Part shown: positions 1-64,000 of the stretch, piece after piece | Numbering within the stretch: the stretch's first letter is position 1 | Layout: every line of letters starts with the position of its first letter | NCBI GenBank assembly: GCA_002320595.1 | Contig: DCKB01000059.1 | Location: 687 to 64,686, forward strand | Source: Christensenella sp. UBA1685 | GTDB taxonomy: Bacteria > Bacillota > Clostridia > Christensenellales > CAG-138 | Direction of reading: 5' to 3' | DNA: 64,000 nucleotides | Program-made: the position numbers and the translations under genes | Notes under the pieces: model-generated | Seen by the model: only the letters and a program-made list of their open reading frames with translations | What the model was told of the DNA's origin: nothing | Databases searched by the model: none

Positions 1-37
1 TCATTTATTGTTTCCCCCTATAGTTGGATTACAGCTA

Positions 38-409
38 TTATGGTACAATTAAGTCAATGATTGGATGCCAAAATGTATGCCGTCCTGAAACGGTCAGCAT
101 TTGGAATGAAACCTCAAAGAGAATTGTGCCAGAAGGGCAATATGATGCGCACGTCGTCCCATTTCCTTGGATGTTTAAACTGCCGTTTAAGAAGCTTTGT
201 GTTCCAGTATAAATTCCTTCAACATAGCAATTGCTTACATAACCGGAAAGATATACTTTTCCATCGATTACAGTTTTTCGAACATAGCCGTCATAATACA
301 CGGTTCCTCTCACTTGAATCCTGCTACCGTCAGCGAGTGTCACGTATTCATTTACCTGATTGGAACGGTTGAAATCCCAACTGGTAACCGTTGAATCAGC
401 CTGCATCAT
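38..409 (-). CDS. hypothetical protein (beta-rich, no family recognised)
   Basis: 123-aa ORF immediately downstream of the 435..713 gene in an AT-rich segment. No convincing RBS and no motif I recognise. Confidence 0.35.
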   Translation of the reverse strand: MMQADSTVTSWDFNRSNQVNEYVTLADGSRIQVRGTVYYDGYVRKTVIDGKVYLSGYVSNCYVEGIYTGTQSFLNGSLNIQGNGTTCASYCPSGTILFEVSFQMLTVSGRHTFWHPIIDLIVP

Positions 410-434
410 AGTCCTGCAAGAAGCGGATTCTTCA

Positions 435-713
435 TCAAAATAATACGATGGTTCGATTCTGTTGTTGTGCCTCGGAAATAGTTTCCATGATTATTAGAAA
501 ATTTTCAACTTCTTCAAGAACGCTAGGAGCAAGATAATCCGTTGAATTTGGATCATGAGGTGTAATAGAAACCCCATACCTTAATTCTAATTCCTCAATT
601 TTTTGCTTTTGAGTTTGAATGGATGCAGTTTCTTGATATGAAACAGCTAATGTTGTACTTAAACAAGAGAGGGAGCAAAGCAACGCCAAAAACGCAGAGA
701 CGAACTTTTTCAT
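435..713 (-). CDS. small secreted protein with N-terminal signal peptide
   Basis: Start moved to MKKFVSAFLALLCSLSC (hydrophobic signal-like N-terminus) with AGGAGGA RBS just upstream. The track ORF (435..770) starts further upstream. Confidence 0.5.
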   Translation of the reverse strand: MKKFVSAFLALLCSLSCLSTTLAVSYQETASIQTQKQKIEELELRYGVSITPHDPNSTDYLAPSVLEEVENFLIIMETISEAQQQNRTIVLF

Positions 714-807
714 TATTTTTTCCTCCTTTATTAAGTTATTGAAAATGTTAAATTTAGTATAGCAATTCATTTATGCCATGTCAAACGAATAAACGGACTA
801 CCGTATG

Positions 808-828
808 ATGTTAACACATTGTTAACAT
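808..828. repeat. perfect inverted repeat ATGTTAAC-N5-GTTAACAT
   Basis: 8-bp arms read directly in the sequence, about 95 nt upstream of the 713 start. Possible operator; function unknown. Confidence 0.3.
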
Positions 829-875
829 ATGCGCTTTTGACAAAAAGGATGCAGGAAGAAACACATTTCAGATTC

Positions 876-904
876 TTGACAAAGGGAAATCCCTTACATA
901 TAAT
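876..904 (+). promoter_or_regulatory. sigma-A type promoter upstream of greA
   Basis: TTGACA (876-881), 17-nt spacer, TATAAT (899-904); both hexamers are consensus. About 100 nt upstream of greA. Confidence 0.6.
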
Positions 905-1006
905 GGCTTATACGAATATAAAATAAGGAAACGCACTGGAAGGGAGTTCAACGGGGCATGGCTCCGTGTGTTTTTATATTAACTATGAAACCGGAGGGTA
1001 TCATCC

Positions 1007-1477
1007 ATGGCAGAAGTACGTTTGACCGCAGAGGGCATTAAAAAATACGAGGAGCGGTTGGAATACCTGAAAACAACCGGCCGCACGGAAATTGCGGAGC
1101 AGATTAAGATCGCCCGCTCTTTTGGCGACCTGAGCGAAAACGCGGAATACGATGCGGCAAAGGCTGAGCAGGCGCGCATGGAGTATGAGATCGTCGAGAT
1201 CGAGAACATGCTCAAAAACGTCGTGCTCATCGATGAGGACAACATCAACACCGACATGGTGAACATCGGCACCACCGTGCGCGTGCGCATGACGGCGCTG
1301 GGCGTCGAAAAGGAATTCCAGATCGTTGGCAGCGCGGAATCCAACCCGCTTGAAAACCGCATTTCCAACGAATCCCCCGTCGGCGCGGGGCTGATTGGCC
1401 ACAAGGTTGGCGAAACGGTGGAAATTCAGACGCCCGGCGGTGCGCAGCCGTTTGAAATTCTTGCCATCGGCAAATAA
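1007..1477 (+). CDS. greA: transcription elongation factor GreA
   Basis: 156 aa. Typical GreA length and sequence ([36 protein letters not shown]-terminal [18 protein letters not shown]). Confidence 0.95.
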
Positions 1478-1526
1478 GCTGCCGCAGGCAATGAAAAATA
1501 ATTCATCAATCGAACAGGAGAGAAAC

Positions 1527-3041
1527 ATGGACGAGCAAAGAAGCGTGAACGCGCCCGAGGAACGGGCCCTCACACAGGAGGAACTGAGCGAACTGCTGCA
1601 AATCAGGCGGGATAAGCTCAAGTCCCTTCAGGATGCCGGCCGCGATCCGTTCGAGATCGTGCGCTATGACCAGCAACTTTACAGTACGGACGTATTGGAA
1701 AAATACGACGCGCTCGAAGGCAAATCCGTCAGCTTGGCGGGGCGCATGATGTCCAAACGCATCATGGGCAAGGCGAGCTTTGCCCACCTGCTCGATTATA
1801 AGGGCGACATCCAGATTTATGTCCGCCGGGACGATGTGGGCGAGGAAGCCTATACGGACTTCAAAACCATGGACATCGGAGATATCCTGGGCGTTGTGGG
1901 CAAGGTGTTCAAGACCCGCACGGGGGAGGTTTCCATCCATGCGGAGCGGGTTACGCTGCTTTCCAAGTCCCTCCGCCCCCTGCCGGAAAAGTTCCACGGC
2001 CTGAAGGATCCGGAGCTTCGTTACCGCCAGCGCTTTGTGGATCTCATCGTGAATCCCGAGGTACGCGAAACGTTTGTGAAGCGCTCAAAGATCATCGCGG
2101 AGATTCGCAACCGCCTGAACGCAAGAGGCTTCATCGAGGTGGAAACGCCTGTGCTCAACACAACGGCCTCCGGCGCTTCGGCGCGCCCGTTCATCACGCA
2201 CCACAATGCGCTGGATATCGACATGTATATGCGCATCGCCACGGAGCTGCACCTGAAGATGTGCATCGTGGGCGGGCTGGAGCGCGTGTATGAAATCGGC
2301 CGCATCTTCCGCAACGAGGGCATGGATGCAACGCATAACCCGGAATTTACCACCATCGAGCTGTATCAGGCCTATACGGACTATAACGGCATGATGGAGC
2401 TTTCCGAAGACCTGTTCTCCCACTGCTGCCAAATGGTGAACGGCACCACGAAGATCACCTATCAGGGGCAGGAGATCGACCTTACGGCCCCCTTCCGCCG
2501 CCTTCCAATGAACGATGCGGTGAAGGAATACACGGGCGCGGATTTCCTCGCCTGCGCAACGGATGAAGAGGCACATGCGCTTGCAAAGTCCATTGGCCTT
2601 GCAATAGAGGATAAGGCGGCCACCAAGGGCAAGATCCTTGCCGAAGCGTTTGACACGTTCGTGGAGGATAAGCTGATCCAGCCCACGTTCATCATCGATT
2701 ACCCCGTGGAAATTTCCCCGCTCAGCAAGCGCAAGCCCGGCTGCCCCGGCCTTACGGAGCGCTTTGAGCTGTTCATCTCCGGCCATGAATACGCAAATGC
2801 GTTTTCCGAGCTGAACGACCCCATCGACCAGCGCGGCCGCTTTGTACAGCAGGCGCAGGAGCGCGCCAAGGGCGATGACGAGGCCATGATGATCGATGAG
2901 GATTTCTGCACCGCGCTTGAATACGGCATGCCCCCGACGGGCGGCATTGGCATCGGCGTGGACCGCATGATTATGCTCCTGACCGATTCCTCCACCATCC
3001 GGGACGTGCTGCTGTTCCCGACAATGAAGCCGGTGAAGTGA
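1527..3041 (+). CDS. lysS: lysine--tRNA ligase (class II)
   Basis: Class II LysRS motifs ([29 protein letters not shown]). Start set at MDEQRS after AGGAG RBS. The track ORF start at 1395 overlaps greA. Confidence 0.93.
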
Positions 3042-3058
3042 CACTGACAAAAAGATGC

Positions 3059-3088
3059 AAAGGGGCGCGCCGAGCGGCGCGCCCCTTT
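3059..3088. terminator. bidirectional GC-rich hairpin between convergent lysS and aminotransferase genes
   Basis: AAAGGGGCGCGCC-GAGC-GGCGCGCCCCTTT, a 13-bp perfect stem. Confidence 0.7.
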
Positions 3089-3197
3089 CAGTCTGCTAAA
3101 AATTCGTGGAATTGCGGGGGAAACCCAAGCGGCCTCAAGCGCAATTGATGGTGTATGCGCCCATCAAAGGAACGTGAAGCAGGGCGCGTGCCTGCGC

Positions 3198-4376
3198 TTA
3201 CTTCACAAGGTCGTTGAGCTTTGCAAGCCGGTCGATTGCCGTGGCAAGCGTATCCTTGTTGCGCGCGAAGTGCAGGCGCATGAAGTTGTTCACATCCTCG
3301 CGGAAGAAGCTGGAACCCGGCACGGCGGCAACGCCCACATTGCGGATCACCCATTCGCAGAACTGCAGATCGCTGTAACCGGCAAACTGGGGCAGCGCAA
3401 GGAACTTGCCGATATCCACCATGATGAAATAGCTGCCCTGCGGCACCGTGTGCGCAAGGCCGAGCGCATCCAGGCCCTGCACGAAGAAATTGCGCTTTTC
3501 GGTGTAAAGCGTTTGCAGGCCCTCGTAATAGTCCGGGCCAAAGCGCAGGCCGGTTACGGCCGCTTCCTGCAAGGGTGCTGCGGCGCCGACGGTCAGGAAA
3601 TCGTGTACCTGCTTCGCGCGCTCAATCACCTCCGCCGGCCCGATCAGGTATCCCAGGCGCCAGCCGGTGATGGAATATGTTTTGGAAAGCGAGCTGCACG
3701 AAATCGTGCGCTTCCACATGCCGGGCAGCGAGCAGAAATAGGTGTGCACATAGGGCTTGAAGATGATGTGTTCGTACACTTCATCCGTAATGACGAACGC
3801 ATCGTACTTTTCCGCGAGCGCCGCGATGGTGGAAAGCTCCTCACGCGTAAACACCTTGCCGGTGGGGTTGGAAGGGTTGCAAAGGATAAGCGCCTTCGGG
3901 TGCTGCCGGAACGCTTCCTCAAGCTGCGCAGGATCGAAATGGAAGTCCGGCGGCAGAAGCGGCACATAAATCGGCTCTGCGCCGGAAAGGATTGCATCCG
4001 CGCCGTAGTTTTCATAGAAGGGCGAGAACACGATGACCTTGTCTCCGGGGTTGCAGACGGTCATCATTGCGCTCATCATGGCCTCTGTGCCTCCGCAGGT
4101 CACAACGATTTCCGTATCCGGGTTGATGTCATGCCCAAAGGGGCCGGACTGCTTGTCCGCAAGCGCACGGCGGAAGTTGGCCGCGCCGAAGGTAACGGAA
4201 TATTGGTGCGGGCCGGCATAGGCGGCCTTTGCGAGCGCATCCAGGATCTCGCGCGGCGGGTCAAAATCCGGGAACCCCTGGGAAAGGTTGATCGCGCCAT
4301 GCTCGTCGCTGATGCGGGTCATGCGGCGAATGACGGAATCGGTGAATTGGGAAACGCGTTTGCTCAGTTCGGGCAT
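3198..4376 (-). CDS. PLP-dependent aminotransferase, class I/II (YbdL/kynurenine-aminotransferase-like)
   Basis: 392 aa. INLSQGFPDFDPP N-terminal motif and SLSKTYSITGWRLGY PLP-lysine region. Confidence 0.88.
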   Translation of the reverse strand: MPELSKRVSQFTDSVIRRMTRISDEHGAINLSQGFPDFDPPREILDALAKAAYAGPHQYSVTFGAANFRRALADKQSGPFGHDINPDTEIVVTCGGTEAMMSAMMTVCNPGDKVIVFSPFYENYGADAILSGAEPIYVPLLPPDFHFDPAQLEEAFRQHPKALILCNPSNPTGKVFTREELSTIAALAEKYDAFVITDEVYEHIIFKPYVHTYFCSLPGMWKRTISCSSLSKTYSITGWRLGYLIGPAEVIERAKQVHDFLTVGAAAPLQEAAVTGLRFGPDYYEGLQTLYTEKRNFFVQGLDALGLAHTVPQGSYFIMVDIGKFLALPQFAGYSDLQFCEWVIRNVGVAAVPGSSFFREDVNNFMRLHFARNKDTLATAIDRLAKLNDLVK

Positions 4377-4795
4377 ATAGGTGCTCCTTTATGTTAAGAA
4401 TAAAATCTATAGAAAATATATTTATATATCATCCTGCCTGCTTTCACACTATCATAGCGCAATCCGCTTAAAAATCAAGCCTTTTTTGTATAATTAATAA
4501 AGAAAATTTTGTCGTGTATTTCAGGGCGTGCTGCATTGATATGCAAAATAGGCGCCTTGAAGGGCGAATAACCCAAAAGGCGCCTTTCTAAAAGGAGCTG
4601 GCACGGCGTAAGCCATGGCGGAGGATTGTCCGTACCTTGCGGCATCCCCCGCTGGTGCCTCATACTGCCAGGCACTTTCCGGAAAGGGGTTTTTAGCAAA
4701 GAGGATAAAGGCGGGCGTGGTTTCCGCAACGTGCGGACGAGTGTCCGCCAAGAGAAAAACAATGCACAAATTGCAAAAAAATCGCATAAACATGC

Positions 4796-4824
4796 TTGAC
4801 AAAGCGCCTGCAAAGCGCTATCAT
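4796..4824 (+). promoter_or_regulatory. promoter of argG operon
   Basis: TTGACA (4796-4801), 17 nt, TATCAT (4819-4824); 49 nt upstream of the argG ATG. Confidence 0.55.
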
Positions 4825-4843
4825 GCATAAACATAAGAAATAC

Positions 4844-4859
4844 GTGCAATATAATGCAC
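4844..4859. promoter_or_regulatory. candidate ArgR/AhrC operator (ARG-box-like palindrome)
   Basis: GTGCAATATAATGCAC, 14 of 16 positions palindromic, lying between the -10 and the RBS of argG. Resembles the TGAAT-W4-ATKCA ARG box. Confidence 0.35.
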
Positions 4860-4872
4860 TGGAGGAGATACG

Positions 4873-6099
4873 ATGAAAAAGCAGGTTAAAAAAGTTGTGT
4901 TGGCATATTCCGGCGGCCTGGATACTTCCGTTATCATTCCGTGGCTGAAGGAAAATTACGATAATTGCGAAGTCATCGCCATGTCCGGCGATGTGGGCCA
5001 GGGGGATGAGCTGGATGGGCTTGAGGCAAAAGCGCTCAAAACCGGCGCTTCCAAGCTGTATGTTGAGGATTTGAAGGAAACCTTCGTAACCGATTACATC
5101 TACCCCGCCGTTAAGGCCGGCGCGGTCTATGAAAAGGAATATCTGCTCGGCACCGCGCTCGCACGGCCCGCCATCGCAAAGCGGCTTGTTGAAATTGCCA
5201 AGCAAGAGGGCGCCGATGCGATTTGCCACGGCTGCACCGGCAAGGGCAACGATCAGGTGCGCTTTGAGCTTGCAATCAAGGCGCTTGCCCCGGAACTCAC
5301 GGTCATTGCCCCGTGGCGGGAATGGGAGTTTAAATCTCGCGAGGATGAGATCGCCTATGCCGAGGCGCATGACATTCCGCTCAAAATCAACCGCGAAACC
5401 AACTATTCCAAGGATAAGAACCTCTGGCACCTTTCCCATGAGGGGCTTGACCTGGAAGATCCTGCAAACCAGCCTACCTACGGCAAGGACGGGTTCCTTG
5501 AAATGACCGTGCCGCCCAAGCAGGCGCCGGATGATTCCGCTTTTGTCACGATCTCCTTTGAAAAGGGCGTACCCGTTGCGGTAAACGGCGAGGCGCTTGC
5601 CCCGGTTGCGCTTGTGGACGCGCTCAACAAAATCGGCGGCGCGCATGGCGTGGGGCTTTTGGATATGGTGGAAAACCGGCTTGTGGGCATGAAATCCCGC
5701 GGCGTATATGAAACGCCGGGCGGGTCTATCCTTTATAAAGCGCACGAGCTGCTGGAGCAGATCTGCCTTGACCGGGACACCCTGCATTATAAGCTCCTTG
5801 TTGCGGAACAGTTCGCAGAACTGACCTATTTCGGCAAGTGGTTCACGCCGCTGCATGAAGCCATCCGCGCCTTTATCGACAAGACGCAGGAGTATGTGAC
5901 GGGCGATGTGAAGCTTGAACTTTACAAGGGCAACATCATCCCCGCCGGCATTACCTCCCCGTATTCTCAGTATTATGAGGAGCTTGCCACCTTCGGCGAG
6001 GACCATGTGTACGATCAGGCGGAATCCAAGGGCTTCATCGACCTGTTCGGCCTTTCCATCAAGATGAACGCGCTTGCCAAGCAGGGCAAGATCAAATAA
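4873..6099 (+). CDS. argG: argininosuccinate synthase
   Basis: 408 aa. [12 protein letters not shown]-pyrophosphatase motif and overall ArgG sequence. Confidence 0.96.
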
Positions 6100-6116
6100 A
6101 CAGGAGAACGCAAACG

Positions 6117-7493
6117 ATGCAAACGATGTGGGCAGGGCGCTTTCAGAAGCAGCTTGACGCGGAGGTGAACGATTTCAACTCGTCCATCTCCTACGATGCG
6201 CGCATGTTCCGGCAGGATATCGCCGGGTCGCTCGCGCATGTGGCGATGCTTGCAAAAGCGGGTATTCTCACGGATGCGGAGCGGGACGCAATCGCCGCCG
6301 GGCTCGGCTCCATTCTGGATGACATTGCAAGCGGCGCGCTTCCCATCGACCCCGCCGCAGAGGATATCCACATGTTTGTGGAAGCCGAGCTAACAAAGCG
6401 CATCGGGGATGTGGGAAAGAAGCTGCACACCGCGCGCAGCCGCAACGACCAGGTGGCGCTTGACCTCCGGCTTTGCCTGATGGACGAAATCGGCAAAATC
6501 GAAGGCGAGGCAAAAGCGCTGCTCAAAACCCTCCTCGATCAGGCGGAGGCGTATGCCGCCACGATCCTGCCGGGTTACACCCATTTGCAGCGCGCGCAGC
6601 CCATCACCTTCGGCCACCACCTGATGGCGTATGCGAACATGATCGAACGCGATCTTTGCCGCCTTGCGGCCTGCAAAAAAAGCGCCGCCGTCTCCCCGCT
6701 CGGGTGCTGTGCGCTCGCCGGCACCACCTACCCCACCGACCGCGCCATGACCGCGGCCGCGCTCGGGTGCGCGGGTCCCTGCGAAAACAGCATGGACGGC
6801 GTTTCGGATCGGGATTTCGTGATCGAGCTTGCGTCCTGCATCGCGATCCTGATGATGCACCTTTCCCGCTTTTCGGAGGAGATCATCCTCTGGTGCTCAT
6901 GGGAATTCCACTTCATTGAGCTGGACGATGCATATTCCACCGGCTCGAGCATCATGCCGCAGAAGAAGAACCCCGACATTCCGGAGCTTGTGCGCGGCAA
7001 AGCGGGCCGCAGCTACGGCAACCTGGTGACGCTTCTCACCGTCATGAAGGGCCTGCCGCTTGCCTATAACAAGGACATGCAGGAAGACAAGGAAGCCATC
7101 TTCGACAGCGTGGATACGGTGCTTCAGTGCCTCCACATCTTCACGCCAATGCTTTCCACGATGCGCGTCCTGTCGGATACCATGCGCAGGGCGGCGGCAA
7201 ACGGGTTCATCAACGCAACGGATTGTGCGGATTATCTCGTCGGCAAAGGGCTGCCCTTCCGTGCGGCGTATAAGATCACGGGCGCGCTTGTGGCGCGCTG
7301 CATCGCGGATGGCGCAACGCTGGAGACGCTCCCGCTTGCAGTTTATCGGGAATATTCCCCCGCGTTTGACGCGGATGTATATGAAGCCATTGACCTTGAC
7401 GCCTGCGTGATGAAGCGCACTTCCTTCGGCGGGACCGCCCCCGCTTCCGTGCGGGCGCAGGCGGCGGCGATGCGGAAACGCAACGGCCTCTAA
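6117..7493 (+). CDS. argH: argininosuccinate lyase
   Basis: 458 aa. MWAGRF N-terminus and GSSIMPQKKNPD fumarate-lyase signature. Confidence 0.96.
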   Translation: MQTMWAGRFQKQLDAEVNDFNSSISYDARMFRQDIAGSLAHVAMLAKAGILTDAERDAIAAGLGSILDDIASGALPIDPAAEDIHMFVEAELTKRIGDVGKKLHTARSRNDQVALDLRLCLMDEIGKIEGEAKALLKTLLDQAEAYAATILPGYTHLQRAQPITFGHHLMAYANMIERDLCRLAACKKSAAVSPLGCCALAGTTYPTDRAMTAAALGCAGPCENSMDGVSDRDFVIELASCIAILMMHLSRFSEEIILWCSWEFHFIELDDAYSTGSSIMPQKKNPDIPELVRGKAGRSYGNLVTLLTVMKGLPLAYNKDMQEDKEAIFDSVDTVLQCLHIFTPMLSTMRVLSDTMRRAAANGFINATDCADYLVGKGLPFRAAYKITGALVARCIADGATLETLPLAVYREYSPAFDADVYEAIDLDACVMKRTSFGGTAPASVRAQAAAMRKRNGL

Positions 7494-7557
7494 GCCCGGG
7501 GAAAATACGGCGGAAACACAGAACACGATCAGAATAAACATAAGGAGAGGAACGCGC

Positions 7558-8727
7558 ATGGAGATCCGCAAGCTGGATGAAACCTATATTGAACACACCT
7601 ATCACCGGCATACGCCGATCCTGATGCGCGGCAAAAGCTGCACGGTTTATGACAGCGAAGGCAAGGCCTATGTTGACCTCAGTGCGGGGATAACGGTAAA
7701 CAGCCTCGGCTTTTCCGACCCGGCCTGGCAGACGGCGGTGATGTCCCAGCTGCTGCAATTGCAGCATGCTTCCAACCGGTATTATACCGCGCCGCAGGTG
7801 CTTCTCGCAGAACAGCTCTGCAAGCGCACCGGCATGCAGAAGGCGGTGTTCGGGAATTCCGGCACGGAGGCGAACGAGTGTGCGATCAAGCTTGCGCGCA
7901 AGTGGGGGATCGACCGCCATGGTGCGGACTGTTATCATATCATCACGCTCGAAAACAGCTTTCACGGGCATACGCTCGGTGCGCTTGCGGCGGCCGGGCA
8001 GCCGGCGCTCAAGGCGGATTTCGGGCCGGTGCTGCCCGGCTTCCACCATGTTCCGGCGAACGACCTTGCGGCGATGCAGGCAGCATTTGCGCAATACCCC
8101 GTTGCCGGCGTGATGCTGGAGCTTGTGCAAAGCGAGGATGGCATGAAGGCGCTCGATGCGGATTATGTGCAGGCACTTTGTGCACTTTGCCGCGAAAAGG
8201 ACGCGCTGCTCATCGTGGATGAGGTGCAGACGGGCAATGGCCGCACCGGCGCGCTTTACGCATATGAACTGTTCGGCATTGCGCCGGATGTTGTCACCAC
8301 TGCAAACGGGCTTGCGGGCGGGCTGCCCATCGGCGTTACGCTCATCGGCGCACGCGCAGCAGGCACGCTCACGCGCGGCACGCACAGCTCAACCTTCGGC
8401 GGGAACCCCGTATGCGCGGCAGCCGCACGCGCGGTGCTCAGCCGCATCGACGGCGCGCTTTTGCAGGCTGTCGTGGAAAAGGGAGAATACATCAAAACAC
8501 AGCTTCAGGGCGCAAAGGGCGTTAAAGCGGTGACAGGCCTCGGGCTTCTCATCGGCGTGCTGCCGGAAGCGCGGCCCGCCTCCGATGTGGCGGAAGCATG
8601 CGAAGAGCACGGCGTGCTGCTGCTCACGGAAAAGGACAACCTCTGCATAGCTCCTGCACTTAATATCCCGATGGAGGAACTTGCCGCGGCAATTGCCGTG
8701 GTGAAACAGGAGCTTGCAGCAGAATAA
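7558..8727 (+). CDS. argD: acetylornithine aminotransferase (class III)
   Basis: 389 aa. LLIVDEVQTGNGRTG motif; follows argG-argH. Confidence 0.9.
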   Translation: MEIRKLDETYIEHTYHRHTPILMRGKSCTVYDSEGKAYVDLSAGITVNSLGFSDPAWQTAVMSQLLQLQHASNRYYTAPQVLLAEQLCKRTGMQKAVFGNSGTEANECAIKLARKWGIDRHGADCYHIITLENSFHGHTLGALAAAGQPALKADFGPVLPGFHHVPANDLAAMQAAFAQYPVAGVMLELVQSEDGMKALDADYVQALCALCREKDALLIVDEVQTGNGRTGALYAYELFGIAPDVVTTANGLAGGLPIGVTLIGARAAGTLTRGTHSSTFGGNPVCAAAARAVLSRIDGALLQAVVEKGEYIKTQLQGAKGVKAVTGLGLLIGVLPEARPASDVAEACEEHGVLLLTEKDNLCIAPALNIPMEELAAAIAVVKQELAAE

Positions 8728-8737
8728 GAGCGCATGC

Positions 8738-8766
8738 AAAAGGGAGCGGAACCCGCTCCTTTTTTG
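8738..8766 (+). terminator. intrinsic terminator after argD
   Basis: GGAGCGG-AAC-CCGCTCC hairpin followed by TTTTTTG. Confidence 0.65.
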
Positions 8767-8845
8767 TGCCCCTTCCGCGTCTTGCCCGCCCCGGCGGCAT
8801 CTTATATAATAAAAGGCAAACAGCCTGGGAAAAGGAGAAGCCGCA

Positions 8846-9328
8846 ATGAAATATAAAAATCCGCTGCTTGTTGTGTGCGATCTGGAAGCATCCATCGCAT
8901 TTTATCGGGAAGTTTTGGGGCTCCGCGTCGTGCGGGATTTCGGCGCAAATGTGACGCTTACGGGCGGGGTTTGCCTTCAAACAAAGGAAAGCTGGCTTGG
9001 GTTTCTCGGCGTGAACGAAGGGGCGATTTCCTTCGGCGGCCGGGACGCCGAGCTGTATTTCGAGGAGGACGCGTTTGATGCGTTTGCGGCGCGGCTTGCC
9101 GGCATGGCGGATGTGCGGTATGTTCATCCCGTGCTGGAGCACCGCTGGGGGCAGCGCGCCGTTCGGTTCTATGATCCGGACGGGCATATCATCGAGGTTG
9201 GCGAGAGCATGAAAACGGTTTGCCTCCGCTTTTTTGCAAGTGGGATGACTCCGGAGGAAACGGCGCGGCGGATGGATGTGCCGCTTGGGTTTGTAAATGC
9301 ATGCGTGCGGGAAAGGAAGGGAAAATGA
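8846..9328 (+). CDS. VOC (glyoxalase/bleomycin-resistance/dioxygenase) family protein
   Basis: 160 aa. Typical VOC beta-alpha-beta pattern (VCDLEASIAFYREVLGL ... DPDGHIIEV). Confidence 0.8.
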   Translation: MKYKNPLLVVCDLEASIAFYREVLGLRVVRDFGANVTLTGGVCLQTKESWLGFLGVNEGAISFGGRDAELYFEEDAFDAFAARLAGMADVRYVHPVLEHRWGQRAVRFYDPDGHIIEVGESMKTVCLRFFASGMTPEETARRMDVPLGFVNACVRERKGK

Positions 9329-10110
9329 TCCCCCTTGGCATGCCGACGCTCATTGAATCCCCTGCGCCCGCAGAATGTGCCGCGCTATGCCATGCGCTCG
9401 GACTCAGCTTCATCGAGCTCAACATGAACCTGCCGCAGTATCAGCCCGGCAGCGTGGATGTTGCGCAATGCGTCCGGCTCGCAGCAGAATACGGCATTTA
9501 TTATACCATCCACCTAGACGAAAATCTGAACGCCAGCGATTTCAACCCCTATGTCGCGGAGGCGTATAAGCGCACGGCGCTTGAGGCCATTGCGCTTGCA
9601 AAGCGGCTGCAGGCGCCGGTTTTGAACATGCACTTGCCCCGCGGCGTGCATTTTACGCTCCCGGACAAGAAGATATACCTTTTCGAGGCATACAGGGAAC
9701 GCTATCTGCAAATGATAGCGGACTTCCGGGACGCCTGCACAGCCGCGGCGGGCGATGCGGGAATCACCATCTGCGTTGAAAACACGGATGGCTACCTGCC
9801 GTTCCAGCGCAGTGCGCTCAAATTGCTGCTGGAAAGCAGCGTATTCGGCCTGACGCTGGATGTGGGCCACAGCCACAGCGCGGGCAAGGTGGATGAGCCG
9901 CTGATCCTCCAAACTCCGGGCGCGCTGCGCCACATGCATTTGCACGACGCGTTGGGGCAAACAAATCACCTCATCCCCGGCACAGGTGAAATTGACCTTC
10001 CGCGCTATGCCGCCTTGGCGGAACAACGCGGCTGCCGCGTCGTCCTTGAAACGAAAACATGCGCCGCCCTGCGCGCGGCTGTGGCATGGATGCGGCGCTT
10101 GCAAATGTGA
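9325..10110 (+). CDS. sugar phosphate isomerase/epimerase (xylose-isomerase-like TIM barrel)
   Basis: Start at MIPLGMPTL, whose ATG overlaps the upstream stop (ATGA). Motifs NMHLPRG, ICVEN, LDVGHSH, HMHLHD. Confidence 0.8.
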   Translation: MIPLGMPTLIESPAPAECAALCHALGLSFIELNMNLPQYQPGSVDVAQCVRLAAEYGIYYTIHLDENLNASDFNPYVAEAYKRTALEAIALAKRLQAPVLNMHLPRGVHFTLPDKKIYLFEAYRERYLQMIADFRDACTAAAGDAGITICVENTDGYLPFQRSALKLLLESSVFGLTLDVGHSHSAGKVDEPLILQTPGALRHMHLHDALGQTNHLIPGTGEIDLPRYAALAEQRGCRVVLETKTCAALRAAVAWMRRLQM

Positions 10111-10220
10111 TGAACGTCCTCGCGCAAATGCAGGCTGCCATAGTTCGTATGTAAAATCCACGCAAAGTATGCTATAATCAAATTCGTGTAACAGCAAAAT
10201 TGGATGGAGAACGGGAGAAT

Positions 10221-11654
10221 ATGGCGGCAGCACACAGTTTAAGCAGAGGCAAGCGCGATGTTGACATGACAGAAGGGAGCATCCCCCGCCACATTATTAA
10301 CTTTGCGTTCCCGCTTCTCATCGGGAACATCTTCCAACAGCTTTACAATACGGTTGATACTTGGGTGGTTGGCAACTATGTCAGCAACGAGGCGTTTTCC
10401 GCCGTCGGCACTGTGGGGCCGATCATCAACACGCTCATCGGCTTCTTCATGGGGCTTTCAAGCGGCGCAGGCGTCGTGATCTCGCAATATTATGGGGCAA
10501 AGCGCCCGGAAAAGGTGCATGACGCGGTGCATACCGCCATTGTCATGACGCTTGTGCTTGGCATCGTGTTTACCGCCGTGGGCATTTTAATGATCCCCGC
10601 GATGCTGAACCTGATGAAAACGCCCGCCGAGGTGATGCCGGAATCCTCGGCATACCTTACCATTTATTTTGCGGGTATCCTTGGGCTGATGCTGTATAAC
10701 ATGGGGGCCGGCATTCTCCGCGCGGTCGGCGATTCCAAGCGGCCGTTTTATTTCCTCGTTGTTTCCGCGGTGCTGAACACCGTGCTTGACCTTGTGTTTG
10801 TGCTTCAATTTAACATGGGTGTGCGCGGCGTTGCATACGCCACAATCATCGCGCAGGGCGTGTCCGCAGTTTTGATCCTCATCACGCTCATGCGGAGCGA
10901 ATCCTGCATCCGGCTGACGCTGTGGCACCTGAAGATCAGCTGGGAAATGCTTGGAAAGATCGTCCGCATCGGCATTCCGGCAGCAATCCAGATGGCGGTA
11001 ACGGCATTTTCCAACATCTTCGTGCAGTCCTACATCAACTATTTCGGCGCGGACTGCATGTCCGGCTGGACGGCGTATTCCAAGATCGACCAGCTCATTT
11101 TGCTGCCTGTGCAGTCCATCGCGCTCGCATCCACCACGTTCGTGGGGCAAAACCTCGGCATCAACCGCGTGGAGCGCGCAAAGCGGGGCGTGCGCACCGC
11201 GCTCTGCCTTGGCACAGGGGCAACCATCCTCATTATGATCCCGGTGATGCTCTTTGCACCGCAGCTTGTGACCTTCTTTAACGGCAAGGCGGAGGTGGTT
11301 GCGTACGGAACGCTCCTGCTGCGCTGGATTTCGCCGTTTTATGTGCTTGCATGCTTCAATCAAATCTATGCCGGCGCACTGCGCGGCGCAGGCAACAGCC
11401 GTGCGCCGATGGTGATTATGCTCTGCTCGTTTGTGCTGTTCCGCCAGTGTTACCTGTACATTATGGCAAACTTTATTTCAAACGAAATCATCCCGATTGC
11501 CATGGGGTATCCTGCAGGATGGCTCGTGTGCAGCGTTGCCACGGGGCTGTACTTCCGCAACGTGGAGCTTTCCAGCACACGGATTGTTGAAAACGCCGAG
11601 GCCGCCGAGGCTGCAGAGGAAGCCGAGGAGGAGCAGCCGGGCGGCGCGCTGTAA
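10221..11654 (+). CDS. MATE family efflux transporter
   Basis: About 477 aa with 12 predicted TM segments. N-terminal IINFAFPLLIGNIFQQLYNTVDTWVVG is typical of MATE. The start (10200 or 10221) is uncertain. Confidence 0.88.
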   Translation: MAAAHSLSRGKRDVDMTEGSIPRHIINFAFPLLIGNIFQQLYNTVDTWVVGNYVSNEAFSAVGTVGPIINTLIGFFMGLSSGAGVVISQYYGAKRPEKVHDAVHTAIVMTLVLGIVFTAVGILMIPAMLNLMKTPAEVMPESSAYLTIYFAGILGLMLYNMGAGILRAVGDSKRPFYFLVVSAVLNTVLDLVFVLQFNMGVRGVAYATIIAQGVSAVLILITLMRSESCIRLTLWHLKISWEMLGKIVRIGIPAAIQMAVTAFSNIFVQSYINYFGADCMSGWTAYSKIDQLILLPVQSIALASTTFVGQNLGINRVERAKRGVRTALCLGTGATILIMIPVMLFAPQLVTFFNGKAEVVAYGTLLLRWISPFYVLACFNQIYAGALRGAGNSRAPMVIMLCSFVLFRQCYLYIMANFISNEIIPIAMGYPAGWLVCSVATGLYFRNVELSSTRIVENAEAAEAAEEAEEEQPGGAL

Positions 11655-11675
11655 CGCGTGTGAAAAGGATAAAAA

Positions 11676-11712
11676 CGGAGCCGGTTCTCGGGGAACGGTT
11701 CCGCTTTGTTTT
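11676..11712 (+). terminator. hairpin plus T-tract after the MATE gene
   Basis: CGGAGCCGGTTC...GAACGGTTCCG (one bulge) followed by CTTTGTTTT. Confidence 0.5.
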
Positions 11713-11733
11713 CTATACGGCGCAGGAAAACCC

Positions 11734-12285
11734 TTACGCATACACCTCGCGCTTAAGCACGCCGATGTAGGGCAGGTTGCGGTAATAGCCCGCATAATCA
11801 AGGCCATACCCCACCACGAATTCATCCGGAATGCGGAAACCGCAAAGGTCGGCGGCGATATGCGCATCGTGCCGCTCATGCTTGTCAAGCAGGCACACCG
11901 TTTTGATGGAAGCGGGCTTGCGGGAGGAGAGCAGTTCGCGCAGGTGTTTGAGCGTAAGGCCGGAATCAATGATGTCCTCCACGATGATCACATGCCGCCC
12001 GGTGATGCTCGTGTCAAGATCCTTGATGATGCGCACCACGCCGGAGGATTGCGCGCCTGCACCATAGCTTGAAACGGCGATGAAATCCATGAAAAGATGG
12101 CATTTCATCATGCGGCAAAGATCGGTATAAAAGAAGGAAGCGCCCTTAAGGATGCATACGACGAGCGGGTTTTTGTCCGCATATTCCGCCGTAAGCTGCG
12201 CGCCGAGCTCCGCCACGCGGCCCCGGATCTGTTCCTCGCTGAAAAGCACGGATTGGATGTCGTTTTGTTCGTTGGTAATGCGCAT
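11734..12285 (-). CDS. hpt: hypoxanthine phosphoribosyltransferase
   Basis: 183 aa. [18 protein letters not shown]-binding motif and overall Hpt sequence. Confidence 0.95.
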
Positions 12286-12457
12286 GAGGTACCTCGTTTC
12301 ATTGCTTTGTTGATAGAAAACCAGTTCTTATTATCCAACATTCCACCGGGAAATGCAAACATTCTCTTGCGTTTTTGAGAAACGCTGCGCTCCCGCTTTT
12401 TAGCGTGCGGAAACATTCACTGTTCCATTTGCGCAAAGCGCGTATTATAATGATGAA

Positions 12458-13030
12458 ATGATGGAAAAATGGAAGAAATCATTGCAAATATTGTTGTTCT
12501 TCTGCAAGATCGGCTGCTTCACGTTCGGCGGCGGCTGGAGCATCGTCGCCCAAATGCAGCAGGAATTTGTGGAAAAACGTGGGTGGATTACCGAGGAGGA
12601 GCTTTTGGACTTCACTTCCGTCGCGCGCTCCCTGCCCGGCATCATGATCGCCAACACGAGCCTGATTTTCGGCTATCATATGGCAGGCGTGCCCGGCGCG
12701 CTCGCGGCGGTTGTCGGCATCACCATCCCGTCGGTTGTGATCATCGCGCTTGTGACGCTTGTTTATGATGCGTTCCGCAGCAACCCGTTTGTGCTGCGCG
12801 CGCTCACGGGCGTGCGTGCGGCGGTAATCCCGATCATCCTTTCGGCGGCGCTCCGGCTGCGCAAAGGCGCTTTGAAGGATTGGATCGGCTATGCGCTTGC
12901 TGCGGTGGCGGCGGTGCTCTCGATCCTCGGGGTGAACAACATTATTATCATCCTGTTCGGCGTGGCGGCCGGGCTTCTCATCTCCGAAGCAAAGGAGCGC
13001 GCCATGCGGAAGGAGGGCGGCGGCCAATGA
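12458..13030 (+). CDS. chromate transporter family protein (short-chain, first half)
   Basis: 190 aa. FCKIGCFTFGGGWSIVAQM ChrA-family motif. Confidence 0.82.
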   Translation: MMEKWKKSLQILLFFCKIGCFTFGGGWSIVAQMQQEFVEKRGWITEEELLDFTSVARSLPGIMIANTSLIFGYHMAGVPGALAAVVGITIPSVVIIALVTLVYDAFRSNPFVLRALTGVRAAVIPIILSAALRLRKGALKDWIGYALAAVAAVLSILGVNNIIIILFGVAAGLLISEAKERAMRKEGGGQ

Positions 13031-13557
13031 TCTTTCTTGAACTGTTTTTTTCCTTCCTGAAGGTTGGATTTTCAAGCTTCGGCGGGCTTTCCATGGTACC
13101 GGTCATTAATGCGGAGATGCTTTCCCACGGCTGGATGACGCAGGAGCAGGTGATCGACATCATTGCCATTGCGGAAATGACGCCCGGCCCCATGGGCATG
13201 AACTGCGCCACGTTTGCGGGCATGCGCGTCGCGGGCATCCCGGGCGCGCTGATGGCAAACCTCGGCGTGCTTGCGCCGACGCTTACGCTCACGCTCGTGG
13301 CGGCTGCCTGCTTTGAACGGTTCCGCAAAAGCCGGGGACTTACGAACATCCTGTATGGCGTGCGCCCCGTATGCATGGGGCTGATCTTTGCGGTGATGCT
13401 GACCCTGCTCGACGGAACCGTATTTCAGGCGGGCGCACTGCATTGGCAGAGCCTCGTGATTGCAGCCGTGGGCGCTGTGCTGATGTTCAAATGGAACTGG
13501 AGCGTGCCGAAGGTGATTGCGCTTTCTGCGGCGCTTGGGTTGGTTTTGGTGCGGTGA
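13027..13557 (+). CDS. chromate transporter family protein (short-chain, second half)
   Basis: Start at MIFLELFFSFLKVGFSSFGG; its ATG overlaps the upstream stop (ATGA). Confidence 0.82.
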   Translation: MIFLELFFSFLKVGFSSFGGLSMVPVINAEMLSHGWMTQEQVIDIIAIAEMTPGPMGMNCATFAGMRVAGIPGALMANLGVLAPTLTLTLVAAACFERFRKSRGLTNILYGVRPVCMGLIFAVMLTLLDGTVFQAGALHWQSLVIAAVGAVLMFKWNWSVPKVIALSAALGLVLVR

Positions 13558-13577
13558 AGCGTGGCGCGGGCGCGCTG

Positions 13578-14048
13578 CTACAGCGCCCGTTCCGCCCCGG
13601 CGGAATAGAACGCGCCGGATGCGGTCGCCGCAAGTTTGCCGGGAGTTGACGCGACCCAGGCTTCGGCTGTGAGGTTGTTGACGGCACGCCCCGTATGCGC
13701 TGCATGCGCGCGCACATGCAGCGTGGAGCCGACGGGGATCGGCAGCAGATAGGAAACTTCCATGGTGATGGTGGGCGTAATGCCTTCGCCGCGCGCATAG
13801 CAGCGGGACAGGGTACCCATGGTGGTGTCAAGCATCATGGCGGTGAGCCCGCCGTGCAGGATGTTCGCGGGGTTGCGCATCCAGGGCTGAATCTCAAACG
13901 CAAGTTCCAGCGTTTTTTCTTCAAAATTACATGCAACAAAGCGCGGGGCAGCCATGTTCTGAATGGCGTCCGGCAGTTCGCGCGAAAGATAAGCGAGGAT
14001 CTCCTTTATACTCGCCTGCATTTGTTCGGTATTGTGGATCTCGGGCAT
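13578..14048 (-). CDS. PaaI-family hotdog-fold thioesterase
   Basis: 156 aa. NILHGGLTAMMLDTTMG motif typical of PaaI/4HBT thioesterases. Confidence 0.8.
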   Translation of the reverse strand: MPEIHNTEQMQASIKEILAYLSRELPDAIQNMAAPRFVACNFEEKTLELAFEIQPWMRNPANILHGGLTAMMLDTTMGTLSRCYARGEGITPTITMEVSYLLPIPVGSTLHVRAHAAHTGRAVNNLTAEAWVASTPGKLAATASGAFYSAGAERAL

Positions 14049-14225
14049 TTGTTTTAAGCGTCTCCTGTGGGTTGGATTGTGTTCCGGCGGGCGCCGGAAC
14101 CGTTCCAGTATATCACAATTTTCCCCCCTGTGCGCATGCGCTTAAAGTTTCGCGCAGTTTTACACATGCCATACCCTTCTTATGCTATCATAGCTTTTAA
14201 ATTACCGGTGCGCCCGGGCGCTCAA

Positions 14226-14258
14226 TAAAAAAGGGAAAGCGGATGATTCCGCTTTCCC
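14226..14258 (-). terminator. intrinsic terminator after rubredoxin
   Basis: GGGAAAGCGGA-TGAT-TCCGCTTTCCC, an 11-bp stem, followed on the minus strand by a T-run. Confidence 0.8.
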
Positions 14259-14274
14259 AAAGGGTGCCGGCGCT

Positions 14275-14433
14275 TCAGGCCTCTTCAAACTGATCCTTGC
14301 CCACGCCGCAAAGCGGGCATTCGAACTCCTCCGGCACATCCTCCCAGCGGGTGCCCGGCGCAATGCCGTGCTCCGGGTCGCCGGCCGCCTCGTCATACAC
14401 ATAGCCACAAACGGTGCAAACATATTTTTTCAT
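14275..14433 (-). CDS. rubredoxin
   Basis: Not in the ORF track (<60 aa). My translation is [52 protein letters not shown], with two CxxCG knuckles. GAGGAGG RBS upstream and a terminator downstream. Confidence 0.92.
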
Positions 14434-14472
14434 TGGATAAACCTCCTCTTTTATTTATGATTTTATGATAAT

Positions 14473-16311
14473 TTATTGCAGTGGTTCAAAGTCCTCTGCC
14501 CCGTGCTTGCACAGCGGGCAGATGAAATCCGGCGGGAGCGTTTCGCCTTCGTAAACATAGCCGCAGATTTTGCACACAAAGCCCTTCTTCTTTTCGGCAG
14601 CAGGCTGCGGCTTGGGCTTGATGTGGGCGAAATAGTAAGCGTACGTTACGGAAGGCTCTGCCGAAAGCACATGCGCCTCGGTTACGTCCGCAATGAACAG
14701 CGTGTGCGTGCCGCAATCCACCGTGGAGATCACCTTGCCGGAGATCACGGCGTTCGCATGCTCGGAAAGGTATGCAATGCCGTTTTCCGTGCGCGGCTCG
14801 CCGCCGGAAAGCTTATCCGCCGTGCGCCCGCTCTGAAAACCGTATTGTTTGAACAGGCCGAACGGTGCGCCTTCCGTGAGCACGGAAATGTTGAACGCGC
14901 CCGTTTTTTCGATCATATCATGCGTATAATTCGCCTTGTTCACCGTGATGGAGATGCGCATGGGCGCGCTTGTGAGCTGCTGCGCGGTGTTGATGATGCA
15001 GCCGTTGTCCTTTGCTCCATCCCGCGCAGTGAGCACAAACAGGCCGTAGCTGAGCTTGAACATTGCATTGCTTTCCACCTGTGCAGGCGTGGGCGCAGGC
15101 TCCGCTTCCTTTTTCAGGGATGCTGCAATGGCATCCGCGAGGCCGTCCAGCGCGGCGAGCTGGCCTTCCTTGAGCGAGGATTTAATGGTGAGCTTGTTGT
15201 CAAGCACGGTGATGTTTTTGAGCTTGCCGAGCAGTTCCGCCATCAGCTTGCCCGCCGTGGCTGCCCAGGAGCCGTTTTCGATGAGGGCCACCGTGCGGTT
15301 TTGCAGGTTGTGCGCGGCGATGTCAAGAAGCGCCGTTTCCATGTTGCAGAAAATGCCCGCGTTGTACGTGGTGGAAGCGAACACCAGATGGCTGCAGCGG
15401 AACGCTTCGGAAACGATCACCGAGGGATGCGTTGCGGAAACATCGTACATGGCAATCTTCTTCACGCCGCGCGCCGCAAGCTTGGAGGCAAGGATGTTCG
15501 CTGCGTTTTCCGTGTTGCCGTACACGGAGGCATAAGCGATCATCACGGCGTTGTCCTCCGGCGTATAGGTGCTCCATTTTTGATATTTTTCAATGAACCA
15601 GGAAAGGTTCGTGCGCCAAACGGGCCCATGCAGCGGGCAGATCATGTCGATGTCCACCGTTGCTGCCTTCTTGAGCAGCGCCTGCACCTGCGTGCCGTAT
15701 TTGCCGACGATGTTCACATAGTAGCGCCTTGCATCGTCCAGCCAGTCGCGTTCAAAATCCACCTCATCCGCAAAAAGGTTGCCGGAGAGCGCGCCGAACG
15801 TGCCGAATGCATCCGCGGAAAAGAGCGTCTTTGTCGTGGCGTCGTAGGTGACCATGGCCTCCGGCCAATGCACCATCGGCGCCATCAGGAACGCAAGCGT
15901 GTGGCGGCCCGTCGTGAGCGTATCGCCCTCGGCAACAACCTTGCAGCGCGCATCAACATCAAACAGGAAAAACTGCCTGATCATCGCAACGGCCTTCGCG
16001 TTGGTGACGATGGTTACGTCCGGGTAGCGCAGCACGAGTTCTTCCATCGTGGCGGCATGATCCGGCTCCATGTGGTTGACGATGAGGTAATCAAGCTTCC
16101 GCCCGGCCAGCACGTGCGCAAGGCTTTCAAAGAATACGCCGCTCACGGATTTGTCCACGGTGTCGAACAGAACGGTTTTTTCATCCAAAAGAACATAGGC
16201 GTTGTAGGACACGCCGCGCGGGATCGGAAACACGTTTTCAAACAGGGCAAGCCTGCGGTCGTTCCCGCCCACCCAGAAAAGATCCTCGCGGATCGAAATC
16301 GCATGATGCAT
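14473..16311 (-). CDS. multidomain flavodiiron protein (diiron MBL-like + flavodoxin-like + flavin-reductase-like + C-terminal rubredoxin)
   Basis: NHMEPDH diiron ligand motif; AYASVYGNTE flavodoxin motif; flavin-reductase-like block; C-terminal CKICGYVY...CPLCKHG. Start at MHHAISI after AGGAGG. Confidence 0.9.
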   Translation of the reverse strand: MHHAISIREDLFWVGGNDRRLALFENVFPIPRGVSYNAYVLLDEKTVLFDTVDKSVSGVFFESLAHVLAGRKLDYLIVNHMEPDHAATMEELVLRYPDVTIVTNAKAVAMIRQFFLFDVDARCKVVAEGDTLTTGRHTLAFLMAPMVHWPEAMVTYDATTKTLFSADAFGTFGALSGNLFADEVDFERDWLDDARRYYVNIVGKYGTQVQALLKKAATVDIDMICPLHGPVWRTNLSWFIEKYQKWSTYTPEDNAVMIAYASVYGNTENAANILASKLAARGVKKIAMYDVSATHPSVIVSEAFRCSHLVFASTTYNAGIFCNMETALLDIAAHNLQNRTVALIENGSWAATAGKLMAELLGKLKNITVLDNKLTIKSSLKEGQLAALDGLADAIAASLKKEAEPAPTPAQVESNAMFKLSYGLFVLTARDGAKDNGCIINTAQQLTSAPMRISITVNKANYTHDMIEKTGAFNISVLTEGAPFGLFKQYGFQSGRTADKLSGGEPRTENGIAYLSEHANAVISGKVISTVDCGTHTLFIADVTEAHVLSAEPSVTYAYYFAHIKPKPQPAAEKKKGFVCKICGYVYEGETLPPDFICPLCKHGAEDFEPLQ

Positions 16312-16359
16312 CGGAATCCTCCTGATAACCAACCGAAAACCGGCTTATTTCTTAATTTT

Positions 16360-16402
16360 AGTATACCGCAAATTGGCAAAAAATCAACGTTGCATTTGCA
16401 AC
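16360..16402 (-). promoter_or_regulatory. putative promoter of flavodiiron operon with adjacent palindrome
   Basis: Minus strand: TTGATT (16382-16387), 16 nt, TATACT (16360-16365). Inverted repeat GTTGCA-TT-TGCAAC at 16389-16402 abuts the -35. Confidence 0.4.
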
Positions 16403-16414
16403 AAATGGAAAAAT

Positions 16415-16864
16415 TCACTTTTGTCCGGTGGAACCGAAGCCGCCTTCGCCCCGCACGGTGTCGGAAAGCGCGTCAACCTCCCTGAACGTTGCGGTGAGGT
16501 ACGGTGTGATGACAAGCTGTGCCACGCGCTCGCCGGAATGCACCGTAGCAGGCGCGTTCCCGTGGTTGTGCAGCGAAATCATGATCTCCCCGCGGTAATC
16601 GGGGTCGATTACGCCGACCTTGTTCGCAGGGGCAAGGCCGCGCTTTGTGGCAAGGCCGCTTCGGGCATACACAAGTCCGGCGAAGCCGCGTGGCAATTCG
16701 ATGGAAAGCCCCGTGTGAACCATTGCGGTTTCCCCGGGGGCGATGCAAAGGCCCGCTTCTTCCGTGAGCGCGTAAAGATCCGCGCCTGCAGCGTCTTTGG
16801 AACCATAAGTGGGAAGAAGCGCGTCCGGGCGCAGCTTTTTGATGCGGATGGTTTCGTTCAACAT
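16415..16864 (-). CDS. dut: dUTP diphosphatase
   Basis: 149 aa. AAGADLYA, GVIDPDYRGEI and RGEGGFGSTG dUTPase motifs. Confidence 0.95.
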   Translation of the reverse strand: MLNETIRIKKLRPDALLPTYGSKDAAGADLYALTEEAGLCIAPGETAMVHTGLSIELPRGFAGLVYARSGLATKRGLAPANKVGVIDPDYRGEIMISLHNHGNAPATVHSGERVAQLVITPYLTATFREVDALSDTVRGEGGFGSTGQK

Positions 16865-16988
16865 GGCATTCTCCTGTAATCAATGTTGTTTTTTCCAGTA
16901 TACCCCGGCGCGCGGACAGAGTAAAGCGGTACAAAAAAAAAGGCCGCCGCGGCGCAAGCGCCGGAGCAGCCTCAGGGGGATACGGGAT

Positions 16989-18128
16989 TCAGATCACACG
17001 TTCCCCGGGCACGTCGGCCTCAGCACGCTCCAAAAGCAGCGCGCTGATGTCCTCCGCAGCGTGCGGATTGATTTCCCGGCGCTGGCGTTCGCGCATGCGT
17101 TCCATGGCGGCAGGCGAAGCGAGAAGGAGCGCGGCCTGATCCGCTTGCAGCAGAGGCGTGTCGCCCGTGCGGGAGAGGCCGAGCGCTTCAAAAAACGCAG
17201 CGTTGTCGCTTTCCCAGCCCGGGATGGGGGCTGTATGCACCATCGGGATCCCTTTCACGGCCGCTTCTGTGGAAGAAAGGCCGCCGGGCTTTGTGAACAG
17301 AAGGTCCGCCGCATCCAGATACAGGCTGACCTCGTTTGTGTAATCGAGCACGGAAATTTGCGTATCCGTTGCAAACTCGGTGCGCAGCGTGCGCTTCAGG
17401 CGCTCATTGTTGCCGCCCATCACGAGCACATGTGCTGCCGGGATTCGCGCCCGCAGCGCGGCGAGGAGCGCTTCCACATTTCCGTAGCCCATGCTGCCCG
17501 TCATCACGAGCAGAAGCTGTCCTTCAACGGGCAGGCCAAGGCGCGCCCGTGCCTCCGCCTTTTCCGCATGGGAAAGGAAGCGCTCGCGCACGGGAATGCC
17601 CGTTGCGGCGATCTTGTGCGCAGGGATGCCGCTTTCTGCGAAGCTGTGCCGCAGATATTCATGCGGGATGCAGTAAAGATCGGCGTCCGTTTCGCCCAGG
17701 AAAGGCACGCAGGCATAATCCGTTGCGATGAAGCAGGTAAGCAGCTCCGCCTCCGGATGCCTGCGGCGGATGCAGGTGAGCGCCTCCGTGGGGAAAATAT
17801 GCGGCATCACGATGGTATCAAACCCGTTTTCAGAGATATAGCGGTACAACCTGCCGGCATATGAAGCGTTCGCGCGGTAACAGACGGAGGCCCGGTTCCC
17901 GTGGCTTTCGCGTTCTGCAAGCTGGGTGCCGATGGCGAAAAGGCGCGGGGCATACAGCGCGCTTTTGGTGTGAACGTTGCCGACAAAGCGGGATGCACGC
18001 TCGGACTCAAAGGAAAGCGTATCCCGGATTTCGCACGGGATGCCGCGGTGCAGAAACTGTTCTTGTACCGCCTTTCCGGCGGAATTGTGTCCCTCACCGC
18101 AATTGCAGGAGAGGATCAGGACTTTCAT
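16989..18128 (-). CDS. MGDG-synthase/UgtP-like diacylglycerol glycosyltransferase (GT28-like)
   Basis: 379 aa. MKVLILSCNCGEGHNSAGKAV N-terminus and C-terminal TKPGGLSSTEA motif. Confidence 0.85.
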   Translation of the reverse strand: MKVLILSCNCGEGHNSAGKAVQEQFLHRGIPCEIRDTLSFESERASRFVGNVHTKSALYAPRLFAIGTQLAERESHGNRASVCYRANASYAGRLYRYISENGFDTIVMPHIFPTEALTCIRRRHPEAELLTCFIATDYACVPFLGETDADLYCIPHEYLRHSFAESGIPAHKIAATGIPVRERFLSHAEKAEARARLGLPVEGQLLLVMTGSMGYGNVEALLAALRARIPAAHVLVMGGNNERLKRTLRTEFATDTQISVLDYTNEVSLYLDAADLLFTKPGGLSSTEAAVKGIPMVHTAPIPGWESDNAAFFEALGLSRTGDTPLLQADQAALLLASPAAMERMRERQRREINPHAAEDISALLLERAEADVPGERVI

Positions 18129-18679
18129 ATGGCCTCAACTTTCTTTCCGGTTCGTTCGGTTACGGGGGCAGCTTCATCCGCTCCTGCTCCGCACGGTATG
18201 GGTTTTCTTGCGGAGCGTGCCCGCGCAAGCCGGCCTGCGGCGCAAAGGCGCGGGCGGTTGTAACGCTGGATCATGATGAACGGGATGTGCGAAAGCGCAT
18301 ACAGCGCGGCGGCAATCCCGCCATAGGGGCGCGCCATCGTAACGAGAAAGACCGGGCTTAGGAAGAACAGAACGGTGTGTACGCATTCCGCAACGCAGGT
18401 TTCCTGCACAAGGCGGTCCATGCTGCCCGCCTCATGGTGTGCTGCCACGCTTTTGCGGTAAGCGCTGCGCACAAGCCTGCTTTTGTCCGGCAGGCGGTCC
18501 TTCCAGGCGCGGATACCGAGCTTTTGATAGAATTTGCCGTTTTGCTCCCATGCATACGCGCGGTAAGGGAATGCTTCAGCGCGGAACCACCGGCGCGGCA
18601 GCGCCTCGCCGATGATGTGAGCCAAAAGCCCCATCACCGCCGCAGTGAGGAGAAAGCGCAAAAGCTGAACCCAAAACAT
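18125..18679 (-). CDS. membrane acyltransferase, glycosyl-4,4'-diaponeurosporenoate acyltransferase (CrtO)-like
   Basis: Start at MFWVQLLRF. WKDRLPD and IPFIMIQRYNRPRL motifs match my recollection of this family. The stop overlaps the GT start (4-nt overlap). Confidence 0.62.
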   Translation of the reverse strand: MFWVQLLRFLLTAAVMGLLAHIIGEALPRRWFRAEAFPYRAYAWEQNGKFYQKLGIRAWKDRLPDKSRLVRSAYRKSVAAHHEAGSMDRLVQETCVAECVHTVLFFLSPVFLVTMARPYGGIAAALYALSHIPFIMIQRYNRPRLCAAGRLARARSARKPIPCGAGADEAAPVTERTGKKVEAI

Positions 18680-18843
18680 CAAAAACACCTCATGCTGTAA
18701 TCCTGCCGCCGGCTGGCAAGGAGGCGCTCGCTGCAAACGCCGCGTTGGCGTGCTTCGGGCTCTTGCCGGTTATAAAGCAGCGCCGCCCTTCCAAACCGTC
18801 GCGGGTTCTTATCAACCGATGGTATAGTCAGCATTATAAAACC

Positions 18844-18880
18844 AGCGCCGTTTTTATGCATCGGACAGAAAAACGGCGCT
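18844..18880 (-). terminator. hairpin downstream of the TetR gene
   Basis: AGCGCCGTTTTT-N13-AAAAACGGCGCT, 12-bp arms. Confidence 0.5.
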
Positions 18881-18944
18881 GTTGCAATTTTGGAAGGTTG
18901 GTGCGCTTTGTAACTTTTTCGGACAAAAGCAGGAAACTGTGAGG

Positions 18945-19487
18945 TCATATCTCTTCCTGCGCCACCTTGCGCGCAATGCCTGTGACGACCTCCTTCAGGC
19001 GTGCGACATATTCCTGCGCGGGCATGGGTTCCGGGCTTCGCAGCCAGCGGATGATGGAAACAAGAAATGCATCGGTGAAAAAGTCGGTAAAAAAGGAATT
19101 CTCCCGCTTCCCCGGAAAGAGCGCGCTGAAATACCCGGAGGCAAGCGGACGCAAAAATTCGCTGAAATATTCAGCAAAGGAGTTCTGCCCGCGCATTGCG
19201 AACGCGTTTACGTAAAACGCGCGGTTCGCGTAAAAATACGAACAGAGCGCATCAAAAAATTCCCAGCTGGAGGAAAAGGACCTTTCCCGGTTGGGCTCAA
19301 CAAACTCCGCTTCAAAGATCCAGCCGACCAGATCGTATTTATCGCGGAAATGATAATAAAAGCTTTTGCGGCTCATGCCGCAGGCAGTACAGATATCGCT
19401 TACACTGATGCGCTCAAACGGTTGTTCCGTCATCAGCCGCTGCATGGCGGATGCAAGCGCAAGCTTGGTGATGTGTGAACCCGCCAT
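18945..19487 (-). CDS. TetR/AcrR family transcriptional regulator
   Basis: Start at MAGSHITK. HTH region FERISVSDICTACGMSRKSFYYHFRDKYDL. Confidence 0.87.
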   Translation of the reverse strand: MAGSHITKLALASAMQRLMTEQPFERISVSDICTACGMSRKSFYYHFRDKYDLVGWIFEAEFVEPNRERSFSSSWEFFDALCSYFYANRAFYVNAFAMRGQNSFAEYFSEFLRPLASGYFSALFPGKRENSFFTDFFTDAFLVSIIRWLRSPEPMPAQEYVARLKEVVTGIARKVAQEEI

Positions 19488-19574
19488 CCCGAGACCCCCC
19501 TTCCCTGATACTTTTATTGTAACCGCCGCGCAGGGGGGCATTCAAGTGGGGCGATGCGATAAAACTGTGAAATT

Positions 19575-19602
19575 TTTGGACAACACATGAATTTTGTCCA
19601 AA
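19575..19602. promoter_or_regulatory. candidate TetR operator
   Basis: Perfect inverted repeat TTTGGACAA-N10-TTGTCCAAA in the divergent intergenic region between the TetR gene and 19682. Confidence 0.45.
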
Positions 19603-19681
19603 CGGCAGCGTTGGCACAGCGGATGATGTACGGTAAAATAAACGCAAACCGACGATATGGAAACGATGAGGAGGGCGTGCG

Positions 19682-20476
19682 ATGCAGGCCGCGTATCCGT
19701 ATATTTGGTATTTTTTTATTTATGCGTTTCTCGGCTGGTGTGCGGAGGTAATCTTTGCCGCGGCACGCAAGGGCGTGTTTGTGAACCGGGGCTTCCTGAA
19801 CGGGCCGCTCTGCCCGATTTATGGCGTTGGGCTTGTGGCGGTGGTGGCGCTGCTTACGCCGGCGCGGGATTCGCTTGGGCTTTTGTATCTTGGCGCGGTG
19901 CTCCTCACCTCGGCGATTGAACTTGTGACCGGGTTCCTGATGGAAAAGCTGTTTCACCAGCGCTGGTGGGATTATTCCCAAATGCCCTTTAACATCGGCG
20001 GCTATGTGTGCCTGCTGTTTTCATTGATCTGGGGCCTTGCGTGCCTGCTGATTGTGGATGTGGTGCATCCGCTTGTTGCGGGGCTTGTGGCGCGCATCCC
20101 GCAAAAGCTTGGCTGGCCGCTGCTCGCTGCGTTTTTGGTCATTATGGCGGCAGATTATGCGGTAACCATCGCCTGTGTGCTCAAGCTGAACCGCCGCCTG
20201 AGCGGCCTGGACGATGCGGCCAAGCGCCTGCGCACGGTTTCCGACAGCTTGGGAGAAGGGCTTGCAGATGGCGCCATCGCCCTTCGGAAAAGGAACGAAG
20301 CGCTGCGCACCGTGCTGCGCGAGCGGCAGGAAAAGGGAAACTTTGTGGAGCGCCGCCTGATCCACGCATTCCCGCAGATGCGTTCCCTGAAAAACGGGGA
20401 GGCGCTGGAGGCGTTTAAAGAGCATATCCGCCAGCTTAAAGAGCAGAATAAGAAGGAGAAAAAGGAGCAAAAATAG
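19682..20476 (+). CDS. multi-pass membrane protein ('putative ABC-transporter type IV' family) with C-terminal coiled-coil tail
   Basis: 264 aa. N-terminal YIWYFFIYAFLGWCAEVIF...GFLNGPLCPIYG is typical of that family. Lys/Glu-rich C-terminus. Confidence 0.7.
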   Translation: MQAAYPYIWYFFIYAFLGWCAEVIFAAARKGVFVNRGFLNGPLCPIYGVGLVAVVALLTPARDSLGLLYLGAVLLTSAIELVTGFLMEKLFHQRWWDYSQMPFNIGGYVCLLFSLIWGLACLLIVDVVHPLVAGLVARIPQKLGWPLLAAFLVIMAADYAVTIACVLKLNRRLSGLDDAAKRLRTVSDSLGEGLADGAIALRKRNEALRTVLRERQEKGNFVERRLIHAFPQMRSLKNGEALEAFKEHIRQLKEQNKKEKKEQK

Positions 20477-20544
20477 CGTTATTGCGCAGGGGGCAAGAAA
20501 AAGCTCCTTTTCCGCGTCATCGCAACCGGAACAAAATCGTCCGC

Positions 20545-20578
20545 ATCCCCGTGCGCAAAAAGCACGGGGATATTTTTT
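20545..20578 (+). terminator. intrinsic terminator
   Basis: ATCCCCGTGC-GCAAAAA-GCACGGGGAT followed by TTTTTT. Confidence 0.72.
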
Positions 20579-20760
20579 GCTGCGGCGCATGGCCTCCACG
20601 GTGGAACAAACCTCCCGGCAGCGCCGCAAGCCAGGCAAGACCCGCAGGCGCAATCGAAGCTGTTTTACCAACCCCATGAGCGTTCCCCCGCCATCAACTG
20701 TATAACATGGCACACAGCGCATCGGGGTGCTTACCGCAAGAATTTACAAAAAAAGCAGGC

Positions 20761-20801
20761 TTGACATTTTGAGCATACTGTATATACTGTTCATATACAG
20801 T
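20761..20801 (+). promoter_or_regulatory. promoter plus palindromic operator of the GntR-ABC operon
   Basis: TTGACA (20761-20766), 16 nt, TATACT (20783-20788). Perfect inverted repeat ACTGTATAT-N7-ATATACAGT (20777-20801) overlaps the -10. Confidence 0.55.
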
Positions 20802-20819
20802 AAAACAAAGGAGAATCCG

Positions 20820-21194
20820 GTGCAGCTTTCGATTGACAACAGAAGCGACCAGCCGATTTATGAGCAAATCGCGGCGCAGATCAAGGCCCAGATCATCAGC
20901 GGCGCGCTGACGGAGGATACGCTCCTGCCCTCCATCCGCAGCCTGGCGAAGGATTTGCGCATCAGCGTAATCACCACAAAGCGCGCTTACGAGGAATTGG
21001 AGCGGCAGGGCTTTATTTACACCGTCGCGGCCAAGGGATCGTTTGTGGCGCAGCGCAATATGGAGCTTTTGCGGGAGGAAAACCTGAAGAAGATCGAAGC
21101 GCATCTCAAAGAAGCGCTTGCGCTTGCGGCATCCTGCCGGCTTACGCTGGATGCGCTTTGCGAGATGCTGCGCGTGCTGGATGAGGAGGGATAA
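20820..21194 (+). CDS. GntR family (YtrA-subfamily-like) transcriptional regulator
   Basis: GTG start after AAGGAG. SDQPIYEQIAAQIKAQIISGAL...LPSIRSLAKDLRISVITTKRAYEELE winged-HTH; short C-terminus. Confidence 0.85.
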   Translation: MQLSIDNRSDQPIYEQIAAQIKAQIISGALTEDTLLPSIRSLAKDLRISVITTKRAYEELERQGFIYTVAAKGSFVAQRNMELLREENLKKIEAHLKEALALAASCRLTLDALCEMLRVLDEEG

Positions 21195-21199
21195 CGCAA

Positions 21200-22042
21200 A
21201 TGAACGCATTGGAAATGAGCGGCGTTGGAAAACGCTATAAGGGGTTTGCGCTCGAGAATGTGAACCTTGCTTTGCCGGAGGGCTGCATTCTGGGTTTGAT
21301 CGGCGAAAACGGCGCGGGGAAAACCACGCTCATCAAGCTGCTGCTTGGCATGGCGCAGGGCAAGGGCGAGATCCGCGTGCTGGGCCGGAACATCCGGCGG
21401 GAAGGCGCGGCGATCCGCCAGGAAACGGGCGTGGTGCTGGATGAAGCCTGCTTCCCGGAGGGCCTCGACGCATTGCAGGTGAACAGGGTGTTGCGGGATA
21501 CCTATACGCATTGGCGGGAGGATGAATTCTTCCGTCTCCTCAAACGGCTTTCCCTGCCCGAACGCAAGCCGTTTAAGGAATTTTCGCGCGGCATGAAGAT
21601 GAAGCTCGCCATCGCGGCGGCGCTTTCGCACGAGGCGAAGCTTCTCATCCTCGATGAGCCGACGGGCGGCCTGGACCCTATCGTGCGGGATGAGATTCTC
21701 GATCTGTTTTATGATTTTACGCGGGATGCGGGCCATTCCATCCTCATTTCCTCCCACATTGTGACGGACCTTGAGAAGCTGTGCGATTATGTGGCTTTCC
21801 TGCATCAGGGGAGGCTGTTGTTCCTGGAAGAGAAGGATGCGCTGCTTGAACGCTATGGCGTGGTGCGCTGTTCCAAGGCGGAATGCGCCGCATTTGCACC
21901 CGGCACGGTGCGCGGCATGCGTGAAGGCGCATACGGCGTGGAGGCGCTTTGCGAACGCGCGCTGCTGCCCCGGGGTGTCGCGTGTACGCGGCCTTCGGTT
22001 GAAGATGTGATCGTGCTCACCGCAAAGGAGGGCCTAAAATGA
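21200..22042 (+). CDS. ABC transporter ATP-binding protein
   Basis: Walker A GENGAGKTT, signature FSRGMKMKLAIA, Walker B LLILDEP. Confidence 0.92.
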   Translation: MNALEMSGVGKRYKGFALENVNLALPEGCILGLIGENGAGKTTLIKLLLGMAQGKGEIRVLGRNIRREGAAIRQETGVVLDEACFPEGLDALQVNRVLRDTYTHWREDEFFRLLKRLSLPERKPFKEFSRGMKMKLAIAAALSHEAKLLILDEPTGGLDPIVRDEILDLFYDFTRDAGHSILISSHIVTDLEKLCDYVAFLHQGRLLFLEEKDALLERYGVVRCSKAECAAFAPGTVRGMREGAYGVEALCERALLPRGVACTRPSVEDVIVLTAKEGLK

Positions 22043-22671
22043 AAGGATTGCTTCGCAAGGACGTTTATGTGCTTTTTCAGGCGAGTCGCGCGCAGCTTCT
22101 CATCGTGCTGCTGTTTCTCGTCATCTCCATGACAATGAACAACACGCTTATCGCCTATATGCTGGCACTTTACACAGCGATGATGCCGATTACCGTGATT
22201 GCGCTTGACGAGCGGAGCCGCTTTGACCGCTTTGCCCTCGCCCTGCCATGGTCGCGCGCGCAGATTGTGCTGAGCAAATATGCGCTGAGCCTTGCCGCGG
22301 CCTGCCTTGCCGCGCTTGCATACCTTGCCGGCGTGCTGACGCTCGGCTCCGCCATAAGCGGCGGAGTCAGCCTGCAGGATGCGCTTACGACATTCTGCGC
22401 AATGCTCACCGTCGGCACGCTCCTGCCTGCGCTGATGCTCCCCTTTGTGTTCCGCTTCGGCGTGGATAAGGGCCGGATGTGGATTATGCTCATCGCAATT
22501 GCTTTCGGCATTGGAGCAGGCCTTCTTTCCATGGATGAGGGCAGCGCGGTTTCCCAACTGGCGAACCGCCTGACGGCGCTTCCACTCTGGCTGCTGCCGC
22601 TTGCGGGGCTCACCGTTTTTGCGCTTTCCGCATTCGTTTCGGTGCAGATCTACCGCCGGCGGGAGCTGTAA
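22039..22671 (+). CDS. ABC-2 type transporter permease
   Basis: 210 aa with six hydrophobic segments. ATG overlaps the ATPase stop (ATGA). Confidence 0.72.
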   Translation: MKGLLRKDVYVLFQASRAQLLIVLLFLVISMTMNNTLIAYMLALYTAMMPITVIALDERSRFDRFALALPWSRAQIVLSKYALSLAAACLAALAYLAGVLTLGSAISGGVSLQDALTTFCAMLTVGTLLPALMLPFVFRFGVDKGRMWIMLIAIAFGIGAGLLSMDEGSAVSQLANRLTALPLWLLPLAGLTVFALSAFVSVQIYRRREL

Positions 22672-22695
22672 GCGGTTCGGCCGGCATCAAAACAC

Positions 22696-22730
22696 AAGGC
22701 CCGGCGCATAGGGCAGTGTTCGTAAAACAG
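22696..22730 (+). repeat. left arm of ~35-bp imperfect inverted repeat bounding the AT-rich cassette
   Basis: AAGGCCCGGCGCATAGGGCAGTGTTCGTAAAACAG matches the reverse complement of 24336-24370 (AAGGCCCGGCACATAGGGCGTGATTTGTAAAACAG). Confidence 0.75.
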
Positions 22731-22825
22731 TAATAAAAGTAGCGGAATTACTCATCGCAACAGCAAGTGAACAGGATGCGCCAACCGTTGACAGCCGCCG
22801 CCCGTCCTGCTTTTGTGGTAATCAA

Positions 22826-22856
22826 GGGAGCGACAGACTAAAGTGCTGTCGCTCCC
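22826..22856. repeat. 11-bp-stem hairpin
   Basis: GGGAGCGACAG-N9-CTGTCGCTCCC. Confidence 0.6.
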
Positions 22857-22896
22857 GCCCATTATGAGGAAAAACGGTTGAATTGTTCACATCCTT

Positions 22897-23193
22897 ATGC
22901 TATATTTTTTAATATATAGAGAACGGAAAATTAGAAGTTTTAGGAGAGAAAATGTGGTATTGTCTATCTTTTTAATAGGTTTTTTGTTAAGTGGAGCTTG
23001 CTATGGGGGCAATCTTTTTCTACAGAGTTTCTGCATTAAGAAAAAACTATACTGGCTACAGAGGATGAGTATGGTGATTATATCCATCATTCCAACTATA
23101 ATCAAATCATTGGTATTTGTTTTTCCTCTCACCCATTTCATTTTATTTCGATTTTTAATTGGAAATTGTGGTTATTTGCAATTGCAACCGTAA
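22897..23193 (+). CDS. hypothetical membrane protein fragment (possible 5' part of a frameshifted gene)
   Basis: AT-rich ORF with hydrophobic segments. An internal GTG after TAGGAGAG is an alternative start. Overlaps the next ORF in another frame. Confidence 0.3.
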   Translation: MLYFLIYRERKIRSFRRENVVLSIFLIGFLLSGACYGGNLFLQSFCIKKKLYWLQRMSMVIISIIPTIIKSLVFVFPLTHFILFRFLIGNCGYLQLQP

Positions 23194-23573
23194 TAGTAAC
23201 GAGCCTTATCATTATGTTGAAACATGAACCACATGAGGACGTACCTTTAGCACCTTTATGCATAGAAGCTGCATGTATGGAAATACCTCAAAGAGTGATG
23301 ATGCAGACCTTTGTTTGTGGTATTTTATCAATGCAGAAACTGAACACTTTATGGAGTATTTTTATAACGGCATTGATTTGGTGTGCGGGCATCCTGGTTC
23401 AAGCATTTGTTTCAAAACAAATGAATTTCAAACATTTATTTTTAGAAGTGGTTGCTTCCTTTGTTTTCTCAATGGGCATAGGATATGTATTTTATTCTTC
23501 AGAATGTTTAGTTATTCCGATGCTGGCACATGCTGCTGAAAGATTTGTTACGAGGAAGTGTCTGACAAAATAA
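23166..23573 (+). CDS. hypothetical multi-pass membrane protein (faint CPBP/Abi-like E-x3-R ... H-x3-E pattern)
   Basis: 135 aa with 3-4 hydrophobic helices. MEIPQR and HAAER could be degenerate CPBP motifs; I cannot verify this. Confidence 0.4.
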   Translation: MWLFAIATVIVTSLIIMLKHEPHEDVPLAPLCIEAACMEIPQRVMMQTFVCGILSMQKLNTLWSIFITALIWCAGILVQAFVSKQMNFKHLFLEVVASFVFSMGIGYVFYSSECLVIPMLAHAAERFVTRKCLTK

Positions 23574-23898
23574 CGAATTTGCAACATGTTCGTACACCGT
23601 GATGAGCAAGAAATTTTAATTTACCAAGAGACGATTTGAATAAGAGTAGGAACAAAAACAAGAAATTGCATAAATTCCAATCTGTAGAGCTACGTAAATT
23701 TTCAGTTTGTCGGAGCAACAAATTCCAAGTTGTCAAGTTAATGCCCTATTGAAAAAATGAATACCCCCCGCCCATCACAGCGGCATACAAGCAGTAAGTC
23801 TGAAAAGATTTTCTGCTTTTTTTGCGCTCATTTTTGGCAGACCGCACATTCCTGTTGTTTAGAAATTGATGGGGAAGTTTGCCCAAAGAGGGCTTGCG

Positions 23899-23973
23899 TA
23901 CCGTAGTAGTAATGAAAAGAACACCGCATATAATTAGAAGAACGGCATGGGGCTACCGTAGTAGTGATGAAAA
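23899..23973 (+). repeat. 20-bp direct repeat pair (TACCGTAGTAGTRATGAAAA)
   Basis: Copies at 23899-23918 and 23954-23973, 19 of 20 identical, each ending in ATGAAAA. Confidence 0.7.
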
Positions 23974-24335
23974 AAATCAAAAGAAGCGTTTGGCATTTTT
24001 CGGTTTCTTTCGTGGAGGGGGACAAACAGCGGGCAGAACACGCCGCCACTATCGCTATATTGATGAAACCAGCCATACCGTCCCCTTTGCGAATTGCAGT
24101 AAGGGCATAGAAAAAATCCGTTGGATTTTCCGCCTATTTGCCCCGCTGCGGTTTTGTAGGTATTGAGAGCAGCCTCACAGAGGAAAGCGGCAGTTTTTCA
24201 GAGCAAGATTCTACCACGGTGCCAAAATCCGCATATCTGCGGTTTTGCCCCTTTGGTAAATCTTGTTGGGGAGTGCCTTCCCCAAGCCCTGCCATATGAA
24301 AAGGCCGTGTATCGTTCCTGATACACGGCCTATAA

Positions 24336-24370
24336 CTGTTTTACAAATCACGCCCTATGTGCCGGGCCTT
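24336..24370 (-). repeat. right arm of the inverted repeat bounding the AT-rich cassette
   Basis: See 22696-22730. Confidence 0.75.
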
Positions 24371-24378
24371 CCAGCGTG

Positions 24379-24409
24379 TCGAAAAAGTGGCGAAAGGCCA
24401 CTTTTTCGA
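24379..24409. repeat. hairpin family H copy 1 (TCGAAAAAGTGGC-N5-GCCACTTTTTCGA)
   Basis: 13-bp perfect arms. Identical arms at 30691-30721 and a co-varying copy at 42578-42606. Confidence 0.85.
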
Positions 24410-24614
24410 GTTTAATGCAGCTTTTGCCTCTCGCTGCGCTCCCGGCGGCAAAAGCTGCAAGGTGCGAAACCCTAAGGGGTTTCAATCGTTCCGCCGTACG
24501 TGCCGCCGCCGGATTGAACGTCAGGGGTTGCGCCCCCTGACAACCCCAATATACGGCAATTCCGCCGCCAGTCCTTTTCCGGGATTGGCGGCGTTAATGG
24601 TTTTACAGGATGCT

Positions 24615-27600
24615 TTACAGCTCCACAACGCCTTCAAACACGAGGTCTATCTCGCCGCGCATACGAAGCGAGCCGTCCGAGGAATAGCGCACGGAAAGCA
24701 CGCCGCCCGGCACTTTCACGGCGATGTCCGTATCTGTCGCGCAGAGGCCGTTTTCCACCGCTGCCGCCACGGCTGCGCACGCACCGGTGCCGCAGGCCCA
24801 GGTTTCGCCGCTGCCGCGCTCCCACACGCGCATGCGCAGAGTGGTTTCATCTAACACGCGCACAAACTCCGCGTTCACGCGCTCCGGGAAAATGGGCGCA
24901 TGCTCGAGCAGCGGTCCTTCCGAGGCCACATCCAGCGTATCCACATCTTCCACAAAAGCCACGGCATGCGGATTGCCGACATTTACGCACGTGATGCGGT
25001 ACCCCCGGCCTACATCCACCGCGTAATCCAGCACGCGGGGCACGGGCAGTTCCACGGGCACCGCTACGGATTCAAACCGCGCCCGGCCCATTGCTACCTC
25101 TGCCGCCCGCACAATGCCGTTGCGCTTGTATAGCCGCACCGCGCGCACGCCGCCCGCAGTTTCCACCGAAACCGAAAGGCGTTCCGGCGGGATGATGCCC
25201 CGGTCGTAGGCATACTTGGCAAGGCAGCCGATGGCGTTGCCGCCCATTGTGGCTACTGTGCCATCCAGGTTATATACGACCATGCGGAAATCCGCCCTGT
25301 CCGAAGGGTAAAGCAGGCACACGCCTTCCGCGCCGATGCCGAAGTGGCGTTCGCTCAGGCGCACGGCAAGGCCGGCGGGGTTGTCGATACGCTGCCGGCG
25401 GCAGTCGAAGCAAAGGTAATCGTTCCCGCTTGCCTGCATTTTGGAAAAACGGAGCCGTTCGCGGTGCCTGCGGCGGTGGTTTAAATCCACAAGCTCCGTG
25501 TTGAGCTGGCTGTAACGGCTTTCCATGCTATCCGCAAGGGCGTTCGCGGTATCGATGGAGGTGAGGCATGGGATGCTTTTTTCCACTGCCTTGCGGCGGA
25601 TGCGCACGCTGTCCCGCGTGGGGATGCGGCCCTTGGAGGAGGTGGAAACGACATAGGCGATCTTTCCTTCGTCCATCAGCCGGAGGATGGCATCATCCCC
25701 GGTGGAAAGTTTTTGCACTTCCGTAACCGGAAGGCCTGCGCTGCGGAGCGCCCGCGCGTTGCCGGGCGTTGCATACAGCGTGCAGCCAAGGTGCAAAAAC
25801 CGCTTTGCGGTGTCGTAAATTTCCCTGCGGTCCGTGCGTTTGACGCTGAACAGCACACCGCCGCGGCGATCCATTTGGTATCCTGCCGCCACAAGGCCCT
25901 TGTAGAGCGCCTCGGAGAGCGTGCCTGCAACGCCGAGCACCTCGCCGGTGGATTTCATCTCCGGCCCAAGGAGCGTATCCACATCCGCAAGCTTTTCAAA
26001 GGAAAACACCGGCACCTTCACCGCCACATAGGGCGGGATGGGGTAAAGCCCCGTGCCGAACCCCATCGCAGGCAGCGTTTCGCCAAGCATTGCGCGCGTT
26101 GCAAGCTCCACCATCGGCACGCCGGTGACCTTGCTGATATACGGGATCGTGCGCGAGGATCGGGGATTAACTTCAATGACATACAGCTCCCCGCCATAGA
26201 TCAGGTATTGGATGTTCACAAGCCCCTGCACCTTGAGCGAGAGCGCAAGGCGCGTGGAGCAATCCACAATGCGTTCCAGCATCTCATCGTCCACATTCCA
26301 GGCCGGATATACGGCGATGGAATCGCCTGAATGGATGCCCGCCCGCTCAATGTGCTCCATCACGCCCGGGATGAGGACATGCGTGCCGTCGGAAATCGCA
26401 TCCACTTCAAGCTCCGTGCCCATCAGGTACTGGTCGATGAGGATCGGGTTTTCAATGCCTTGGGCGAGGATGATCGCCATATATTCGCGCACATCTTCCG
26501 GCTGGAAGGCGATGATCATGTTCTGCCCGCCAAGCACATAGGACGGGCGCAGCAGCACCGGGTAGCCGAGCTCCGCCGCCGCAGCGAGCGCTTCATCCGT
26601 GGTCATGACGGTACGGCCGAGCGGGCGCTTGATGTCAAGCTCGGTCAAAAGCGCATCGAAGCGCTCCCGGTCCTCCGCCATGTCGATGCTGTCCGCCGGT
26701 GTGCCGAGGATGCGCACGCCCTGTTCGGAAAGGAAGTTCGTAAGCTTGATGGCCGTCTGCCCGCCGAAGGCCACGACTACGCCGTAAGGCTTTTCCGTGG
26801 CGATCACGCCCATCACATCCTCCGGCGTGAGCGGCTCGAAATACAGCCGGTCTGCGGTGTCGAAATCCGTGGAAACGGTTTCCGGGTTGTTGTTGACGAT
26901 CACGACCTCGTAGCCGCGCTTGCGGAGCGCCCACACGCAGTGGACGGAGGCGTAATCAAACTCGATGCCCTGGCCGATGCGGATCGGGCCGGAGCCGAAC
27001 ACGAGCACGGTCTTGCGTTGGCCGCGCCTGCGGGCGAGGAATTCCGCAGCCTCGTTTTCCTCCGCGTAGGCGGCGTAGAAATACGGCGTTTCCGCGCGGA
27101 ATTCCGCCGCACAGGTATCGACCATCTTGTAAACCGGCAGGAGCGGGGTTTTGATTTCCTGCCCGGAGATGCTTTGGATGACCTTGTCCGGGTAGCCCAT
27201 GCGCTTCGCTTCCCGGTACAGCGCATCGGTGAGCGGTTCGGCGAAAAGGCGCGCTTCCAGCCGCACGAGGTTTGTGAGCTTATAAAGGAACCATTCGTCG
27301 ATCTTCGTGACGGCGTGGATTTCGTCCGCGGAGATGCCGGCCTTGCATGCCGCAAACACGGTGAACAGGCGCCGGTCGTCGCAAACGCGGAGCTTTTCCA
27401 TGAGTTCAGCGCGGGAAAGGCCCTCAAGCGCCGGGGTATTGAGGCTCATGTGGCCGATTTCCGCACCGCGCACAGCCTTCATGAGCGCTTCTTCAAACGT
27501 TGCGCCGATGGCCATCACCTCGCCGGTGGCCTTCATCTGCGTGCCGAGCGTGCGCTTGGCGTAAACGAACTTGTCAAACGGCCATTTGGGGAGCTTGACC

Positions 27601-28664
27601 ACAACGTAATCGAGCGCCGGCTCGAAACAGGCGCAGGTCTTGCCGCCGGTCACAGCGTTCGGGATTTCCGGCAGCGTATAGCCGAGGGCGATTTTCGCCG
27701 CAACCTTGGCGATCGGGTAACCCGTGGCCTTGGAGGCGAGCGCGCTCGAACGGCTCACGCGGGGGTTGACCTCAATGACGGCATATTCAAAGCTTTCCGG
27801 GTTGAGCGCAAACTGGCAGTTGCAGCCGCCCTCGATGCCGAGCGAATCGATGATCCTGAGCGCGGCGGAGCGCAGCATTTGGTATTCCTTATCCGCGAGG
27901 GTGACGGCGGGTGCAATGACAATGGAATCGCCCGTGTGTACGCCCACGGGATCGAAGTTTTCCATGGAGCAGATGGTGATGCAGTTGCCCGCGGTGTCCC
28001 GCATGACCTCAAATTCGATCTCCTTCCAGCCCGCAATGCATTGCTCCACAAGGATCTGGTGAATTGGCGACATGCGAAGCCCGCGCTCCGCGATTTCCCT
28101 GAGCTCGGCCTCGTCCGCCGCGATGCCGCCGCCGCTTCCGCCCAGCGTGAACGCCGGGCGCACGATGAGCGGATAGCCGATCTCCGAAGCGAAGGCGAGT
28201 GCGCCTTCAAGGGATTCCGTTACCATAGAGGGGATGACGGGCTGGCCGATTGCCTCCATTGTGTCCTTGAAGCGCTGGCGGTCCTCCGCACGGTCGATGG
28301 TGTCCGGCTTCGCGCCGAGAAGCTTTACGCCGTGCTCCTCCAGAAACCCCTCTTTGGCGAGCTGCATGGCGAGCGTAAGCCCCGTCTGCCCGCCGAGCGT
28401 GGGCAGGATGCTGTCCGGCTGCTCTTTTTCGATGATGCGCCGCAGCGTGGGCAGCGTGAGCGGCTCAATGTAAACATGGTCCGCCATGTGGCCGTCCGTC
28501 ATGATGGTGGCGGGGTTGGAATTGACGAGGACGACCTCCACCCCTGCGTCTTTGAGCACTTCGCAGGCCTGCGTGCCGGCATAATCGAACTCCGCGGCCT
28601 GGCCGATGACGATGGGTCCCGAGCCGATGACAAGCGTGCGCCGGATGTCCTTATTGAGCGGCAT
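24615..28664 (-). CDS. carB: carbamoyl-phosphate synthase large subunit with in-frame C-terminal DapF-like domain
   Basis: 1349 aa in one uninterrupted frame. About 1070 aa of CarB (two ATP-grasp halves plus an MGS-like domain) followed by about 279 aa of diaminopimelate-epimerase-like sequence. Confidence 0.9.
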   Translation of the reverse strand: MPLNKDIRRTLVIGSGPIVIGQAAEFDYAGTQACEVLKDAGVEVVLVNSNPATIMTDGHMADHVYIEPLTLPTLRRIIEKEQPDSILPTLGGQTGLTLAMQLAKEGFLEEHGVKLLGAKPDTIDRAEDRQRFKDTMEAIGQPVIPSMVTESLEGALAFASEIGYPLIVRPAFTLGGSGGGIAADEAELREIAERGLRMSPIHQILVEQCIAGWKEIEFEVMRDTAGNCITICSMENFDPVGVHTGDSIVIAPAVTLADKEYQMLRSAALRIIDSLGIEGGCNCQFALNPESFEYAVIEVNPRVSRSSALASKATGYPIAKVAAKIALGYTLPEIPNAVTGGKTCACFEPALDYVVVKLPKWPFDKFVYAKRTLGTQMKATGEVMAIGATFEEALMKAVRGAEIGHMSLNTPALEGLSRAELMEKLRVCDDRRLFTVFAACKAGISADEIHAVTKIDEWFLYKLTNLVRLEARLFAEPLTDALYREAKRMGYPDKVIQSISGQEIKTPLLPVYKMVDTCAAEFRAETPYFYAAYAEENEAAEFLARRRGQRKTVLVFGSGPIRIGQGIEFDYASVHCVWALRKRGYEVVIVNNNPETVSTDFDTADRLYFEPLTPEDVMGVIATEKPYGVVVAFGGQTAIKLTNFLSEQGVRILGTPADSIDMAEDRERFDALLTELDIKRPLGRTVMTTDEALAAAAELGYPVLLRPSYVLGGQNMIIAFQPEDVREYMAIILAQGIENPILIDQYLMGTELEVDAISDGTHVLIPGVMEHIERAGIHSGDSIAVYPAWNVDDEMLERIVDCSTRLALSLKVQGLVNIQYLIYGGELYVIEVNPRSSRTIPYISKVTGVPMVELATRAMLGETLPAMGFGTGLYPIPPYVAVKVPVFSFEKLADVDTLLGPEMKSTGEVLGVAGTLSEALYKGLVAAGYQMDRRGGVLFSVKRTDRREIYDTAKRFLHLGCTLYATPGNARALRSAGLPVTEVQKLSTGDDAILRLMDEGKIAYVVSTSSKGRIPTRDSVRIRRKAVEKSIPCLTSIDTANALADSMESRYSQLNTELVDLNHRRRHRERLRFSKMQASGNDYLCFDCRRQRIDNPAGLAVRLSERHFGIGAEGVCLLYPSDRADFRMVVYNLDGTVATMGGNAIGCLAKYAYDRGIIPPERLSVSVETAGGVRAVRLYKRNGIVRAAEVAMGRARFESVAVPVELPVPRVLDYAVDVGRGYRITCVNVGNPHAVAFVEDVDTLDVASEGPLLEHAPIFPERVNAEFVRVLDETTLRMRVWERGSGETWACGTGACAAVAAAVENGLCATDTDIAVKVPGGVLSVRYSSDGSLRMRGEIDLVFEGVVEL
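24618..25454 (-). other. DapF-like (diaminopimelate epimerase fold) domain of the CarB fusion
   Basis: LRFSKMQASGNDY..., NLDGTVATMGGNAIGC (Gly where the first catalytic Cys is expected), VNVGNPHAV, ERGSGETWACGTGACA (second Cys present). Confidence 0.85.
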
Positions 28665-29733
28665 TGACGTTCACCTCCTCCATCAAAGCGATAAATTCAT
28701 CAAACAAAAATCCGGTATCCAGCGGGCCGCCGCAGGCCTCTGGATGAAACTGCACCGAGAAGCCCGGGAATTCCTCGTAGCGCACGCCCTCGCAGGTGCC
28801 GTCGTTGGCGTTGACGTAGGTCAGCTCCGCGCCAAGGCCAAGGCTTTCGCCAACGACGCAGTAGCCATGGTTCTGGCTTGTGATGTAAACCCGGTCCGTG
28901 CGCGTGTTCTGCACGGGTTGGTTTGCGCCCCGGTGTCCGTATTTCATCTTGCGCGTGCGCCCGCCATAAGCGATGGCCATCATCTGGTGGCCGAGGCAGA
29001 TGCCGAACATCGGCACGCCGGAATCGAACAGGCAGCGGATGTGCCGGATGATGGGCGCGTTATCCGCAGGGTCGCCCGGGCCGTTGGAAAGCATGATGCC
29101 ATCCGGATGGAGGGCGAGGATCTCCGCCGCGGGGGTGCGGCCCGGCACGGTGACGACTTCGCAGCCGCGCTTGACGAGCTCCCGGCGGATATTCGCTTTT
29201 GCGCCGTAATCGCACAGCACCACGCGGCGTCCCTGCCCTTCCGAAAAGCTCTGCCTGCACGTAACGGATTCCACCGCTTCCCGCACGCGGTAATTGCGCA
29301 GGGCGCGCTTGTGCGCATCCGAAAGCACCGGCTCGGCGGAAAGCACCGCGTTCATCACGCCGCGTTCCCGTACGATGCGCGTAAGCTGCCGGGTGTCCAC
29401 GCCCGCAAGGCAGGGCACGCCTTCCGCGCGGAGCCATTCCGAAAGCGCGCCAGCAGCGCGAAAATTGGAAGGATCGGCGCAGAGGTCGCGCACAATGTAC
29501 GCGCGCACATGCGAGTGCGCGCTTTCAAAATCGCCGGGGATCACGCCATAGTTGCCGATAAGCGGGAAGGTTTGCATTACGATCTGCCCATAGTAACTCG
29601 GGTCTGTCAGCGTTTCAAGGTAGCCCGTCATGCCGGTGGTGAACACCAGTTCGCCCACAGTGTTCGCCTCTGCGCCGCAGTGCACGCCGGGAAATGCCTG
29701 CCCATTTTCCAGGATCAAATACCCTTTTTGCAT
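28651..29733 (-). CDS. carA: carbamoyl-phosphate synthase small (glutaminase) subunit
   Basis: 360 aa. GICLGHQ catalytic Cys motif and the HPE triad region. Overlaps the carB start by 14 nt. Confidence 0.95.
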   Translation of the reverse strand: MQKGYLILENGQAFPGVHCGAEANTVGELVFTTGMTGYLETLTDPSYYGQIVMQTFPLIGNYGVIPGDFESAHSHVRAYIVRDLCADPSNFRAAGALSEWLRAEGVPCLAGVDTRQLTRIVRERGVMNAVLSAEPVLSDAHKRALRNYRVREAVESVTCRQSFSEGQGRRVVLCDYGAKANIRRELVKRGCEVVTVPGRTPAAEILALHPDGIMLSNGPGDPADNAPIIRHIRCLFDSGVPMFGICLGHQMMAIAYGGRTRKMKYGHRGANQPVQNTRTDRVYITSQNHGYCVVGESLGLGAELTYVNANDGTCEGVRYEEFPGFSVQFHPEACGGPLDTGFLFDEFIALMEEVNVNAAQ

Positions 29734-29774
29734 CGAAGCCTCCTGTATATTGAATCATTACAAACGCACAATCT

Positions 29775-29794
29775 GACTAATTATACAATTAGTC
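29775..29794. promoter_or_regulatory. perfect palindrome overlapping a TATAAT box upstream of carA
   Basis: GACTAATT-ATAC-AATTAGTC. The minus-strand TATAAT (29780-29785) lies inside it, about 45 nt upstream of the carA ATG. Confidence 0.45.
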
Positions 29795-30218
29795 CGTATA
29801 AAAATAAAGAGGGAAAACAAAAAAAGTTCGCGCAAAATTGAGTGCGGCAGGACAGGTTGTTCTGATTTGCCAATATATGAATAAATTATGAACGGATAGA
29901 AAGAAAGCGCTTCCAAAGCGTGTAGGTTCGTGTTATACTAAATTATATATTCTTTGAGACAGATGCCAGCGGCATTTTTGGCGCGCCCGGGCGGACGGAA
30001 AACCGGAGTGCGTTTTTGAAAAGCGTGTTACGTCCGGAGAAAAGCCCTTTTGCAAACAAGGCGGAAACACAATAGAATCCTTCGTTTTACAGGCACATAT
30101 AAAGAAAAAACAATAACGGTTTAAATCTAATGCATTGTATATTATTCAAGCAAAGACTTGAAAAATATGTGGATTTATACACGGGCAGAGCAGCCCGGCT
30201 TTTTGCCTGCCGGAAAAG

Positions 30219-30245
30219 CGGGAGAACCCGCTTGGGGTTCTCCCG
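30219..30245 (-). terminator. hairpin downstream of the small membrane protein gene
   Basis: CGGGAGAACCC-GCTT-GGGGTTCTCCCG. Confidence 0.6.
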
Positions 30246-30252
30246 TGCTGCA

Positions 30253-30459
30253 CTAAAACAGGGAGCGGAAGAACATCGTGACGCCCAGCACGATGAGCGG
30301 GATGCCCACGATTGCACCGATGATGGTGCAGCTAAGCGCCACGCCGGCTGCGGCCAGAATAAGCCCCAGGATCATCGAAAACAGTTTGCCGATTCCAAGG
30401 AAAATCACGCCGACAAGGCTCCACACCATGCGGAACGGCCAGGTTAAAACGCGCAGCAT
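30253..30459 (-). CDS. small two-TM membrane protein
   Basis: 68 aa, almost entirely hydrophobic. GAAGGAGG RBS upstream. Confidence 0.6.
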   Translation of the reverse strand: MLRVLTWPFRMVWSLVGVIFLGIGKLFSMILGLILAAAGVALSCTIIGAIVGIPLIVLGVTMFFRSLF

Positions 30460-30690
30460 CGCAAGTACCTCCTTCGCTGAAAAGAACTCGTTTTATTCGT
30501 ACCATTGGCTGACAGGGATTTCCCTGCATGGATACATCATAGCACAGGGAAGGCGCTCGCGTGCGGATTTTAATGAAATTCTAATGAAACATTAACCACG
30601 GCGGCAGGGCGTTCAACGATCCTTGCAGCATACAGGTGAGGCGCAGAGCGCTGCCCGAGAGCGAATGCGGGAGACAAAACCTGTGAAAAC

Positions 30691-30721
30691 TCGAAAAAGT
30701 GGCCGTGAGCCACTTTTTCGA
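30691..30721. repeat. hairpin family H copy 2
   Basis: TCGAAAAAGTGGC-CGTGA-GCCACTTTTTCGA. Confidence 0.85.
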
Positions 30722-30768
30722 CAGTCTGAGGCGCGCCCCAAACGTTTGCTTCAAGGTGTCAAGCACCG

Positions 30769-31845
30769 TTACGGCATCACAACGGGAATGAATTCCAGCA
30801 TTGCCGCAACAAACCTGTCCGGCTTTTCTTCGTGCATCAGGTGGCCTGCGTTGCGCACGACCGCAAACCCTGCGTTGCGCAGCGCCGCATGGTACAGCTC
30901 ACAGCTTTCTGCGCTGTGCCACTTATCCTCCGCTCCCATAAGGATGAGCGTGTCCGCGGTGAGCGTGCGCAGGTTTGCGATGATCTCCTCATCTTCAAAG
31001 TATTGCAGCGAAAGGCGAACTGCCCTGCGGCCTTCCGGGTCGGAAGTCGGGCGGTAATATTCCTGCACCACATCCGGCGTGATGTTGGTAAGGTCAAACA
31101 CGGCGTCATGCAGCAGCTTTTCCACCGTGCGGAGGCCGTACAGGCGGCTTGCGAGGAAGCCCAGCATGGGGCTGTCGATCATGCGGATGGAAAGCGGCAT
31201 CTCCGGCGTAACGCCGCCGGGCGATACGAGCACCAGCCTGCCCACGCGCGAAGGGTTTTGCATGGCGAACTTGAGCGCATAGGCGCTGCCCATGGAAAAA
31301 GCGGCAAAATGTGCGGATTCAATGCCGAGCGCATCCATAAACAGGCGAAGCGCTTCTGCGTGCTCTTCGATGGTATAGCCAAACGTCAACGGCCGGTCGG
31401 AATAGCCATGCCCCAAAAGGTCCGGCGCAATAACGCGATAATGCTCGCTCAGGCGGTTGAACACACGGCGCCAGGTGTAGAACGACTGGCCAACGGTGTG
31501 CACAAGGATCAGCGGTTCCCCCGTCCCCGCTTCAATGTAGTGGATGCGCGCACGTTCATGCTGCGCTTCCGCCACAGGCTCCGTGGCGGGTTCCGCCGCC
31601 TCCAAAACATCGCTGCCGGGCGTGTCCTCGCCGGGCGCATCCTCGCCGGGCACATCCGCCGCCTCAGATTCGGGTGCGCCCGCGTTTTCCGCATCCGCGG
31701 GTTCTGCAGCCTCCGGCACAGGCGCGGGCGCGGCTTTTTTGGCGCGCGGGCGGCGCACCTCCAGCTCGCCGGGCAGCTCAATTTCGATATACTCGCCCGT
31801 ATGTTCGGAATTGATGAATTTCTTGACTTCAAGCGATAAACTCAC
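30769..31845 (-). CDS. alpha/beta hydrolase with acidic Pro/Ala/Glu-rich N-terminal extension
   Basis: 358 aa. AFSMGSAY nucleophile elbow (G-x-S-x-G-like) and C-terminal GHLMHEEKP. About 90 aa of low-complexity N-terminal region. Confidence 0.85.
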   Translation of the reverse strand: MSLSLEVKKFINSEHTGEYIEIELPGELEVRRPRAKKAAPAPVPEAAEPADAENAGAPESEAADVPGEDAPGEDTPGSDVLEAAEPATEPVAEAQHERARIHYIEAGTGEPLILVHTVGQSFYTWRRVFNRLSEHYRVIAPDLLGHGYSDRPLTFGYTIEEHAEALRLFMDALGIESAHFAAFSMGSAYALKFAMQNPSRVGRLVLVSPGGVTPEMPLSIRMIDSPMLGFLASRLYGLRTVEKLLHDAVFDLTNITPDVVQEYYRPTSDPEGRRAVRLSLQYFEDEEIIANLRTLTADTLILMGAEDKWHSAESCELYHAALRNAGFAVVRNAGHLMHEEKPDRFVAAMLEFIPVVMP

Positions 31846-32103
31846 GAAAGTCCTCCTAAGGTTCCAACCGGATACATATTCAGTTTATTCTACTATTTTT
31901 CCCATTCGTTTGCAAGCAATTTGGGGGAGTGTGACGCGGATTCATGGTTTATTTACAGTTTTGTGGGTTCGCGGGCGCTTGGTCATGAAACGTTTACTGT
32001 TCATTTGGAAGGGGATATGATAAAATATGCTTTAAGCGCTTCGCGGCGTGGGAAAGCGCGGTTTTTATGCGCCCCAAAGCGACAAGAGGAAAAGGATGAA
32101 GAA

Positions 32104-35100
32104 ATGAAATTACGCGTAAAAAAGCTTTTGTTCATATTGATTTTGGCCGTGGCGCTCATCGTGGCGCTCGTGATTTACTGCACGGGCGGCACAGGCGGCG
32201 GCAGCAATTCGCACACCGTTCAAAGCACGCTTGCCCTGAGCGAGGTCATGACGAGCAACAAGGGCTCCGTGCCGGATGAAAACGGTAACTACCCGGATTG
32301 GGTGGAGCTGAAGAACACCGGCAGCACCACCCTTGATGTGGGCGGCTTTGGCCTTACGGATGACCTTACTGCGGGAGTAAAGTATGTGTTCCCGAGCGGC
32401 ACCAAGGTTGAAGCGGGCGGTTACATCGTGGTCTGGTGCAGCGGGGAGAGCACGGGCGGCCTCGTCGCTCCGTTCAGGCTGTCCGCTTCCGACAGCCTGG
32501 TGCTTCTCGATGTAACGGGCAACACGCTGGACACGCTTGTCCTGCGCGCGGTCGCCTCCGGCAACACGCTTGCAAAGGATGCTTCCGGCGCCTGGACTGA
32601 AATGAAACCGTCTCCGGGATATGACAACACCGAAGCGGGCGCGGCCGCGTTCGAGGCCTCCCTTCAGGGCGATGAGGATCTTGGCGTCACCATCAATGAA
32701 TTCATGGCCGCGAACGCCACCACGCTCGCGGATGCATACGGCGTGTATTCGGACTGGATTGAGCTTTACAACAGCAACGATGCCGAGGTTGACCTTTCCG
32801 GCTGCGGCCTTTCGGATACGCTTTCGCAGCCGAAAAAATACACGTTCCCGGAAGGCACGGTCATCCCGGCAAAGGGGTATCTTGTCATCTTCTGCTCCGG
32901 AAACGAGGGCTTCACGGAATCGGGCGAGCTGCACGCGCCGTTCGGCCTCAGGGCCTATCAGGAGGACGTGGTGCTTTCCGGCAAGCGCGGCACCATTTTG
33001 GACAGCTTCTCCTATTCCGCGCAGGAAACGGACTGTTCCATGGCGCGCATGCCGGACGGCACGGGGGAATTCGCGCAAACCTCCCACCCCACACCCGGCT
33101 ATGCCAACGATGACGCGGGATATCAGGCCTTCGCAGCAAGCGTGGCCCGCCTGAAAAGCGATGTTTACATCTCCGAGGCGCTCGGCAAGAACATCAGCGC
33201 CAAGGCCGCGCCGGACGGAGAATATTACGACTGCATAGAGCTGAGCAACCGGGGGACGGAAACCGTCTCCCTTTCTGGCTGCGCGCTTTCCGACAATCCC
33301 AAGAACCCGGCAAAGTGGGTTTTCCCGGAAGGCACGGAGCTTGCGCCCGGGGAGTATCTTGTGGTGTATGCCTCCGGCGGAAATAAGAAGGATGCCAGGA
33401 ACGACCTGCACACGAACTTCAACTTAAGCGCCGCGGGCGCTTCCATTTATTTGTTCGGTGCGGACGGGCTTTTGATGGACAAATTGCAAACCGGCGCTTT
33501 TTTGAACGACATGAGCTATGGCCTGGATGCGGACGGGAGGTATGCATGCTTTGAAACGGCGACGCTTGGCGCGGCGAATGGCGCCGGGCGGAAGGGCGTG
33601 ACGGGCATGGTACAGTTTTTGACCACGCCGGGCATTTACGACGGCGAGATCGAGATCGCGCTTTCCGCACCTCAGGGCGAAACCATCCACTACACGCTCG
33701 ATTGTACGACCCCCACGCCAAACTCCCCGGTATATGACGGCCCCATCAAGGTTGCGAAGAATACCGTAGTGCGCGCGGTTTCTATGCGCGAAGGATATGT
33801 GACCAACTACACCGTATCCGGCACGTTCCTTTTTAAAAGCGACGATGTAAACCACAGCCTGCCCGTTGTGACGCTTGTGACGGACCCGGACAACCTCTGG
33901 AGCAACGAGAAGGGCATATACGCGTTCGGCGAAAATTACGACCCAACGCTTGCCTATGGCGATGCGATTACTACGGCAAACTTCTGGAAATCCAAAACCG
34001 CGCCCGATGAATGGGAGCGGCCGGGCTGCCTCGGCGTGTTTGACGAAAGCGGGCGCGAGGTTTTTTCCCAAAACATCGGCATGCGCATTGCGGGCAGCTT
34101 TGGGCGCGGGCGCGCGCAGAAGGGCTTCAACCTCATTGCGCGGGACGCTTATGGCGACAACCGCATGGCATACCCTTTTTTTGAGGATTTGGACTACACG
34201 GAATATAAATCGATCGTCCTGCGCGCGGGGGCGCAGGATCAGAACAGCGGCAAGTTCCGCGATGAGCTGGCGGCGGGCCTGCTCGTGGGCAGCGACGTAA
34301 ACTTTCTCTATCAGGCATATAAGCCCTATGTGCTTTACCTCAACGGCGAATACTGGGGCGTGTATTTCATGAAGGAAAAACGCAACCGCTTCTTCGTTGC
34401 GCAGCACGAAGGCACGGACGACACCGTGAACATGGACATCATCCGTTCGGCGGGCAAAGGTTCTGTTTACTATGGCTCCAACGCGGAGTGGCAGGAGTTT
34501 ATGACATGGCTCAACGGCACGGGAAACGACCTTTCTTCCGCCTCGAATTATGCCTACGCAGAGGAGCGCGTGGATCTCGACAGCTTCATGGATTACATGA
34601 TCTGCGAGATCTACTCCGCCAATTCCGATGTTTGGAACATCCAGTATTACAAGATCAAGGGCGGCAAGTGGAAATGGATTTACTATGATTTTTGCTGGAG
34701 CTTCGGCGCAAGCGAGAACCGCACCAATCATCAAACCCTTTCCATCCGCAGGCTGTCCAGCAAGCCCTGCTCCGACCTGTTCAACGCACTTTTGAAGAAC
34801 AGCGACTGGCGCGACCGCTTCTGCCGCCGCTTCGCGGAGCTGCTCAACACGATTTATGCCCCGGAGACCGTGCTTGCAAAAATCGATGAACTGTACGCCC
34901 AGGTGGAGCCGGAAGTGGCGCGCGAACGGGAAAAGTTCAACGGCGAAACATGGCTTGGCGTCAAGCAGCACAACGAAGTGCGCGGCACCTATGAAGGCTT
35001 CATAAAGCAGGTGCAAATCATGCGCGAATTTGCATCCGGCCGCCCGGAGTCGCTCAAACAGCAGATTCAAAAGGAATTCGGCCTTTCCGATTCGTATATG

Positions 35101-35118
35101 CAGGAGGTGTTCGGATGA
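32104..35118 (+). CDS. membrane-anchored CotH kinase family protein with three lamin-tail-like repeats
   Basis: Start at MKLRVKKLLFILILAVAL (TM anchor). Three internal repeats (…PDWVELKN…, …SDWIELYN…, …YDCIELSN…), a chitobiase-C-like module, then a CotH-like C-terminal half. Confidence 0.85.
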   Translation: MKLRVKKLLFILILAVALIVALVIYCTGGTGGGSNSHTVQSTLALSEVMTSNKGSVPDENGNYPDWVELKNTGSTTLDVGGFGLTDDLTAGVKYVFPSGTKVEAGGYIVVWCSGESTGGLVAPFRLSASDSLVLLDVTGNTLDTLVLRAVASGNTLAKDASGAWTEMKPSPGYDNTEAGAAAFEASLQGDEDLGVTINEFMAANATTLADAYGVYSDWIELYNSNDAEVDLSGCGLSDTLSQPKKYTFPEGTVIPAKGYLVIFCSGNEGFTESGELHAPFGLRAYQEDVVLSGKRGTILDSFSYSAQETDCSMARMPDGTGEFAQTSHPTPGYANDDAGYQAFAASVARLKSDVYISEALGKNISAKAAPDGEYYDCIELSNRGTETVSLSGCALSDNPKNPAKWVFPEGTELAPGEYLVVYASGGNKKDARNDLHTNFNLSAAGASIYLFGADGLLMDKLQTGAFLNDMSYGLDADGRYACFETATLGAANGAGRKGVTGMVQFLTTPGIYDGEIEIALSAPQGETIHYTLDCTTPTPNSPVYDGPIKVAKNTVVRAVSMREGYVTNYTVSGTFLFKSDDVNHSLPVVTLVTDPDNLWSNEKGIYAFGENYDPTLAYGDAITTANFWKSKTAPDEWERPGCLGVFDESGREVFSQNIGMRIAGSFGRGRAQKGFNLIARDAYGDNRMAYPFFEDLDYTEYKSIVLRAGAQDQNSGKFRDELAAGLLVGSDVNFLYQAYKPYVLYLNGEYWGVYFMKEKRNRFFVAQHEGTDDTVNMDIIRSAGKGSVYYGSNAEWQEFMTWLNGTGNDLSSASNYAYAEERVDLDSFMDYMICEIYSANSDVWNIQYYKIKGGKWKWIYYDFCWSFGASENRTNHQTLSIRRLSSKPCSDLFNALLKNSDWRDRFCRRFAELLNTIYAPETVLAKIDELYAQVEPEVAREREKFNGETWLGVKQHNEVRGTYEGFIKQVQIMREFASGRPESLKQQIQKEFGLSDSYMQEVFG

Positions 35119-35810
35119 GCAAGATCCCACAGTACAGGCACGAGCTGAAATATTACATCAATCAGGGCGCATACACGTTCCTTTCCAAGAAGCTTTCGCT
35201 CACCATGGAGCAGGACAAGTATGCCCGAAAAAACGGCGGGGAATATTTGATCCGCAGCCTGTATCTTGACGACATGGACGATTCCGCTTTCCGCGAAAAG
35301 CTGGATGGCATCGACAACCGGGACAAGTTCCGCATCCGCATTTACAATATGTCGGATGCGGCGATCAAGCTTGAATGCAAGCACAAGGAGGGCGGCTACA
35401 TCAAGAAAACCTCCCTTGCGCTTTCCCGGGAGGAATACGAGCGGCTCAGAAAAGGGGATTATACCTTCCTGCTGCACCGGCCGGAGCCGTTTGCGCGGCG
35501 CATGTTTGCGGAGTTTGCAACAAAGCCGCTGAGGCCCTGCGTGATTGTGGATTATATGCGTGAGGCGTATACCTTCCCCGTGCAGGATGTGCGCGTGACG
35601 TTTGACAAGGATGTGCGCACCGGCTACCGCAGCACGGACCTGTTCAACGCGCACATCCCCACATACCGCGTGATCGACGATTACGACATGGTGCTAGAGG
35701 TGAAGTTCAACCAGCACCTGCCCACATACATCCGCTCGCTTTTACAGCTTGACGCACATGTGCGCAGCGCGGTCAGCAAGTACTGTTTGTGCAGGAAATT
35801 TGAATTGTAA
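35115..35810 (+). CDS. VTC-domain (polyphosphate-polymerase-like, triphosphate-tunnel fold) protein
   Basis: 231 aa. N-terminal YRHELKYYI, IRSLYLDD and FRIRIYN are typical of bacterial VTC-domain proteins. ATG overlaps the CotH stop (ATGA). Confidence 0.82.
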   Translation: MSKIPQYRHELKYYINQGAYTFLSKKLSLTMEQDKYARKNGGEYLIRSLYLDDMDDSAFREKLDGIDNRDKFRIRIYNMSDAAIKLECKHKEGGYIKKTSLALSREEYERLRKGDYTFLLHRPEPFARRMFAEFATKPLRPCVIVDYMREAYTFPVQDVRVTFDKDVRTGYRSTDLFNAHIPTYRVIDDYDMVLEVKFNQHLPTYIRSLLQLDAHVRSAVSKYCLCRKFEL

Positions 35811-35829
35811 GGCAATTCGGGTCCAATTG

Positions 35830-35861
35830 ATAATTGACAATGCACGATTGTCAATTATACT
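35830..35861 (+). promoter_or_regulatory. promoter embedded in a 12-bp-arm perfect palindrome
   Basis: ATAATTGACAAT-GCACG-ATTGTCAATTAT (35830-35858). TTGACA (35834-35839), 16 nt, TATACT (35856-35861). Confidence 0.5.
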
Positions 35862-35971
35862 GAAAAGCAGGCTGCTGCATAAAATGGCAGATTGAATTCA
35901 GCGAACCAAAGGCAGCAATGCAGAGCGGGCATTGCCCATTGTAATTTATAAATTGACACGGAGGTTTTCCC

Positions 35972-36628
35972 ATGAACGATTTTACCCTTTCAGACATTTT
36001 CTCCATCACGCTCAACCCGCTGCAGGTGATCACGTCGCTCCTCATCGCGCTTCTGGTCGGCCTTTTCATCTTTTTCATTTATAAGAAGACGTTCGGCGGT
36101 GTGATGTATTCACGCAACTTCAACCTGAGCCTCATCATGCTTACGATGGTCACCTCGCTCATGCTCATGCTCATCAGCAACAGCCTTGCGGTTTCCATGG
36201 GCATGGTCGGCGCGCTTTCCATCATCCGCTTCCGCACGGCAGTGAAGGACCCGATCGACACCGTGTTCATGTTCTGGGCCGTGGGCGAGGGCATTGCCGT
36301 AGGCACGAAGTATTATGACATCGCCGTAATCGCAGCGCTTACCATCGGCGTGATCATGGTGGTGCTGACGGTGTTCAAGGGCAAGGCCAGCATGCCGTAC
36401 CTACTCATCCTCCATTATCACGAGGGTGCGGGCCAGCAGGTGCGCCAAATGGTGAAACAGCTGCCGAACGCGCGCATGAAATCCAAGACGGCACAGCGTG
36501 ACGGCATCGAGCTTACGATGGAACTGCGCCTCCGGGAAAACGAGACGGGCTTTGTGGAAAAGTTCCTGCGTGTGGACGGCGTGTATGATGCAACGCTCAT
36601 CTCCCATCAGGGGGATATCATATCCTAA
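35972..36628 (+). CDS. DUF4956-type membrane protein
   Basis: 218 aa. N-terminal TM helices and the GALSIIRFRTAVKDPIDTVFMFWAVGEGIAVG block characteristic of DUF4956. Confidence 0.8.
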   Translation: MNDFTLSDIFSITLNPLQVITSLLIALLVGLFIFFIYKKTFGGVMYSRNFNLSLIMLTMVTSLMLMLISNSLAVSMGMVGALSIIRFRTAVKDPIDTVFMFWAVGEGIAVGTKYYDIAVIAALTIGVIMVVLTVFKGKASMPYLLILHYHEGAGQQVRQMVKQLPNARMKSKTAQRDGIELTMELRLRENETGFVEKFLRVDGVYDATLISHQGDIIS

Positions 36629-36701
36629 AACAGCAAAAAAGCACCCCGCTGCAGGCGGGAACGGGCATCTGTCAATCACGTAAGGAGGGTTTCCCTGCGC
36701 C

Positions 36702-38435
36702 ATGCACCTTGTAAAGCGCTTCGTTTCTTACTATAAGCCGCACCGGAAGCTGTTTGCCATCGACATGGCCTGCGCGTTCATCGTTGCGGTGTGCGACCTG
36801 TTTTACCCGATCATCGCGGGAAACATCATCGACGATTATGTGCCAAACCAGGACCTCAGGCTGCTTCTGATCTGGTCCGGCGTGCTGCTCGGCATTTACC
36901 TTGTAAAGGCTGTGCTCAACTACGTCATCCAGTATTGGGGGCACATTGTGGGCGTGCGCATTCAGGGCGACATGCGGCGGGACATGTTCCGCCATATGCA
37001 GAAGCTGCCCTTTGCCTTCTTCGATGAAAACAAAACCGGCACGCTCCTTTCCCGCATGGTCAACGATCTGCAGGATGTTTCCGAGCTTGCGCACCACGGG
37101 CCGGAGGATCTGTTCCTTTCGCTCATCATGCTGGTGGGCTCCTTCATCATCCTCGCGGGTACGGACCTGCTGCTGACGGTTATCATCTTCGCGTTTTTGC
37201 CGGTGATGGTGTTCGTTGCATCCAAACTGCGCAAGGGGATGCAGGAAGCCTTCCGCGCCACGCGCGTGGAGGTGGGAGAAGTAAACGCCAACGTGGAAAC
37301 GGCCATTGCCGGCATGCGCGTTTCGCGCTCTTACACCGCCGCATCCCACGAAAACAGGAAGTTTGATACCGCGAATGAGCGCTTCAAGCTGGCGCGCGGC
37401 CGTGCTTACCGGGAAATGGGCAAGTTCCATTCCAGCATGACGCTCTTCAACGACCTGCTGTACCTGATCGTGCTTGTTGCGGGCGGCCTGTTCTTCTTTT
37501 ATGGGCGCATCAGCATCGGCGATTTTACCAAGTATATCCTGTTTATCACCATGTTTTTAAAGCCCATCAACCGGCTGGTGAACATATTTGAACAGCTTCA
37601 AAACGGCATGACGGGCTTCCAGCGCTTTGTGGAGATCATGGATCAGAAGGACGAAACGGATACCGGCACCATCGAGGCGGATGCGCTTCGCGGCAACATC
37701 GTGTTTGATCACGTCAGTTTCCGCTATGAAAACAGCGATGCCAGAGATGTGGAAAGCAAGGTCATCCATGACCTTTCCATGCGCATTGAGCCGGGGAAAA
37801 CGGTTGCGCTCGTCGGCCCTTCGGGCGGAGGAAAGACGACCATCTGCAACCTGATCCCGCGCTTTTATGAAGCGGATGAAGGCACGATTTCCATTGACGG
37901 TGTGGATATACGCGACCTGACGCGCGAATCGCTCCGCCGCAACATTGGCATCGTTGCACAGGACGTGTTTCTCTTCAACGGCAGCATCCGGGAGAACATC
38001 GCTTACGGTAACCTGGACGCAACGGATGAGGAGATCGTTGAGGCCGCCAAGAAGGCGCATATCCACGATTATATCATGACGCTTGATCACGGCTATGACA
38101 CCGGCGTCGGCGAACGCGGCGTGAAGCTTTCCGGCGGGCAGAAGCAGCGCATCTCCATCGCGCGCGTGTTTCTGAAGAACCCCTCCATCCTGATTCTGGA
38201 TGAAGCGACAAGCGCCCTTGACAATGCCACGGAGATGCTCATCCAGCAGGCGCTGAACGACCTTTCGCATGGCCGCACCTGCATCGTGGTGGCGCACCGG
38301 CTTTCCACCATCAAGAATGCGGATGAGATCATCGTCCTCACCAAGGATGGCATCACGGAGCGCGGCACGCACGAGGAGCTGATCGCCGCAGGCGGCATGT
38401 ACGCAAAGCTTTACCAGTACCAGTTCCGGGAATAA
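36702..38435 (+). CDS. ABC transporter permease/ATP-binding fusion (type I exporter)
   Basis: 577 aa. Six-TM N-terminal half; Walker A GPSGGGKTT, LSGGQKQRISIAR, ILILDEATSALD. Confidence 0.92.
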   Translation: MHLVKRFVSYYKPHRKLFAIDMACAFIVAVCDLFYPIIAGNIIDDYVPNQDLRLLLIWSGVLLGIYLVKAVLNYVIQYWGHIVGVRIQGDMRRDMFRHMQKLPFAFFDENKTGTLLSRMVNDLQDVSELAHHGPEDLFLSLIMLVGSFIILAGTDLLLTVIIFAFLPVMVFVASKLRKGMQEAFRATRVEVGEVNANVETAIAGMRVSRSYTAASHENRKFDTANERFKLARGRAYREMGKFHSSMTLFNDLLYLIVLVAGGLFFFYGRISIGDFTKYILFITMFLKPINRLVNIFEQLQNGMTGFQRFVEIMDQKDETDTGTIEADALRGNIVFDHVSFRYENSDARDVESKVIHDLSMRIEPGKTVALVGPSGGGKTTICNLIPRFYEADEGTISIDGVDIRDLTRESLRRNIGIVAQDVFLFNGSIRENIAYGNLDATDEEIVEAAKKAHIHDYIMTLDHGYDTGVGERGVKLSGGQKQRISIARVFLKNPSILILDEATSALDNATEMLIQQALNDLSHGRTCIVVAHRLSTIKNADEIIVLTKDGITERGTHEELIAAGGMYAKLYQYQFRE

Positions 38436-38449
38436 GGACGCAATCCTTC

Positions 38450-38474
38450 GGGCGGCAATATGCCGCCCTTTTTT
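38450..38474 (+). terminator. intrinsic terminator after the ABC exporter
   Basis: GGGCGGCA-ATA-TGCCGCCC followed by TTTTTT. Confidence 0.85.
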
Positions 38475-38508
38475 GACGGCCGGAAATGGGTCTTATCTCC
38501 GCAGGGAT

Positions 38509-38564
38509 ACGGCAATCCCCCGCAAAGGCTGCGCGGATTGCCCACAATTCGCAAAGGTCGTGCT
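38509..38564 (+). repeat. repeat family R1, copy a
   Basis: ACGGCAATCCCCCGCAAAGGCTGCGCGGATTGCCCACAATTCGCAAAGGTCGTGCT. Three mismatches over 56 nt versus 38766-38821. Confidence 0.9.
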
Positions 38565-38565
38565 A

Positions 38566-38672
38566 ATACGGCAATCCCCCGTCAGCGGCTCGCGCCGCTG
38601 CCACCCCCTTTCAGAAAGGGGGCTTTTGGCAAGCTGCAACCAAAAGGCTCCTTTTTGAAGGGAGCTGTCGAC
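38566..38672 (+). repeat. repeat family R2, copy a (~105 bp, multi-hairpin)
   Basis: ATACGGCAATCCCCCGTCAGCGGCT...GGGAGCTGTCGAC aligns end to end with the reverse complement of 50461-50566. Confidence 0.85.
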
Positions 38673-38678
38673 GCAGGC

Positions 38679-38750
38679 GACTGAAGATTGTCTTATTCCC
38701 GTCGGCACAGATTGCTTCGCACTGCGGACTGAGGATTGTCCTTATTCCCG
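38679..38750 (+). repeat. direct repeat of module GACTGARGATTGTCYTTATTCCCG (two copies)
   Basis: Copies at 38679-38701 and 38727-38750. A related module lies at 38491-38506 and, inverted, at 62593-62625. Confidence 0.8.
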
Positions 38751-38765
38751 CAATGGTCGCGGTTT

Positions 38766-38959
38766 ACGGCAATCCCCCGCAAAGGCCGCGCGTATTGCCC
38801 ACAATTCGCGAAGGTCGTGCTGCGTTGCCGCGGGAGCGGCTTCCTTGCCGGTTTCAGCCGGAAATTCGGGCCGGGAGACGGCCCGAACGACCTGCCTGCG
38901 GGCAGGCCATTGGGCTTTCGCCTCGCTGCATCCCGCACTGCTCTCGCTCGGCTCCGCCC
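38766..38959 (+). repeat. composite repeat element (R1 copy b + internal hairpin segment + 3' module)
   Basis: The 5' ~85 nt and 3' ~47 nt are near-identical to the reverse complement of 62420-62565. That copy lacks the ~70-nt internal segment. Confidence 0.9.
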
Positions 38960-39046
38960 CCCTTCCCTGCGCTGATTCGCTGGCGGAATTCAGGAAGCTG
39001 CCCTGCAAAGCAGCATGCCCGCGCCCACACCTGCATATGATTCGAT

Positions 39047-39667
39047 ATGATGAATTGGCTTTGGGGAATCATGCTCGTTATAGGGCTCATAGCATGCGTG
39101 GCAAGCGGAAACGCCGAAGGCGCGATGGATGCAATGCTCGCAGGCGCAGGAGAGGCGGTGACGCTTTCTCTTTCGCTTGCGGGCGCTTACATGCTTTGGA
39201 TGGGCTTAATGAATGTGGCGAAGGAAGCCGGGTTGATCGACGCGCTTGCACGTGCCGTGCGAAAGCCGCTTGCGCTCCTGTTCCCGCGTTCGCCCGGTGC
39301 GGTTGCGCCCGTTACGCTGAACCTTGCCGCGAACTTTTTCGGCATGGGCAGCGCCGCTACGCCCTTCGGTCTCGCCGCCATGAAAGAACTGCGCGCCGCT
39401 GCCGACCGGGACGGCGTGCCGGAAGGCACGGCTTCCGATGATATGTGCATGTTCCTTTCGCTTAACTCCTCCGCCGTGGAACTTTTGCCCACAAGCGTGC
39501 TTGCGCTGCGCGCTGCCGCGGGTTCGCTGGATGTTTACTGCGTGGTGCTGCCGACGTTCATCGCGTCGCTCCTTGCGTTTGCTTCTGCGGTGGCCCTGTG
39601 CAAACTGCTCTGCCGCCGCGCCCCGCAGCGCGGCCGCACCCGGCGGAAAGCTGGAGGGCGCGCATGA
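39047..39667 (+). CDS. spmA: spore maturation protein A (nucleoside-recognition domain)
   Basis: 206 aa. MNWLWGIMLVIG...AGAYMLWMGLMNVAKEAGL is typical of SpmA. Confidence 0.85.
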   Translation: MMNWLWGIMLVIGLIACVASGNAEGAMDAMLAGAGEAVTLSLSLAGAYMLWMGLMNVAKEAGLIDALARAVRKPLALLFPRSPGAVAPVTLNLAANFFGMGSAATPFGLAAMKELRAAADRDGVPEGTASDDMCMFLSLNSSAVELLPTSVLALRAAAGSLDVYCVVLPTFIASLLAFASAVALCKLLCRRAPQRGRTRRKAGGRA

Positions 39668-40170
39668 GCTATGTGATGCCTGCGCTGATCCTGCTGCTGC
39701 TGGGCTATGCGCTCTGCAAGCGCGTGAACGTCTACGATGCCTTTACCCGCGGCGCACAGGAGGCGCTGCCGCTTCTCGTGCAAGTGCTTCCGTTTATGGC
39801 GGCTATGCTGATTGCGATGAATCTGTTCCGTTCCTCCGGTGCGCTCTCCGTGCTCATTTCCTGGATTGAGCCGCTTCTCCACCGCCTTGGCCTTCCCGCA
39901 GAACTCGTTCCGCTTTTGGTGCTCAGGCCGTTTTCCGGCAGTGCGGCGCTTGCGCTTTTGCAGGATGTGTTTGACAATCATGGCGTTGACAGTTTTCTTG
40001 GCCTTGCTGCAAGCCTGATGCTCGGTTCCACAGAAACCATTTTTTATACCGTGGCGCTTTATTTTGGCTCCGTCGGCGTCCGTAAAACCCGCGCAACCGT
40101 CGCAGTGGCCCTGCTTTCCGGCATCGTAGGCGCAGCGGCAGCCATCCTTTTTGCGCAGGCGATGCAGTGA
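39664..40170 (+). CDS. spmB: spore maturation protein B
   Basis: Start at MSYVMPALILL, overlapping the spmA stop (ATGA). Paired with spmA. Confidence 0.85.
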   Translation: MSYVMPALILLLLGYALCKRVNVYDAFTRGAQEALPLLVQVLPFMAAMLIAMNLFRSSGALSVLISWIEPLLHRLGLPAELVPLLVLRPFSGSAALALLQDVFDNHGVDSFLGLAASLMLGSTETIFYTVALYFGSVGVRKTRATVAVALLSGIVGAAAAILFAQAMQ

Positions 40171-40274
40171 CGGAAGCGGTTGCGCCCTTTTTTGCGCACC
40201 TTCGATTGCAAATGCAGGGCAAATTTGCTACAATAAAATATCGGTGGGTTTTTGCCAACCGAGGGAGGAATCAT

Positions 40275-40988
40275 ATGCGAATCGATATAGTTCCCGTATA
40301 TGGGAAAATGATAAGCAGCCATATTTCAGGCAGCACGGTCATTGTTGTGGACGTGCTCCGTTCCACAAGCTGCATCACCATGGCGGTGAAGAACGGCGCG
40401 GAACGCGTGATCCCTGCGGTCGATCCCGGCGAAGCGGCATCCATTGCGGGCCGCCTCGGCATCCGGGACTGCGTGCTTGCCGGGGAACGCGGCGGCATTA
40501 AGCTGCCGGATTTTAACTTGGGCAATTCCCCCGCGGAATATTCCGCGGAAAATGTGCAGGGCAAAACGGTGGTGATCAGCACTTCCAACGGCACGGCTGC
40601 CATCCACGGCTCTTCTGCGGCGAAGGATGTGCTTATCGGCGCAATGATTAACCGCACGGCAGTCGCCAAACGCGCGCTTGCGCTCGGCGACGATATCCTG
40701 ATCGTTTGCGCCGGCACGGACGGAGCGATTTCCGCCGATGACCTGATTGCCGCAGGCGCAATCGCAGATGCGGTATGCCGCCATGCGGCCGGCCCCGTTG
40801 AAGCCACAGACATTACAAAGGTGTGCTGCATGCTGTATGCCGACTGGCAGGAGGGCCGGGCGGATCTTTCCGCAACGTTCCACTATGCCCGTTTGGTGCG
40901 CCTTGGATTCACGGATGACGTCCGCTTCTGCTTTACGCCGGATGTGACGGATGTTGTGCCCGTTTATGAAAACGGCATTATCCGCTGA
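40275..40988 (+). CDS. 2-phosphosulfolactate phosphatase family protein (ComB-like)
   Basis: Start at MRIDIVP after GGAGG. VIVVDVLRSTS and GERGGIKLPDFNLGNSP motifs. Confidence 0.8.
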   Translation: MRIDIVPVYGKMISSHISGSTVIVVDVLRSTSCITMAVKNGAERVIPAVDPGEAASIAGRLGIRDCVLAGERGGIKLPDFNLGNSPAEYSAENVQGKTVVISTSNGTAAIHGSSAAKDVLIGAMINRTAVAKRALALGDDILIVCAGTDGAISADDLIAAGAIADAVCRHAAGPVEATDITKVCCMLYADWQEGRADLSATFHYARLVRLGFTDDVRFCFTPDVTDVVPVYENGIIR

Positions 40989-41028
40989 ACCGTGGTGCGG
41001 CAGCGCGCACATTGCTGTGTTCCAAACC

Positions 41029-41061
41029 ATCGGCCGCATCTTTCGGGAGCGGCCGATTTTG
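41029..41061 (+). terminator. intrinsic terminator after the ComB-like gene
   Basis: ATCGGCCGC-N11-GCGGCCGAT followed by TTTTG. Confidence 0.7.
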
Positions 41062-41179
41062 TTGTTTGTTTACAAACTGTCTCTTTACAAAAACGGGAAC
41101 CTGCTGTACTGTTTCTAAGTACAATACTCAAATGGGTCTGGCGGGATCCCGCTGTGCCATAAAAGAACGGAGGTACGTT

Positions 41180-42526
41180 ATGAAAAAGATATTCGCGCTG
41201 TCGGCGGCGCTGCTGCTTTGCGCAGCGCTTGCGGCCGGATGCGCAGTGGGCAGCAACGGAGGCCTCGCGCCTTCCGAAAGCCCGGTTCAAATTCCGAATC
41301 CGGTAACGGAGGTGGAAAGCGCGGAAGCGTTTGCGGATCTTGGCGTTTCCATTGATGCGCCGCAAAATGCCGGGGATGTTTCCTATTCCATCATCGGCGG
41401 TACAGTCGCTCAGGTGGATTTCACGCTGGATGGCCATGCGTATACCTACCGTGCCGCAAAGGGCGAGGAGGATATTTCCGGCGTATACGAAACGTTTGCG
41501 GAGGAAGCGCTCAGCGTCAACTGGGAATTTGAGGCCAAGGGCGTTTCTGCCGACATTAAAACGGCGGAAGGAGGCGGCCGCCTCGCTACATGGTATGAAG
41601 CGGGCGCAACCTATTCCCTTTGGACGGCGGATGGCGTGAGCGATGACGCAATGTCCTCGCTTGTGCTGAAACTCGTGGTGCAGCAGGGGCTTGCGGATGC
41701 AGAGCGCGAACCGTTCAAGCCCATCGATTTCCTTGCGGACGGAAAATGTGAGGCAGACCTTGACGGGGACGGCGTTCCCGAAACGGTCACGCTCGTTACC
41801 ACCACGGATGAATACGATTGGATGCGCAATACCATCACCGTTACTGCGGCGGATGGAACCGTGCATGAGCTTCACGTTGGCGAAGAGGAGTGGCTTACAG
41901 AGATCCAGATTGTAACCGCCCTGCAGGTGATCGATCTCGACCCAAACGACGGGCTTTCGGAGATTGTGCTTTCCGGCGATTATTGCTCCGCCGATTACGC
42001 AACGCTCATCTGCCGTTTTGACGGAACGCAGATCGTGCTTTCGCGCTATGAGGAGCCGCGCGACGGCGGAAACTACAGCGGGCTGCGCGGCGCGTTCCAG
42101 GGTGTGGATGAAGATGGCGTTGTCACCGTGGCGGATCACATCGATGTGCTCGGCACATGGTGGGGCGCGCGGCGCTACACGCTTACAGGCGACGGGGCGT
42201 TCACGTTCATTCCCGTTCAGGGTGAGCTTTGGCAGCGCACGATTGATAATCTGGACGATCCGGAAAACTGGACGGGCGAGTATGGCCCTGCTCTTGAGAC
42301 AAAGGCGGAGCTTCCCGTAACGTTGGATGGAAGCGGTGAAACCACGCTGCCCGTTGGCACAAAGCTCATCATTACCGCAAGCGATGAAACCTCCACCGCA
42401 CGCTTTGCGCTGCAGGATGGCCGCACCGGTTCCATTGCGTTCACACGCAATGCAGACGAATGGGTTGCGCGCATCAACGGCGTGGAGGAATCGGAGTATT
42501 TTGTAACTGTACCCTATGCGGGCTAA
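41180..42526 (+). CDS. lipoprotein of unknown function
   Basis: Start at MKKIFALSAALLLCAALAAGC (signal peptide plus lipobox-like AAGC). Contains a DLDGDGVPE Ca-binding/FG-GAP-like motif. No family recognised. Confidence 0.75.
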   Translation: MKKIFALSAALLLCAALAAGCAVGSNGGLAPSESPVQIPNPVTEVESAEAFADLGVSIDAPQNAGDVSYSIIGGTVAQVDFTLDGHAYTYRAAKGEEDISGVYETFAEEALSVNWEFEAKGVSADIKTAEGGGRLATWYEAGATYSLWTADGVSDDAMSSLVLKLVVQQGLADAEREPFKPIDFLADGKCEADLDGDGVPETVTLVTTTDEYDWMRNTITVTAADGTVHELHVGEEEWLTEIQIVTALQVIDLDPNDGLSEIVLSGDYCSADYATLICRFDGTQIVLSRYEEPRDGGNYSGLRGAFQGVDEDGVVTVADHIDVLGTWWGARRYTLTGDGAFTFIPVQGELWQRTIDNLDDPENWTGEYGPALETKAELPVTLDGSGETTLPVGTKLIITASDETSTARFALQDGRTGSIAFTRNADEWVARINGVEESEYFVTVPYAG

Positions 42527-42542
42527 GCGGAATAACGCGCAC

Positions 42543-42570
42543 AAAGGAGCGGCCTTTTGGCCGCTCCTTT
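42543..42570. repeat. 28-bp palindrome AAAGGAGCGGCC-TTTT-GGCCGCTCCTTT (also the likely terminator of 41180..42526)
   Basis: 12-bp perfect arms. The same palindrome, with a complementary loop, recurs at 42769-42796. Confidence 0.85.
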
Positions 42571-42577
42571 GTCGCTG

Positions 42578-42606
42578 TCGATCAAGTGGCGCTGCCACTT
42601 GATCGA
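42578..42606. repeat. hairpin family H copy 3 (co-varying arms)
   Basis: TCGATCAAGTGGC-GCT-GCCACTTGATCGA. Relative to copies 1 and 2, AA>TC in the left arm is matched by TT>GA in the right arm. Confidence 0.85.
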
Positions 42607-42768
42607 GGGTTTCACATCGCGCTTGCGCCGGTGGCGCGGCCAGCGCTCTGTGCAAAGAAAGCCTTGCGCGGCAAGGCTTTTCGCTCGCACGGCACCTGTC
42701 GCTGCTCGCGATTGCAAGTCAAGGGCTGCAGCCCTTGACAATCCCGGAGAGACTTTTTCGACAGGCTG

Positions 42769-42796
42769 AAAGGAGCGGCCAAAAGGCCGCTCCTTT
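42769..42796. repeat. 28-bp palindrome AAAGGAGCGGCC-AAAA-GGCCGCTCCTTT
   Basis: Inverted copy of 42543-42570. Confidence 0.85.
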
Positions 42797-42895
42797 CAAA
42801 TGCGGGCTTGTGATTTTCCCCGCAATCCACTACAATAAGGCCGTGACACCAATCGAGCGGCACAATTTCAACCAGATTTCAAGGAGAATACCGCA

Positions 42896-44236
42896 ATGCT
42901 TGACCTGATCCTGAAAAACGGCCTGGTTTGTGACCCGGCAAACAGCATCCAAAGCATCCTGAATGTGGGCATCCGAAACGGTCGTATCGCATGCCTTACG
43001 AGCGAATCGTTTCCCGCTGCTGCGGAAATCGACTGCGCTGGGCACATCGTGTCCCCCGGCTTTGTGGATGCGCATTCCCATGAGGACGACCTGCGCGCGG
43101 GGCATATCGAGGCCGACATTACGCTGCGGGCACTCCGCCAGGGCGTTACCACGCTTGTGGCCGGCAACTGCGGCGATGCGCCGCGCGATCTGCCCGCCTA
43201 CTGCGCAGCCTATGACGGAAAGCAACCCGTTAACATGGCCCTGCTTGCCGGGCATACGACAATTCGCAGGCTTTGCGGCGCGCGAAACAAGTATGCTCCC
43301 GTGGACGAAGCGACCCTTGCCGCCATGTGCGAAACATTGGAACGGCAGCTAACCGAAGGGGCGAAGGGCCTTTCCATGGGCATACGCTATGAGCCCGGCA
43401 TGACGCTTGGCGAAATGTGCGCCATGGCGGCGGTTGTAAAGCGTTTTGGCGGCGTTCTTGCCGCCCATGTGCGCGGGGATGCGTTTGAAATTTATGACGC
43501 GATTGAAGAATTTCTTGAAATTGGCCGTCGCACGGGCGTTCGGCTGCAAATTTCCCACATCGGCAGCATGGCGGCTTACGGCCAGATGGCGGAGGTGCTT
43601 TCCTATGTGGATCGCCGCGCCGCAGCAGAAGGCCTTGACGTAAGGATCGACTGCTACCCGTATGATGCGTTCTGCACAAGCATCGGTGCAACGACGTATG
43701 ACGATGGCTTTTTGGATCGCTACCATGATGTAACGCGCATCGAACTGACCGATGGCGAATACAAAGGCTTCATCCCGAACATGGAGGTGTTTGAGAAGGC
43801 GCGCCGGGAGCACCCGGAATACCTGACCATCGCCCATGTGATGAACGGCGCCGAGGTAGATATGGCGCTTACGCATCCGCGCACCATGCTTGGCAGCGAC
43901 GGCGTTCTGCTTAACGGTGCGGGCCACCCGCGTGCGGCGGGCGCGTTTGCCCGCTTCCTTGCACAATATGTATTTGAACGCAAGCTGCTTTCGCTGAACG
44001 AAGGCATTGCAAAGACCACGTGTGAAGCTGCGACGCGCTTCGGCCTTGACCGCGGCACGCTTGGCATAGGGCGCGCGGCGGATGTAACCGTGTTTGACCC
44101 GAAGCGTTTGAAGGACAAAGCCACCTTTGCCGAACCCGCCCTCCCGCCCGAGGGCGTGCGGCTGGTGCTGCTCGGCGGCGTAATCGCGCTGCAGGATGGG
44201 GAAGTGCTCCGCACGGATTTGGGAAAAATCCTTTGA
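42896..44236 (+). CDS. N-acyl-D-amino-acid deacylase (D-aminoacylase) family amidohydrolase
   Basis: 446 aa. GFVDAHSHED metal-binding motif; overall D-aminoacylase-like sequence (LQISHIGS, DCYPY). Confidence 0.85.
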   Translation: MLDLILKNGLVCDPANSIQSILNVGIRNGRIACLTSESFPAAAEIDCAGHIVSPGFVDAHSHEDDLRAGHIEADITLRALRQGVTTLVAGNCGDAPRDLPAYCAAYDGKQPVNMALLAGHTTIRRLCGARNKYAPVDEATLAAMCETLERQLTEGAKGLSMGIRYEPGMTLGEMCAMAAVVKRFGGVLAAHVRGDAFEIYDAIEEFLEIGRRTGVRLQISHIGSMAAYGQMAEVLSYVDRRAAAEGLDVRIDCYPYDAFCTSIGATTYDDGFLDRYHDVTRIELTDGEYKGFIPNMEVFEKARREHPEYLTIAHVMNGAEVDMALTHPRTMLGSDGVLLNGAGHPRAAGAFARFLAQYVFERKLLSLNEGIAKTTCEAATRFGLDRGTLGIGRAADVTVFDPKRLKDKATFAEPALPPEGVRLVLLGGVIALQDGEVLRTDLGKIL

Positions 44237-44316
44237 TGCTTGAGGCACGGGACCCTCCCCGCAGCTTTTATGGCCGCACGAAAGGCGCAAGCGGCACAGG
44301 AACCCTCTCAAAAAGC

Positions 44317-44359
44317 AACGCTCTGGCGGGGCGGCCATTGGCCGCCCCGCCAGAGCGTT
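44317..44359. terminator. 19-bp perfect-stem hairpin after the D-aminoacylase gene
   Basis: AACGCTCTGGCGGGGCGGC-CATTG-GCCGCCCCGCCAGAGCGTT. No T-run follows. Confidence 0.55.
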
Positions 44360-44368
44360 ACGGCACAG

Positions 44369-44400
44369 TTTCTCTTATCTTATTATTTCTCTTATCTTAT
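44369..44400 (+). repeat. tandem repeat, 15-nt unit TTTCTCTTATCTTAT x2 (17-nt period)
   Basis: Units at 44369-44383 and 44386-44400, identical. Confidence 0.85.
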
Positions 44401-44704
44401 GATTGGTTGATGGCGGAGTCGCAGAACAAAAAACGATGGATATGAGGAATAAACAAAAAGGCGGATATGATGTGCTTATGGACCATATAACAGTCACGGC
44501 CGAAATGGCGGAACACATCACGCGCAACCTTTAAAAAGAGGCCGCTTCCCCAAAAAGGTGCTGCACGGGCACATGCGCTGGGTGCAGGCTTTGCTGCATG
44601 TGCTGCTGTGGCGATCCTTTGCATCGCGCTGCTGCCCATACTGCAGGCCCCGGACGATCATCCCGGGTCACTCGTGGAATGCCTTTGAGATTATTGTTGA
44701 ACGT

Positions 44705-44732
44705 AAAAAGGCATCCGAACGGATGCCTTTTT
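44705..44732 (-). terminator. intrinsic terminator after tRNA-Ala
   Basis: AAAAAGGCATCC-GAAC-GGATGCCTTTTT. Confidence 0.8.
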
Positions 44733-44734
44733 AC

Positions 44735-44810
44735 TGGTGGAGATAAGGGGACTCGAACCCCTGACTTCTGCATTGCGAACGCAGCGCTCTACCAACTGAG
44801 CTATATCCCC
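44735..44810 (-). tRNA. tRNA-Ala (anticodon CGC)
   Basis: Reverse complement GGGGATATAGCTCAGTTGGTAGAGCGCTGCGTTCGCAATGCAGAAGTCAGGGGTTCGAGTCCCCTTATCTCCACCA. Cloverleaf fits, G3:U70 present, anticodon loop TTCGCAA, encoded CCA. Confidence 0.95.
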
Positions 44811-44840
44811 AAAATTCAGTTTTGCTTCACAGCATGGAAT

Positions 44841-44869
44841 ATGATACATCAATTCCGGCGAAATTGCAA
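44841..44869 (-). promoter_or_regulatory. promoter of tRNA-Ala
   Basis: Minus strand: TTGCAA (44864-44869), 17 nt, TATCAT (44841-44846). About 30 nt upstream of the tRNA 5' end. Confidence 0.55.
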
Positions 44870-44897
44870 GATGAAAATCTTCTTTTTTTGTTCCCTC

Positions 44898-44946
44898 TTG
44901 CTTTTTTTCGGAAGAGCGGTATAATTAGTTCGGTACAGAACTAATT
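44898..44946 (+). promoter_or_regulatory. promoter plus palindromic operator of the marR-MATE operon
   Basis: TTGCTT (44898-44903), 16 nt, TATAAT (44920-44925). Perfect inverted repeat AATTAGTTC-N6-GAACTAATT (44923-44946) overlaps the -10. Confidence 0.55.
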
Positions 44947-44968
44947 GAAAGAGGGGAGCACGCTGCTT

Positions 44969-45388
44969 ATGAATGCACTGGCTGAAACGCTGCTTGCCTG
45001 GCAGCGCATGGGGAAGCTTTATACGCGCATGGAGCTTGAAGTCTGCGCCCGCCATGGCCTCACCCGGCTGGAAACGGACATCCTTCTGTTTCTTGCAAAC
45101 AACCCGGCCTACGATACTGCGAAGGACATCGTAGAAGTGCGTATGATCGCAAAATCCCACGTTTCCGCCTCAATAGAAACACTGCTCGCAAAGCGGCTTA
45201 TCTTCGCTGTGCCGGATGCGCAGGACAGGCGGCGGGTTCATCTCAGCACGCTTCCCGCCGCAGCGCCCATTATTGCAGATGCGCAGGCCATGCAGCGCGC
45301 CTTTTTTGAGCGCCTGTTACGCGGCCTGAGTGAAGCGGAATGCGCGGAGCTTCGGCGGATGCTGGGGATTATTTCTGAAAACATTTAA
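44969..45388 (+). CDS. MarR family transcriptional regulator
   Basis: About 139 aa. Winged-HTH region TRLETDILLFLANNPAYDTAKDIVEVRMIAKSHVSASIETLLAKRLI...DRRRVHL. Confidence 0.85.
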   Translation: MNALAETLLAWQRMGKLYTRMELEVCARHGLTRLETDILLFLANNPAYDTAKDIVEVRMIAKSHVSASIETLLAKRLIFAVPDAQDRRRVHLSTLPAAAPIIADAQAMQRAFFERLLRGLSEAECAELRRMLGIISENI

Positions 45389-45412
45389 GGAGAACGCAGG
45401 AGAACGTACTTT

Positions 45413-46774
45413 ATGCAGAACGACAATACTTTCCTTGGCACCGAACGGATCGGCAAGCTGCTCTTCCGCCTTGCATTGCCTGCCGTGACGGCGCAGCTTG
45501 TAAACATGCTTTATAACCTGGTGGACCGCATTTACATCGGCCATATTCCCGAAACGGGTTCCCTTGCCCTTACCGGCATGGGGGTTTGCATGCCGCTGAT
45601 CATGCTGATTTCCGCATTTGCGGCGCTTGTGAGCATGGGGGCTGCCCCACGCGCTTCCATCCGCATGGGAGAAGGGGACTATGCCTCTGCGGAACGCATT
45701 CTTGGGAACAGCTTTACGCTGCTGCTGCTCGTTGCGGCCGTGCTCACCCCTGTGTTCACCATCTGGAGGGATGAACTGCTGCTCGCATTCGGCGCAACGG
45801 GAAACACCATCCAATTCGCAAGCGAATACATGGGCATTTATGCGCTTGGCACCGTTTTCGTGCAGCTTGCGCTGGGCCTCAATGCGTTTATTACCGCACA
45901 GGGCTATGCAAAGATCAGCATGTTTACCGTGCTCATCGGCGCGGCGTGCAACATCGTGCTGGATCCCGTATTTATCTTCGGCTTCAACATGGGCGTGCGC
46001 GGCGCAGCACTTGCGACCATCCTTTCGCAGGCGGTATCCGCGGCCTGGGTGCTCGCGTTTCTGTTTGGCAAACGCACTACGCTGCGCATCAAGGCGCAGA
46101 ACATGCGCCTGCATGCAAAGCTGATCCTCCCCTGCGTGGCGCTCGGCCTCGCGCCGTTTATCATGCAATCCACGGAAAGTGTGCTGAATATTTGTTTCAA
46201 CACCTCCCTGCGCAATTATGGCGGCGACCTTGCCGTCGGCGCAATGACCATCCTTTCGAGCGTCATGCAGTTTGCGATGCTTCCCTTACAAGGCCTGACG
46301 CAAGGCGCACAGCCAATCATCAGCTACAATTTCGGCGCGCGGAACCGCAGCCGCGTGAAGCAGGGCTTCTTGCTGCTGCTGAAATGCTGCGTCACATATT
46401 CCTTCACGCTTTGGCTTGCTGTGATGCTGGTACCCCAAGCATTTGCGGGCATGTTCACGCCGGACCCCGCGCTCATTGCGTATTCCGTTTGGGCGATGCG
46501 CATCTATATGGCGGTTACGCTCATCTTCGGCGTGCAGATCGCCTGCCAGCAGACGTTCATCGCCATCGGCAATGCGAAAACTTCGCTCTTCCTCGCCTGC
46601 CTGCGCAAGCTGATCCTGCTCATCCCGCTCATCTACATCCTGCCGCAGTTCTTCAGGGATCAGGCAATGGCCGTTTACCTTGCGGAGCCTGTGGCGGATC
46701 TTATCGCAGTGAGCGTGACAGCGATCCTTTTTGCAAAGCAGTTTAAGCGGGCGCTTGCAAAACTGGAGGCATAG
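45413..46774 (+). CDS. MATE family efflux transporter
   Basis: 453 aa, 12 TM segments. LALPAVTAQLVNMLYNLVDRIYIGH N-terminal MATE motif. Confidence 0.9.
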   Translation: MQNDNTFLGTERIGKLLFRLALPAVTAQLVNMLYNLVDRIYIGHIPETGSLALTGMGVCMPLIMLISAFAALVSMGAAPRASIRMGEGDYASAERILGNSFTLLLLVAAVLTPVFTIWRDELLLAFGATGNTIQFASEYMGIYALGTVFVQLALGLNAFITAQGYAKISMFTVLIGAACNIVLDPVFIFGFNMGVRGAALATILSQAVSAAWVLAFLFGKRTTLRIKAQNMRLHAKLILPCVALGLAPFIMQSTESVLNICFNTSLRNYGGDLAVGAMTILSSVMQFAMLPLQGLTQGAQPIISYNFGARNRSRVKQGFLLLLKCCVTYSFTLWLAVMLVPQAFAGMFTPDPALIAYSVWAMRIYMAVTLIFGVQIACQQTFIAIGNAKTSLFLACLRKLILLIPLIYILPQFFRDQAMAVYLAEPVADLIAVSVTAILFAKQFKRALAKLEA

Positions 46775-46841
46775 CCTGCTGAAAAACGCGGGAATTGAGG
46801 GGATGCGCGGCATTCAGAACCGCGCATCCCCTTTTTTGCAT

Positions 46842-48455
46842 TTATCCTGCAAGCTCCATCACAGCATCGAACCGCGCAAGGTTCTTTTCGCTGAACTGAT
46901 GGGACACCACAAGCAGCGTTCGATCCGGAATGGAAAGGAGCAGCGCTTCGATTCGCCCCGCCGTTTCATCATCCAAATTGGCAAGCGGTTCGTCCAAAAT
47001 CAGCATCTCCGTGTTGCGCAAGAGGGCGCGCGCAAGGCAGATGCGCTTCTTCTCGCCGCCGGAAAAATTTGCGCCGTGATCTTCCACCATGGCATCCAAT
47101 GCTGCGCGGTTGGCCAGGCTTGCAAGGCCGACCTTCCGCAGCATGTCAACCAACGCGCTGTCCTCCATCTCGCGATACAGCGTGAGGTTGTTGCGCAGCG
47201 TGTCACGAAACAGCGTGGCCTCCTGCCGAACAACGGTGATCCAGCCATATGTGTTCCCACATTGCCCGATGGGAACGCCGTCCACAGTGATGCTGCCGGA
47301 GCCTGCGTCATAGTAACGCAGCAGCAGGTTCGCAGCGGCCGTTTTTCCACAGCCGCTCGGGCCTTTGAGCAGATACCGCTTTCCTTTTTCGATCACAAGG
47401 TTAAAATCCGACAGCACAAGCTTTCCGGGCTGATATGCAAATCCAACATGATTAAACCGGATTTCGCGCTGCATGGGCATGCTGCTTCGCTCCTCTGTGC
47501 CCTGCGCATGGACAAACGTGCAGAGCCCGGCGCAGGTTGGCCGCACGGCAACAAGCTGGCGAATGATCCCGGAAAGCGAGATCAACGGATAGGAAAGCTG
47601 GTCGACCAGGCCAATCGCCACGAAAAAATCCCCTGTCGAAAAATCGCCCGCAAGCACAAGGGCCGTGGAGCAAGCCAGAATGATGAAAAACGACAGGTAT
47701 GAAATCAGCGTTGTGATAAGCTGCGCCATGGCGCCAAGCTGGGCTTCCCGCAGCAGCTTTTCCGCTGCGGCGTCGTTTGCTGCCCGGAAACGACGCATAA
47801 TCTGCTGCTCGATCGAAAAGTTTTTGATCACTTCAAAGCCCGAAAGCCAGTCGTTTACACGAGCGAGCGCCTCCCCTGCGGACTGCAGAGCTTCTGCCTG
47901 CGCCTGTTGCAGCCGCTTTTCGATCAGCTTGGGAAGATATAGCGGCGTTGTCAGCAGAAGAAGCGTCACGAGAGCGATACGCTAATCCAGGAGGAAAAGT
48001 GCGGCGCTCACCAGGAGCACCTTGAACAGAACCTCCCACAACATCGGCAGCAGGTCGAAATAACGGGTTTTGACCGCATCTGTTTCATTGGTGTATTTGG
48101 CAAGATATTCTCCATGCGGCAGTGACCGGTATGCAATATAGCTCCGCCGCAGGGTCGCCTGCCAGATATCCTCTTTCAGATCTTTGGCGCACCCCACAGA
48201 AAACCGGGCGGAAAGCCGCCGGTATCCGAAATAGAAGCCGACCTCAAGAAGGATGAAACAGATGAGCAGCAACGTATACCAGACGGTTGCTGGAACATGC
48301 CCGGCGGCAGCATGATCCAGCACATCCCCTTTAAAAAACTGAAGCGTAACGGCAAAGACGGTGCTGGCGAGTATACAAAACAAAGCCCCGATGAACGCGG
48401 AGCGATTGCGTTTCCAATAGGGTTTCATGAAATTCCTCCTGTTCGCGTCAAACAA
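46842..48455 (-). pseudogene. ABC exporter (permease/ATPase fusion) interrupted by one in-frame TAG
   Basis: ORFs 47982..48455 and 46842..47969 are in the same frame, separated only by TAG at 47982-47984 (...LFLLD*RIALVTLLLL...). The ATPase motifs are intact. Confidence 0.8.
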
Positions 48456-48613
48456 AGCGATAGAAGGAGGAAAAGATATTTCCTTCTATCGCGTTAGAAG
48501 GAATTCCGGCGCCGCACCATACAGTCAGCCCTCCCGGTAAGATTTGAGTTGATTCAGTATAACATGCCAGCGGGCGCACCGCAAGGAGCGCCCGTTGGTT
48601 CAATGCCGTTATT

Positions 48614-50404
48614 TCAGATGGCCCTTGTATAGCCCGCAAGCCATACCCGCTCATCCGCATCAAGATGCGGGGCGAGCGTTTCATACACCAGCGCGTGGTA
48701 AGCGTTAAGCCGCGTCCGGTCGATTTCGCTGAGAAGCGACGGCTCCACCGCGTCCAGGTCGATGGGCACGAGCGTGAGCGGCTCGAAATACAGGAATTGG
48801 CCGAACGCATTCTTTTCACCCTTGCGGCAAACGAGCTCGTTCTCAAGGCGGATGCCGTGCTTGCCCGCAATGTATACGCCCGGCTCATCGGTGGTGACCA
48901 TTCCCTCCTCCAGCACGGCGGAATCCGAGGGGTTCTGCCAGCGGAAGCTGTTCGGCCCTTCGTGCACGTTGAGGAGATACCCCACGCCATGGCCGGTGCC
49001 GTGCTTGTAATCAAGCCCCTGTTCCCAGAACGGCGCGCGCGCAAGCACGTCGAGATTCGCGCCGCGCACACCGGAAAGGAAGCGCGCCGCGGCAAGGTTC
49101 AGCATGCTGCGGAGCACCGTCGCAAAGTGCAGCTTTTCTTCTTCGGTAAGCGGCCCGAGCGCGAACGTGCGCGTGATGTCCGTGGTGCCTTCATAATACT
49201 GCCCGCCGGAATCGACAAGCAGCAGGCCGCGTGGCGCAAGGGGCACATCGCTTTCCGGCGTTGCCGCATAGTGGACGATTGCCCCATGCGGCCCATAGCC
49301 GCAGATGGTGTCAAAGCTCAGGCCGAGGTTGCCCTCCTGCGCGCGGCGGAGCGACTCGAGATAGTCCGATGCGCTGATCTCCGTCATGGGGATTTTCCCG
49401 ATGTTTTCTTTCAGGTACCGCATGAACCGCACCATGGCCACCGCATCCTTGATGTGTGCGCGGCGGAGGTTTTCAAGCTCGGCCGCGTTCTTCACAGCCT
49501 TCCTGTACACGGTGGGGTTTTCCGCGTCCACAAGCGATGCGCCCGCATCCACAAGGCGGGCATACAGCGCATAGTTTATGCGGGGTTCGGAAAGCAGCAC
49601 CTTCGTGCCTGCGCCGTAGTGTGCAACGAAATCATAAACGCCGCCATACGGCAAAATTTCCGTATTGAGGGAGGCAAGGTGCGCACGCACAGCTTCCGGC
49701 AGCTTTCCTTCGTCTGCAAAAAGATACGCTTTTTCCGGTTCGATGACCGCATACGCCAAAAGAACCGGGTTATACGCCACATCATCCCCGCGAAGGTTGA
49801 ACAGCCACGCGATGTCATCGAGCGAGGCAAGCACATGTGCGGTTGCGGCATGCTCCGCCATCACTGCACGCACGGCGGCGAGCTTCTCCCCCGCCTCCTG
49901 TCCGGCATATTTTGTGTCCAACACCCAGGCGGGCCGGTCGGAAAGCGGCGGGCGGTCCGCCCAGATCTCCCCCACAAGGTCGCGCCCCGGCGCAAGTGTG
50001 ACCTTCCTTTGGGCAAGCTCCTTTTTGAAGCTGAGGCCGGTCGCCGCAGGCACGGTGCGCCCGTCCATGCCGAGCACGCCGCCTTGCGGCAGCTTCCCTT
50101 TCAGGTATTCAAGGATGGTGGGAACGCCTTCCTCGCCGGATTTTTGCAGTGTGATGGACGTGCCGCAAAGCTGCTGTTCGCCCTGAAGGAAATATCTTCC
50201 ATCCACCCAAAGCGCGGCTTCGTGCTCCAGCACAACGAGCGTGCCGGCCGAGCCTGTGAAGCCGGACATGTATGCGCGCGCCTTGAAATGCGCGCCCACA
50301 TATTCAGAAAGGTGGAAATCATCCGTGGGGATATAATACCCCGCATACCCCGCTTCGCGCATCTTTGCGCGCAGGGCCGCAAGGCGTTGCTCAATCGTCT
50401 GCAT
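48614..50404 (-). CDS. M24B aminopeptidase P / Xaa-Pro aminopeptidase family protein
   Basis: 596 aa. Creatinase-like N-domains plus a pita-bread C-domain (HGTGHGVG, NEL(V)...E metal ligand pattern). Confidence 0.88.
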   Translation of the reverse strand: MQTIEQRLAALRAKMREAGYAGYYIPTDDFHLSEYVGAHFKARAYMSGFTGSAGTLVVLEHEAALWVDGRYFLQGEQQLCGTSITLQKSGEEGVPTILEYLKGKLPQGGVLGMDGRTVPAATGLSFKKELAQRKVTLAPGRDLVGEIWADRPPLSDRPAWVLDTKYAGQEAGEKLAAVRAVMAEHAATAHVLASLDDIAWLFNLRGDDVAYNPVLLAYAVIEPEKAYLFADEGKLPEAVRAHLASLNTEILPYGGVYDFVAHYGAGTKVLLSEPRINYALYARLVDAGASLVDAENPTVYRKAVKNAAELENLRRAHIKDAVAMVRFMRYLKENIGKIPMTEISASDYLESLRRAQEGNLGLSFDTICGYGPHGAIVHYAATPESDVPLAPRGLLLVDSGGQYYEGTTDITRTFALGPLTEEEKLHFATVLRSMLNLAAARFLSGVRGANLDVLARAPFWEQGLDYKHGTGHGVGYLLNVHEGPNSFRWQNPSDSAVLEEGMVTTDEPGVYIAGKHGIRLENELVCRKGEKNAFGQFLYFEPLTLVPIDLDAVEPSLLSEIDRTRLNAYHALVYETLAPHLDADERVWLAGYTRAI

Positions 50405-50460
50405 GAATGCTCCTTTCTTATTTTGGTTTTGTCAGGAAAAACTTTCAGTCCGCTTGCGCG

Positions 50461-50566
50461 GACAGCTCCTTTGCCAAAGAAGCCTTTTGGGTTACCGCTT
50501 TCCTTTAAGCCCTCTTTTTGAAAGGGGATGGCAGCGGCGAAGCCGCTGACGGGGTGATTGCCGAAT
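50461..50566 (-). repeat. repeat family R2, copy b
   Basis: The reverse complement ATTCGGCAATCACCCCGTCAGCGGCTTCGCCGCTGCCATCCCCTTT...AAAGGAGCTGTC aligns with 38566-38672. Confidence 0.85.
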
Positions 50567-50595
50567 CAGCGCAATCTTTCATTCCCTCGCTTGCG

Positions 50596-50626
50596 ATGCA
50601 GGGGCAATCATCGATTGCCCCTGCAT
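50596..50626 (-). terminator. 14-bp perfect-stem hairpin downstream of the M42 operon
   Basis: ATGCAGGGGCAATC-ATC-GATTGCCCCTGCAT. Confidence 0.6.
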
Positions 50627-50655
50627 GATGAAATGCAATGTTTGTCCTGCCGGCT

Positions 50656-51660
50656 TTAGCGATGCGGCAGCTCCTGCTTCGCCACAGCGGCGCAGACGAG
50701 CTGCACGGCGGCTTCATAATCGCCCATGTCCGCGGTTTCCACGGGGGAGTGGATATAGCGTGTGGGGATGGAGATGCAGCCGGAAAGGATGCCGCCGCGC
50801 GTGCGCTGCACCGCGCCGGTGTCCGTGCCGCCCGCACGCAGCACTTCGGGCTGCCAGCGGATGTTCTTCTCGTCCGCCGCTTCCACAAGGAACGCGCGCA
50901 CCACCGGAGGCACGATGACGGAAGAATCCATCACCTTCACCGTTGCGCCCGCGCCGAGCTTTACGCTCATGCGGCCGCACTTGGGCGTGTCGCCCGTGCC
51001 GGTCACATCCAGGCTGATGTTCAGGTCGGGCTCGATGGCATAGGCCGCCGCACCCGCGCCGCGCAGGCCGACTTCCTCCTGCACGGTGAACACCGCGTAA
51101 ACATCGTGCACGTTCTGCATCGTGCGGAAGGCTTCCACCACCGCCGCGCAGGCGATGCGGTCGTCAAGCGCGCCCGAGGAAACGCGGCTGCCCATTTCAA
51201 CAAAGTTCGTTACATACACCGCAACATCGCCGATCTGCACCTTTGCCTCGGCCTCTTCGCGCGTCGTTGCGCCGATGTCCACAAACAGCTCCGGCATGGT
51301 TGCATCCTTTGCGCCATGCTTTTCGGTTTCAAAATAGGTCACGCCGTGCGTGCCGTTTTCAAACTGAACCTCGCGTGCTAAGGAAACGACGGGGTTCACG
51401 CCGCCTACGTTCGACACGCGCAGGAAGCCTTTTTCGTCGATGTCCACAACGATGAGGCCGATCTGATCCATGTGCGCGCTGAGCATAACCTTTTTGCCGG
51501 AAGTTCCCTTCTTCACGGCGATCAGGTTGCCGAGCGTGTCGTTGTATACCTCGTCCGCAAACGGCTCCACATAGCTGCGGATTACGTCGCTGACCGTCTG
51601 CTCCCGGCCGGAGGGGCCGTATGCCGCCAAAATGCTTTTGAGCATATCCTTATCAAACAT
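50656..51660 (-). CDS. M42 family metallopeptidase (paralog 3 of 3)
   Basis: Start at MFDKDML after GAGGTG. SAHMDQIGLIV, ALDDRIACA and VQEEVGLRGA motifs. Confidence 0.9.
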   Translation of the reverse strand: MFDKDMLKSILAAYGPSGREQTVSDVIRSYVEPFADEVYNDTLGNLIAVKKGTSGKKVMLSAHMDQIGLIVVDIDEKGFLRVSNVGGVNPVVSLAREVQFENGTHGVTYFETEKHGAKDATMPELFVDIGATTREEAEAKVQIGDVAVYVTNFVEMGSRVSSGALDDRIACAAVVEAFRTMQNVHDVYAVFTVQEEVGLRGAGAAAYAIEPDLNISLDVTGTGDTPKCGRMSVKLGAGATVKVMDSSVIVPPVVRAFLVEAADEKNIRWQPEVLRAGGTDTGAVQRTRGGILSGCISIPTRYIHSPVETADMGDYEAAVQLVCAAVAKQELPHR

Positions 51661-51661
51661 A

Positions 51662-52681
51662 TTACAACACCTCATCGAATTTTTTGGTCTTCAGGAAGGA
51701 ATCCGCGAGCTTGTATGCGTTTTCAAAATCGCGGATGGAAGCGACGCTGCTCGGGGAATGGATGTAACGGCAGGGAACGGAAATACCGCCCGCGATGCAG
51801 CCGGAAAGCGCCTTGTGGATTGCGCCCGCGTCCGTACCGCCGCGCGTACCCTGGCGGATCTGGAAGGGAATGCCGGCCTCCTCAGCCGTGCGCTTGAGCG
51901 CCTCAAACATCTTCGGCCTGACGATGGTGCCACCGTCCATAAAGGAGATCGCGGGGCCTGCGCCGACCTTGGTCACATGCTGATGGCCTTCGGCCTCCGG
52001 CATGTCGTTGGCAGTCGTGCCTTCAAGGATCAGCGCAACTTCCGGCTTCACGTTGTAAACCGCCGCCTGTGCGCCGCGCAGGCCAAGCTCCTCCTGCACG
52101 GTGAACACGGCATAAAAATCGCAATCATAGCTGTTTTTCAGCAGCTCCAGCGCAATTGCACAACCCACGCGGTCGTCGAGCGCCTTCGCTTTCATTTTAT
52201 CCTCGCCGTAGCGCTCCCATTTCGTTGTGAAGGAAACGTAATCGCCGGGGTTCACATATTTGAGCGCGTCGGCCTTGTCCTTCGCGCCGATGTCAATGAA
52301 CAGCTCGTTGTGGCCGAGCACATGGGAAAATTCCTCCCTGGATTGCAGATGGATGGCCTTTGAGCCGATCACGCCGGGCACCTCATCCGGGCCGATGACC
52401 ACGCGCTTTGATACCACAACGCGCGGGTCGATGCCGCCCGCCTGGTATGCAAGCAGGCCGTTGTCCATGGCGCCCCAAACGATCATGCCGACCTCGTCCA
52501 TGTGGGCGCAGGCCATCACGCGGCGGCCTTCCCCCTTCTTGTGGGCGTACAGGTTGCCCATGGCGTCAACCCAAACTTCATCGGCATATTCCTTTGCGAT
52601 ATCGCGGATATAGCGGCGCACGCGGCCTTCGTCGCCCGATACGCCGTTGAGGTTGCAGAGTGCCTCTAATCGTCCAAGCAT
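51662..52681 (-). CDS. M42 family metallopeptidase (paralog 2 of 3)
   Basis: Start at MLGRLEAL after GGGAGG. CAHMDEVGMIV, ALDDRVGCA and VQEELGLRGA motifs. Confidence 0.9.
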   Translation of the reverse strand: MLGRLEALCNLNGVSGDEGRVRRYIRDIAKEYADEVWVDAMGNLYAHKKGEGRRVMACAHMDEVGMIVWGAMDNGLLAYQAGGIDPRVVVSKRVVIGPDEVPGVIGSKAIHLQSREEFSHVLGHNELFIDIGAKDKADALKYVNPGDYVSFTTKWERYGEDKMKAKALDDRVGCAIALELLKNSYDCDFYAVFTVQEELGLRGAQAAVYNVKPEVALILEGTTANDMPEAEGHQHVTKVGAGPAISFMDGGTIVRPKMFEALKRTAEEAGIPFQIRQGTRGGTDAGAIHKALSGCIAGGISVPCRYIHSPSSVASIRDFENAYKLADSFLKTKKFDEVL

Positions 52682-53715
52682 AGCGTTTCCTCCCAATCCG
52701 CGCCGATGTTCGCGGCAACGCCCGCGATCACCTTTGCGCAGTTTTTCAGCGTATCAAGCGAGATGCATTCAACGCTCGTGTGCATATAACGAAGCGGCAG
52801 GGAAATCAGCCCCGTGGGGATACCGCCGCGCTCCACCTGCAGCGCCCAGGCGTCCGTGCCCGTGTGCGCAATGCAGACGTCCGTTTCCCAGGGAAGGTTT
52901 TGCTCCGTGGCGGACGCCTTGATCTTCTCGAACATTTTGGGGTGGATGTTGCCGCCGCGGCAGACCGATACCTTGTCGAATTCAACATAATCCGTGGGCT
53001 TTGCGCCGGGCTGCGGGGCATGGCAAACGTCCATTGCAATGGCCATAGCAGGATGGATATTGTAGCCGCCGGCCTTTGCGCCGCCGCCTGCGGATTCCTC
53101 CTGCACGGAGGCACAGAACACCACATTGCAGTGGAGCTTGTAGTTTTTAAGGATGTCCATCGCCTCCAGCATGCAGACGATGCAGGCGCGGTCATCGAAG
53201 GTTTTGCCCGCGATGAAGTTGTTCTTGAGCTTCATGGGCGGGAACGGGGCAAAGGTGACGTTGTCGCCCACCTGCACAAGCTCACGCACGCGCTCCACCG
53301 GGAGCCCGGTGTCGCACACAAGGTCGTCGATCTTGTATGCCTTATCCTTGTCGTCCGCGTTCTGCAAATGCGGCGGGAGCGCTCCCACCACGGCGGGGAG
53401 GATTTCGCGGCCGAACACGCGCACCTCGGAACCGGGCAGCACGCGCGGGTCGACGCCCGCAACCGAGCGCAGGCGCAGCATGCCGTTTTCCTCAATGTCC
53501 GTGACCATCATGCCGACCTCGTCCATGTGCGCCATGACGAGCAGCGTCGGGCCGTCCGGGTTGCCGATGCGGCCGTAGGTGTTGCCCATCGCGTCGATCC
53601 AGACGTCGTCGGTATGGGCGCGGAAATATCCTTGCACGGCGCGGGACACGGCGGCTTCGTTGCCCGTCACGCCCGGGAGCGTCGTGAGATCGGATATTGC
53701 CTTAAAAATATCCAT
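52666..53715 (-). CDS. M42 family metallopeptidase (paralog 1 of 3)
   Basis: 349 aa. MAHMDEVGMMV, TFDDRACIV and VQEESAGGGA motifs. Confidence 0.9.
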   Translation of the reverse strand: MDIFKAISDLTTLPGVTGNEAAVSRAVQGYFRAHTDDVWIDAMGNTYGRIGNPDGPTLLVMAHMDEVGMMVTDIEENGMLRLRSVAGVDPRVLPGSEVRVFGREILPAVVGALPPHLQNADDKDKAYKIDDLVCDTGLPVERVRELVQVGDNVTFAPFPPMKLKNNFIAGKTFDDRACIVCMLEAMDILKNYKLHCNVVFCASVQEESAGGGAKAGGYNIHPAMAIAMDVCHAPQPGAKPTDYVEFDKVSVCRGGNIHPKMFEKIKASATEQNLPWETDVCIAHTGTDAWALQVERGGIPTGLISLPLRYMHTSVECISLDTLKNCAKVIAGVAANIGADWEETLCLDD

Positions 53716-54077
53716 ACGCTTTGTTCTCCTTTTTCTGGATTTTCAAGCGGGCCATGCCCGCAAAGAAGTTGGGTTTATTGGGTGGTATCCGCCTGGATTT
53801 AGCTGCTGAATATAGTATAACACAGCTTTCGGCGCTCCGCAGGGGGGCGAAAAAATATATAACATAACGCTTGGGTATCACCGGTTGGCAAAAACACATA
53901 CGGTTGTGAAAGGCGGGCATTGCTGCAGCCGTTCGCCGTAGCGCCACTATGCCCGCCGCCTCAAAACGCAAAGGCGAGGACGGCGTTCTGCCCACCGGGA
54001 TTGTGCGGGCGCCCTGCACGGGCTTGGCTGGCGGGGCAGTCCGCCCGCCAAAGGGACGCGGGCGGCGCCCTTATGCC

Positions 54078-55049
54078 TCAGGCTCCGAAATTGTCCTTCA
54101 TTACCCGCAGCGCATTGCCGTGGGTGATGAGATCCACCTCGCGCGCGGTAAAGGCCTTGCTGAGTCCTTCTTCGATCATCGGCATGCCGGCGCAATCCTT
54201 GAACTCCAGCTCGCAGCCGATGCCGTCGAAGTCGGAGCCAAGCGCGACCGTCTCCACGCCTGCCACATCCGCGATGTGGCGCGCATGGCGCACAAGGTCG
54301 GCAACGTGGGTATAGTGCGCGTCATCCACAAGGAAGTCCGCGGAGAAATTAAGGCCTGTCACGCCGCCTTTGTCCGCAAGGGCGCGGAGCATGTCGTCCG
54401 TCAGGTTGCGGTAAATGCCGCAGAGCGCCTTGGCATTGGAATGCGAGGCCACGAACGGCTTCTTTGAATACTTCACCAAATCCCAGAAGCCCGCATCCGA
54501 AAGGTGGGAGGAATCCGCGATGATGCCGAGCTCGTTCATGCGGGCAAGCGCCTCGATGCCGAAGGGCTTGAGCCCTTTCTCCGGTGCGGTTTTGTTCGGG
54601 AACCCCAGGCTGTTTTCGTGGTTCCAGGTGATCGTGATCAGCCGCACGCCCTGTTTGTACATTTCGTCCACGCGCTCGAGCCTGCCTTCAAGCGGCACGC
54701 CGTCCTCCACGGTGAGCATGGCGGACATCTTCCCCGCCGCACGGTTCTTTTCAATGTCCGCGAAGCTCCGCACGGGCGCGATCAGGTCCGTGTTCTTTGC
54801 AAGCTCCGCTTCATAGCACGCAGCCGTCTTTTTAAAATACTCCCAAGGGCCGATTTCCTCTTTTGTGGCCGCATCGTGCGCCGGGGTCGGGATATAGAGC
54901 GCAAAGCATTGCAGCAGGCTCCCGCCCTCCCGCATCCGGAGCAGATCCAGGTGGCAATCATTGCTGCGGAGGTTTTTCGCGCCGCAGCTGCGGTAAACCT
55001 CGCAGGCGAGGGTATCGCAGTGCAAATCAACAAAGCGCATGTTGCTCAT
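54078..55049 (-). CDS. membrane-dipeptidase (M19, renal-dipeptidase-like) family protein
   Basis: Start at MSNMRFVDLHCDT (HxD metal motif). The long N-terminal extension in the track ORF is rejected. The start is uncertain by a few codons. Confidence 0.88.
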   Translation of the reverse strand: MSNMRFVDLHCDTLACEVYRSCGAKNLRSNDCHLDLLRMREGGSLLQCFALYIPTPAHDAATKEEIGPWEYFKKTAACYEAELAKNTDLIAPVRSFADIEKNRAAGKMSAMLTVEDGVPLEGRLERVDEMYKQGVRLITITWNHENSLGFPNKTAPEKGLKPFGIEALARMNELGIIADSSHLSDAGFWDLVKYSKKPFVASHSNAKALCGIYRNLTDDMLRALADKGGVTGLNFSADFLVDDAHYTHVADLVRHARHIADVAGVETVALGSDFDGIGCELEFKDCAGMPMIEEGLSKAFTAREVDLITHGNALRVMKDNFGA

Positions 55050-55077
55050 TTGGGTACGTCCTTTCTTTTGTGTTGTC

Positions 55078-55644
55078 TTATGGATGGAGCGCCGCGCGCA
55101 CGGCGGCGCGGAAATCGTCCATGTTGCGGCCGTGGAACTGCCACCAGTGCTCCGGGTCCATGTGGCCGGAGGCTGTGCCGCGCGCAAAGCCTTCGCGGTG
55201 GCTCACGATTTCGTCCACGGAGATGGTTGGAAATTGGCCGATCAGGAACACGCAAAGCTCCACGGCGTTTTGCCAGATTTGATCGAAGTAGGGCTGTTGT
55301 GCCGCAGCATCGTAACCCACGATGTCAAATTCCGTCCAATATGCCATATGCGGCGGTTCGCAGATTTCAATGCCGATGTGGTCGTTGTTGTCGCTGCCGC
55401 CTGCATGCCAGCCCCGCATATCCCAGGGCAGGTACTGCATCACGCCCGCATCATCCAAAAAGGCATGAACGCATACCTCGCGGCCGTTCTGCTCGCTTGC
55501 AGGCTTGTTCCAAAGATCGAACCAGTCCGCAGCGCGGATGCCGGGTTCCGCCGTGCTGTGGATGGTGATGCCGCGGGGCACGATCGTGCGGCCCGCCTTG
55601 TAACAATCGTTTTCGGTCATCAGTTTTGTGACGATCTTTACCAT
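55078..55644 (-). CDS. N-acetylmuramoyl-L-alanine amidase (Amidase_2/PGRP fold), no signal peptide
   Basis: Start at MVKIVTKL after AGGAGG. ITIHSTAEP...VHAFLDD...WHAGG...IGIEICEP motifs. Confidence 0.85.
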   Translation of the reverse strand: MVKIVTKLMTENDCYKAGRTIVPRGITIHSTAEPGIRAADWFDLWNKPASEQNGREVCVHAFLDDAGVMQYLPWDMRGWHAGGSDNNDHIGIEICEPPHMAYWTEFDIVGYDAAAQQPYFDQIWQNAVELCVFLIGQFPTISVDEIVSHREGFARGTASGHMDPEHWWQFHGRNMDDFRAAVRAALHP

Positions 55645-55722
55645 GTGCGTTCCTCCTGATTGATGTTTGAGTGGAAATACTTTGCCGCTTCCGAACACCT
55701 TTGCGGCGGTTCGGAGAGGAAT

Positions 55723-56643
55723 TTACTTTTGCGGAGCCTCGTTCTTCCTGGCCTGAAACAGATCCGGCGCAAGCTGTGCAAGCAGGATCGCCGCAAACAC
55801 GAGCGCGCAGCCGAGCAGCTCCCGCATCGAAAGCGCCTGCCCGAGCAGCACCCAGCCCGCAAGCACCGCGAACACGCTTTCAAGGCTCATCAGCAGCGAG
55901 GCCATGGTTGGGCTTGTGTTCTTCTGCGCGATGATCTGCAGCGTATAGCCTACACCGGAGGAAAGCACGCCCGCATACAAAATGGGCAGCCATGCGGAAA
56001 GGATATCCGGCAGGCTGGGCTTTTCAAAAAGGAACATGGCCACGGCGCAGAGCAGAGAGCAGGTGAAGAACTGGATGCAGGACATGCGCACGCCGTCCAC
56101 ATATGGGGTGAAGTGGTCGATCACAAGGATATGGATGGAAAAGCAGAACGCACATGCAAGCACGAGCAGATCGCCCTTGCCGATGGAGAATTCCTCCGTA
56201 ATGCAAAGAAGATACATGCCGACAGCCGCGATGAGCACGCTGATCCACACCGCAAGCGGCACCTTCTTTTTGAGAAAGATGCCGAGGATCGGCACGATGA
56301 TGATGTAAAGCGCTGTGATGAAGCCCGCTTTGCCCACTGTGGTATAGCCAATGCCGATCTGCTGGAGCGAGCTTGCCACAAACAGGGCCGCACCGCAGCA
56401 TACGCCGCCCAAAATGAGCTTTTTCTTATCCTGCGGCGGCTTGGGGATGGCAAGGCGCGCATTGCGCCGGTCAAAAAAGAGGATGACGGGCAGAAGCGCT
56501 ATGCCGCCCACAAGCGAGCGCACCGCGTTGAATGTGAAAGAGCCTATTTCATTTCCGGCATGTTGGGCGACGAACGCCACGCCCCAGATGAGGGCGGTCA
56601 GTACAAGGAGAAGGTTGCTTTGCAAGCTTTTTTTGTTGTTCAT
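55723..56643 (-). CDS. DMT superfamily (EamA-like) transporter
   Basis: 306 aa, 10 TM segments, duplicated EamA pattern. Confidence 0.85.
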   Translation of the reverse strand: MNNKKSLQSNLLLVLTALIWGVAFVAQHAGNEIGSFTFNAVRSLVGGIALLPVILFFDRRNARLAIPKPPQDKKKLILGGVCCGAALFVASSLQQIGIGYTTVGKAGFITALYIIIVPILGIFLKKKVPLAVWISVLIAAVGMYLLCITEEFSIGKGDLLVLACAFCFSIHILVIDHFTPYVDGVRMSCIQFFTCSLLCAVAMFLFEKPSLPDILSAWLPILYAGVLSSGVGYTLQIIAQKNTSPTMASLLMSLESVFAVLAGWVLLGQALSMRELLGCALVFAAILLAQLAPDLFQARKNEAPQK

Positions 56644-56688
56644 GCATTGAGGATTCCTTTTTAAAAATAGGGCGTTTTACAAGAAAGT

Positions 56689-56718
56689 ACGCCGCTTGTA
56701 TTGTATCACAAGCGGCGT
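56689..56718 (-). terminator. hairpin downstream of the phosphorylase-family gene
   Basis: ACGCCGCTTGT-N8-ACAAGCGGCGT, an 11-bp stem. Confidence 0.5.
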
Positions 56719-56750
56719 GTTCCCGCAATTCGGGCAGGGAAAATGAGGCG

Positions 56751-57599
56751 TTAAGAATCGGCGTTTTCCACAAAGCAGGAATGAAGGATTCTCGGGAACA
56801 CGGCTGCGCGCACGCGCTTGCGGTAAGCGCGCTCCCCCGCCTCCCGCCCGCCCATGAGCGATTTGTTTTGCAGCGTGTTATCGCTTACGCTGAAGAGCGC
56901 AGCCATGCGGTACCCGGCAAGCTCCGCCGCGCGGAAGGCCGCGGCCGTTTCCATCTCCACAGTGTTGCAGCCAAAAGCGAGGATTTCATCAATGCGGGAA
57001 AACTGGGCGAAGATCGTATCAATGCTGAAGTTGCGCGCCACATGGAAGCCCACACCCTCCTCCCCTGCGATGCGTTCCGCGGTTCGGATGAGCCGCGCGT
57101 TCAGCGCTGCGTCCGGGCATGCCCGCATCCCGAAGGGATCGTTTTGCGCGAGCGTGCCGGGAAGCAGATAGCGGCTTGTGCCGTCGCCACAGACGGAGGA
57201 TTCCGGCACGACGATGTCGCCAAGGCGCATGGCGGGATCCAGCGCGCCCACAGAGCCGATGAACAGGCATGCTTCGCATGCCGTGAGCCCAAGCGCCAGC
57301 GCCACATCCGTGCACACGGGCGCGCCGATGTGCGTTTTGATAAACGTGAGCGGCTCGCCCTGCGGGGGCGCCACCTCCCACACCATGGTTTCCGCGTTGG
57401 GTACGGGGGAAATGTATTCCGCCTGCCCGAAACAGGCGGGATCGAACATGGAAGGCTCCCACCAGGGGGCGAGAACGACATGCCGGCGGATGCGCTCCAC
57501 CGGGACGCCGAGCGTTTCTTCCACCGCGCCCGCAGGCTCAGCGCCATAGCGGGCCATGCCGTCGAGCAGGGTTTGGTACAGGGGGTGGTGCTGCTTCAT
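56751..57599 (-). CDS. nucleoside phosphorylase (PNP_UDP_1) family protein
   Basis: 282 aa. FIGSVGALD and VEMETAAAF motifs of the PNP/UDP/MTAN superfamily. Specificity unknown. Confidence 0.75.
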   Translation of the reverse strand: MKQHHPLYQTLLDGMARYGAEPAGAVEETLGVPVERIRRHVVLAPWWEPSMFDPACFGQAEYISPVPNAETMVWEVAPPQGEPLTFIKTHIGAPVCTDVALALGLTACEACLFIGSVGALDPAMRLGDIVVPESSVCGDGTSRYLLPGTLAQNDPFGMRACPDAALNARLIRTAERIAGEEGVGFHVARNFSIDTIFAQFSRIDEILAFGCNTVEMETAAAFRAAELAGYRMAALFSVSDNTLQNKSLMGGREAGERAYRKRVRAAVFPRILHSCFVENADS

Positions 57600-57616
57600 T
57601 GGGAGGCCTCCTTTTT

Positions 57617-58066
57617 TCAGAGCTTTTTGAACAGCCGCGCGCTCCAGAACTCCATGCCGAGTTCGTCGATGTAAAAATGCAGGATGCGTTTATAAGCTTT
57701 TGTTGCGGTGCTAAGAAAAATATGCGTTATGCCTTCCGCGCGGAGCGTATCCTCCAGATAAGCCATCAACGCGCGGCCAACGCCCCGGCTGCGGTATCCG
57801 GGGCGCACGTAAAGCTCTTCCACTTCAAAATACGGCGTATCGTCCGGAACGACGCTGCGCATGCGCTTGGCAGCTTCGGCTTTGCCGAACAGATAGCCGA
57901 TGATCTCATCCGCTTCGCCATAAGCGGCAAAGCAGCGGTTTTCGCGCAGGAACGGCACATCGTCCGCAACGAAGCCATAAGTGCTGTTTTCAGCTTCCCA
58001 TTCCTTTGAAAGCGCCGCGATCATGCGAAGCGCTTCCTCCGAATTGACCGGTTTAATGTTCGGCAT
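57617..58066 (-). CDS. GNAT family N-acetyltransferase
   Basis: Start at MPNIKPV after AAGGAGG. VRPGYRSRGVGRALM acetyl-CoA-binding motif. Confidence 0.85.
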   Translation of the reverse strand: MPNIKPVNSEEALRMIAALSKEWEAENSTYGFVADDVPFLRENRCFAAYGEADEIIGYLFGKAEAAKRMRSVVPDDTPYFEVEELYVRPGYRSRGVGRALMAYLEDTLRAEGITHIFLSTATKAYKRILHFYIDELGMEFWSARLFKKL

Positions 58067-58151
58067 GTTGCCCTCCTTTGTTGGCGAATGGAGCATGATG
58101 TGCAGGGGCTTGCAGACGGCGCTGCCAAACGGCAGGCGGTTCATGCGGGAA

Positions 58152-58182
58152 CAGGAAGGGCGGCCTTTGGCCGCCCTTCCTG
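58152..58182 (-). terminator. 14-bp-stem hairpin after the acyl-CoA ligase gene
   Basis: CAGGAAGGGCGGCC-TTT-GGCCGCCCTTCCTG. Confidence 0.7.
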
Positions 58183-58189
58183 CAATCGC

Positions 58190-59950
58190 TTATGCCTGCA
58201 CGGATTTCCTGAGTTCTTCTTCTTCCAAAATACGGTAGGCAACCTTGCCCACGAGCGTTTTGGGGAGTTCCGCGCGGAATTCGATGTCATAAGGCATGGC
58301 GTATTTGGCGACATGCTTGCGGCAATAGGCAAGCAGCTCCTGTTTGGTTTCCGCAGATGCTTCAAAGCCGGGCTTGAGCATCACGAACGCCTTCACCTTC
58401 TGCATTTTGAGCGGATCCGGCACGCCGATGACGCAGCTCATGTGCACCGCGTCGTGCGCATCGAGGATGTTCTCAATCTGGGAAGGGTACACGTTGTAAC
58501 CGCTTGTGACGATCATGCGCTTGATGCGCTGGCGGAAATAAATGAAGCCGTCCTCATCCATCTTGCCAAGGTCGCCCGTGTGCACCCAGGTCAGGCTGTC
58601 CGCATGGGTGCGCAGGGTGTTCGCCGTCTCCTCCGGATGGCCAACGTATTCCATCATTACCGTGGGGCCGGAAAGGCAGATTTCGCCTTCTTCGCCGTAT
58701 GGAAGCTCCTCCTCCGTGCCGACGCGGACGATCTTATAGAACGTATCCGGGAACGGGATGCCAATGCTGCCTTCGCGGGACATGTGGTATGGCGTCAGGC
58801 AGCTCGCGGTAACGCACTCGGTCGTGCCGTATCCCTCGCGCACCTCAATGGTGGCTTTGTGTTCCTTAAGGAATTTGTCAAAGCGCTTCTTAAGCTCCAC
58901 GGAAAGCGAATCGCCTCCGGAGAACACGCCCTTCAGGCAGGAAAGGTCAAGATCCTCCAGGCCCGGGATGCGCAGCAATGCTTCATAAAGCGTGGGCACG
59001 CCCGCAATGAAGTTAGGCTTATGCTTCTTCAGCAGCTCGGCATAGGTCTGCGGCGTGAAGCGCGGGATCAGGATGCAGCGGCCGCCGTTCACGAGCATGG
59101 AATGAATGCTGACGCCAAGGCCGAAGCCGTGGAACATGGGCATGATGGCGAGCATCTTGTCGCCCGGCTTGAACATGGGGTTCGTGGCGATGATCTGTGC
59201 GCCGAGGGCATTGAAGTTGAGGTTGGAAAGCAGGATGCCCTTCGTTACGCCCGTGGTACCGCCGCTGTAGAGGATCACCGCGCCATCTTCCGCCTTGCGG
59301 GGGCGGATGTAGTTGCCGCGGAAGCGCTCCCCGTTTTTCAGAAAATCCTTCCAGAACACGACGGGAGCGTTTTTGGGGACGGGCGGGTATTTACGGCCTT
59401 CGGTGAGCTTGTAGCCAAGCTTCATAACGGGACTCAGCGCATCCGCAACGCTTGTGATGATCAGATGAGGCAGATCCACATTCGCGCGGATGGATTCAAA
59501 CTTGCCATAAAACTGATCGAGCGTAATGGCGGCAACGCTGCCGGACTCCCTGATGTAAAACTCGATCTCGCCTTCGCTTGAAAGCGGGTGGATCATGTTG
59601 GCAATGGCGCCGACAAGGTTCACCGCATAAAACATCGCAACCGTCTGCGGCACATTTGGCATGCAGATGGTGACGCGGTCGTTCTCGCGCACGCCCATGG
59701 CCATAAGCGAACGGGCGCAGGCGCGGATTTCCTCCGCCGCTTTTTTATAGGTTGTCTTGCCGCCCATGAAATCCCAGGCGATGTAATCCGGATATTGCTC
59801 CGCGATTTCAAACACGGCCTCAGCCATGGTTTTTCTGGAATAGGTCAGCGTTGCGGGTACGGTGTCATAGAAGCGCAGCCAGGGCGCATGAACGATGCAG
59901 GTTTTGGTTTCGGGGGCGGGGCGCACGGCCGCTGTAGTATAATTGCTCAT
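58190..59950 (-). CDS. AMP-binding acyl-CoA synthetase (long-chain-fatty-acid--CoA ligase-like)
   Basis: 586 aa. YSGGTTGVTKG (A3), GYGTTE (A5) and TGDLG (A7) adenylation motifs. Confidence 0.9.
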   Translation of the reverse strand: MSNYTTAAVRPAPETKTCIVHAPWLRFYDTVPATLTYSRKTMAEAVFEIAEQYPDYIAWDFMGGKTTYKKAAEEIRACARSLMAMGVRENDRVTICMPNVPQTVAMFYAVNLVGAIANMIHPLSSEGEIEFYIRESGSVAAITLDQFYGKFESIRANVDLPHLIITSVADALSPVMKLGYKLTEGRKYPPVPKNAPVVFWKDFLKNGERFRGNYIRPRKAEDGAVILYSGGTTGVTKGILLSNLNFNALGAQIIATNPMFKPGDKMLAIMPMFHGFGLGVSIHSMLVNGGRCILIPRFTPQTYAELLKKHKPNFIAGVPTLYEALLRIPGLEDLDLSCLKGVFSGGDSLSVELKKRFDKFLKEHKATIEVREGYGTTECVTASCLTPYHMSREGSIGIPFPDTFYKIVRVGTEEELPYGEEGEICLSGPTVMMEYVGHPEETANTLRTHADSLTWVHTGDLGKMDEDGFIYFRQRIKRMIVTSGYNVYPSQIENILDAHDAVHMSCVIGVPDPLKMQKVKAFVMLKPGFEASAETKQELLAYCRKHVAKYAMPYDIEFRAELPKTLVGKVAYRILEEEELRKSVQA

Positions 59951-59953
59951 AAA

Positions 59954-60829
59954 TTAAAATTCAACCTCCTGATTGGCGGGAAGCTCCAGCAGTTCCGGGT
60001 TTTGCAGAAGATGCTTCAGGAGCCGGATGGATTTGGAATAATAGTAACCGTCTGCGATGCGCTCATCCAGCGTGATGCCCAGCTTGAGCGTTTCGCGCAT
60101 TTCAACCTTGCCCTCCGCGTCATGATAGGGCATGAGGCGCTTTTCGCCGATCGTTACGAACAGGGAGTTGGTGCCCCAGTTGTTCAGGTGATGATATGCG
60201 GCGTTGAGCTTGATGGAGCCAAGGTTGGAAAGGAAGATCGTGGCATAATTGGGATCGGTCTTGACAAGCGAGAGCGGCACGCGGCCATAATAATCCAGCC
60301 TGTGCAGGATCTTGATTATGATGCGCAGGATCCAGCGCGGGAATTTGAGCAGCATATCCATGCCGTCCGTTGAATTATCGGTGGCATTGGTTTCGCGATA
60401 GGTATGGATTTCCTTGTAAAGCTTCTGATGCACATCGTTGATCGTGTCCTCCGGCGCAAAGTAGAGGAACGCGAGCGATTCATGCGATTCATCGTTGAAT
60501 TGCTTTTTGATGACGAACGATGCCGTTAAGCAGTTGCGCATATACATGCGGTTGCCCTGCACGAAGCGGTTCATGCGTGGGCGCAGCGTAACGGTTTTTA
60601 CAATCGCTGTAAGGATTGCATGGAAAAACGTGTACTTGAATTCGGGGTTTTCGCGGTTTTTCTTCTCGAGGAACGCATTGAGGTTCGTAAGATCAACGTC
60701 CTCCTCGATGAAGGCTTCATTGTCGGCGCGGTTCGGGAACAGGTATGGGGTGAACCCGTGCAGTGCATCGAGGTCACGCAACCAATACCCGTCCCGGCGG
60801 TCGCCATGCCGCCGTTTTCGGGCTTCCAT
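59954..60829 (-). CDS. 2-oxoacid-dehydrogenase E2 / CAT-fold acyltransferase-like protein (stand-alone catalytic domain)
   Basis: Start at MEARKRRHGD after GGAGGA. The C-terminal ITLDERIADGYYYSKSIRLLKHLLQNPELL aligns with the E2 motif DHRxxDG...NPxxLL. The stop lies 3 nt before the ligase ATG. Confidence 0.7.
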   Translation of the reverse strand: MEARKRRHGDRRDGYWLRDLDALHGFTPYLFPNRADNEAFIEEDVDLTNLNAFLEKKNRENPEFKYTFFHAILTAIVKTVTLRPRMNRFVQGNRMYMRNCLTASFVIKKQFNDESHESLAFLYFAPEDTINDVHQKLYKEIHTYRETNATDNSTDGMDMLLKFPRWILRIIIKILHRLDYYGRVPLSLVKTDPNYATIFLSNLGSIKLNAAYHHLNNWGTNSLFVTIGEKRLMPYHDAEGKVEMRETLKLGITLDERIADGYYYSKSIRLLKHLLQNPELLELPANQEVEF

Positions 60830-60947
60830 GTTATGAGTCCTCCATAAAATAAAATATAATACCCTGGCGCTGCCGCCCGTGCGCAGGGAAAGAAAAAAGA
60901 TGATTCCCACGCACATACTATAACATGATGATTATATTCCAAAACGC

Positions 60948-60978
60948 AAAAAAAAGCAAATCCCGCCTTTTGGCGGGA
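60948..60978 (-). terminator. intrinsic terminator after dnaB
   Basis: TCCCGCC-TTTT-GGCGGGA, followed on the minus strand by TTTGCTTTTTTTT. Confidence 0.78.
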
Positions 60979-61027
60979 AAAACTGGGTGTAAAAAAAGGC
61001 GTGCCTTTGGCCGGCAGGCGCCGGGAA

Positions 61028-62386
61028 TCAATACTCTTCCCGGTCCGAACGATCCGTAAACTTGGTGTACTGCTCCAGCCAGGAAAGATAGACCGTGTCC
61101 GTGGGGCCGTTGCGGTGCTTGGCAACGATGACTTCCATCGTGTTGTCGTTCTCCGCTTCAATGTCCCCTGCCTCCGCATAAACGGCCGGGCGGTACAGCA
61201 GCATGATCACATCCGCATCCTGCTCGATGGCGCCCGATTCGCGCAGGTCCGCCATGATAGGCCGGTGCCCGTTGGAGGTGCGCGATTCCGGGCCGCGCGA
61301 AAGCTGAGAAAGCAGGATGATCGGCACGTTCAGCTCGCGCGCAAGGATTTTCAGCGAGCGGGTTACATCGGAAATTTCCGTGGCTCGGTTATCGGAATTG
61401 CCGGCGGTTTTCATGAGCTGCAAGTAGTCGATCACGATGAGATCCAGCCCGCCGCGCGATTTTTGTTTGCGGCAGCGGCTGCGGATCTCCGCAACGGAAA
61501 CGCCCGCCGTATCATCGATGTAAATGTTTGTGGCGGAAAGATCCGCGAGCGCGGTGGAAAGCTCGATAAGATCCGCATCCGTGGTGTTGCCTGTGTTGAC
61601 CCGCTGCATGTCAACGCCTGCGTTTGCGCAGAGCATACGCCGCACAAGCTGTTCGCGGGACATTTCCAGGCTGAAGATGCAGATCGTTGCCCCTTTGAGC
61701 GCGGCGTTCTGCGCAACGTTGAGCGCAAAGGCCGTTTTGCCCATGGAAGGCCGCCCCGCCACGATGATGAGGTCGCTGCGCTGAAGGCCGGAGGTGAGCC
61801 TGTCGAGATCCGTAAAGCCCGTCGTGATGCCGGAGAGCTTCCCTTTGAGCGCCATCAGCTCGCCGATGTGGAAGTAGGTGTCCATCGCTGTCTTTTCGAT
61901 GTGCACAAGCGTATCCTCGGATTTTTTCATCGAAATGTTGAAGATGCGCCGCTCCGCATCGTCCAGCATGTCGCCGACGGGGCGCTCGCCCGTCTGCGCG
62001 TCCTGAACGATGTCCGTGCCCGCGCGGATCAGCTGGCGCATGACGCTGCGGTCCTCCACGATGCGGATGTAATGCGAAACGTTTGCAGCGCTCGGCACAA
62101 ACAGCGACAGCTCCGTAATGTAGCTGACGCTGCCCACGGCATTGAGCTTGCCCTCGCGCTCCAGCGCATCGATGAGGGTGACGCTGTCCACCGCATTGCC
62201 GCGGTTGTAAAGCTGAAGCATGGCGGCATAGATGTCCTGGTGTGCAGGCAGGTAAAAATCCTCGGGCTTGAGCGCCTCGCACACAAGCTCCGCCGCTTCG
62301 CGCGAAATCAGCATGCCGCCAAGCACGCTTTTTTCCGCCTCCAGGCTGTGCGGCAGCATCCGTGCCGTTGCTTGTCGTTGTTCCAT
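61028..62386 (-). CDS. dnaB: replicative DNA helicase
   Basis: Start at MEQRQATARMLPHSLEAEKSVLG. Walker A GRPSMGKTAF and IVIDYLQLM. The N-terminal extension in the track ORF lies in repeat DNA and is rejected. Confidence 0.95.
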   Translation of the reverse strand: MEQRQATARMLPHSLEAEKSVLGGMLISREAAELVCEALKPEDFYLPAHQDIYAAMLQLYNRGNAVDSVTLIDALEREGKLNAVGSVSYITELSLFVPSAANVSHYIRIVEDRSVMRQLIRAGTDIVQDAQTGERPVGDMLDDAERRIFNISMKKSEDTLVHIEKTAMDTYFHIGELMALKGKLSGITTGFTDLDRLTSGLQRSDLIIVAGRPSMGKTAFALNVAQNAALKGATICIFSLEMSREQLVRRMLCANAGVDMQRVNTGNTTDADLIELSTALADLSATNIYIDDTAGVSVAEIRSRCRKQKSRGGLDLIVIDYLQLMKTAGNSDNRATEISDVTRSLKILARELNVPIILLSQLSRGPESRTSNGHRPIMADLRESGAIEQDADVIMLLYRPAVYAEAGDIEAENDNTMEVIVAKHRNGPTDTVYLSWLEQYTKFTDRSDREEY

Positions 62387-62419
62387 GGGAAATCCTTTCG
62401 TCCGGATAAAAGTGAGTGT

Positions 62420-62565
62420 GGGCGGAGCCGAGCGAGAGCAGTGCGGGATGCAGCGAGGCGGAAGCCCAGTAAGCAAGGGAGTGCAAGGAAGCCGCTCCCG
62501 CGGCAACGCAGCGCGACCATTGCGCATTGTGGACAATACGCGCGGCCTTTGCGGGGGATTGCCGC
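62420..62565 (-). repeat. composite repeat element, inverted short copy (R1 + 3' module)
   Basis: The reverse complement matches 38766-38850 and 38912-38959 with only a handful of mismatches. Lies in the rplI-dnaB spacer. Confidence 0.9.
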
Positions 62566-62703
62566 ATCAGCACAGCCTTGCCGGAGGTTGCCGTATCCCT
62601 GCGGGAATAAGAACAAGCCTCAGCCGCCTGCGGCGACAGCTCCTTTCGGAAAGGAGCCTGATGGCTTATCGTTCCTCCCAGAGCTCCCTTTCACGTTTCG
62701 GCA

Positions 62704-63159
62704 TTAGTCCTTCTGCGCTGCCAGCACCTCAACGCTGAACTTCGCATCGGTGTTTTCGTACATGTGCGCTGTAACCTTGACGATGCCAAGGCTCTTGATG
62801 GGCTCCTCCAAGCGGATTTTTTTCTTATCCACCTCAATGTCATGCTGCTGCTTGAGCGCATCCGCAATTTCGGCCACGCCGATGGAGCCGAATAGCTTGC
62901 CGTTTTCGCCTGCCTTTGCATATACTTTTACGGTCAGGCCGCTCATTTCGTCCGCGAGCTCCTTTGCACGCTGGCGCTGCATATCAAGGCGGTGCTTGTC
63001 CGCGCCCTTTTTGACCAGAGCGGCGTTGATGCTGTTGGCATCCGCAGGGATCGCAAGCCCCTTGGGGAGAAGGAAGTTGCGCGCGTAGCCATCGCTCACG
63101 TTGGCGATCTCGCCCGCTTTGCCGGTTCCCTTCACGTCTTTCTGTAAAATCACTTTCAT
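62704..63159 (-). CDS. rplI: 50S ribosomal protein L9
   Basis: 151 aa. [36 protein letters not shown] is canonical L9. Confidence 0.96.
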
Positions 63160-64000
63160 TATGTTCCGACCTCCTTTAAATAGGTTTGTATGCTTTCTGT
63201 GAGCTTTGCTACGGCCGCGTCCATCGTCGTGCCATGCAGCTGCGCGCCGGCCACCGTCAGGTGCCCGCCGCCGCCGATGCGCTCAAGAATAATCTGCACG
63301 TTGATGTCCCCAAGGCTCCGCCCGCTGATCATGACCGTATCGCCCATGTCCGCAAGCACGAAGGACGCCTCGATCCCCTTGATGGAGAGCAGCGCATCCG
63401 CTGCCTGCGCCGCAATAAGAGAGCCGTTTACCACATCCGCCGGGCAGGTGGAAATGGCGATGCCGTGTTCCATCACAAGCGCGGTTTCCACAACGCGCGT
63501 CCTATCCCGGAAGGTCTGCATATCATCCTGATACATCAGCTTTACAAGGTTGTTGTCCGCACCGCCCTTGCGCAGGTATCCCGCCGCTTCAAAGGTACGC
63601 GCGCCCGTGTTGAATGCAAAGCGTTTGGTGTCCATTGTGATGCCGGCGAGCAGAGCGCTGCATTCAAAGGCCGTGGGCCTCAGATGGTCGTCGAAATACT
63701 GGAGCACCTCGGTGACCATTTCGCAGGTGCTGGAAGCGCCTGCTTCCAGATAATTGAGCGTGGGGTTTTGCAGGGAGTCCACGCTGCGGCGGTGATGATC
63801 GATAATCACGGTTTTGCCTGCCCGCTCATAGAGCTCGGGATCCAATACGGAGCTTTCACGCTGCGTATCCACAATGATGAGCACCGAACCCGGCCGGAGC
63901 ATCTGCACAACCTGCTCCGGGGTGCGGATGGAATCATGGTAAAGCTTGTTGGAGCGCATTGTGTCGATCGCACCGTCGATGGTGGTGTTGGGCTCATCCA
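63159..64000 (-). CDS. DHH/DHHA1 phosphoesterase, GdpP-like (C-terminal part; the 5' end lies beyond the window)
   Basis: VIIDHHRR (DHH) and [12 protein letters not shown] (DHHA1 GGGH) motifs. The frame stays open to the window edge. Position upstream of rplI-dnaB matches gdpP synteny in Firmicutes. Confidence 0.82.

What the first reader, a model, noticed from the sequence alone, without database searches (positions are those of the whole stretch)
22696..24370. AT-rich 1.6-kb cassette bounded by ~35-bp imperfect inverted repeats, with no transposase
Seen: between the ABC-2 permease gene and the end of the carB fusion, base composition drops sharply, with long A/T runs and AT-rich codons. The segment is delimited by AAGGCCCGGCGCATAGGGCAGTGTTCGTAAAACAG (22696-22730) and its imperfect reverse complement at 24336-24370. 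The outer 19 nt carry one mismatch and the terminal GTAAAACAG is identical. Inside are only two overlapping membrane-protein ORFs in different frames (22897-23193 and 23166-23573). These may be one frameshifted gene, with faint ExxxR / HxxxE spacing reminiscent of CPBP/Abi immunity proteases. There is also a 20-bp direct-repeat pair and about 750 bp without convincing ORFs. I found no direct target duplication. Inference: this is a horizontally acquired, non-autonomous element or the eroded remnant of one, for example an immunity-gene cassette.
Basis: partly seen in the sequence, partly recalled or inferred. Interest (0 to 1): 0.6.

Follow-up and report, generated by a model that had tools for sequence, protein, structure and literature searches.

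The report
Mobile-element remnant inside a terminator hairpin
The AT-rich "cassette" is a 1,647-bp recombinase-less leftover of a serine-recombinase mobile element, inserted in the loop of a host terminator hairpin, carrying a broken membrane-protease-like gene and a probable transfer origin; some strains of the same gut bacterium lack it, so it is real but fairly ordinary.

Summary
GC falls to 34.7% at 22867-23816 against a 57% window mean (z -5.1), and a 40-nt, 83% inverted repeat bounds the segment.

Strain comparison explains it. Contigs of the same species have an empty site that is a perfect hairpin, AAGGCCCGGCGC-AT-GTGCCGGGCCTT. The insert is exactly 22710-24356 (1,647 bp), with AT present at both junctions.

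The same tip motif was found at 38 non-redundant sites among the loci recovered from gut Clostridia. Each has an A-run, a C/G-rich arm, then TT or AT. In six loci a 572-aa large serine recombinase gene with a DUF4368 domain ends about 79 nt from the tip.

The interior is a slice of a widespread conjugative-element backbone:
- An AT-rich cargo gene for a divergent CPBP/Rce1-like protein, broken by a 5-bp duplication at 23100-23109. Intact 204-206-aa homologs exist.
- The conserved non-coding region that lies upstream of mobC-relaxase in relatives (candidate oriT).
- An element-borne terminator.

The window encodes no recombinase. The locus occurs as empty, cassette, cassette plus IS-like disruption, and cassette plus conjugative element. 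I rate it a new member of a known kind (decayed, CIME-like integrative element).

The parts
22696..22709 (.). Left arm of the host terminator hairpin (attB left half), ending in the crossover dinucleotide AT (22708-22709).
   Evidence: The empty site in L001, L004, L006 and L096 reads AAGGCCCGGCGC-AT-GTGCCGGGCCTT. As RNA it folds into a 10-bp stem, -26.9 kcal/mol.
22710..24356 (+). The whole inserted element (1,647 bp), absent from empty-site strains.
   Evidence: BLAST of the window against empty loci: L001 6562-6671 matches window 22600-22709, and L001 6670-6813 matches 24357-24499. The 2-nt overlap is AT.
22710..22730 (+). Left terminal tip, AGGGCAGTGTTCGTAAAACAG (attL element-side half-site).
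   Evidence: It is an imperfect inverted repeat of 24336-24356. The motif AGGGCRKKRTTYGTAAAACAG recurs at element ends in other genomes.
22731..22866 (+). Left backbone segment derived from a conjugative element (the region just downstream of the cargo slot in relatives). It includes the hairpin GGGAGCGACAG..CTGTCGCTCCC.
   Evidence: 22776-22866 is 85-88% identical to L053-L063. Weaker similarity extends back to about 22733.
22867..23816 (+). AT-rich cargo module (34.7% GC) inserted in the backbone. Relatives L057 and L063 have about 62 nt here instead.
   Evidence: The gene-only homology (22927-23618, 91%) is to contigs of 32-33% GC (L094, L095).
22878..22906 (+). Promoter-like site, TTGAAT-17 nt-TATATT with TG before the -10 hexamer. 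An AGGAGAG ribosome-binding site follows at 22942-22948.
   Evidence: Consensus scan. The ribosome-binding site was read directly from the sequence.
22954..23573 (+). Divergent CPBP/Rce1-like membrane-protein gene with a GTG start, disrupted by a frameshift (pseudogene in this lineage).
   Evidence: Intact homologs of 204-206 aa, 91-92% identical, cover the merged ORFs. Pfam PF02517 scores 25.8 bits on ORF2.
23100..23109 (+). 5-bp tandem duplication AATCA|AATCA that causes the frameshift.
   Evidence: DNA alignment with the intact copies L088 and L092 shows a 5-nt gap exactly here. The protein alignment switches frame between ..IIPTII and IGICFSSHPF...
23817..24295 (+). Non-coding region homologous to the region upstream of mobC-relaxase in the conjugative-element family. 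It contains the direct repeats at 23898, 23953 and 24049.
   Evidence: 95% identical to L057 and L063 and 82% to L059-L062, always just upstream of MobC and the relaxase.
24200..24295 (+). Nearly invariant core of the non-coding region (candidate oriT), with the inverted repeat CCAAAATCCGCA-TATC-TGCGGTTTTG and GGGGAGTGCCTTCCCC.
   Evidence: Almost identical in 9 otherwise diverged elements while the flanks diverge. DNA fold of 24170-24300: -26.1 kcal/mol, z -3.85. Assignment as oriT is by position only.
24302..24331 (-). Element-borne terminator hairpin next to the right tip (12-bp stem followed by TTTC on the minus strand).
   Evidence: An equivalent hairpin lies between the recombinase stop codon and the tip in autonomous relatives.
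24336..24356 (-). Right terminal tip. Its reverse complement is AGGGCGTGATTTGTAAAACAG (attR element-side half-site).
   Evidence: The same tip plus about 160 nt of interior occurs at a different hairpin site in another species (L024).
24357..24370 (.). Second copy of AT (24357-24358) plus the right arm of the host hairpin (attB right half).

Best explanation
What is there. The segment 22710-24356 is a recombinase-less derivative of an integrative element that is moved by a TndX/TnpX-like large serine recombinase (LSR) carrying a DUF4368 domain.

How it got there. The element integrated by site-specific recombination at the apex of a GC-rich terminator hairpin. That hairpin lies between the ABC-2 permease gene and the convergent carB-dapF gene. 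The crossover was at the loop dinucleotide AT, which is why AT sits at both junctions. It is also why each hairpin arm now abuts a 21-nt element tip, producing the apparent 35-40-nt inverted repeat.

What remains between the tips:
- A promoter-driven, AT-rich cargo gene for a divergent CPBP/Rce1-like membrane protein, inactivated here by a 5-bp duplication.
- The conserved non-coding region that in related conjugative elements precedes mobC-relaxase. This is the probable oriT.
- A terminator hairpin next to the right tip.

How it would move. It encodes no recombinase or transfer protein. It could only be excised or moved by an LSR (plus a directionality factor) and a relaxase/type IV secretion system supplied in trans. 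In this species it behaves as a vertically inherited fossil.

Its non-coding region also serves as a 116-nt homology with incoming conjugative elements. In one lineage a large element appears to be joined to the cassette through that repeat.

Shown: insertion boundaries, the empty site, the AT duplication, the frameshift, the homologies and the population polymorphism. Inferred: that an LSR made the junctions, that the non-coding region is an oriT, and the order of events.
For: 1. Empty versus filled alleles in the same species. 8 of 23 contigs and 2 of 23 are empty. The junctions overlap by exactly 2 nt, AT.

2. The empty site is a stable hairpin with AT in the centre of its 6-nt loop.

3. 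The tip motif was found in 42 genome loci and 19 metagenome loci. The family-like hits, taken from these loci, give 38 non-redundant flanks. These show A at >=70% of positions -19 to -14, C/G-rich positions -11 to -3, and only A or T at -2 and -1 (TT 22, AT 11, AA 4, TA 1). This is the upstream half of intrinsic-terminator hairpins.

4. Two other complete elements sit in hairpin loops:
   - L075/L084, 5.3 kb, in AAAAAAATCCCGGAGG-cTTat-CCTCCGGGATTTTTT.
   - L073, 873 bp, in AAAAGGCTGCGC-GTAATG-GCGCAGCCTTTT.

5. In L043, L034, L039, L074, L078 and L086 a 572-aa protein ends 79-81 nt from the tip. All six have different flanks and are 91-94% identical to each other. The protein has Resolvase, Recombinase, Zn_ribbon_recom and DUF4368 domains. 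DUF4368 LSRs are the known multi-targeting, TndX-like clade with a dinucleotide core (PMC10083194).

6. The interior segments 22776-22866 and 23817-24295 match the backbone of a family ordered T4CP-Maff2-[cargo]-non-coding region-MobC-relaxase-Rep-DnaC-like.

7. The core of the non-coding region is almost invariant in 9 elements.

8. Intact CPBP-like homologs exist, and the 5-bp duplication is confirmed at DNA level.

9. No LSR homolog is present in the 64-kb window.

10. Recombinase-less remnants (CIMEs), and elements that lack transfer genes but carry oriT-like sequences found upstream of mobC, are described in Faecalibacterium (PMC12084326).
Against: - No LSR gene was seen next to this particular tip variant (AGGGCGTGATTTG.. 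/ AGGGCAGTGTTCG..). The LSR-linked tips differ at 3-4 of 21 positions.
- The cognate enzyme, a circular form and an attP junction were not observed.
- The core AT is palindromic. For serine integrases this would remove orientation control, and most family members have TT.
- This exact right end was seen at only one other site (L024). A scan of JGI metagenomes for it at non-window sites found nothing.
- oriT status rests on position and conservation only.
- The LSR-less relative L073 lacks the central inverted repeat of the core.
- Complementarity between flanks and tips is only modest: mean best stem 4.03 against 3.52 in shuffles.
Confidence: 0.75

Rival explanations
1. In-situ deletion scar. 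A complete conjugative element with two copies of the non-coding region first integrated at the hairpin. The cassette is what remained after recombination between the two copies deleted the body of the element. The recombination could be RecA-dependent or relaxase-mediated oriT-oriT.
For: - The conjugative-element form of the same site exists. The left side is L003 and the right side is L098 plus 4 further contigs.
- The window's non-coding region is a chimera. It matches the copy upstream of MobC up to about 24207 and the copy next to the right end from about 24253.
- Relaxases can recombine directly repeated oriT copies (PMC4902927).
Against: - Flank SNPs place the conjugative-element form inside one cassette-bearing lineage: 0 SNPs in 6.7 + 14.3 kb against L002/L097.
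- The cassette itself occurs in at least 3 backgrounds that are 7-14 SNPs apart per 6.7 kb. Deletion-first would therefore need several identical deletions or flank recombination.
- The arrangement of core, hairpin and right tip also exists in the diverged mini-element L073. It is therefore not a one-off scar.
Confidence: 0.3
2. Still-active hitchhiker. The cassette, and relatives such as L073 and L075, form a class of trans-mobilisable cassettes with att sites and an oriT. Resident LSRs excise and integrate them, and conjugative elements transfer them, so they carry single cargo genes between gut Clostridia.
For: - Three independent LSR-less elements have intact tips on both sides and one or a few cargo genes: the window, L073 (873 bp, GNAT-like gene) and L075/L084.
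- The window and L073 share the module of core, hairpin and right tip.
- The same right end occurs at a second hairpin site in another species (L024).
- The relaxase family is very widespread (8,000 hits with E <= 1e-50, the scoring cap).
Against: - The visible part of L024 (from 24198 on) cannot distinguish the cassette form from a larger form.
- All copies of this cassette in the species are at one site and are identical.
- Its cargo gene is broken.
- No circular junction was seen.
- L073 lacks the core inverted repeat.
Confidence: 0.25
3. MITE-like derivative of a DDE transposon, with terminal inverted repeats and a 2-bp target-site duplication.
For: Terminal inverted repeats, a 2-bp duplication and the absence of a transposase fit superficially.
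Against: - Only 21 nt of the repeat belongs to the element.
- The gene found next to these tips is a serine recombinase, never a DDE transposase.
- The motif occurs only at the two cassette ends in the window, so there is no multi-copy family here.
- The interior is conjugative-element backbone, not the internally deleted copy of an insertion sequence.
Confidence: 0.04
4. The conjugative-element form of the locus is a metagenome-assembly chimera joined through the shared core of the non-coding region. Only the empty and cassette alleles are real.
For: - The core is repeated in many co-resident elements.
- Several contigs break at 24220-24260 (L007, L099, L100).
- All of the evidence comes from short-read assemblies.
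Against: - Five contigs show the same right-hand join.
- Identical stretches across the join are shorter than the 141-nt k-mer of those assemblies.
- The L098 copy carries its own variants: two SNPs and an extra C.
Confidence: 0.2

Closest known systems
CIMEs and decayed ICE/IME remnants (cis-mobilisable elements; described for the Streptococcus thermophilus ICESt1/ICESt3 family, from my own knowledge, and catalogued in Faecalibacterium, PMC12084326)
   Same: - Flanked by both attachment-site junctions.
- Lacks recombination and conjugation genes.
- The interior derives from an ICE/IME backbone and carries cargo.
- Can sit in composite structures with a complete element.
   Different: - The ends here are of the serine-recombinase type with a 2-bp core. 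The classic CIMEs use tyrosine-integrase att sites.
- The neighbouring conjugative element appears joined through the oriT-like repeat, not by accretion at an att site.
- The remnant is only 1.65 kb and holds a single broken gene.
Tn4451/Tn5397-type elements and the multi-targeting DUF4368 large serine recombinases (TnpX/TndX clade; PMC10083194)
   Same: - Imperfect inverted half-sites around a crossover dinucleotide that appears at both junctions.
- Many different target sites for closely related recombinases.
- The Resolvase-Recombinase-Zn_ribbon-DUF4368 architecture of the linked enzyme.
   Different: - The best match to any PLSDB plasmid record is at most 45.5% identity, and no named relative turned up.
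- The targets here form a structured class: the loop of A-run/GC-stem terminator hairpins, with a TT or AT core. I did not find this described in the four literature searches I ran on serine recombinases, targets and oriT.
- The window element has no recombinase at all.
[quoted passage not shown]
   Same: Small integrated elements that keep an oriT-like sequence from the region upstream of mobC-relaxase, and are presumed to be mobilisable in trans.
   Different: Those elements still encode a serine or tyrosine integrase. The window cassette does not.
CPBP/Abi (Rce1-like, PF02517) intramembrane proteases, including bacteriocin-immunity proteins
   Same: - A multi-pass membrane protein of about 205 aa.
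- Pfam hit just above threshold.
- The conserved E-x-x-x-R and a C-terminal His.
- A CPBP gene occupies the same cargo slot of a related conjugative element (L055/L056).
   Different: - The motif-2 histidine is absent, and motif 3 reads HAAER instead of HxxxN/D. Both are invariant features of this subfamily.
- No bacteriocin gene lies nearby.
- The gene is frameshifted here.
Elements that target hairpins or terminators by other chemistries (IS1397/IS110-type insertion sequences in REP palindromes, class C group II introns after terminators). This is from my own knowledge.
   Same: Insertion into palindromic or terminator sequences in intergenic DNA. Such sites are relatively safe for the host.
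   Different: The enzyme class and the ends are entirely different. Here the crossover is at the loop apex and leaves a 2-bp repeat.

Membership tests
Integrative element of the large-serine-recombinase (TndX/TnpX-like, DUF4368) type | Encodes a large serine recombinase | tested here: not met
   No recombinase ORF lies in 22710-24356. tblastn of the L043 LSR against the whole window gives no hit better than E = 0.34. The cassette can therefore only be a non-autonomous derivative.
Integrative element of the large-serine-recombinase (TndX/TnpX-like, DUF4368) type | Junctions share only a 2-bp crossover dinucleotide, flanked by imperfect inverted half-sites | tested here: met
   AT is at both junctions, and the empty site has a single AT. 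The 21-nt tips are imperfect inverted repeats.
Integrative element of the large-serine-recombinase (TndX/TnpX-like, DUF4368) type | The same end type is physically linked to an LSR gene in autonomous relatives | tested here: met
   In 6 loci the LSR stop codon lies 79-81 nt from the tip. The domains are confirmed. The tip sequences differ at 3-4 of 21 positions from the window's.
Integrative element of the large-serine-recombinase (TndX/TnpX-like, DUF4368) type | Recombination of attP x attB by the enzyme | not testable with these tools
   This needs an in vivo or in vitro assay.
CIME / decayed ICE-IME remnant | Both att junctions retained, recombination and conjugation genes lost, interior derived from an ICE/IME | tested here: met
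   Definition as in PMC12084326.
CIME / decayed ICE-IME remnant | Mobilisable in cis after accretion of a complete element at one of its att sites | tested here: inconclusive
   A complete element is adjacent in some contigs, but it is joined through the repeat of the non-coding region and not at an att site. Mobility itself is untestable here.
CPBP/Abi intramembrane protease (PF02517) | Pfam gathering threshold | tested here: met
   ORF2 scores 25.8 bits and the merged protein 22.8 bits, against a cut-off of 22.4. This is marginal.
CPBP/Abi intramembrane protease (PF02517) | Catalytic motifs EExxxR, FxxxH and HxxxN/D | tested here: not met
   Across 11 homologs the invariant residues are MEIPQR (one Glu only), no His in the motif-2 region (WCxxIxxQA), and H193-A-A-E-R197 in place of HxxxN/D.
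CPBP/Abi intramembrane protease (PF02517) | Intact reading frame | tested here: not met
   The 5-bp duplication at 23100-23109 is present in all copies from this species.
oriT of the associated MobC/relaxase (PF03432) module | Conserved non-coding segment with inverted repeats immediately upstream of mobC-relaxase | tested here: met
   In L063 the core ends about 100 nt upstream of mobC.
oriT of the associated MobC/relaxase (PF03432) module | A nic site cleaved by the relaxase; supports mobilisation | not testable with these tools
   No experimentally defined oriT sequence for this family was available to compare.
MITE / DDE-transposon derivative | Terminal repeats shared with a transposase-encoding insertion sequence; multi-copy in the genome | tested here: not met
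   The motif occurs only at the two cassette ends in the window. No DDE transposase was seen next to these tips in the loci whose interiors were examined.
Integron gene cassette | An attC recombination site belonging to the cassette, with an integron integrase and attI context | tested here: not met
   The hairpin belongs to the host and exists in empty sites. No integrase lies nearby.

The most novel reading that the evidence does not exclude
Three linked readings are not excluded.

(a) The LSR family linked to AGGGC..GTAAAACAG tips has evolved to recognise the apex of intrinsic-terminator hairpins as a generic safe harbour. This is a structured, multi-copy target class for serine integrases.

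(b) It supports a population of minimal, gene-cassette-like hitchhikers that need both an LSR and a conjugation system in trans. Each consists of two tips, an oriT-like core and one cargo gene. Examples are the window and L073.

(c) The oriT-like core left in the chromosome acts as a docking site where a conjugative element integrates. The route would be homologous or relaxase-mediated oriT recombination, not the element's own integrase.
Probability: 0.3. Interest if true: 0.6.

Novelty: new member of a known kind. Interest (0 to 1): 0.4.

Why it matters
For this locus, the result shows that the odd inverted repeat is not a new kind of transposon end. It is a host terminator split by a site-specific insertion, and the cassette is a decayed integrative element carrying a dead cargo gene. 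That is useful for annotation and of modest biological weight.

Three wider points could matter if confirmed:

1. A DUF4368 serine-recombinase lineage with 38 distinct insertions, all in the loops of terminator-like hairpins. This would be a clear example of a structured multi-target specificity. It would interest both mobile-element biology and integrase engineering.
2. Recombinase-less cassettes that keep only att tips plus an oriT-like core. These illustrate how far integrative elements can be reduced while possibly remaining mobilisable.
3. A chromosomal oriT-like relic that coincides with the joint to a large conjugative element. This would be a natural candidate for integration at an oriT copy or by homology, so remnants may seed hot spots for new acquisitions.

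Tried and rejected
- Rfam scan of 22500-24800 at E <= 1: only two chance-level hits (DLEU2_6, SurA), so no known RNA family.
- blastn of the cassette against PLSDB plasmids: no match.
- blastn against phage records: only two unannotated 'Bacteriophage sp.' gut contigs. These turned out to be conjugative-element fragments, with T4CP, DUF3801 and PadR.
- Scan of IMG/VR viral contigs for the end motif: 0 hits.
- Scan of JGI metagenomes for the exact right end at non-window sites: 0 hits.
- Exact-protein look-up of ORF2 (135 aa): not on record. The 98-aa gene call was found on only one contig.
- I tried to reach the far end of the conjugative-element form through close relaxase homologs (P0001, P0014, P0016, P0018). 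Those elements carry other LSRs, and their ends lack the GTAAAACAG motif. The recombinase and att modules are therefore swapped between backbones, and the cognate LSR of the window's tips remains unidentified.
- The internal LSR of the conjugative element is only 43% identical to the tip-linked LSR.
- Comparison of the window CPBP-like protein with the CPBP cargo of L055: not significantly similar (E = 1.7). They are independent CPBP acquisitions.
- Test of whether element tips rebuild the split hairpin: only a weak excess of complementarity (4.03 against 3.52 +/- 0.13). I do not rely on it.
- Cluster look-up for an organism name: no names. The host is an unnamed gut bacterium with about 57% GC.
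- I considered an integron cassette, a MITE and a native AT-rich gene, and rejected all three (see the membership tests).
Full report

Yes. A 300-nt GC profile drops from about 60% to 33-38% between 22800 and 23850 and recovers by 24450. With 900-nt windows, the minimum for the entire 64-kb window starts at 22851 (34.4%). The module 22867-23816 has 34.7% GC against a mean of 57.2% (sd 4.4), z = -5.1.

The inverted repeat is found by the repeat tool as arms 22696-22735 and 24331-24370, 40 nt and 83% complementary. Its outer 19-mer occurs only at these two positions in the window, against 0.04 expected by chance.

The two ORFs, the direct repeats (23898, 23953, and a weaker copy at 24049) and the lack of convincing ORFs in 23574-24335 are all as described. 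Rfam finds nothing credible.

**2. What bounds the segment?**

Exact-protein look-ups with the flanking ABC-2 permease and the CarB-DapF fusion returned 23 contigs each from the same species. These fall into alleles:

| Allele | Permease-side look-up | carB-side look-up |
|---|---|---|
| Empty | 8 | 2 |
| Cassette identical to the window | 10 | 13 |
| Much larger element | 1 | 5 |
| Contig stops, or diverges, inside the cassette | 4 | 3 |

In the empty allele the permease stop and carB are 295 bp apart. The site reads ...AAAACAC-AAGGCCCGGCGC-AT-GTGCCGGGCCTT-CCAGCG....

BLAST of the window against the empty loci gives matches ending at 22709 and restarting at 24357, with a 2-nt overlap. The insert is therefore 22710-24356 (1,647 bp), and AT is present on both sides.

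The empty site folds into a 10-bp GC-rich stem with the 6-nt loop GCAUGU. AT is at its centre (-26.9 kcal/mol). On the minus strand the stem is followed by GTGTTTTG, so it looks like the terminator at the end of the carB side.

The outer 14 nt on each side are the two arms of a pre-existing host hairpin. Only the inner 21 nt belong to the insert: AGGGCAGTGTTCGTAAAACAG, and AGGGCGTGATTTGTAAAACAG when the right end is read inward.

**3. Whose ends are these?**

A degenerate pattern covering both tips (AGGGCRKKRTTYGTAAAACAG) hit 42 loci in the species-representative genome collection and 19 in metagenome contigs. About 9 hits are expected by chance in the genome scan. The hits in Bacillus, Pseudomonadota, Thaumarchaeota and similar taxa look like these chance matches.

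The rest are Oscillospiraceae, Lachnospiraceae, Faecalibacterium, Ruminococcus, Oscillibacter and unclassified Clostridia. Many lie a few tens of nt from a contig end, as expected for a repeated mobile element.

In L043, L034, L039, L074, L078 and L086 a gene reads toward the tip and stops 79-81 nt from it. All six have different outside flanks. The gene encodes a 572-aa protein, and the copies are 91-94% identical to each other. Its domains are Resolvase, Recombinase, Zn_ribbon_recom and DUF4368.

This is the architecture reported for the multi-targeting, TndX-like clade of large serine recombinases, whose sites share a crossover dinucleotide (PMC10083194). A 2-bp overlap flanked by imperfect inverted half-sites is what serine-integrase attL and attR junctions look like.

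**4. What do they target?**

The family-like hits give 38 non-redundant outside flanks. These form a clear profile:
- A at >=70% of positions -19 to -14.
- C/G-rich positions from -11 to -3.
- Only A or T at -2 and -1 (TT 22, AT 11, AA 4, TA 1).

This is the ascending half of an A-tract plus GC-stem terminator hairpin.

Both sides can be seen in two more complete elements:
- L075/L084 (5.3 kb) sits in AAAAAAATCCCGGAGG-cTTat-CCTCCGGGATTTTTT.
- L073 (873 bp) sits in AAAAGGCTGCGC-GTAATG-GCGCAGCCTTTT.

Together with the window, that makes three of three fully visible insertions at the loop apex of a perfect hairpin. Flank-to-tip complementarity is only slightly above shuffled controls. I therefore do not claim that the junctions rebuild terminators.

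**5. What is inside?**

The interior is layered.

*Backbone.* Segments 22776-22866 and 23817-24295 are 82-97% identical to a very common conjugative-element backbone. Its gene order, seen in L053 and L055-L066, is as follows:
- DUF6017 - DUF3801 - TraG-like coupling protein - Maff2
- [variable cargo slot]
- non-coding region
- MobC/NikA-like protein - PF03432 relaxase
- Phage_rep_org_N - DnaC/IstB-like protein - ... - LSR - Maff2 - TrbL - VirB4-like protein

The relaxase search returned 8,000 proteins with E <= 1e-50, which is the scoring cap.

*AT-rich module.* In L057 and L063 the two backbone pieces are separated by about 62 nt. In the window they are separated by the 950-bp AT-rich module. 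That module carries a promoter-like TTGAAT-17-TATATT with an extended -10, an AGGAGAG ribosome-binding site, and the two ORFs.

*One broken gene.* A search with the merged ORFs found intact 204-206-aa proteins at 91-92% identity over the full length. The alignment shows the frame switch between ..SIIPTII and IGICFSSHPF... DNA alignment with the intact copies in L088 and L092 shows a 5-nt insertion in the window, the tandem duplication AATCA|AATCA at 23100-23109. All copies in this species carry it, so the gene is a fixed pseudogene.

A second difference is a T5 run at 22969-22973, against T6 in P0122. This moves the start to GTG 22954, as in P0121.

*Protein family.* ORF2 passes the Pfam Rce1-like/CPBP threshold marginally, 25.8 bits against 22.4. 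The subfamily invariably has MEIPQR, no motif-2 histidine, and HAAER instead of HxxxN/D. It is therefore a divergent CPBP-like protein that may not be catalytic.

Gene-only homology (91%) lies in contigs of 32-33% GC (L094, L095). This explains the composition: a low-GC gene was carried into a mid-GC element and then into a high-GC host.

**6. The 'ORF-less' 750 bp**

Region 23817-24295 is the non-coding DNA that in all relatives lies directly upstream of mobC-relaxase. Its last ~95 nt (24200-24295) are almost invariant in nine otherwise diverged elements. They contain the inverted repeat CCAAAATCCGCA-TATC-TGCGGTTTTG. As single-stranded DNA the region folds far better than shuffles (z -3.85).

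By position and conservation this is the candidate oriT. The Faecalibacterium mobilome study likewise refers to a putative oriT upstream of mobC and to transfer-gene-less elements that retain it (PMC12084326). No nic site could be tested.

Next to the right tip lies a 12-bp-stem terminator on the minus strand (24331-24302). Autonomous relatives have an analogous hairpin between the LSR stop codon and the tip.

**7. Relation to the large element at the same site**

L003 (permease side) is identical to the window from the left tip up to about 24253, the first differences being at ~24172 and ~24244. It then continues into MobC, relaxase, Rep and a DnaC-like gene.

L098 plus 4 similar contigs (carB side) has the same right tip, hairpin and core back to about 24180. 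It then continues into a diverged second copy of the non-coding region, a 100-aa gene and an HTH_16 gene.

The window's non-coding region is a hybrid. It matches the left copy up to about 24207 and the right copy from about 24253. The cassette and the large form therefore differ by one recombination within a ~116-nt direct repeat. This could be RecA-dependent or relaxase-mediated recombination between oriT copies. Both are known in principle (PMC4902927; PMC3264647, abstract only).

The direction of the event is addressed by flank SNPs:
- Empty strains form one tight group, 13-21 SNPs per 6.7 kb from the filled strains.
- The cassette occurs in at least three backgrounds that are 7-14 SNPs apart (L002, L005, L009).
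- The large form has 0 SNPs in 21 kb relative to the L002/L097 cassette background.

This favours 'cassette first, large element docked later' over 'cassette is an in-situ deletion scar'. Recombination between strains, or repeated deletions, cannot be excluded.

The same arrangement of core, hairpin and right tip occurs in the diverged 873-bp element L073. This also argues that the arrangement is older than this locus.

One caveat applies. All of these are short-read metagenome contigs, and several break at 24220-24260. A repeat-induced chimera for the large form is possible, though five contigs agree.

**8. Mechanism, with confidence**

Shown:
- Precise insertion into a hairpin loop with a 2-bp repeat.
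- Polymorphism within the species.
- Tips shared with LSR-bearing elements.
- Backbone and cargo origins.
- The frameshift.
- No recombinase in the cassette or in the 64-kb window.

Inferred:
- An LSR made the junctions.
- The cassette lost its LSR by deletion.
- It could now move only with an LSR (plus a directionality factor) and a relaxase/type IV secretion system supplied in trans.
- In practice it is a vertically inherited fossil, because it is seen at a single site in this species. The exact right end turned up at only one other site, L024, in another species.

An oddity is the palindromic AT core. It would not impose orientation on a serine integrase.

**9. Comparison with what is known, and novelty**

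The closest descriptions are:
- Decayed ICE/IME remnants and CIMEs.
- TndX/TnpX-type multi-targeting LSR elements.
- The transfer-gene-less, oriT-bearing elements described in Faecalibacterium.

I file the cassette as a new member of that known kind. It is not a new class, not a MITE and not an integron cassette (see the membership table).

Two things are less ordinary, and I did not find them described in the four literature searches I ran on these topics. The first is the consistent terminator-loop target of this LSR lineage. The second is the existence of several LSR-less, one-gene cassettes that retain the tips and an oriT-like core. Both are worth a focused follow-up, but they rest on comparative inference only.

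**10. Verdict**

- Interest is 0.4.
- The most novel reading that is not excluded has probability about 0.3. It holds that terminator-apex targeting supports trans-mobilised att-plus-oriT cassettes, and that the oriT relic serves as a docking site.

Noticed in passing
L073 (metagenome contig CDZQ01020003.1), reverse strand, element of 873 bp ending at L073:1242: A miniature LSR-less element with the same tip type. It carries a single GNAT-like acetyltransferase gene, a partial copy of the core of the non-coding region, and a hairpin next to its right tip. It is inserted in the loop of the perfect hairpin AAAAGGCTGCGC-GTAATG-GCGCAGCCTTTT.
   Followed up: partly
L075:3958-9273 and L084 (human-gut metagenome contigs): A 5.3-kb element with the same tips and a TT core in a terminator hairpin. 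It keeps the ~80 nt that normally follow the LSR gene but has no LSR. Its cargo looks pseudogenised: a split AMP-ligase-like ORF and a resolvase C-terminal fragment.
   Followed up: partly
L009:7489-7627 (equivalent to window 23526 onward), plus one similar contig: In some strains the cassette sequence breaks off inside the CPBP-like gene into unrelated DNA that begins GGTGCCGTCAAGAGTTATGCGC... This looks like the end of an insertion sequence, giving a fourth allele of the locus.
   Followed up: no
window 24379-24409 and 30691-30721: The hairpin TCGAAAAAGTGGC-loop-GCCACTTTTTCGA occurs twice in the window, both times in intergenic DNA. The 24370-24614 spacer holds several further perfect hairpins. 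This is a small dispersed hairpin family, unrelated to the cassette ends and present in empty-site strains too.
   Followed up: partly
window 24615-28664 (minus strand): CarB (large subunit of carbamoyl-phosphate synthase) is fused in frame to a C-terminal DAP-epimerase (DapF) domain, giving a 1,349-aa protein. The fusion is conserved in all strains seen, including a 156-member cluster at 90% identity.
   Followed up: no
window 1-780: A second strongly AT-rich island (about 37% GC) lies at the window edge, upstream of greA-lysS. It has two small minus-strand ORFs, one of which looks like it has a signal peptide. It may be another foreign insertion that is cut by the window boundary.
   Followed up: no
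L055:10404-13650 and L056:8895-12129: In related conjugative elements two large-serine-recombinase genes lie tail to tail, 571 aa with DUF4368 and 499 aa without. This suggests that two elements abut, or that one has inserted next to the other's recombinase.
   Followed up: no
L055:3903-4622 and L056:2376-3095: A different, canonical CPBP/Rce1-like gene (239 aa, PF02517 at 73.6 bits) occupies the same cargo slot of a related conjugative element, next to a Cys_rich_KTR gene. CPBP genes therefore appear to be recurrent cargo at this position, acquired independently.
   Followed up: partly
L088-L091 (contigs of 48-50% GC): The block equivalent to window 22776-24295, with an intact CPBP-like gene, sits in an unrelated chromosomal context between a DUF1232 gene and uncharacterised genes. 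It has no tips and is followed by only ~35 nt of the sequence leading to mobC. This is another decayed fragment of the same conjugative-element region.
   Followed up: partly

What the first reader, a model, noticed from the sequence alone, without database searches (positions are those of the whole stretch)
32104..36628. CotH kinase / VTC-type polyphosphate-polymerase-like / DUF4956 membrane-protein triad
Seen: three same-strand genes lie together. (i) A 1004-aa protein with an N-terminal TM anchor (LLFILILAVALIVALVIYC). It carries three tandem lamin-tail-like repeats (LSEVMTSN..PDWVELKNTG..LDVGGFGLTD..KYVFPSGT..GGYIVVWCSG; INEFMAAN..SDWIELYNSN..VDLSGCGLSD..KYTFPEGT..KGYLVIFCSG; ISEALGKN..YDCIELSNRG..VSLSGCALSD..KWVFPEGT..GEYLVVYASG), an Ig-like module, and a CotH-like C-terminal half. 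(ii) A 231-aa VTC-domain protein (YRHELKYYI start, resembling the ExExK signature of triphosphate-tunnel enzymes) whose ATG overlaps the CotH stop (ATGA at 35115-35118). (iii) A DUF4956-type polytopic membrane protein. Established: CotH is an atypical protein-kinase fold. The VTC catalytic domain makes polyphosphate in eukaryotes, where a membrane subunit couples synthesis to translocation. Inference: DUF4956 may be the membrane partner of the VTC-like enzyme. Together they could form a bacterial synthesis/export module for polyP or another triphosphate-derived product, working with a surface-displayed kinase. I know of no experimental description of this gene triad.
Basis: partly seen in the sequence, partly recalled or inferred. 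Interest (0 to 1): 0.72.

Follow-up and report, generated by a model that had tools for sequence, protein, structure and literature searches.

The report
CotH–VTC–DUF4956 envelope module, pel-independent form
Three adjacent genes in a common human-gut Clostridia bacterium encode a surface-anchored CotH kinase, a cytoplasmic enzyme resembling the yeast polyphosphate polymerase, and a membrane protein; this trio is already published as an add-on to Pel biofilm operons, but here it stands alone and nobody has tested its biochemistry.

Summary
Window 32104-36628 encodes three proteins. The first is a 1004-aa protein with a membrane anchor, three LTD repeats, a CHB_HEX_C/Fn3 module and a CotH domain. 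The second is a 231-aa VTC-domain protein whose ATG overlaps the cotH stop. The third is a 218-aa DUF4956 membrane protein.

The claim that the triad is undescribed is wrong. It is published as the cotH / polyphosphate-polymerase / DUF4956 accessory group of Gram-positive pel operons, and S. intermedius deletion mutants have phenotypes.

I anchored a census on VTC in 80 species genomes. DUF4956 is adjacent in 78 of 78 informative loci, and CotH in 71 of 79. About 48 loci, including this one, have the LTD-bearing CotH and no pel genes. That contradicts the published statement that the triad occurs only at pel loci.

The Vtc4 catalytic residues are conserved, and the model's best fold match is Vtc4. 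The CotH catalytic Asn/Asp residues are conserved. DUF4956 resembles MgtC (a transmembrane domain plus an ACT-like domain), not the yeast VTC channel.

The topology is conserved: kinase outside, polymerase inside, membrane protein between. Coupled polyphosphate synthesis and export that feeds a surface kinase is plausible but untested.

The parts
32104..35118 (+). Gene for the 1004-aa surface-anchored multidomain CotH-family kinase (the 'CotH_L' form).
   Evidence: ORF and translation. Pfam LTD x3, CHB_HEX_C_1/Fn3_assoc and CotH. Same 1004-aa gene call on six metagenome contigs.
32119..32181 (+). N-terminal signal anchor (aa 6-26, KKLLFILILAVALIVALVIYC). Basic residues precede it, so the protein is predicted N-in with the rest outside.
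   Evidence: Sequence. 43 of 44 complete CotH_L homologues have a strongly hydrophobic N-terminal 15-mer.
32236..33492 (+). Three tandem lamin-tail-domain (LTD) repeats. Units start at aa 45, 197 and 356; the third is aa 351-463.
   Evidence: Pfam PF00932, 3 stretches, E=7e-48. Motif positions.
33625..33828 (+). CHB_HEX_C_1 / Fn3-associated beta-sandwich module (aa 508-575).
   Evidence: Pfam E=2.5e-14 and 5.2e-12. phmmer hit to beta-hexosaminidase 6q63, residues 547-603.
34084..35055 (+). CotH kinase domain (aa 661-984). N840 and D842 form an NxD motif. D862 aligns with the catalytic and metal-binding Asp residues of Bacillus CotH.
   Evidence: Pfam PF08757, E=5e-37. Profile hit to B. cereus CotH 5jd9, E=1.3e-28. 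N/D/D invariant in 13 homologues. B. subtilis D228 and D251 are the inactivating mutations: PMC7821199.
35115..35810 (+). Gene for a 231-aa soluble VTC/TTM-type enzyme resembling Vtc4 polyphosphate polymerase. Its start overlaps the cotH stop (ATGA).
   Evidence: Pfam PF09359, E=4e-38. Profile hit to Vtc4 3g3q, E=6.8e-12. K12, R73, R75, K89, Y147, R149 and E195 align with Vtc4 K200, R264, R266, K281, Y359, R361 and E426. Invariant S221-K222. AF2 model pLDDT 80.6; best Foldseek match 3g3r/3g3q, E about 1e-11, TMq 0.65. No hydrophobic segment.
35830..35861 (+). Near-consensus sigma-70-like promoter (TTGACA-16-TATACT). A perfect 12-bp inverted repeat overlaps it (ATAATTGACAAT gcacg ATTGTCAATTAT, 35830-35858). 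This may be an internal, repressor-controlled promoter for DUF4956 and the ABC gene. It is specific to this species.
   Evidence: Promoter scan, 11 of 12 matches. Sequence. Not conserved in relatives L007, L014, L015, L011 or L010.
35972..36628 (+). Gene for the 218-aa DUF4956 membrane protein. It has five predicted TM helices and a cytoplasmic beta-alpha-beta-beta-alpha-beta (ACT-like) C-terminal domain, an MgtC-like architecture.
   Evidence: Pfam PF16316, 34.4 bits. Weak MgtC PF02308 hits in four divergent members, E 0.003-0.018. AF2 secondary structure, low confidence (pLDDT 57). Foldseek best matches are ACT domains 2ko1/3ibw and MgtC C-terminal domains 2lqj/7qa5. Adjacent to VTC in 78 of 78 informative loci.
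36702..38435 (+). MsbA-like homodimer-type ABC exporter, 74 bp downstream. Probably co-transcribed, but linked to the triad only in the closest relatives, so a doubtful member.
   Evidence: Pfam ABC_membrane + ABC_tran. NCBIfam hits all below cut-off. Present directly after DUF4956 only in L007, L008, L009, L014, L015 and L018.
38450..38468 (+). Intrinsic-terminator-like hairpin with a T-run that closes the transcription unit.
   Evidence: Terminator scan, 8-bp stem with 7 GC pairs and a TTTTTT tail.

Best explanation
This is a pel-independent member of a widespread three-gene cell-envelope module of Gram-positive bacteria. Its function is not known from experiment.

Shown here:
1. A soluble, cytoplasmic triphosphate-tunnel enzyme. 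Its closest solved relative by sequence profile and by fold is the yeast polyphosphate polymerase Vtc4, and it keeps the Vtc4 catalytic residues that could be aligned.
2. An always-adjacent polytopic membrane protein (DUF4956) with an MgtC-like transmembrane domain and a cytoplasmic ACT-like domain.
3. A membrane-anchored, extracytoplasmic CotH-family kinase with intact catalytic Asn/Asp residues. Here it is extended by three LTD repeats and a beta-sandwich module.

Inferred mechanism: the VTC-like enzyme uses cytoplasmic ATP to make polyphosphate, or a related phosphoanhydride product, at the membrane. DUF4956 docks it and passes the product, or a signal about it, across or into the membrane. 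The surface CotH kinase then phosphorylates cell-surface proteins or glycopolymers in a compartment that lacks ATP, possibly using the exported polyphosphate as donor.

In Pel-producing species the target would be the Pel matrix or its machinery. In this organism the target is unknown.

My confidence that this is a member of the CotH/VTC/DUF4956 module is about 0.9. My confidence in the export-and-surface-phosphorylation mechanism is about 0.3.
For: - Family assignments.
- Census of 80 species-representative genomes anchored on VTC. DUF4956 is adjacent in 78 of 78 informative loci, and CotH in 71 of 79.
- Three gene orders and contexts were found. CotH_L>VTC>DUF4956 occurs in about 48 loci. 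pelDEA(DA)FG>CotH_S>VTC>DUF4956(>DUF4832) occurs in 14. VTC>DUF4956>CotH_S occurs in 10, seven of them with a divergent purple acid phosphatase.
- 22 of 58 CotH-to-VTC junctions are 4-nt overlaps.
- Vtc4 residues K200, R264, R266, K281, Y359, R361, E426, S457 and K458 are the critical ones (bioRxiv 10.1101/2023.01.27.525886). The window's K12, R73, R75, K89, Y147, R149 and E195 align to the first seven. An invariant S221-K222 matches the FSKF motif.
- The VTC model's best PDB matches are Vtc4 3g3r/3g3q, ranking above the other TTM enzymes.
- CotH catalytic residues are conserved.
- The topology split is conserved. N-terminal hydrophobic segments occur in 43 of 44 CotH_L and 19 of 25 CotH_S, in 0 of 77 VTC, and in 77 of 78 DUF4956.
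- Recurrent neighbours are secreted enzymes acting on phosphoesters or on envelope glycans: purple acid phosphatase, NAGPA phosphodiester glycosidase, DUF4832 glycosidase, and GT2-GtrA with an Und-P translocase-like gene.
- Genetics in S. intermedius: deleting the DUF4956 or the CotH gene changes Pel levels and aggregation (PMC12345266).
Against: - No biochemical evidence exists for polyphosphate synthesis by any bacterial VTC-domain protein. The searches found none.
- DUF4956 shows no similarity to the yeast VTC channel subunits. Its only detectable relatives are MgtC-like, and MgtC is known as a regulatory protein rather than a transporter (as summarised in PMC12345266).
- The DUF4956 model is of low confidence (pLDDT 57), so a channel can be neither seen nor excluded.
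- The S. intermedius VTC deletion had no reported aggregation or Pel phenotype, while its two neighbours did. That is awkward for a strictly linear pathway.
- No kinase of the CotH fold is known to use polyphosphate as donor (my own knowledge).
- The mapping of S221-K222 to Vtc4 S457-K458 is ambiguous. A local alignment places K222 on K455 instead.
- In this species a 161-bp gap with its own promoter-like site separates VTC from DUF4956.
Confidence: 0.4

Rival explanations
1. Cytoplasmic polyphosphate system with an MgtC-like regulator. The VTC-like enzyme makes polyphosphate that stays inside the cell. DUF4956 is a membrane anchor or allosteric regulator, with its ACT domain sensing a metabolite, rather than a conduit. 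CotH acts independently outside the cell with another phosphoryl donor. The genes are co-regulated only because all three serve phosphate or envelope homeostasis.
For: - DUF4956 has an MgtC-like transmembrane domain and an ACT/MgtC-like C-terminal fold.
- The authors of PMC12345266 suggested the polyphosphate may remain cytoplasmic.
- VTC>DUF4956 pairs occur without CotH in L045, L051, L053, L069, L076 and L077.
- Many VTC homologues carry long, basic, disordered cytoplasmic N-terminal extensions.
Against: - It does not explain why an extracytoplasmic kinase is adjacent in 71 of 79 loci, often with overlapping stop and start codons, across three gene orders.
- It does not explain why the recurrent neighbours are secreted phosphoesterases and glycan enzymes.
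Confidence: 0.3
2. Pel (or other exopolysaccharide) accessory module acting in trans. As in streptococci, the triad modulates production or retention of a Pel-like polymer, and the biosynthetic genes lie elsewhere in this genome.
For: - The published association with pelDEA(DA)FG.
- 14 of 80 loci here are pel-linked.
- C. perfringens NELoc-2 places VTC and CotH near a chitin-synthase-like glycosyltransferase.
Against: - Profiles for PelA(DA), PelD, PelE, PelF, PelG and DUF4832 find nothing in the whole 64-kb window.
- About 48 species with the LTD-CotH form have no pel gene within 10 kb.
- The CotH architecture differs: about 1000 aa with LTDs, against about 620 aa in pel loci.
Confidence: 0.12
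3. The VTC-like protein is a tunnel metalloenzyme with a different activity, such as a tripolyphosphatase, an NTP phosphohydrolase, or a cyclase or other nucleotide-derived signal maker. Its product is sensed by the ACT domain of DUF4956.
For: - The TTM superfamily is catalytically diverse. Foldseek also hits YgiF, CYTH 'adenylate cyclases', AtTTM3 and thiamine triphosphatase (ranks 14-33).
- The ExK motif is shared across the superfamily.
Against: - The top 13 structural matches are all VTC subunits, with E-values 3 to 6 orders of magnitude better than the other TTMs.
- The Pfam hit is VTC-specific.
- A Lys matching the position that separates active Vtc4 from inactive Vtc2/3 is invariant.
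Confidence: 0.13
4. Chance or purely syntenic adjacency, with no functional link between the three genes.
For: None beyond the 161-bp gap and the possible internal promoter in this species.
Against: The adjacency persists in 80 species across Clostridia, Bacilli and Coriobacteriia, with rearranged gene order and unrelated flanks.
Confidence: 0.02

Closest known systems
cotH / poly-phosphate polymerase / DUF4956 (+DUF4832) accessory gene group of Gram-positive pel operons (Whitfield et al. 2020, bioRxiv 10.1101/768473; S. intermedius SIR_1594/1593/1592, mBio 2025, PMC12345266)
   Same: The same three protein families, contiguous, on the same strand and in the same order (CotH > VTC > DUF4956). 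CotH is predicted secreted, the VTC-like protein cytoplasmic, and DUF4956 a membrane protein with an ACT-like tail.
   Different: There are no pel genes or DUF4832 in the 64-kb window. CotH here is about 1000 aa with three LTDs and a CHB_HEX_C module instead of about 570-620 aa with an Fn3 domain. The flanks are housekeeping genes. The published statement that the triad is absent outside pel loci does not hold in the 80-genome sample.
Yeast VTC complex (Vtc4/Vtc3 or Vtc2/Vtc1), which couples polyphosphate synthesis to membrane translocation
   Same: The catalytic tunnel domain is homologous. Profile E=6.8e-12 and Foldseek E about 1e-11 with TMq 0.65. The critical basic, Tyr and Glu residues are conserved. 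A dedicated membrane protein is encoded next to it.
   Different: The bacterial enzyme is a stand-alone 231-aa domain with no SPX domain and no fused transmembrane domain. The neighbouring membrane protein has five helices plus an ACT-like domain and is MgtC-like. The VTC channel instead uses subunits of three helices each. Activity and translocation are untested.
Bacillus spore-coat kinase CotH (B. cereus 5JD9; B. subtilis CotH)
   Same: Homologous atypical kinase domain (profile E=1.3e-28). The NxD and D catalytic residues are conserved.
   Different: Bacillus CotH is a roughly 360-aa protein that acts in the mother cell on the coat proteins CotB and CotG. This protein is membrane-anchored and extracytoplasmic, carries LTD and beta-sandwich modules, and sits in a non-sporulation operon.
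C. thermocellum cellulosomal protein Cthe_0239 (LTD, LTD, Fn3, CotH)
   Same: The same extracellular LTD-Fn3-CotH domain architecture (PMC6083626).
   Different: The cellulosomal protein was cloned as a cellulosome component, with no link to VTC/DUF4956 reported in that paper. Here the protein has an N-terminal membrane anchor and is translationally coupled to VTC.
MgtC family (Salmonella and Mycobacterium virulence factor)
   Same: Polytopic N-terminal domain plus a cytoplasmic ACT-like C-terminal domain. PF02308 hits are weak but reproducible. The MgtC C-terminal structures 2lqj and 7qa5 are among the best fold matches.
   Different: All matches fall below family thresholds (16-18 bits against a gathering cut-off of 31.4; Foldseek E about 7e-3 on a low-confidence model). 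MgtC is not encoded next to VTC or CotH.
C. perfringens NELoc-2 (VTC - 'tubulin/FtsZ' membrane protein - resolvase - VTC - 'tubulin/FtsZ' - CotH - ... - chitin-synthase-like GT)
   Same: VTC-domain genes, each followed by a 222-226-aa cytoplasmic-membrane protein, with a CotH gene beside them (PMC2879425).
   Different: The membrane proteins were annotated as tubulin/FtsZ. That they are DUF4956 is my inference from size, position and predicted location; I did not check it by sequence. The pair is duplicated, and the locus is a strain-specific pathogenicity island.

Membership tests
VTC domain / Vtc4-type polyphosphate polymerase (TTM superfamily) | Sequence match to the VTC family model above its curated threshold | tested here: met
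   PF09359, 131.7 bits against a cut-off of 23, covering 2-231 of 235 profile positions.
VTC domain / Vtc4-type polyphosphate polymerase (TTM superfamily) | Closed beta-barrel tunnel fold, closest to Vtc4 | tested here: met
   AF2 model with pLDDT 80.6. The top 13 Foldseek PDB matches are VTC subunits; 3g3r/3g3q give E about 1e-11 and TMq 0.65.
VTC domain / Vtc4-type polyphosphate polymerase (TTM superfamily) | Triphosphate-binding and Mn-binding residues K200, R264, R266, K281, Y359, R361 and E426 | tested here: met
   They align with window K12, R73, R75, K89, Y147, R149 and E195. All are invariant in 58 homologues. Residue list.
VTC domain / Vtc4-type polyphosphate polymerase (TTM superfamily) | S457/K458, where K458 distinguishes active Vtc4 from inactive Vtc2/3 | tested here: inconclusive
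   An invariant S221-K222-Y223 motif matches Vtc4 F-S457-K458-F. However, the profile alignment stops before it, and a local pairwise alignment puts K222 on K455.
VTC domain / Vtc4-type polyphosphate polymerase (TTM superfamily) | Polyphosphate synthesis from ATP | not testable with these tools
   Needs an enzyme assay. The literature searches found no bacterial VTC protein that has been assayed.
Yeast-type VTC complex (synthesis coupled to translocation) | Membrane channel built from VTC-type 3-helix TM domains (Vtc1-like), with an SPX regulatory domain | tested here: not met
   No TM or SPX region in the 231-aa protein. The neighbouring DUF4956 has five predicted helices and no match to the VTC TM chains. 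The caveat is that the DUF4956 TM model is of low confidence.
CotH kinase family | Match to the CotH family model and to the solved CotH structure sequence | tested here: met
   PF08757, 128.5 bits against a cut-off of 23.8, covering 2-322 of 322 positions. Profile against 5jd9, E=1.3e-28.
CotH kinase family | Catalytic Asp and metal-binding Asp (B. subtilis D228 and D251) | tested here: met
   Window N840/D842 and D862 align with B. cereus N222/D224 and D247. They are invariant in 13 diverse homologues. Mutant data.
CotH kinase family | Protein kinase activity | not testable with these tools
   Needs an assay of the ectodomain with ATP and with polyphosphate.
DUF4956 (PF16316) | Match above the Pfam gathering score | tested here: met
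   34.4 bits against 30.6, which is marginal. 120 listed homologues at 72-100% identity all carry PF16316.
MgtC family (PF02308) | Match above the gathering score | tested here: not met
   15.8-18.3 bits against 31.4 in four divergent DUF4956 proteins. This is a resemblance only.
MgtC family (PF02308) | ACT-like C-terminal cytoplasmic domain | tested here: inconclusive
   A predicted beta-alpha-beta-beta-alpha-beta domain at aa 143-210, pLDDT about 70-80. Foldseek hits 2ko1, 3ibw, 2lqj and 7qa5 at E 7e-3 to 4e-2; none reaches 1e-3.
Gram-positive pel-operon accessory group (cotH/PPP/DUF4956) | The three families contiguous on one strand | tested here: met
Gram-positive pel-operon accessory group (cotH/PPP/DUF4956) | Location immediately downstream of pelDEA(DA)FG | tested here: not met
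   HMMs built from 10-14 PelA(DA), PelD, PelE, PelF, PelG and DUF4832 sequences find nothing in the 64-kb window. The flanks are carAB, an alpha/beta hydrolase and an ABC exporter.

The most novel reading that the evidence does not exclude
Bacteria have a third, VTC-type route to polyphosphate besides PPK1 and PPK2. It is organised as a trans-membrane machine. A cytoplasmic Vtc4-like polymerase is docked on an oligomeric DUF4956 conduit and extrudes polyphosphate to the cell surface. There a membrane-anchored CotH kinase uses it as phosphoryl donor to phosphorylate wall proteins or glycopolymers. This would solve the problem of how an extracellular kinase is powered without ATP. In abundant gut Clostridia it would also be a source of surface or luminal polyphosphate.
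Probability: 0.2. Interest if true: 0.85.

Novelty: new variant of a known kind. Interest (0 to 1): 0.5.

Why it matters
Bacterial polyphosphate synthesis is currently attributed to PPK1 and PPK2. A Vtc4-like polymerase with intact catalytic residues, locked to a dedicated membrane protein and to an extracytoplasmic kinase, is a concrete and testable candidate for a new route.

It also bears on a question nobody has answered: what powers secreted CotH-type kinases outside the cell?

The census changes how the published streptococcal data should be read. The triad is not a Pel-specific accessory. It is an autonomous module that has been recruited to pel loci in a minority of lineages.

The organism is very common in human gut metagenomes; its VTC protein is indexed in 499 blocks of the collection. 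Any surface or exported polyphosphate could therefore matter for host interaction.

The finding itself is a re-discovery of a described gene group. Its value lies in the pel-independent context and in the conserved inside/membrane/outside topology.

Tried and rejected
- Single-sequence phmmer of the VTC protein against PDB found nothing. The same search with the CotH protein hit only the CHB_HEX_C module. Profiles were needed.
- A profile of the VTC C-terminal 49 residues against PDB gave only a spurious myoglobin hit. I therefore confirmed the Vtc4 421-467 sequence with a direct query. The S457/K458 mapping stayed ambiguous.
- The search for related loci with the 58-sequence alignment failed because no stretch was conserved enough. 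A 14-sequence alignment worked.
- NCBIfam has no model for any of the three proteins. The ABC exporter is generic and MsbA-like, below every cut-off.
- Rfam found no riboswitch or leader in 29.5-39.5 kb, only sub-threshold noise.
- The AF2 model of DUF4956 was poor (pLDDT 57), so a channel-like TM fold could not be assessed. I used only the C-terminal domain matches.
- I first suspected that the long VTC homologues (365-620 aa) were CotH-VTC or DUF4956-VTC fusions. They are not: their N-termini are disordered, basic, low-complexity and free of Pfam domains.
- I considered the ABC exporter as a fourth component. I rejected it as a general member because it follows DUF4956 only in the closest relatives.
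- I considered the promoter and palindrome in the VTC-DUF4956 gap as a conserved regulatory element. It is not conserved in related species.

Full report
**1. Observation**

The three ORFs are real and lie on the + strand:
- 32104-35118, 1004 aa
- 35115-35810, 231 aa
- 35972-36628, 218 aa

Third-position GC is 0.73-0.79, as in the other genes of the window. Identical gene calls appear on six independent human-gut metagenome contigs.

Pfam assigns the following:
- Protein 1: LTD in 3 stretches (E=7e-48), CHB_HEX_C_1/Fn3_assoc at aa 508-575, and CotH at aa 661-984 (E=5e-37).
- Protein 2: VTC (E=4e-38).
- Protein 3: DUF4956 (34.4 bits against a cut-off of 30.6).

The ATGA stop/start overlap at 35115-35118 is present. 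NCBIfam has no model for any of the three proteins.

The flanks are housekeeping genes. Upstream on the opposite strand lie carB (here read through into dapF), carA and an alpha/beta hydrolase. Downstream lies an MsbA-like ABC exporter.

**2. The triad is already in the literature**

Whitfield et al. (bioRxiv 10.1101/768473, also PMC7112168) describe a contiguous accessory group next to pelDEA(DA)FG. It consists of cotH, a poly-phosphate polymerase, DUF4956 and DUF4832, and occurs in streptococci, clostridia and bifidobacteria.

The S. intermedius study (PMC12345266) describes three proteins:
- SIR_1594, a secreted CotH with an Fn3 domain.
- SIR_1593, a cytoplasmic Vtc4-like polymerase.
- SIR_1592, with four TM segments plus an ACT domain, described as MgtC-like.

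Deleting SIR_1592 or SIR_1594 changed Pel levels and lowered aggregation. Deleting SIR_1593 had no reported effect. The authors state that they could not find the triad outside pel loci.

C. perfringens NELoc-2 carries VTC genes, each followed by a 222-226-aa membrane protein annotated 'tubulin/FtsZ', next to a CotH gene (PMC2879425).

The LTD-LTD-Fn3-CotH architecture is listed for C. thermocellum Cthe_0239 (PMC6083626).

I found no biochemical study of a bacterial VTC-domain protein or of DUF4956.

**3. Comparative census**

A VTC alignment scan of one genome per GTDB species returned 80 loci with up to 10 kb of flank on each side. At least 582 loci matched in total. I detected CotH, LTD, DUF4956 and ABC homologues with iterative HMM searches on all ORFs. 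I then clustered the neighbouring genes and annotated the clusters with Pfam.

DUF4956 is adjacent to VTC in 78 loci. The other two loci end at the contig edge. CotH is adjacent in 71 of 79 informative loci.

Three architectures occur:
- **(A)** CotH_L (about 1000 aa, LTDs plus CotH) > VTC > DUF4956. About 48 species, mostly Christensenellales- and Oscillospiraceae-type MAGs. The flanks are unrelated from locus to locus (gyrA/CCA-adding enzyme, the dcw cluster, an AI-2E transporter and others), and there are no pel genes. The window belongs here.
- **(B)** pelD-E-A(DA)-F-G > CotH_S (about 620 aa) > VTC > DUF4956 (> DUF4832). 14 species: Lachnospiraceae, Coriobacteriia, Gemmiger, Robertmurraya and Peribacillus.
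- **(C)** VTC > DUF4956 > CotH_S. 10 species: Paenibacillus, Cohnella, Neobacillus and Desulfosporosinus. Seven have a secreted purple acid phosphatase divergently upstream.

Exceptions:
- VTC > DUF4956 pairs without CotH occur in L045, L051, L053, L069 and L076.
- L077 has pel genes followed by VTC > DUF4956, also without CotH.
- In L048 and L055 an LTD-only protein takes the CotH position.

HMMs for the pel genes, DUF4832, PAP and NAGPA find nothing in the 64-kb window.

The VTC-DUF4956 pair is therefore the invariant core, and CotH is a near-constant third partner. The pel association is a minority arrangement in this sample, contrary to the published statement.

One caveat applies. The sample is the 80 closest VTC relatives (43-86% identity), so it does not cover Bacteroidota or distant VTC proteins.

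**4. The VTC-like enzyme**

A 58-sequence profile hits the Vtc4 catalytic domain (3g3q, E=6.8e-12).

The cryo-EM study of the yeast complex names the residues critical for synthesis: K200, R264, R266, K281, Y359, R361, S457, K458 and the Mn ligand E426. K458 is replaced by Ile or Leu in the inactive Vtc2 and Vtc3.

In the profile alignment the first six of these and E426 correspond to window K12, R73, R75, K89, Y147, R149 and E195. All are invariant among the 58 homologues.

An invariant S221-K222-Y223 motif resembles Vtc4 F-S457-K458-F. I confirmed the Vtc4 sequence. The register is ambiguous, because a local alignment puts K222 on K455.

The AF2 model (pLDDT 80.6) matches Vtc4 best (3g3r/3g3q, E about 1e-11, TMq 0.65). 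Other tunnel enzymes rank lower: YgiF, CYTH cyclase-like proteins, AtTTM3 and thiamine triphosphatase.

The protein has no hydrophobic segment, and none of 77 homologues has one either. It is therefore cytoplasmic.

**5. The CotH protein**

A 13-sequence profile of the C-terminal domain hits B. cereus CotH (5jd9, E=1.3e-28). Window N840/D842 and D862 align with B. cereus N222/D224 and D247. These sit 23 residues apart, like B. subtilis D228 and D251, whose mutation inactivates the kinase (PMC7821199). The three residues are invariant in both the long and the short CotH classes.

The N-terminus (K2, R4, K6, K7, then 19 hydrophobic residues) predicts an N-in signal anchor. It is not a lipobox, because Tyr occupies position -1.

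Strongly hydrophobic N-terminal segments occur in 43 of 44 CotH_L proteins and 19 of 25 CotH_S proteins. The other six CotH_S proteins fall just under the threshold. An extracytoplasmic location is thus a conserved property.

**6. DUF4956**

Hydropathy and the AF2 secondary structure give five helices (16-40, 48-69, 72-88, 94-109, 115-135) and a C-terminal beta-alpha-beta-beta-alpha-beta domain (143-210). By the positive-inside rule, the K38-K39-R48 and R86-R88-K92 loops and the C-terminal domain face the cytoplasm. This orientation is an inference.

Four divergent members give weak but reproducible MgtC (PF02308) hits, E 0.003-0.018.

The model is poor overall (pLDDT 57). Its C-terminal domain (pLDDT about 70-80) matches ACT domains (2ko1, 3ibw) and the MgtC C-terminal domains (2lqj, 7qa5) at E 7e-3 to 4e-2. 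There is no match to the VTC channel chains, but the TM part of the model is too uncertain to draw a conclusion.

DUF4956 is unusually conserved, with 72-100% identity across the 120 listed clusters.

**7. Local transcription signals**

In this species a 161-bp gap separates VTC from DUF4956. The typical gap in the census is about 10-60 bp.

The gap holds a near-consensus promoter (TTGACA-16-TATACT, 35834-35861). A perfect 12-bp inverted repeat overlaps it (35830-35858). This element is not conserved in related species.

No + strand terminator separates DUF4956 from the ABC gene, and a strong terminator follows at 38450-38468. The ABC exporter follows DUF4956 only in the closest relatives: L007, L008, L009, L014, L015 and L018. 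I treat it as a lineage-specific neighbour.

**8. Mechanism**

Shown:
- The three genes form a conserved unit.
- The polymerase-like enzyme is cytoplasmic and has a Vtc4-like active site.
- The kinase is extracytoplasmic and has an intact active site.
- An MgtC-like membrane protein with a cytoplasmic ligand-binding-type domain always accompanies the polymerase.
- Recurrent extra neighbours are secreted enzymes of phosphoester or envelope-glycan chemistry. These are purple acid phosphatase, NAGPA phosphodiester glycosidase (some copies with a dockerin), DUF4832 glycosidase, and GT2-GtrA with an Und-P translocase-like gene.

Inferred:
- The polymerase works at the membrane on DUF4956.
- Its product, or a signal about it, reaches the outside.
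- There it serves CotH-dependent phosphorylation of surface polymers.

The main weaknesses are these:
- There is no biochemistry for any part of the module.
- DUF4956 resembles a regulator (MgtC) rather than the VTC channel.
- The S. intermedius VTC deletion was silent.
- CotH-fold kinases are not known to use polyphosphate.

The chief rival keeps polyphosphate in the cytoplasm and makes DUF4956 a regulator.

**9. Verdict**

The family assignments and the functional linkage are supported. The claim of novelty for the triad is not supported.

What is new relative to the papers I could search is twofold:
- The pel-independent, LTD-bearing form is the commonest arrangement among the nearest 80 species.
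- The inside/membrane/outside topology is conserved across all three arrangements.

I rate it a new variant of a known but functionally uncharacterised gene module, of moderate interest.

Noticed in passing
window 24615-28664 (- strand): carB is read as one 1349-aa ORF carrying the CPSase large-chain domains plus a C-terminal DAP-epimerase (dapF) domain. The same fused call appears on five of six related contigs. On L004 the two are separate genes of 1076 aa and 249 aa. This could be a real fusion or a strain-level stop-codon difference.
   Followed up: partly
window 35830-35861: A perfect 12-bp inverted repeat (ATAATTGACAAT-gcacg-ATTGTCAATTAT) overlaps both hexamers of a near-consensus promoter in the VTC/DUF4956 gap. 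It looks like an operator. It is not conserved in related species.
   Followed up: partly
P0242, P0244, P0247, P0258; also the VTC ORFs of L043, L046 and L047: Many of the closest VTC homologues (365-620 aa) carry long N-terminal extensions that are disordered, rich in Lys, Arg, Pro and Glu, and have no Pfam match. The window protein lacks this extension. Its role is unknown; it might bind polyanions or act as a tether.
   Followed up: partly
L048, L055 (upstream of VTC); L043 and L079 (extra copies): Secreted proteins made only of LTD repeats, with no CotH domain, occupy the CotH position or sit beside the triad. This suggests that the LTD part has a role of its own in the module.
   Followed up: no
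L047, L075, L084 (downstream of DUF4956); L032, L035, L041 (upstream); L068: An NAGPA-type phosphodiester glycosidase recurs near the triad, some copies with a dockerin. In three loci it lies between a GT2-GtrA fusion and an undecaprenyl-phosphate translocase-like gene. Seven Paenibacillus-type loci have a secreted purple acid phosphatase divergently upstream of VTC.
   Followed up: partly
L063 4953-9971; L078 6358-9985: Two tandem CotH genes precede VTC in these pel-linked loci. In L063 one of them is a long form of about 1086 aa.
   Followed up: no
window 1-2000 and 22001-24000: Two segments of clearly lower GC (0.47 and 0.45, against about 0.58 elsewhere). Their ORFs lack the GC3 bias of the other genes (for example 23214-23573). 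They may be foreign or non-coding DNA.
   Followed up: no
window 38599-38667: A roughly 65-nt hairpin scores on both strands against a microRNA model, far below that model's gathering score. It lies about 130 nt after the ABC terminator and is probably just a palindromic intergenic element.
   Followed up: no

What the first reader, a model, noticed from the sequence alone, without database searches (positions are those of the whole stretch)
38491..38962. Composite array of modular GC-rich hairpin repeats between the ABC exporter and spmA
Seen: this ~600-bp intergenic region is built almost entirely from reusable modules. A 56-nt unit occurs twice (38509-38564 and 38766-38821, 3 mismatches). 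A 23-24-nt unit GACTGARGATTGTCYTTATTCCCG occurs twice (38679-38701, 38727-38750). A ~105-nt multi-hairpin unit (38566-38672) and a 47-nt tail (38912-38959) also occur. Each module recurs elsewhere in the window, in either orientation, in other intergenic regions (50461-50566, 62420-62625, with a partial match near 4600-4640). The modules are rich in short perfect stems. They are not terminators of the flanking genes: a separate canonical terminator sits at 38450-38474. Inference: this is a REP/BIME- or MITE-like family specific to this lineage. It could be structured RNA or DNA, a protein-binding array, or a non-autonomous mobile element. I cannot match it to any named repeat family.
Basis: seen in the sequence. 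Interest (0 to 1): 0.62.

Follow-up and report, generated by a model that had tools for sequence, protein, structure and literature searches.

The report
Decayed nuclease-associated palindromic repeats between genes
The hairpin-rich stretch between the ABC exporter and spmA is a pile-up of gene-less copies of a palindromic repeat that is widespread in gut Clostridia and that, in its complete form elsewhere, carries a small DUF559 (Vsr-like) nuclease gene, which hints at an undescribed selfish DNA element.

Summary
The 611-nt spacer (38436-39046) consists of modules that recur at 50444-50579, 62411-62692 and 4570-4637. Orthologous spacers in ten strains with identical SpmA carry four different module sets (251-611 nt).

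The modules are not lineage-specific at their core. Their building block is a ~50-nt arm: an SD-like hairpin, then a GC hairpin whose stem varies but stays paired, then CTGAGGATTG. The arm occurs in inverted pairs in a sister species (MAG UMGS922) and in more than 120 metagenome contigs, mostly termite gut and some human gut.

No Rfam family and no paper matched.

In seven loci of termite-gut and other Clostridia the two arms flank a ~118-aa DUF559 nuclease ORF. One arm supplies its Shine-Dalgarno sequence. The other encodes its last residues (ILSQLR) and the stop codon.

Best reading: the window array is a decayed, recombined cluster of ORF-less (MITE/BIME-like) relatives of this nuclease cassette.

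How the units move is unknown. I found no target-site duplication, and no nuclease gene in the window lineage.

An RNA function is unlikely. Both strands fold equally well, loop polarity is mirrored between arms, and the array lies downstream of a terminator.

The parts
38450..38476 (+). Intrinsic terminator of the ABC exporter gene (GGGCGGCAATATGCCGCCC plus a T run). This is context, not part of the repeat family.
   Evidence: conserved in all ten strains
38491..38507 (+). Remnant of an element centre (TCTTATCTCCGCAGGGA; compare GTCTTATTCCCGCA after the right arms). It forms the left edge of the array and is shared by all strain haplotypes.
   Evidence: (I8)
38508..38564 (+). Module A, copy 1. 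It begins with the left-arm head TACGGCAATCCCCCG, followed by CGCAAAGG..CACAATTCGCAAAGGTCGTGCT. In strains L001-L007 and L009 a ~75%-identical variant takes its place. It is absent in L008 and internally deleted in L010.
   Evidence: (D5)
38565..38629 (+). Left arm: head 38567-38581, GC hairpin h1 38583-38600 (CAGCGGC TCGC GCCGCTG), SD-like hairpin h2 38604-38622 (CCCCCTTTCAGAAAGGGGG), then CTTTTGG. It is homologous to the arm that lies upstream of DUF559 ORFs (read on the other strand).
   Evidence: A3
38630..38639 (+). Short link between the arms. In the sister species UMGS922 this position holds ~55 nt with two more hairpins.
38640..38701 (+). Right arm: CCAAAAG, hairpin h3 38647-38665 (GCTCCTTTTTGAAGGGAGC), GC hairpin h4 38667-38681, CTGAAGATTG 38681-38690, then centre remnant TCTTATTCCCG. 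It is homologous to the arm that encodes ILSQLR-stop of DUF559 ORFs (read on the other strand).
   Evidence: arm HMM 42 bits; alignment A2
38702..38726 (+). Spacer TCGGCACAGATTGCTTCGCACTGCG with no relatives found; possibly a degraded unit.
38727..38764 (+). Right-arm end fragment GACTGAGGATTG plus centre TCCTTATTCCCGCAATGGTCGCGGTT. With the next head it forms a head-to-head junction (GGATTGTCC..GGCAATCC).
   Evidence: (X hits, 96% in UMGS922)
38765..38821 (+). Module A, copy 2 (95% identical to copy 1).
   Evidence: D5, I1
38822..38968 (+). Module C (second family, 'F2'). 38849-38910 is an extra block of three short GC hairpins that the 62-kb copy lacks. Relatives occur only in human-gut-lineage loci.
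   Evidence: (I1, I2)
50444..50579 (-). Second copy of the left arm-link-right arm unit, between an M42 peptidase gene and an Xaa-Pro aminopeptidase gene. The spacer has the same length in all four places shown for the strains sampled.
62411..62692 (-). Composite between rplI and dnaB: right arm (62608-62668), degenerate head, module A and module C. The spacer has the same length in all nine places shown.
4570..4637 (+). Solo, diverged right arm in a spacer between divergent genes.
   Evidence: (20 bits)

Best explanation
The array is a cluster of ORF-less, partly truncated and recombined copies of a palindromic repeat family. The basic unit is a ~50-nt arm: [SD-like hairpin GGCTCCTTT..AAAGGAGC] [GC hairpin with a variable but paired stem and a G-N(N)-A loop] CTGAGGATTG. 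Arms occur as inverted pairs, either head-to-head or tail-to-tail.

Shown:
- The window's arms are homologous to arms found in a sister species and in many gut Clostridia.
- In seven loci from other Clostridia, mostly termite-gut, the two arms flank a ~118-aa DUF559 (Vsr-like PD-(D/E)XK) nuclease ORF. One arm provides the GGAGGA Shine-Dalgarno sequence 6-8 nt before the ATG. The other encodes the C-terminal ILSQLR and the stop codon.
- The window array differs between strains of one species by whole modules.

Inferred:
- The ORF-less units are non-autonomous (MITE-like) relatives of this nuclease cassette and have settled in spacers, often just past terminators.
- The composite array grew by adjacent or nested arrival of units. 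It is reshaped by recombination, gene conversion and deletion between repeated heads, as in BIME clusters.
- The hairpins are read as DNA, each arm in the same outside-to-inside sense, probably by the nuclease or by host repair.

Not established: whether the DUF559 protein moves the units. No such gene was seen in the window lineage, so the window copies may be fossils.
For: Dispersal and breadth:
- The head pattern gave about 20 exact matches in MAG UMGS922 and 2 in a termite Oscillospiraceae MAG. The remaining hits were singletons in unrelated phyla.
- An HMM found about 24 near-full copies in 16 UMGS922 loci.

Strain variation: spacers of 611, 314, 251 and 325 nt carry different module sets, while the flanks stay 97-100% identical.

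Palindromic build:
- Full-length copies also match their own reverse complement.
- The region folds equally well on both strands.

Structure is conserved while sequence varies:
- 96% of cells are paired, and 29 cells have changes on both sides against 10.1 in shuffles (0 of 500 shuffles reach 29). The changes are concentrated in h1 and h4.
- h4 has 60 distinct sequences with 25 distinct stem strands. Pairing beyond the fixed ends averages 2.95 pairs within a copy against 0.91 across copies.

Mirrored loop polarity: C-G(N1-2)A-G apexes occur in 42 of 60 h4 sequences on the given strand against 2 of 60 on the other. For h1 the figures are 6 of 66 against 53 of 66. These apexes fit the DNA mini-hairpin motif GCGNAGC/GCGNNAGC (PMC13037366, PMC3201870).

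Link to the nuclease:
- Arm pairs 340-420 nt apart enclose a DUF559 ORF (Pfam PF04480, E 6e-31).
- An independent protein search found 2570 homologues. 37 of the best 120 clusters end in an ILSQLR-like sequence, and others read on through the arm.
- Both homologues looked up with an ILSQLR-type end (P0009, P0059) have both arms. A more distant one, P0118, has a diverged version.
- The nuclease motif is intact in 115 of 120 clusters.

Homology of the window arms to the ORF-flanking arms: alignments A2 and A3 and arm-HMM hits in the window of 42, 40, 36 and 20 bits.
Against: - No target-site duplication or clean filled-versus-empty pair was found.
- The strain differences at 38 kb are all explicable by recombination at repeated motifs, so they do not prove transposition.
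- The 50-kb and 62-kb copies are fixed in all sampled strains.
- Centres of ORF-less units show no ORF remnants beyond about 7 nt next to the arm. The plus-strand hits are no better than the minus-strand control.
- No DUF559 ORF occurs in the window or in 16 UMGS922 loci. No multicopy protein occurs near the copies.
- A lone PD-(D/E)XK nuclease is not a known transposase.
- UMGS922 copies between co-directional genes are 10:1 in one orientation (using crude gene calls). A neutral DNA parasite does not predict this.
- Ascertainment: the metagenome loci were chosen by an exact 23-nt arm pattern.
Confidence: 0.6

Rival explanations
1. The DUF559 gene is a homing-type invader of a pre-existing palindromic repeat. 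On this view the repeats are older, host-tolerated REP/BIME-like elements that spread by another route. The nuclease gene merely targets their centres and has adapted to use arm sequence for its start and stop.
For: - ORF-less units far outnumber ORF-bearing ones: 6 of 120 pattern-selected loci had an ORF.
- Centres lack ORF remnants.
- Vsr-like nucleases include a known homing endonuclease family (PMC3424549). There is a weak PADLOC 'HEase' match.
- In L078 the ORF lies beside a complete ORF-less unit, not inside it.
Against: - The Shine-Dalgarno sequence, the last seven codons and the stop lie inside the arms across proteins only 60-80% identical.
- The left/right arm asymmetry (CGGAGGATT against CTGAGGATT; CCTCC against GCTCC hairpin) has a coding rationale, yet it is kept in ORF-less units.
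Confidence: 0.2
2. The units are structured RNAs, either cis-acting mRNA elements or small RNAs, and the hairpins are selected at the RNA level, for example for mRNA stability or translation control through the SD / anti-SD hairpins.
For: - Compensatory changes in h1 and h4.
- A 10:1 orientation bias between co-directional genes, with no near-full copy in a divergent spacer in UMGS922.
- The 50-kb and 62-kb copies lie inside likely operons.
- h2 carries CACCTCCTTT, which equals the 16S 3' end (own knowledge).
Against: - No Rfam match at any threshold tried.
- The two strands fold equally well.
- Loop polarity is mirrored between arms, so one transcript would carry favourable loops in only one arm.
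- The array lies after a canonical terminator.
- Units are truncated, permuted, tandemly multiplied and vary between strains.
- There is no closing helix that covaries.
Confidence: 0.1
3. These are classical REP/BIME elements moved by a REP-associated tyrosine transposase (RAYT), or MITEs of an ordinary IS family whose transposase gene lies elsewhere in the genome.
For: - Units alternate in orientation with conserved linkers, form mosaic clusters and lie outside genes. This matches the REP/BIME description in PMC2817692.
- TA lies at both ends of the UMGS922 tail-to-tail units.
Against: - The unit is ~50 nt with two hairpins, not a single 20-40-nt palindrome with a fixed tetranucleotide.
- The TA-bounded ends are followed by further family sequence, so they are not true termini.
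- No transposase-like or multicopy protein occurs in about 190 kb around the copies.
- The only recurrent associated ORF is DUF559.
Confidence: 0.07
4. The repeats are a local duplication or a chance similarity with no wider meaning.
For: Module A is duplicated 257 nt apart within the spacer.
Against: Copies lie at four separate spacers in the window, in a sister species and in many metagenomes. The head occurs 11 times against 2.8 expected.
Confidence: 0.01

Closest known systems
REP / BIME clusters of Enterobacteria (and REPIN doublets)
   Same: Extragenic hairpin units used in alternating orientation with conserved linkers. They build mosaic clusters that vary between strains, mostly lie downstream of genes, and keep hairpin structure through compensatory changes.
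   Different: The unit here is ~50 nt with two hairpins plus a conserved single-stranded CTGAGGATTG, not one 20-40-nt palindrome with a GTAG-like head. No RAYT was seen. The associated gene is a DUF559 nuclease lying between the arms.
MITEs with long terminal inverted repeats (Neisseria Correia elements, ERIC, RUP)
   Same: 100-200-nt non-coding palindromic units, many copies, found in spacers, with ORF-bearing relatives sharing the same ends.
   Different: No target-site duplication was found. The ORF-bearing relative encodes a ~118-aa PD-(D/E)XK nuclease, not a DDE transposase. The units exist in two circularly permuted forms.
Pneumococcal BOX elements (boxA-boxB(n)-boxC)
   Same: Modular build with variable numbers of sub-modules. 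Here, head units (35 nt) and arm units (46 nt) also occur in tandem.
   Different: No sequence relation was tested or expected, and the host group differs. The comparison rests on my own knowledge of BOX.
Free-standing or intron-borne homing endonuclease genes of the Vsr-like group, and Vsr/DUF559 proteins (PDB 3HRL; E. coli YcjD, NCBIfam PRK09767)
   Same: The ORF is a DUF559/Vsr-like nuclease domain (Pfam E 6e-31; 3HRL E 2.9e-16; PRK09767 at 75 bits, below its 218-bit cut-off).
   Different: Known Vsr proteins repair T:G mismatches, and known homing enzymes target one conserved site. Here the gene sits inside a dispersed palindromic repeat and shares its start and stop signals with the repeat arms.
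HEARO / IS605-type 'small nuclease ORF plus structured flank' elements
   Same: A small nuclease ORF is tightly coupled to conserved structured flanking sequence, with ORF-less copies in the same genomes.
   Different: No Rfam HEARO match. The protein fold differs, and the flanks are inverted repeats.

Membership tests
MITE | Short (under about 600 bp) and without coding capacity | tested here: met
   Units are 120-190 nt. Only overlapping spurious ORFs lie in the spacer.
MITE | Terminal inverted repeats | tested here: met
   Arms of about 46-55 nt are inverted copies of each other. Full-length copies match their own reverse complement at 35-60 bits.
MITE | Target-site duplication flanking each copy | tested here: not met
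   No recurrent direct repeat was found at the ends of head-to-head units or ORF-bearing units. The TA at the ends of UMGS922 units is followed by more family sequence. No empty site was available.
MITE | Many dispersed copies in a genome | tested here: met
   About 24 near-full copies in 16 loci of one MAG, four spacers in the 64-kb window, and more than 120 metagenome contigs.
MITE | Autonomous partner with the same ends encoding a transposase | tested here: inconclusive
   ORF-bearing relatives share the arms but encode DUF559, which is not a known transposase. None was found in the window or in UMGS922 loci. A whole-genome search was not possible.
MITE | Presence/absence differences between close strains | tested here: inconclusive
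   Four haplotypes occur at 38 kb, but every indel ends in repeated motifs, so recombination explains them equally well. The 50-kb and 62-kb copies are fixed.
REP / BIME | Unit is a single 20-40-nt imperfect palindrome with a conserved 5' tetranucleotide | tested here: not met
   The unit has two hairpins plus CTGAGGATTG, about 50 nt in all.
REP / BIME | Units alternate in orientation with specific linkers, forming clusters | tested here: met
   Both head-to-head and tail-to-tail pairs and arrays occur.
REP / BIME | Associated RAYT (Y1 transposase) gene flanked by the units | not testable with these tools
   No candidate was found in about 190 kb around the copies.
Any Rfam RNA family | Covariance-model match at the gathering score | tested here: not met
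   The window, canonical UMGS922 copies and 20 metagenome loci were searched. Only tRNAs and riboswitches elsewhere matched. The best hits in the units are chance-level microRNA models well below cut-off.
Intrinsic terminator | GC hairpin followed by a T run | tested here: not met
   Only 38450-38468 qualifies; no module does.
DUF559 / Vsr-like PD-(D/E)XK nuclease (the ORF between arms in related loci) | Pfam PF04480 above the gathering score, with the conserved D..E.D..H core | tested here: met
   107-110 bits against a cut-off of 20.6. PDB 3HRL at E 2.9e-16. The motif is present in 115 of 120 homologue clusters.
Homing endonuclease gene | The nuclease cuts the ORF-less allele, and the gene is copied in by repair | not testable with these tools
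   This needs biochemistry or allelic ORF-present/ORF-absent pairs. None was found among the loci.

The most novel reading that the evidence does not exclude
The arm-flanked DUF559 cassette is a new class of selfish element whose only protein is a Vsr-like nuclease. That nuclease would recognise the DNA mini-hairpins of the inverted arms. It would drive spread of both the cassette and its ORF-less derivatives, through a circular or tandem intermediate or through break-induced copying. This would give part of the DUF559 family its first function, and would explain hairpin-repeat arrays in many gut Clostridia.
Probability: 0.3. Interest if true: 0.8.

Novelty: new variant of a known kind. Interest (0 to 1): 0.55.

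Why it matters
Intergenic hairpin repeats are common and usually left unexplained. Here a repeat array can be traced to a defined, widespread unit whose complete form carries a conserved nuclease of unknown function.

If the link is causal, it gives three things:
- a testable role for part of the DUF559 family, which also has a member in E. coli (YcjD);
- a new route by which small nuclease genes and their gene-less derivatives colonise spacers;
- a practical explanation for assembly breaks and spacer-length differences in gut Clostridia MAGs.

For the window itself, the array marks a recombination-prone spacer. Strains differ there, and synteny with the sister species ends there.

Tried and rejected
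- Hammerhead-like core: CUGAGGA fits CUGANGA, but no GAAA or cleavage-site arrangement follows. Rejected by inspection.
- A covarying closing helix around head-to-head units: flank complementarity is 5.9 against 5.7 of 14 pairs in the control. Rejected.
- Replication-strand explanation of the orientation bias: the GC-skew profile is uninformative.
- Target-site duplication: TA or other direct repeats are not consistent.
- ORF remnants in the centres: none beyond about 7 nt.
- A transposase or other multicopy protein near copies: none.
- Allelic pairs with and without the ORF among the fetched loci: none.
- Phage or plasmid carriage: the module A head pattern had 0 hits in viral contigs. The ORF has only homologues below 60% identity on plasmids or chromids and in two fecal phage-like contigs.
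- Defence-system models: only weak partial matches.
- Literature: no paper links DUF559 to flanking repeats, and no paper holds the arm sequence in a relevant context.
- The head-pattern genome scan did not return the window's own species, probably because most of its heads differ from the exact pattern. No copy number for that genome could therefore be obtained.
Full report
**1. The observation**

The spacer between the ABC exporter (36702-38435, +; Pfam ABC_membrane and ABC_tran) and the SpmA-like gene (39047-39667, +; Pfam Gate) is 611 nt.

- Module A lies at 38508-38564 and 38765-38821 (57 nt, 95% identical).
- The 23/24-nt unit lies at 38679-38701 and 38727-38750.
- The multi-hairpin unit 38565-38701 recurs at 50579-50444 (80% over 137 nt, E 2.5e-25) and in part at 4634-4573.
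- Module A plus the tail recur, inverted, at 62411-62568 (82 nt at 94% and 58 nt at 91%).
- The 15-nt head occurs 11 times with up to 3 mismatches against 2.8 expected; 0 of 100 shuffles reach that number.
- The region folds better than shuffled sequence on both strands, with z -3.2 and -3.3.
- Only 38450-38468 plus its T run is terminator-like.

**2. Comparison between strains**

SpmA with the identical sequence is encoded on many gut-metagenome contigs and on NCBI MAGs labelled Christensenellaceae bacterium or Clostridium sp.. Ten orthologous spacers were aligned. Their flanks are nearly identical, but their module content differs:

- the window has A-B-x-A-C (611 nt);
- eight strains have A'-B (314 nt), where A' is only about 75% identical to A;
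- one strain has B alone (251 nt);
- GCA_018371975.1 has a shortened A plus C and no B (325 nt).

Every difference begins and ends in repeated motifs such as ATACGGCAATCCCC or CGCAAAGG. The variation therefore proves module-level turnover, but recombination or gene conversion can explain it without transposition. The copies at 50 kb and 62 kb show the same spacer length in all sampled strains.

**3. A dispersed family in a sister species**

A scan of one genome per species for the head pattern gave about 20 exact matches in one MAG (uncultured Clostridiales UMGS922) and two in a termite Oscillospiraceae MAG. The other hits were single and lay in unrelated phyla.

UMGS922 is a sister species. 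Its ABC exporter is 87% identical in DNA and 92% in protein, and synteny ends at that gene's 3' end.

BLAST and an HMM found about 24 near-full copies in its 16 loci. The canonical unit there is about 175 nt: TA-CGGCAATCCCCCG-h1-CCA-h2-CGTTTGG-(about 55 nt)-CCAAAAG-h3-T-h4-TGAGGATTGYC-KTA. The window's copies are a short-link variant of this unit.

The consensus fold has an outer stem, four arm hairpins and two central hairpins.

- 96% of cells are paired.
- Changes on both sides of a pair are concentrated in h1 and h4: 29 cells against 10.1 in shuffles, with 0 of 500 shuffles reaching 29.

The sequence flanking these units is often itself family sequence: 35-nt head units in two to four tandem copies, and linker + h4 + tail units. 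A second family (module C plus half of A) lies inside h3 in four copies. It is confined to human-gut-lineage loci.

**4. Position and orientation**

I used a simple codon-usage gene caller of my own. Of 20 near-full UMGS922 copies:

- 10 lie between co-directional genes in the sense orientation, and 1 in the antisense orientation;
- 9 lie between convergent genes;
- none lies between divergent genes.

Several copies, and the window array, lie just past a canonical terminator. GC skew does not settle whether the bias follows replication. The gene calls are crude, so I treat the 10:1 ratio as suggestive only.

**5. The natural unit and its breadth**

I scanned metagenomes for AAAGGAGCTGTC, then 8-24 nt, then GACTGAGGATT. 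Most hits were termite-gut contigs, with some from human gut and one from a fermentation metagenome. Host GC ranged from 27 to 64%.

The commonest form there is head-to-head: h3-h4-CTGAGGATT-G-(1-50 nt, commonly about 27)-AATCCTCCG-h1-CCA-h2-CTTTGG, inside unrelated flanks. This is a circular permutation of the UMGS922 and window unit. Tail-to-tail pairs, 46-nt tandem arms and triple units also occur.

The building block is therefore a ~50-nt arm used in inverted pairs. Left and right arms are about 85% alike when one is reverse-complemented.

Flanks are not complementary beyond the arms (5.9 against 5.7 of 14 pairs), so there is no covarying closing helix. I saw no consistent target-site duplication.

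No Rfam family matches these loci. The canonical copies and the window also have no match.

**6. The hairpins look like DNA signals**

Across all loci, h4 has 60 distinct sequences with 25 distinct stem strands, and it stays paired: 2.95 pairs beyond the fixed ends within a copy against 0.91 across copies.

Its apex is C-G(N1-2)A-G in 42 of 60 sequences on the given strand, against 2 of 60 on the other strand. For h1 the figures are reversed: 6 of 66 against 53 of 66. Many apexes are exactly GCGNAGC or GCGNNAGC, the unusually stable DNA mini-hairpin (PMC13037366, PMC3201870).

Each arm therefore carries the favourable loop on the strand that runs towards the centre. Any one transcript would have it in only one arm. 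Together with the equal folding of both strands, this favours recognition of each arm as DNA over a single functional RNA. This is an inference.

**7. The nuclease gene**

An arm HMM found arm pairs 340-420 nt apart in L101, L108 and L187. A ~118-aa ORF lies between them. It is a DUF559 domain (PF04480, E 6e-31). It is related to PDB 3HRL (E 2.9e-16) and to NCBIfam PRK09767, the E. coli YcjD model, though below that model's cut-off. tblastn found the ORF next to arms in 6 of the 120 loci.

Read in the direction of the ORF, the order is as follows:

- the CCTCC hairpin, then a GC hairpin, then CGGAGGATT, then 3-5 nt, then the ATG;
- the ORF;
- the final codons ...ATC CTC AGT CAG CTT CGC TGA, which are the AATCCTCAGTC + h4 part of the other arm;
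- the GCTCC hairpin.

One arm thus supplies the Shine-Dalgarno sequence. The other encodes ILSQLR and the stop codon.

A protein search that did not depend on the arms gave 2570 homologues.

- 37 of the best 120 clusters end in an ILSQLR-like sequence, and more read on through the arm.
- The D..E.DG..H core is intact in 115 of 120.
- Most sit on contigs of 0.5-2 kb, as multicopy DNA tends to.

Looked-up examples confirm the arrangement.

- P0009 comes from a termite Oscillospiraceae MAG. It has both arms, and an ORF-less unit lies 3 kb away.
- P0059 comes from GCA_023408315.1. There the ORF is flanked by direct repeats of a tail-to-tail unit. Recombination between these repeats would leave exactly the window-type unit.
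- P0118 comes from a genome with 48% GC and has a diverged version.

Alignments A2 and A3 place the window's right and left arms with the ORF-flanking arms.

**8. What remains open**

- Centres of ORF-less units show no ORF remnants beyond about 7 nt. 'Deletion derivative' and 'ORF invaded a repeat' both remain possible. The arm asymmetry makes sense for the ORF and is kept in ORF-less units, which favours the first.
- No DUF559 ORF was found in the window or in the UMGS922 loci. No multicopy protein lies near the copies.
- The way the units move is unknown.
- I found no paper that links DUF559 to flanking repeats. The literature groups it with Vsr and a homing endonuclease.

**9. Verdict**

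It is a decayed, recombined cluster of ORF-less units of a widespread palindromic family. The complete relatives of that family carry a DUF559 nuclease.

It behaves like MITE/BIME repeats, but it fails defining tests of both: no target-site duplication and no known transposase for MITEs, and neither a REP-type unit nor a RAYT for REP/BIME. I classify it as a new variant of a known kind. There is a moderately probable and more novel reading: a mobile element whose only protein is a nuclease.

Noticed in passing
window 42543-42796: A different ~254-nt element bounded by 45-nt inverted arms (AAAGGAGCGGCCTTTTGGCCGCTCCTTTGTCGCTGTCGATCAAGT, 87% complementary) lies upstream of gene 42896-44236. The orthologous spacer of the sister species (L021 3434-3960) holds a B::F2 composite instead.
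   Followed up: partly
window 24372-24413 and 30687-30728; also 24300-24600: A repeated hairpin, TCGAAAAAGTGGC..GCCACTTTTTCGA (42 nt, 88%), occurs in two other spacers. The 24.3-24.6 kb spacer is a chain of about five short GC hairpins. Hairpin-filled spacers seem to be a general trait of this genome.
   Followed up: no
window 44317-44359: A perfect 21-bp palindrome (AACGCTCTGGCGGGGCGGCCA T TGGCCGCCCCGCCAGAGCGTT) lies downstream of gene 42896-44236.
   Followed up: no
window 38436 vs L021 1985-2090: Synteny with sister species UMGS922 ends exactly at the 3' end of the ABC exporter, where the array sits. In UMGS922 the next gene is the inverted orthologue of window 42896-44236.
   Followed up: partly
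window 50656-53715: Three tandem paralogous M42-family peptidase genes (29-37% identical to one another) lie upstream of the 50-kb repeat copy.
   Followed up: no
L198 5880-6460 (GCA_023408315.1): The DUF559 ORF is flanked by direct repeats of a tail-to-tail arm pair. The upstream copy includes a duplicate of the ORF's last 27 nt. This suggests a tandem or circular intermediate, or a solo-LTR-like route to ORF-less units.
   Followed up: partly
L095 1926-2028; L153 2393-2776: Arms occur in 46-nt head-to-tail tandem in L095. Three complete head-to-head units lie 152-183 nt apart in L153.
   Followed up: no
L104, L125, L134 (centres of head-to-head units): A second repeat, GTAGGGGCGGC...GCCCCTAC (REP-like, with a GTAG head), is nested in the variable centre of several termite-gut units.
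   Followed up: no
proteins P0001-P0120: Most close DUF559 homologues sit on contigs of only 0.5-2 kb, which suggests that the cassette breaks metagenome assemblies as multicopy DNA does.
   Followed up: no
UMGS922 loci: Units between co-directional genes are 10:1 in one orientation. That orientation is antisense to the direction the DUF559 ORF has in complete elements. The cause is unknown, and the gene calls were crude.
   Followed up: partly
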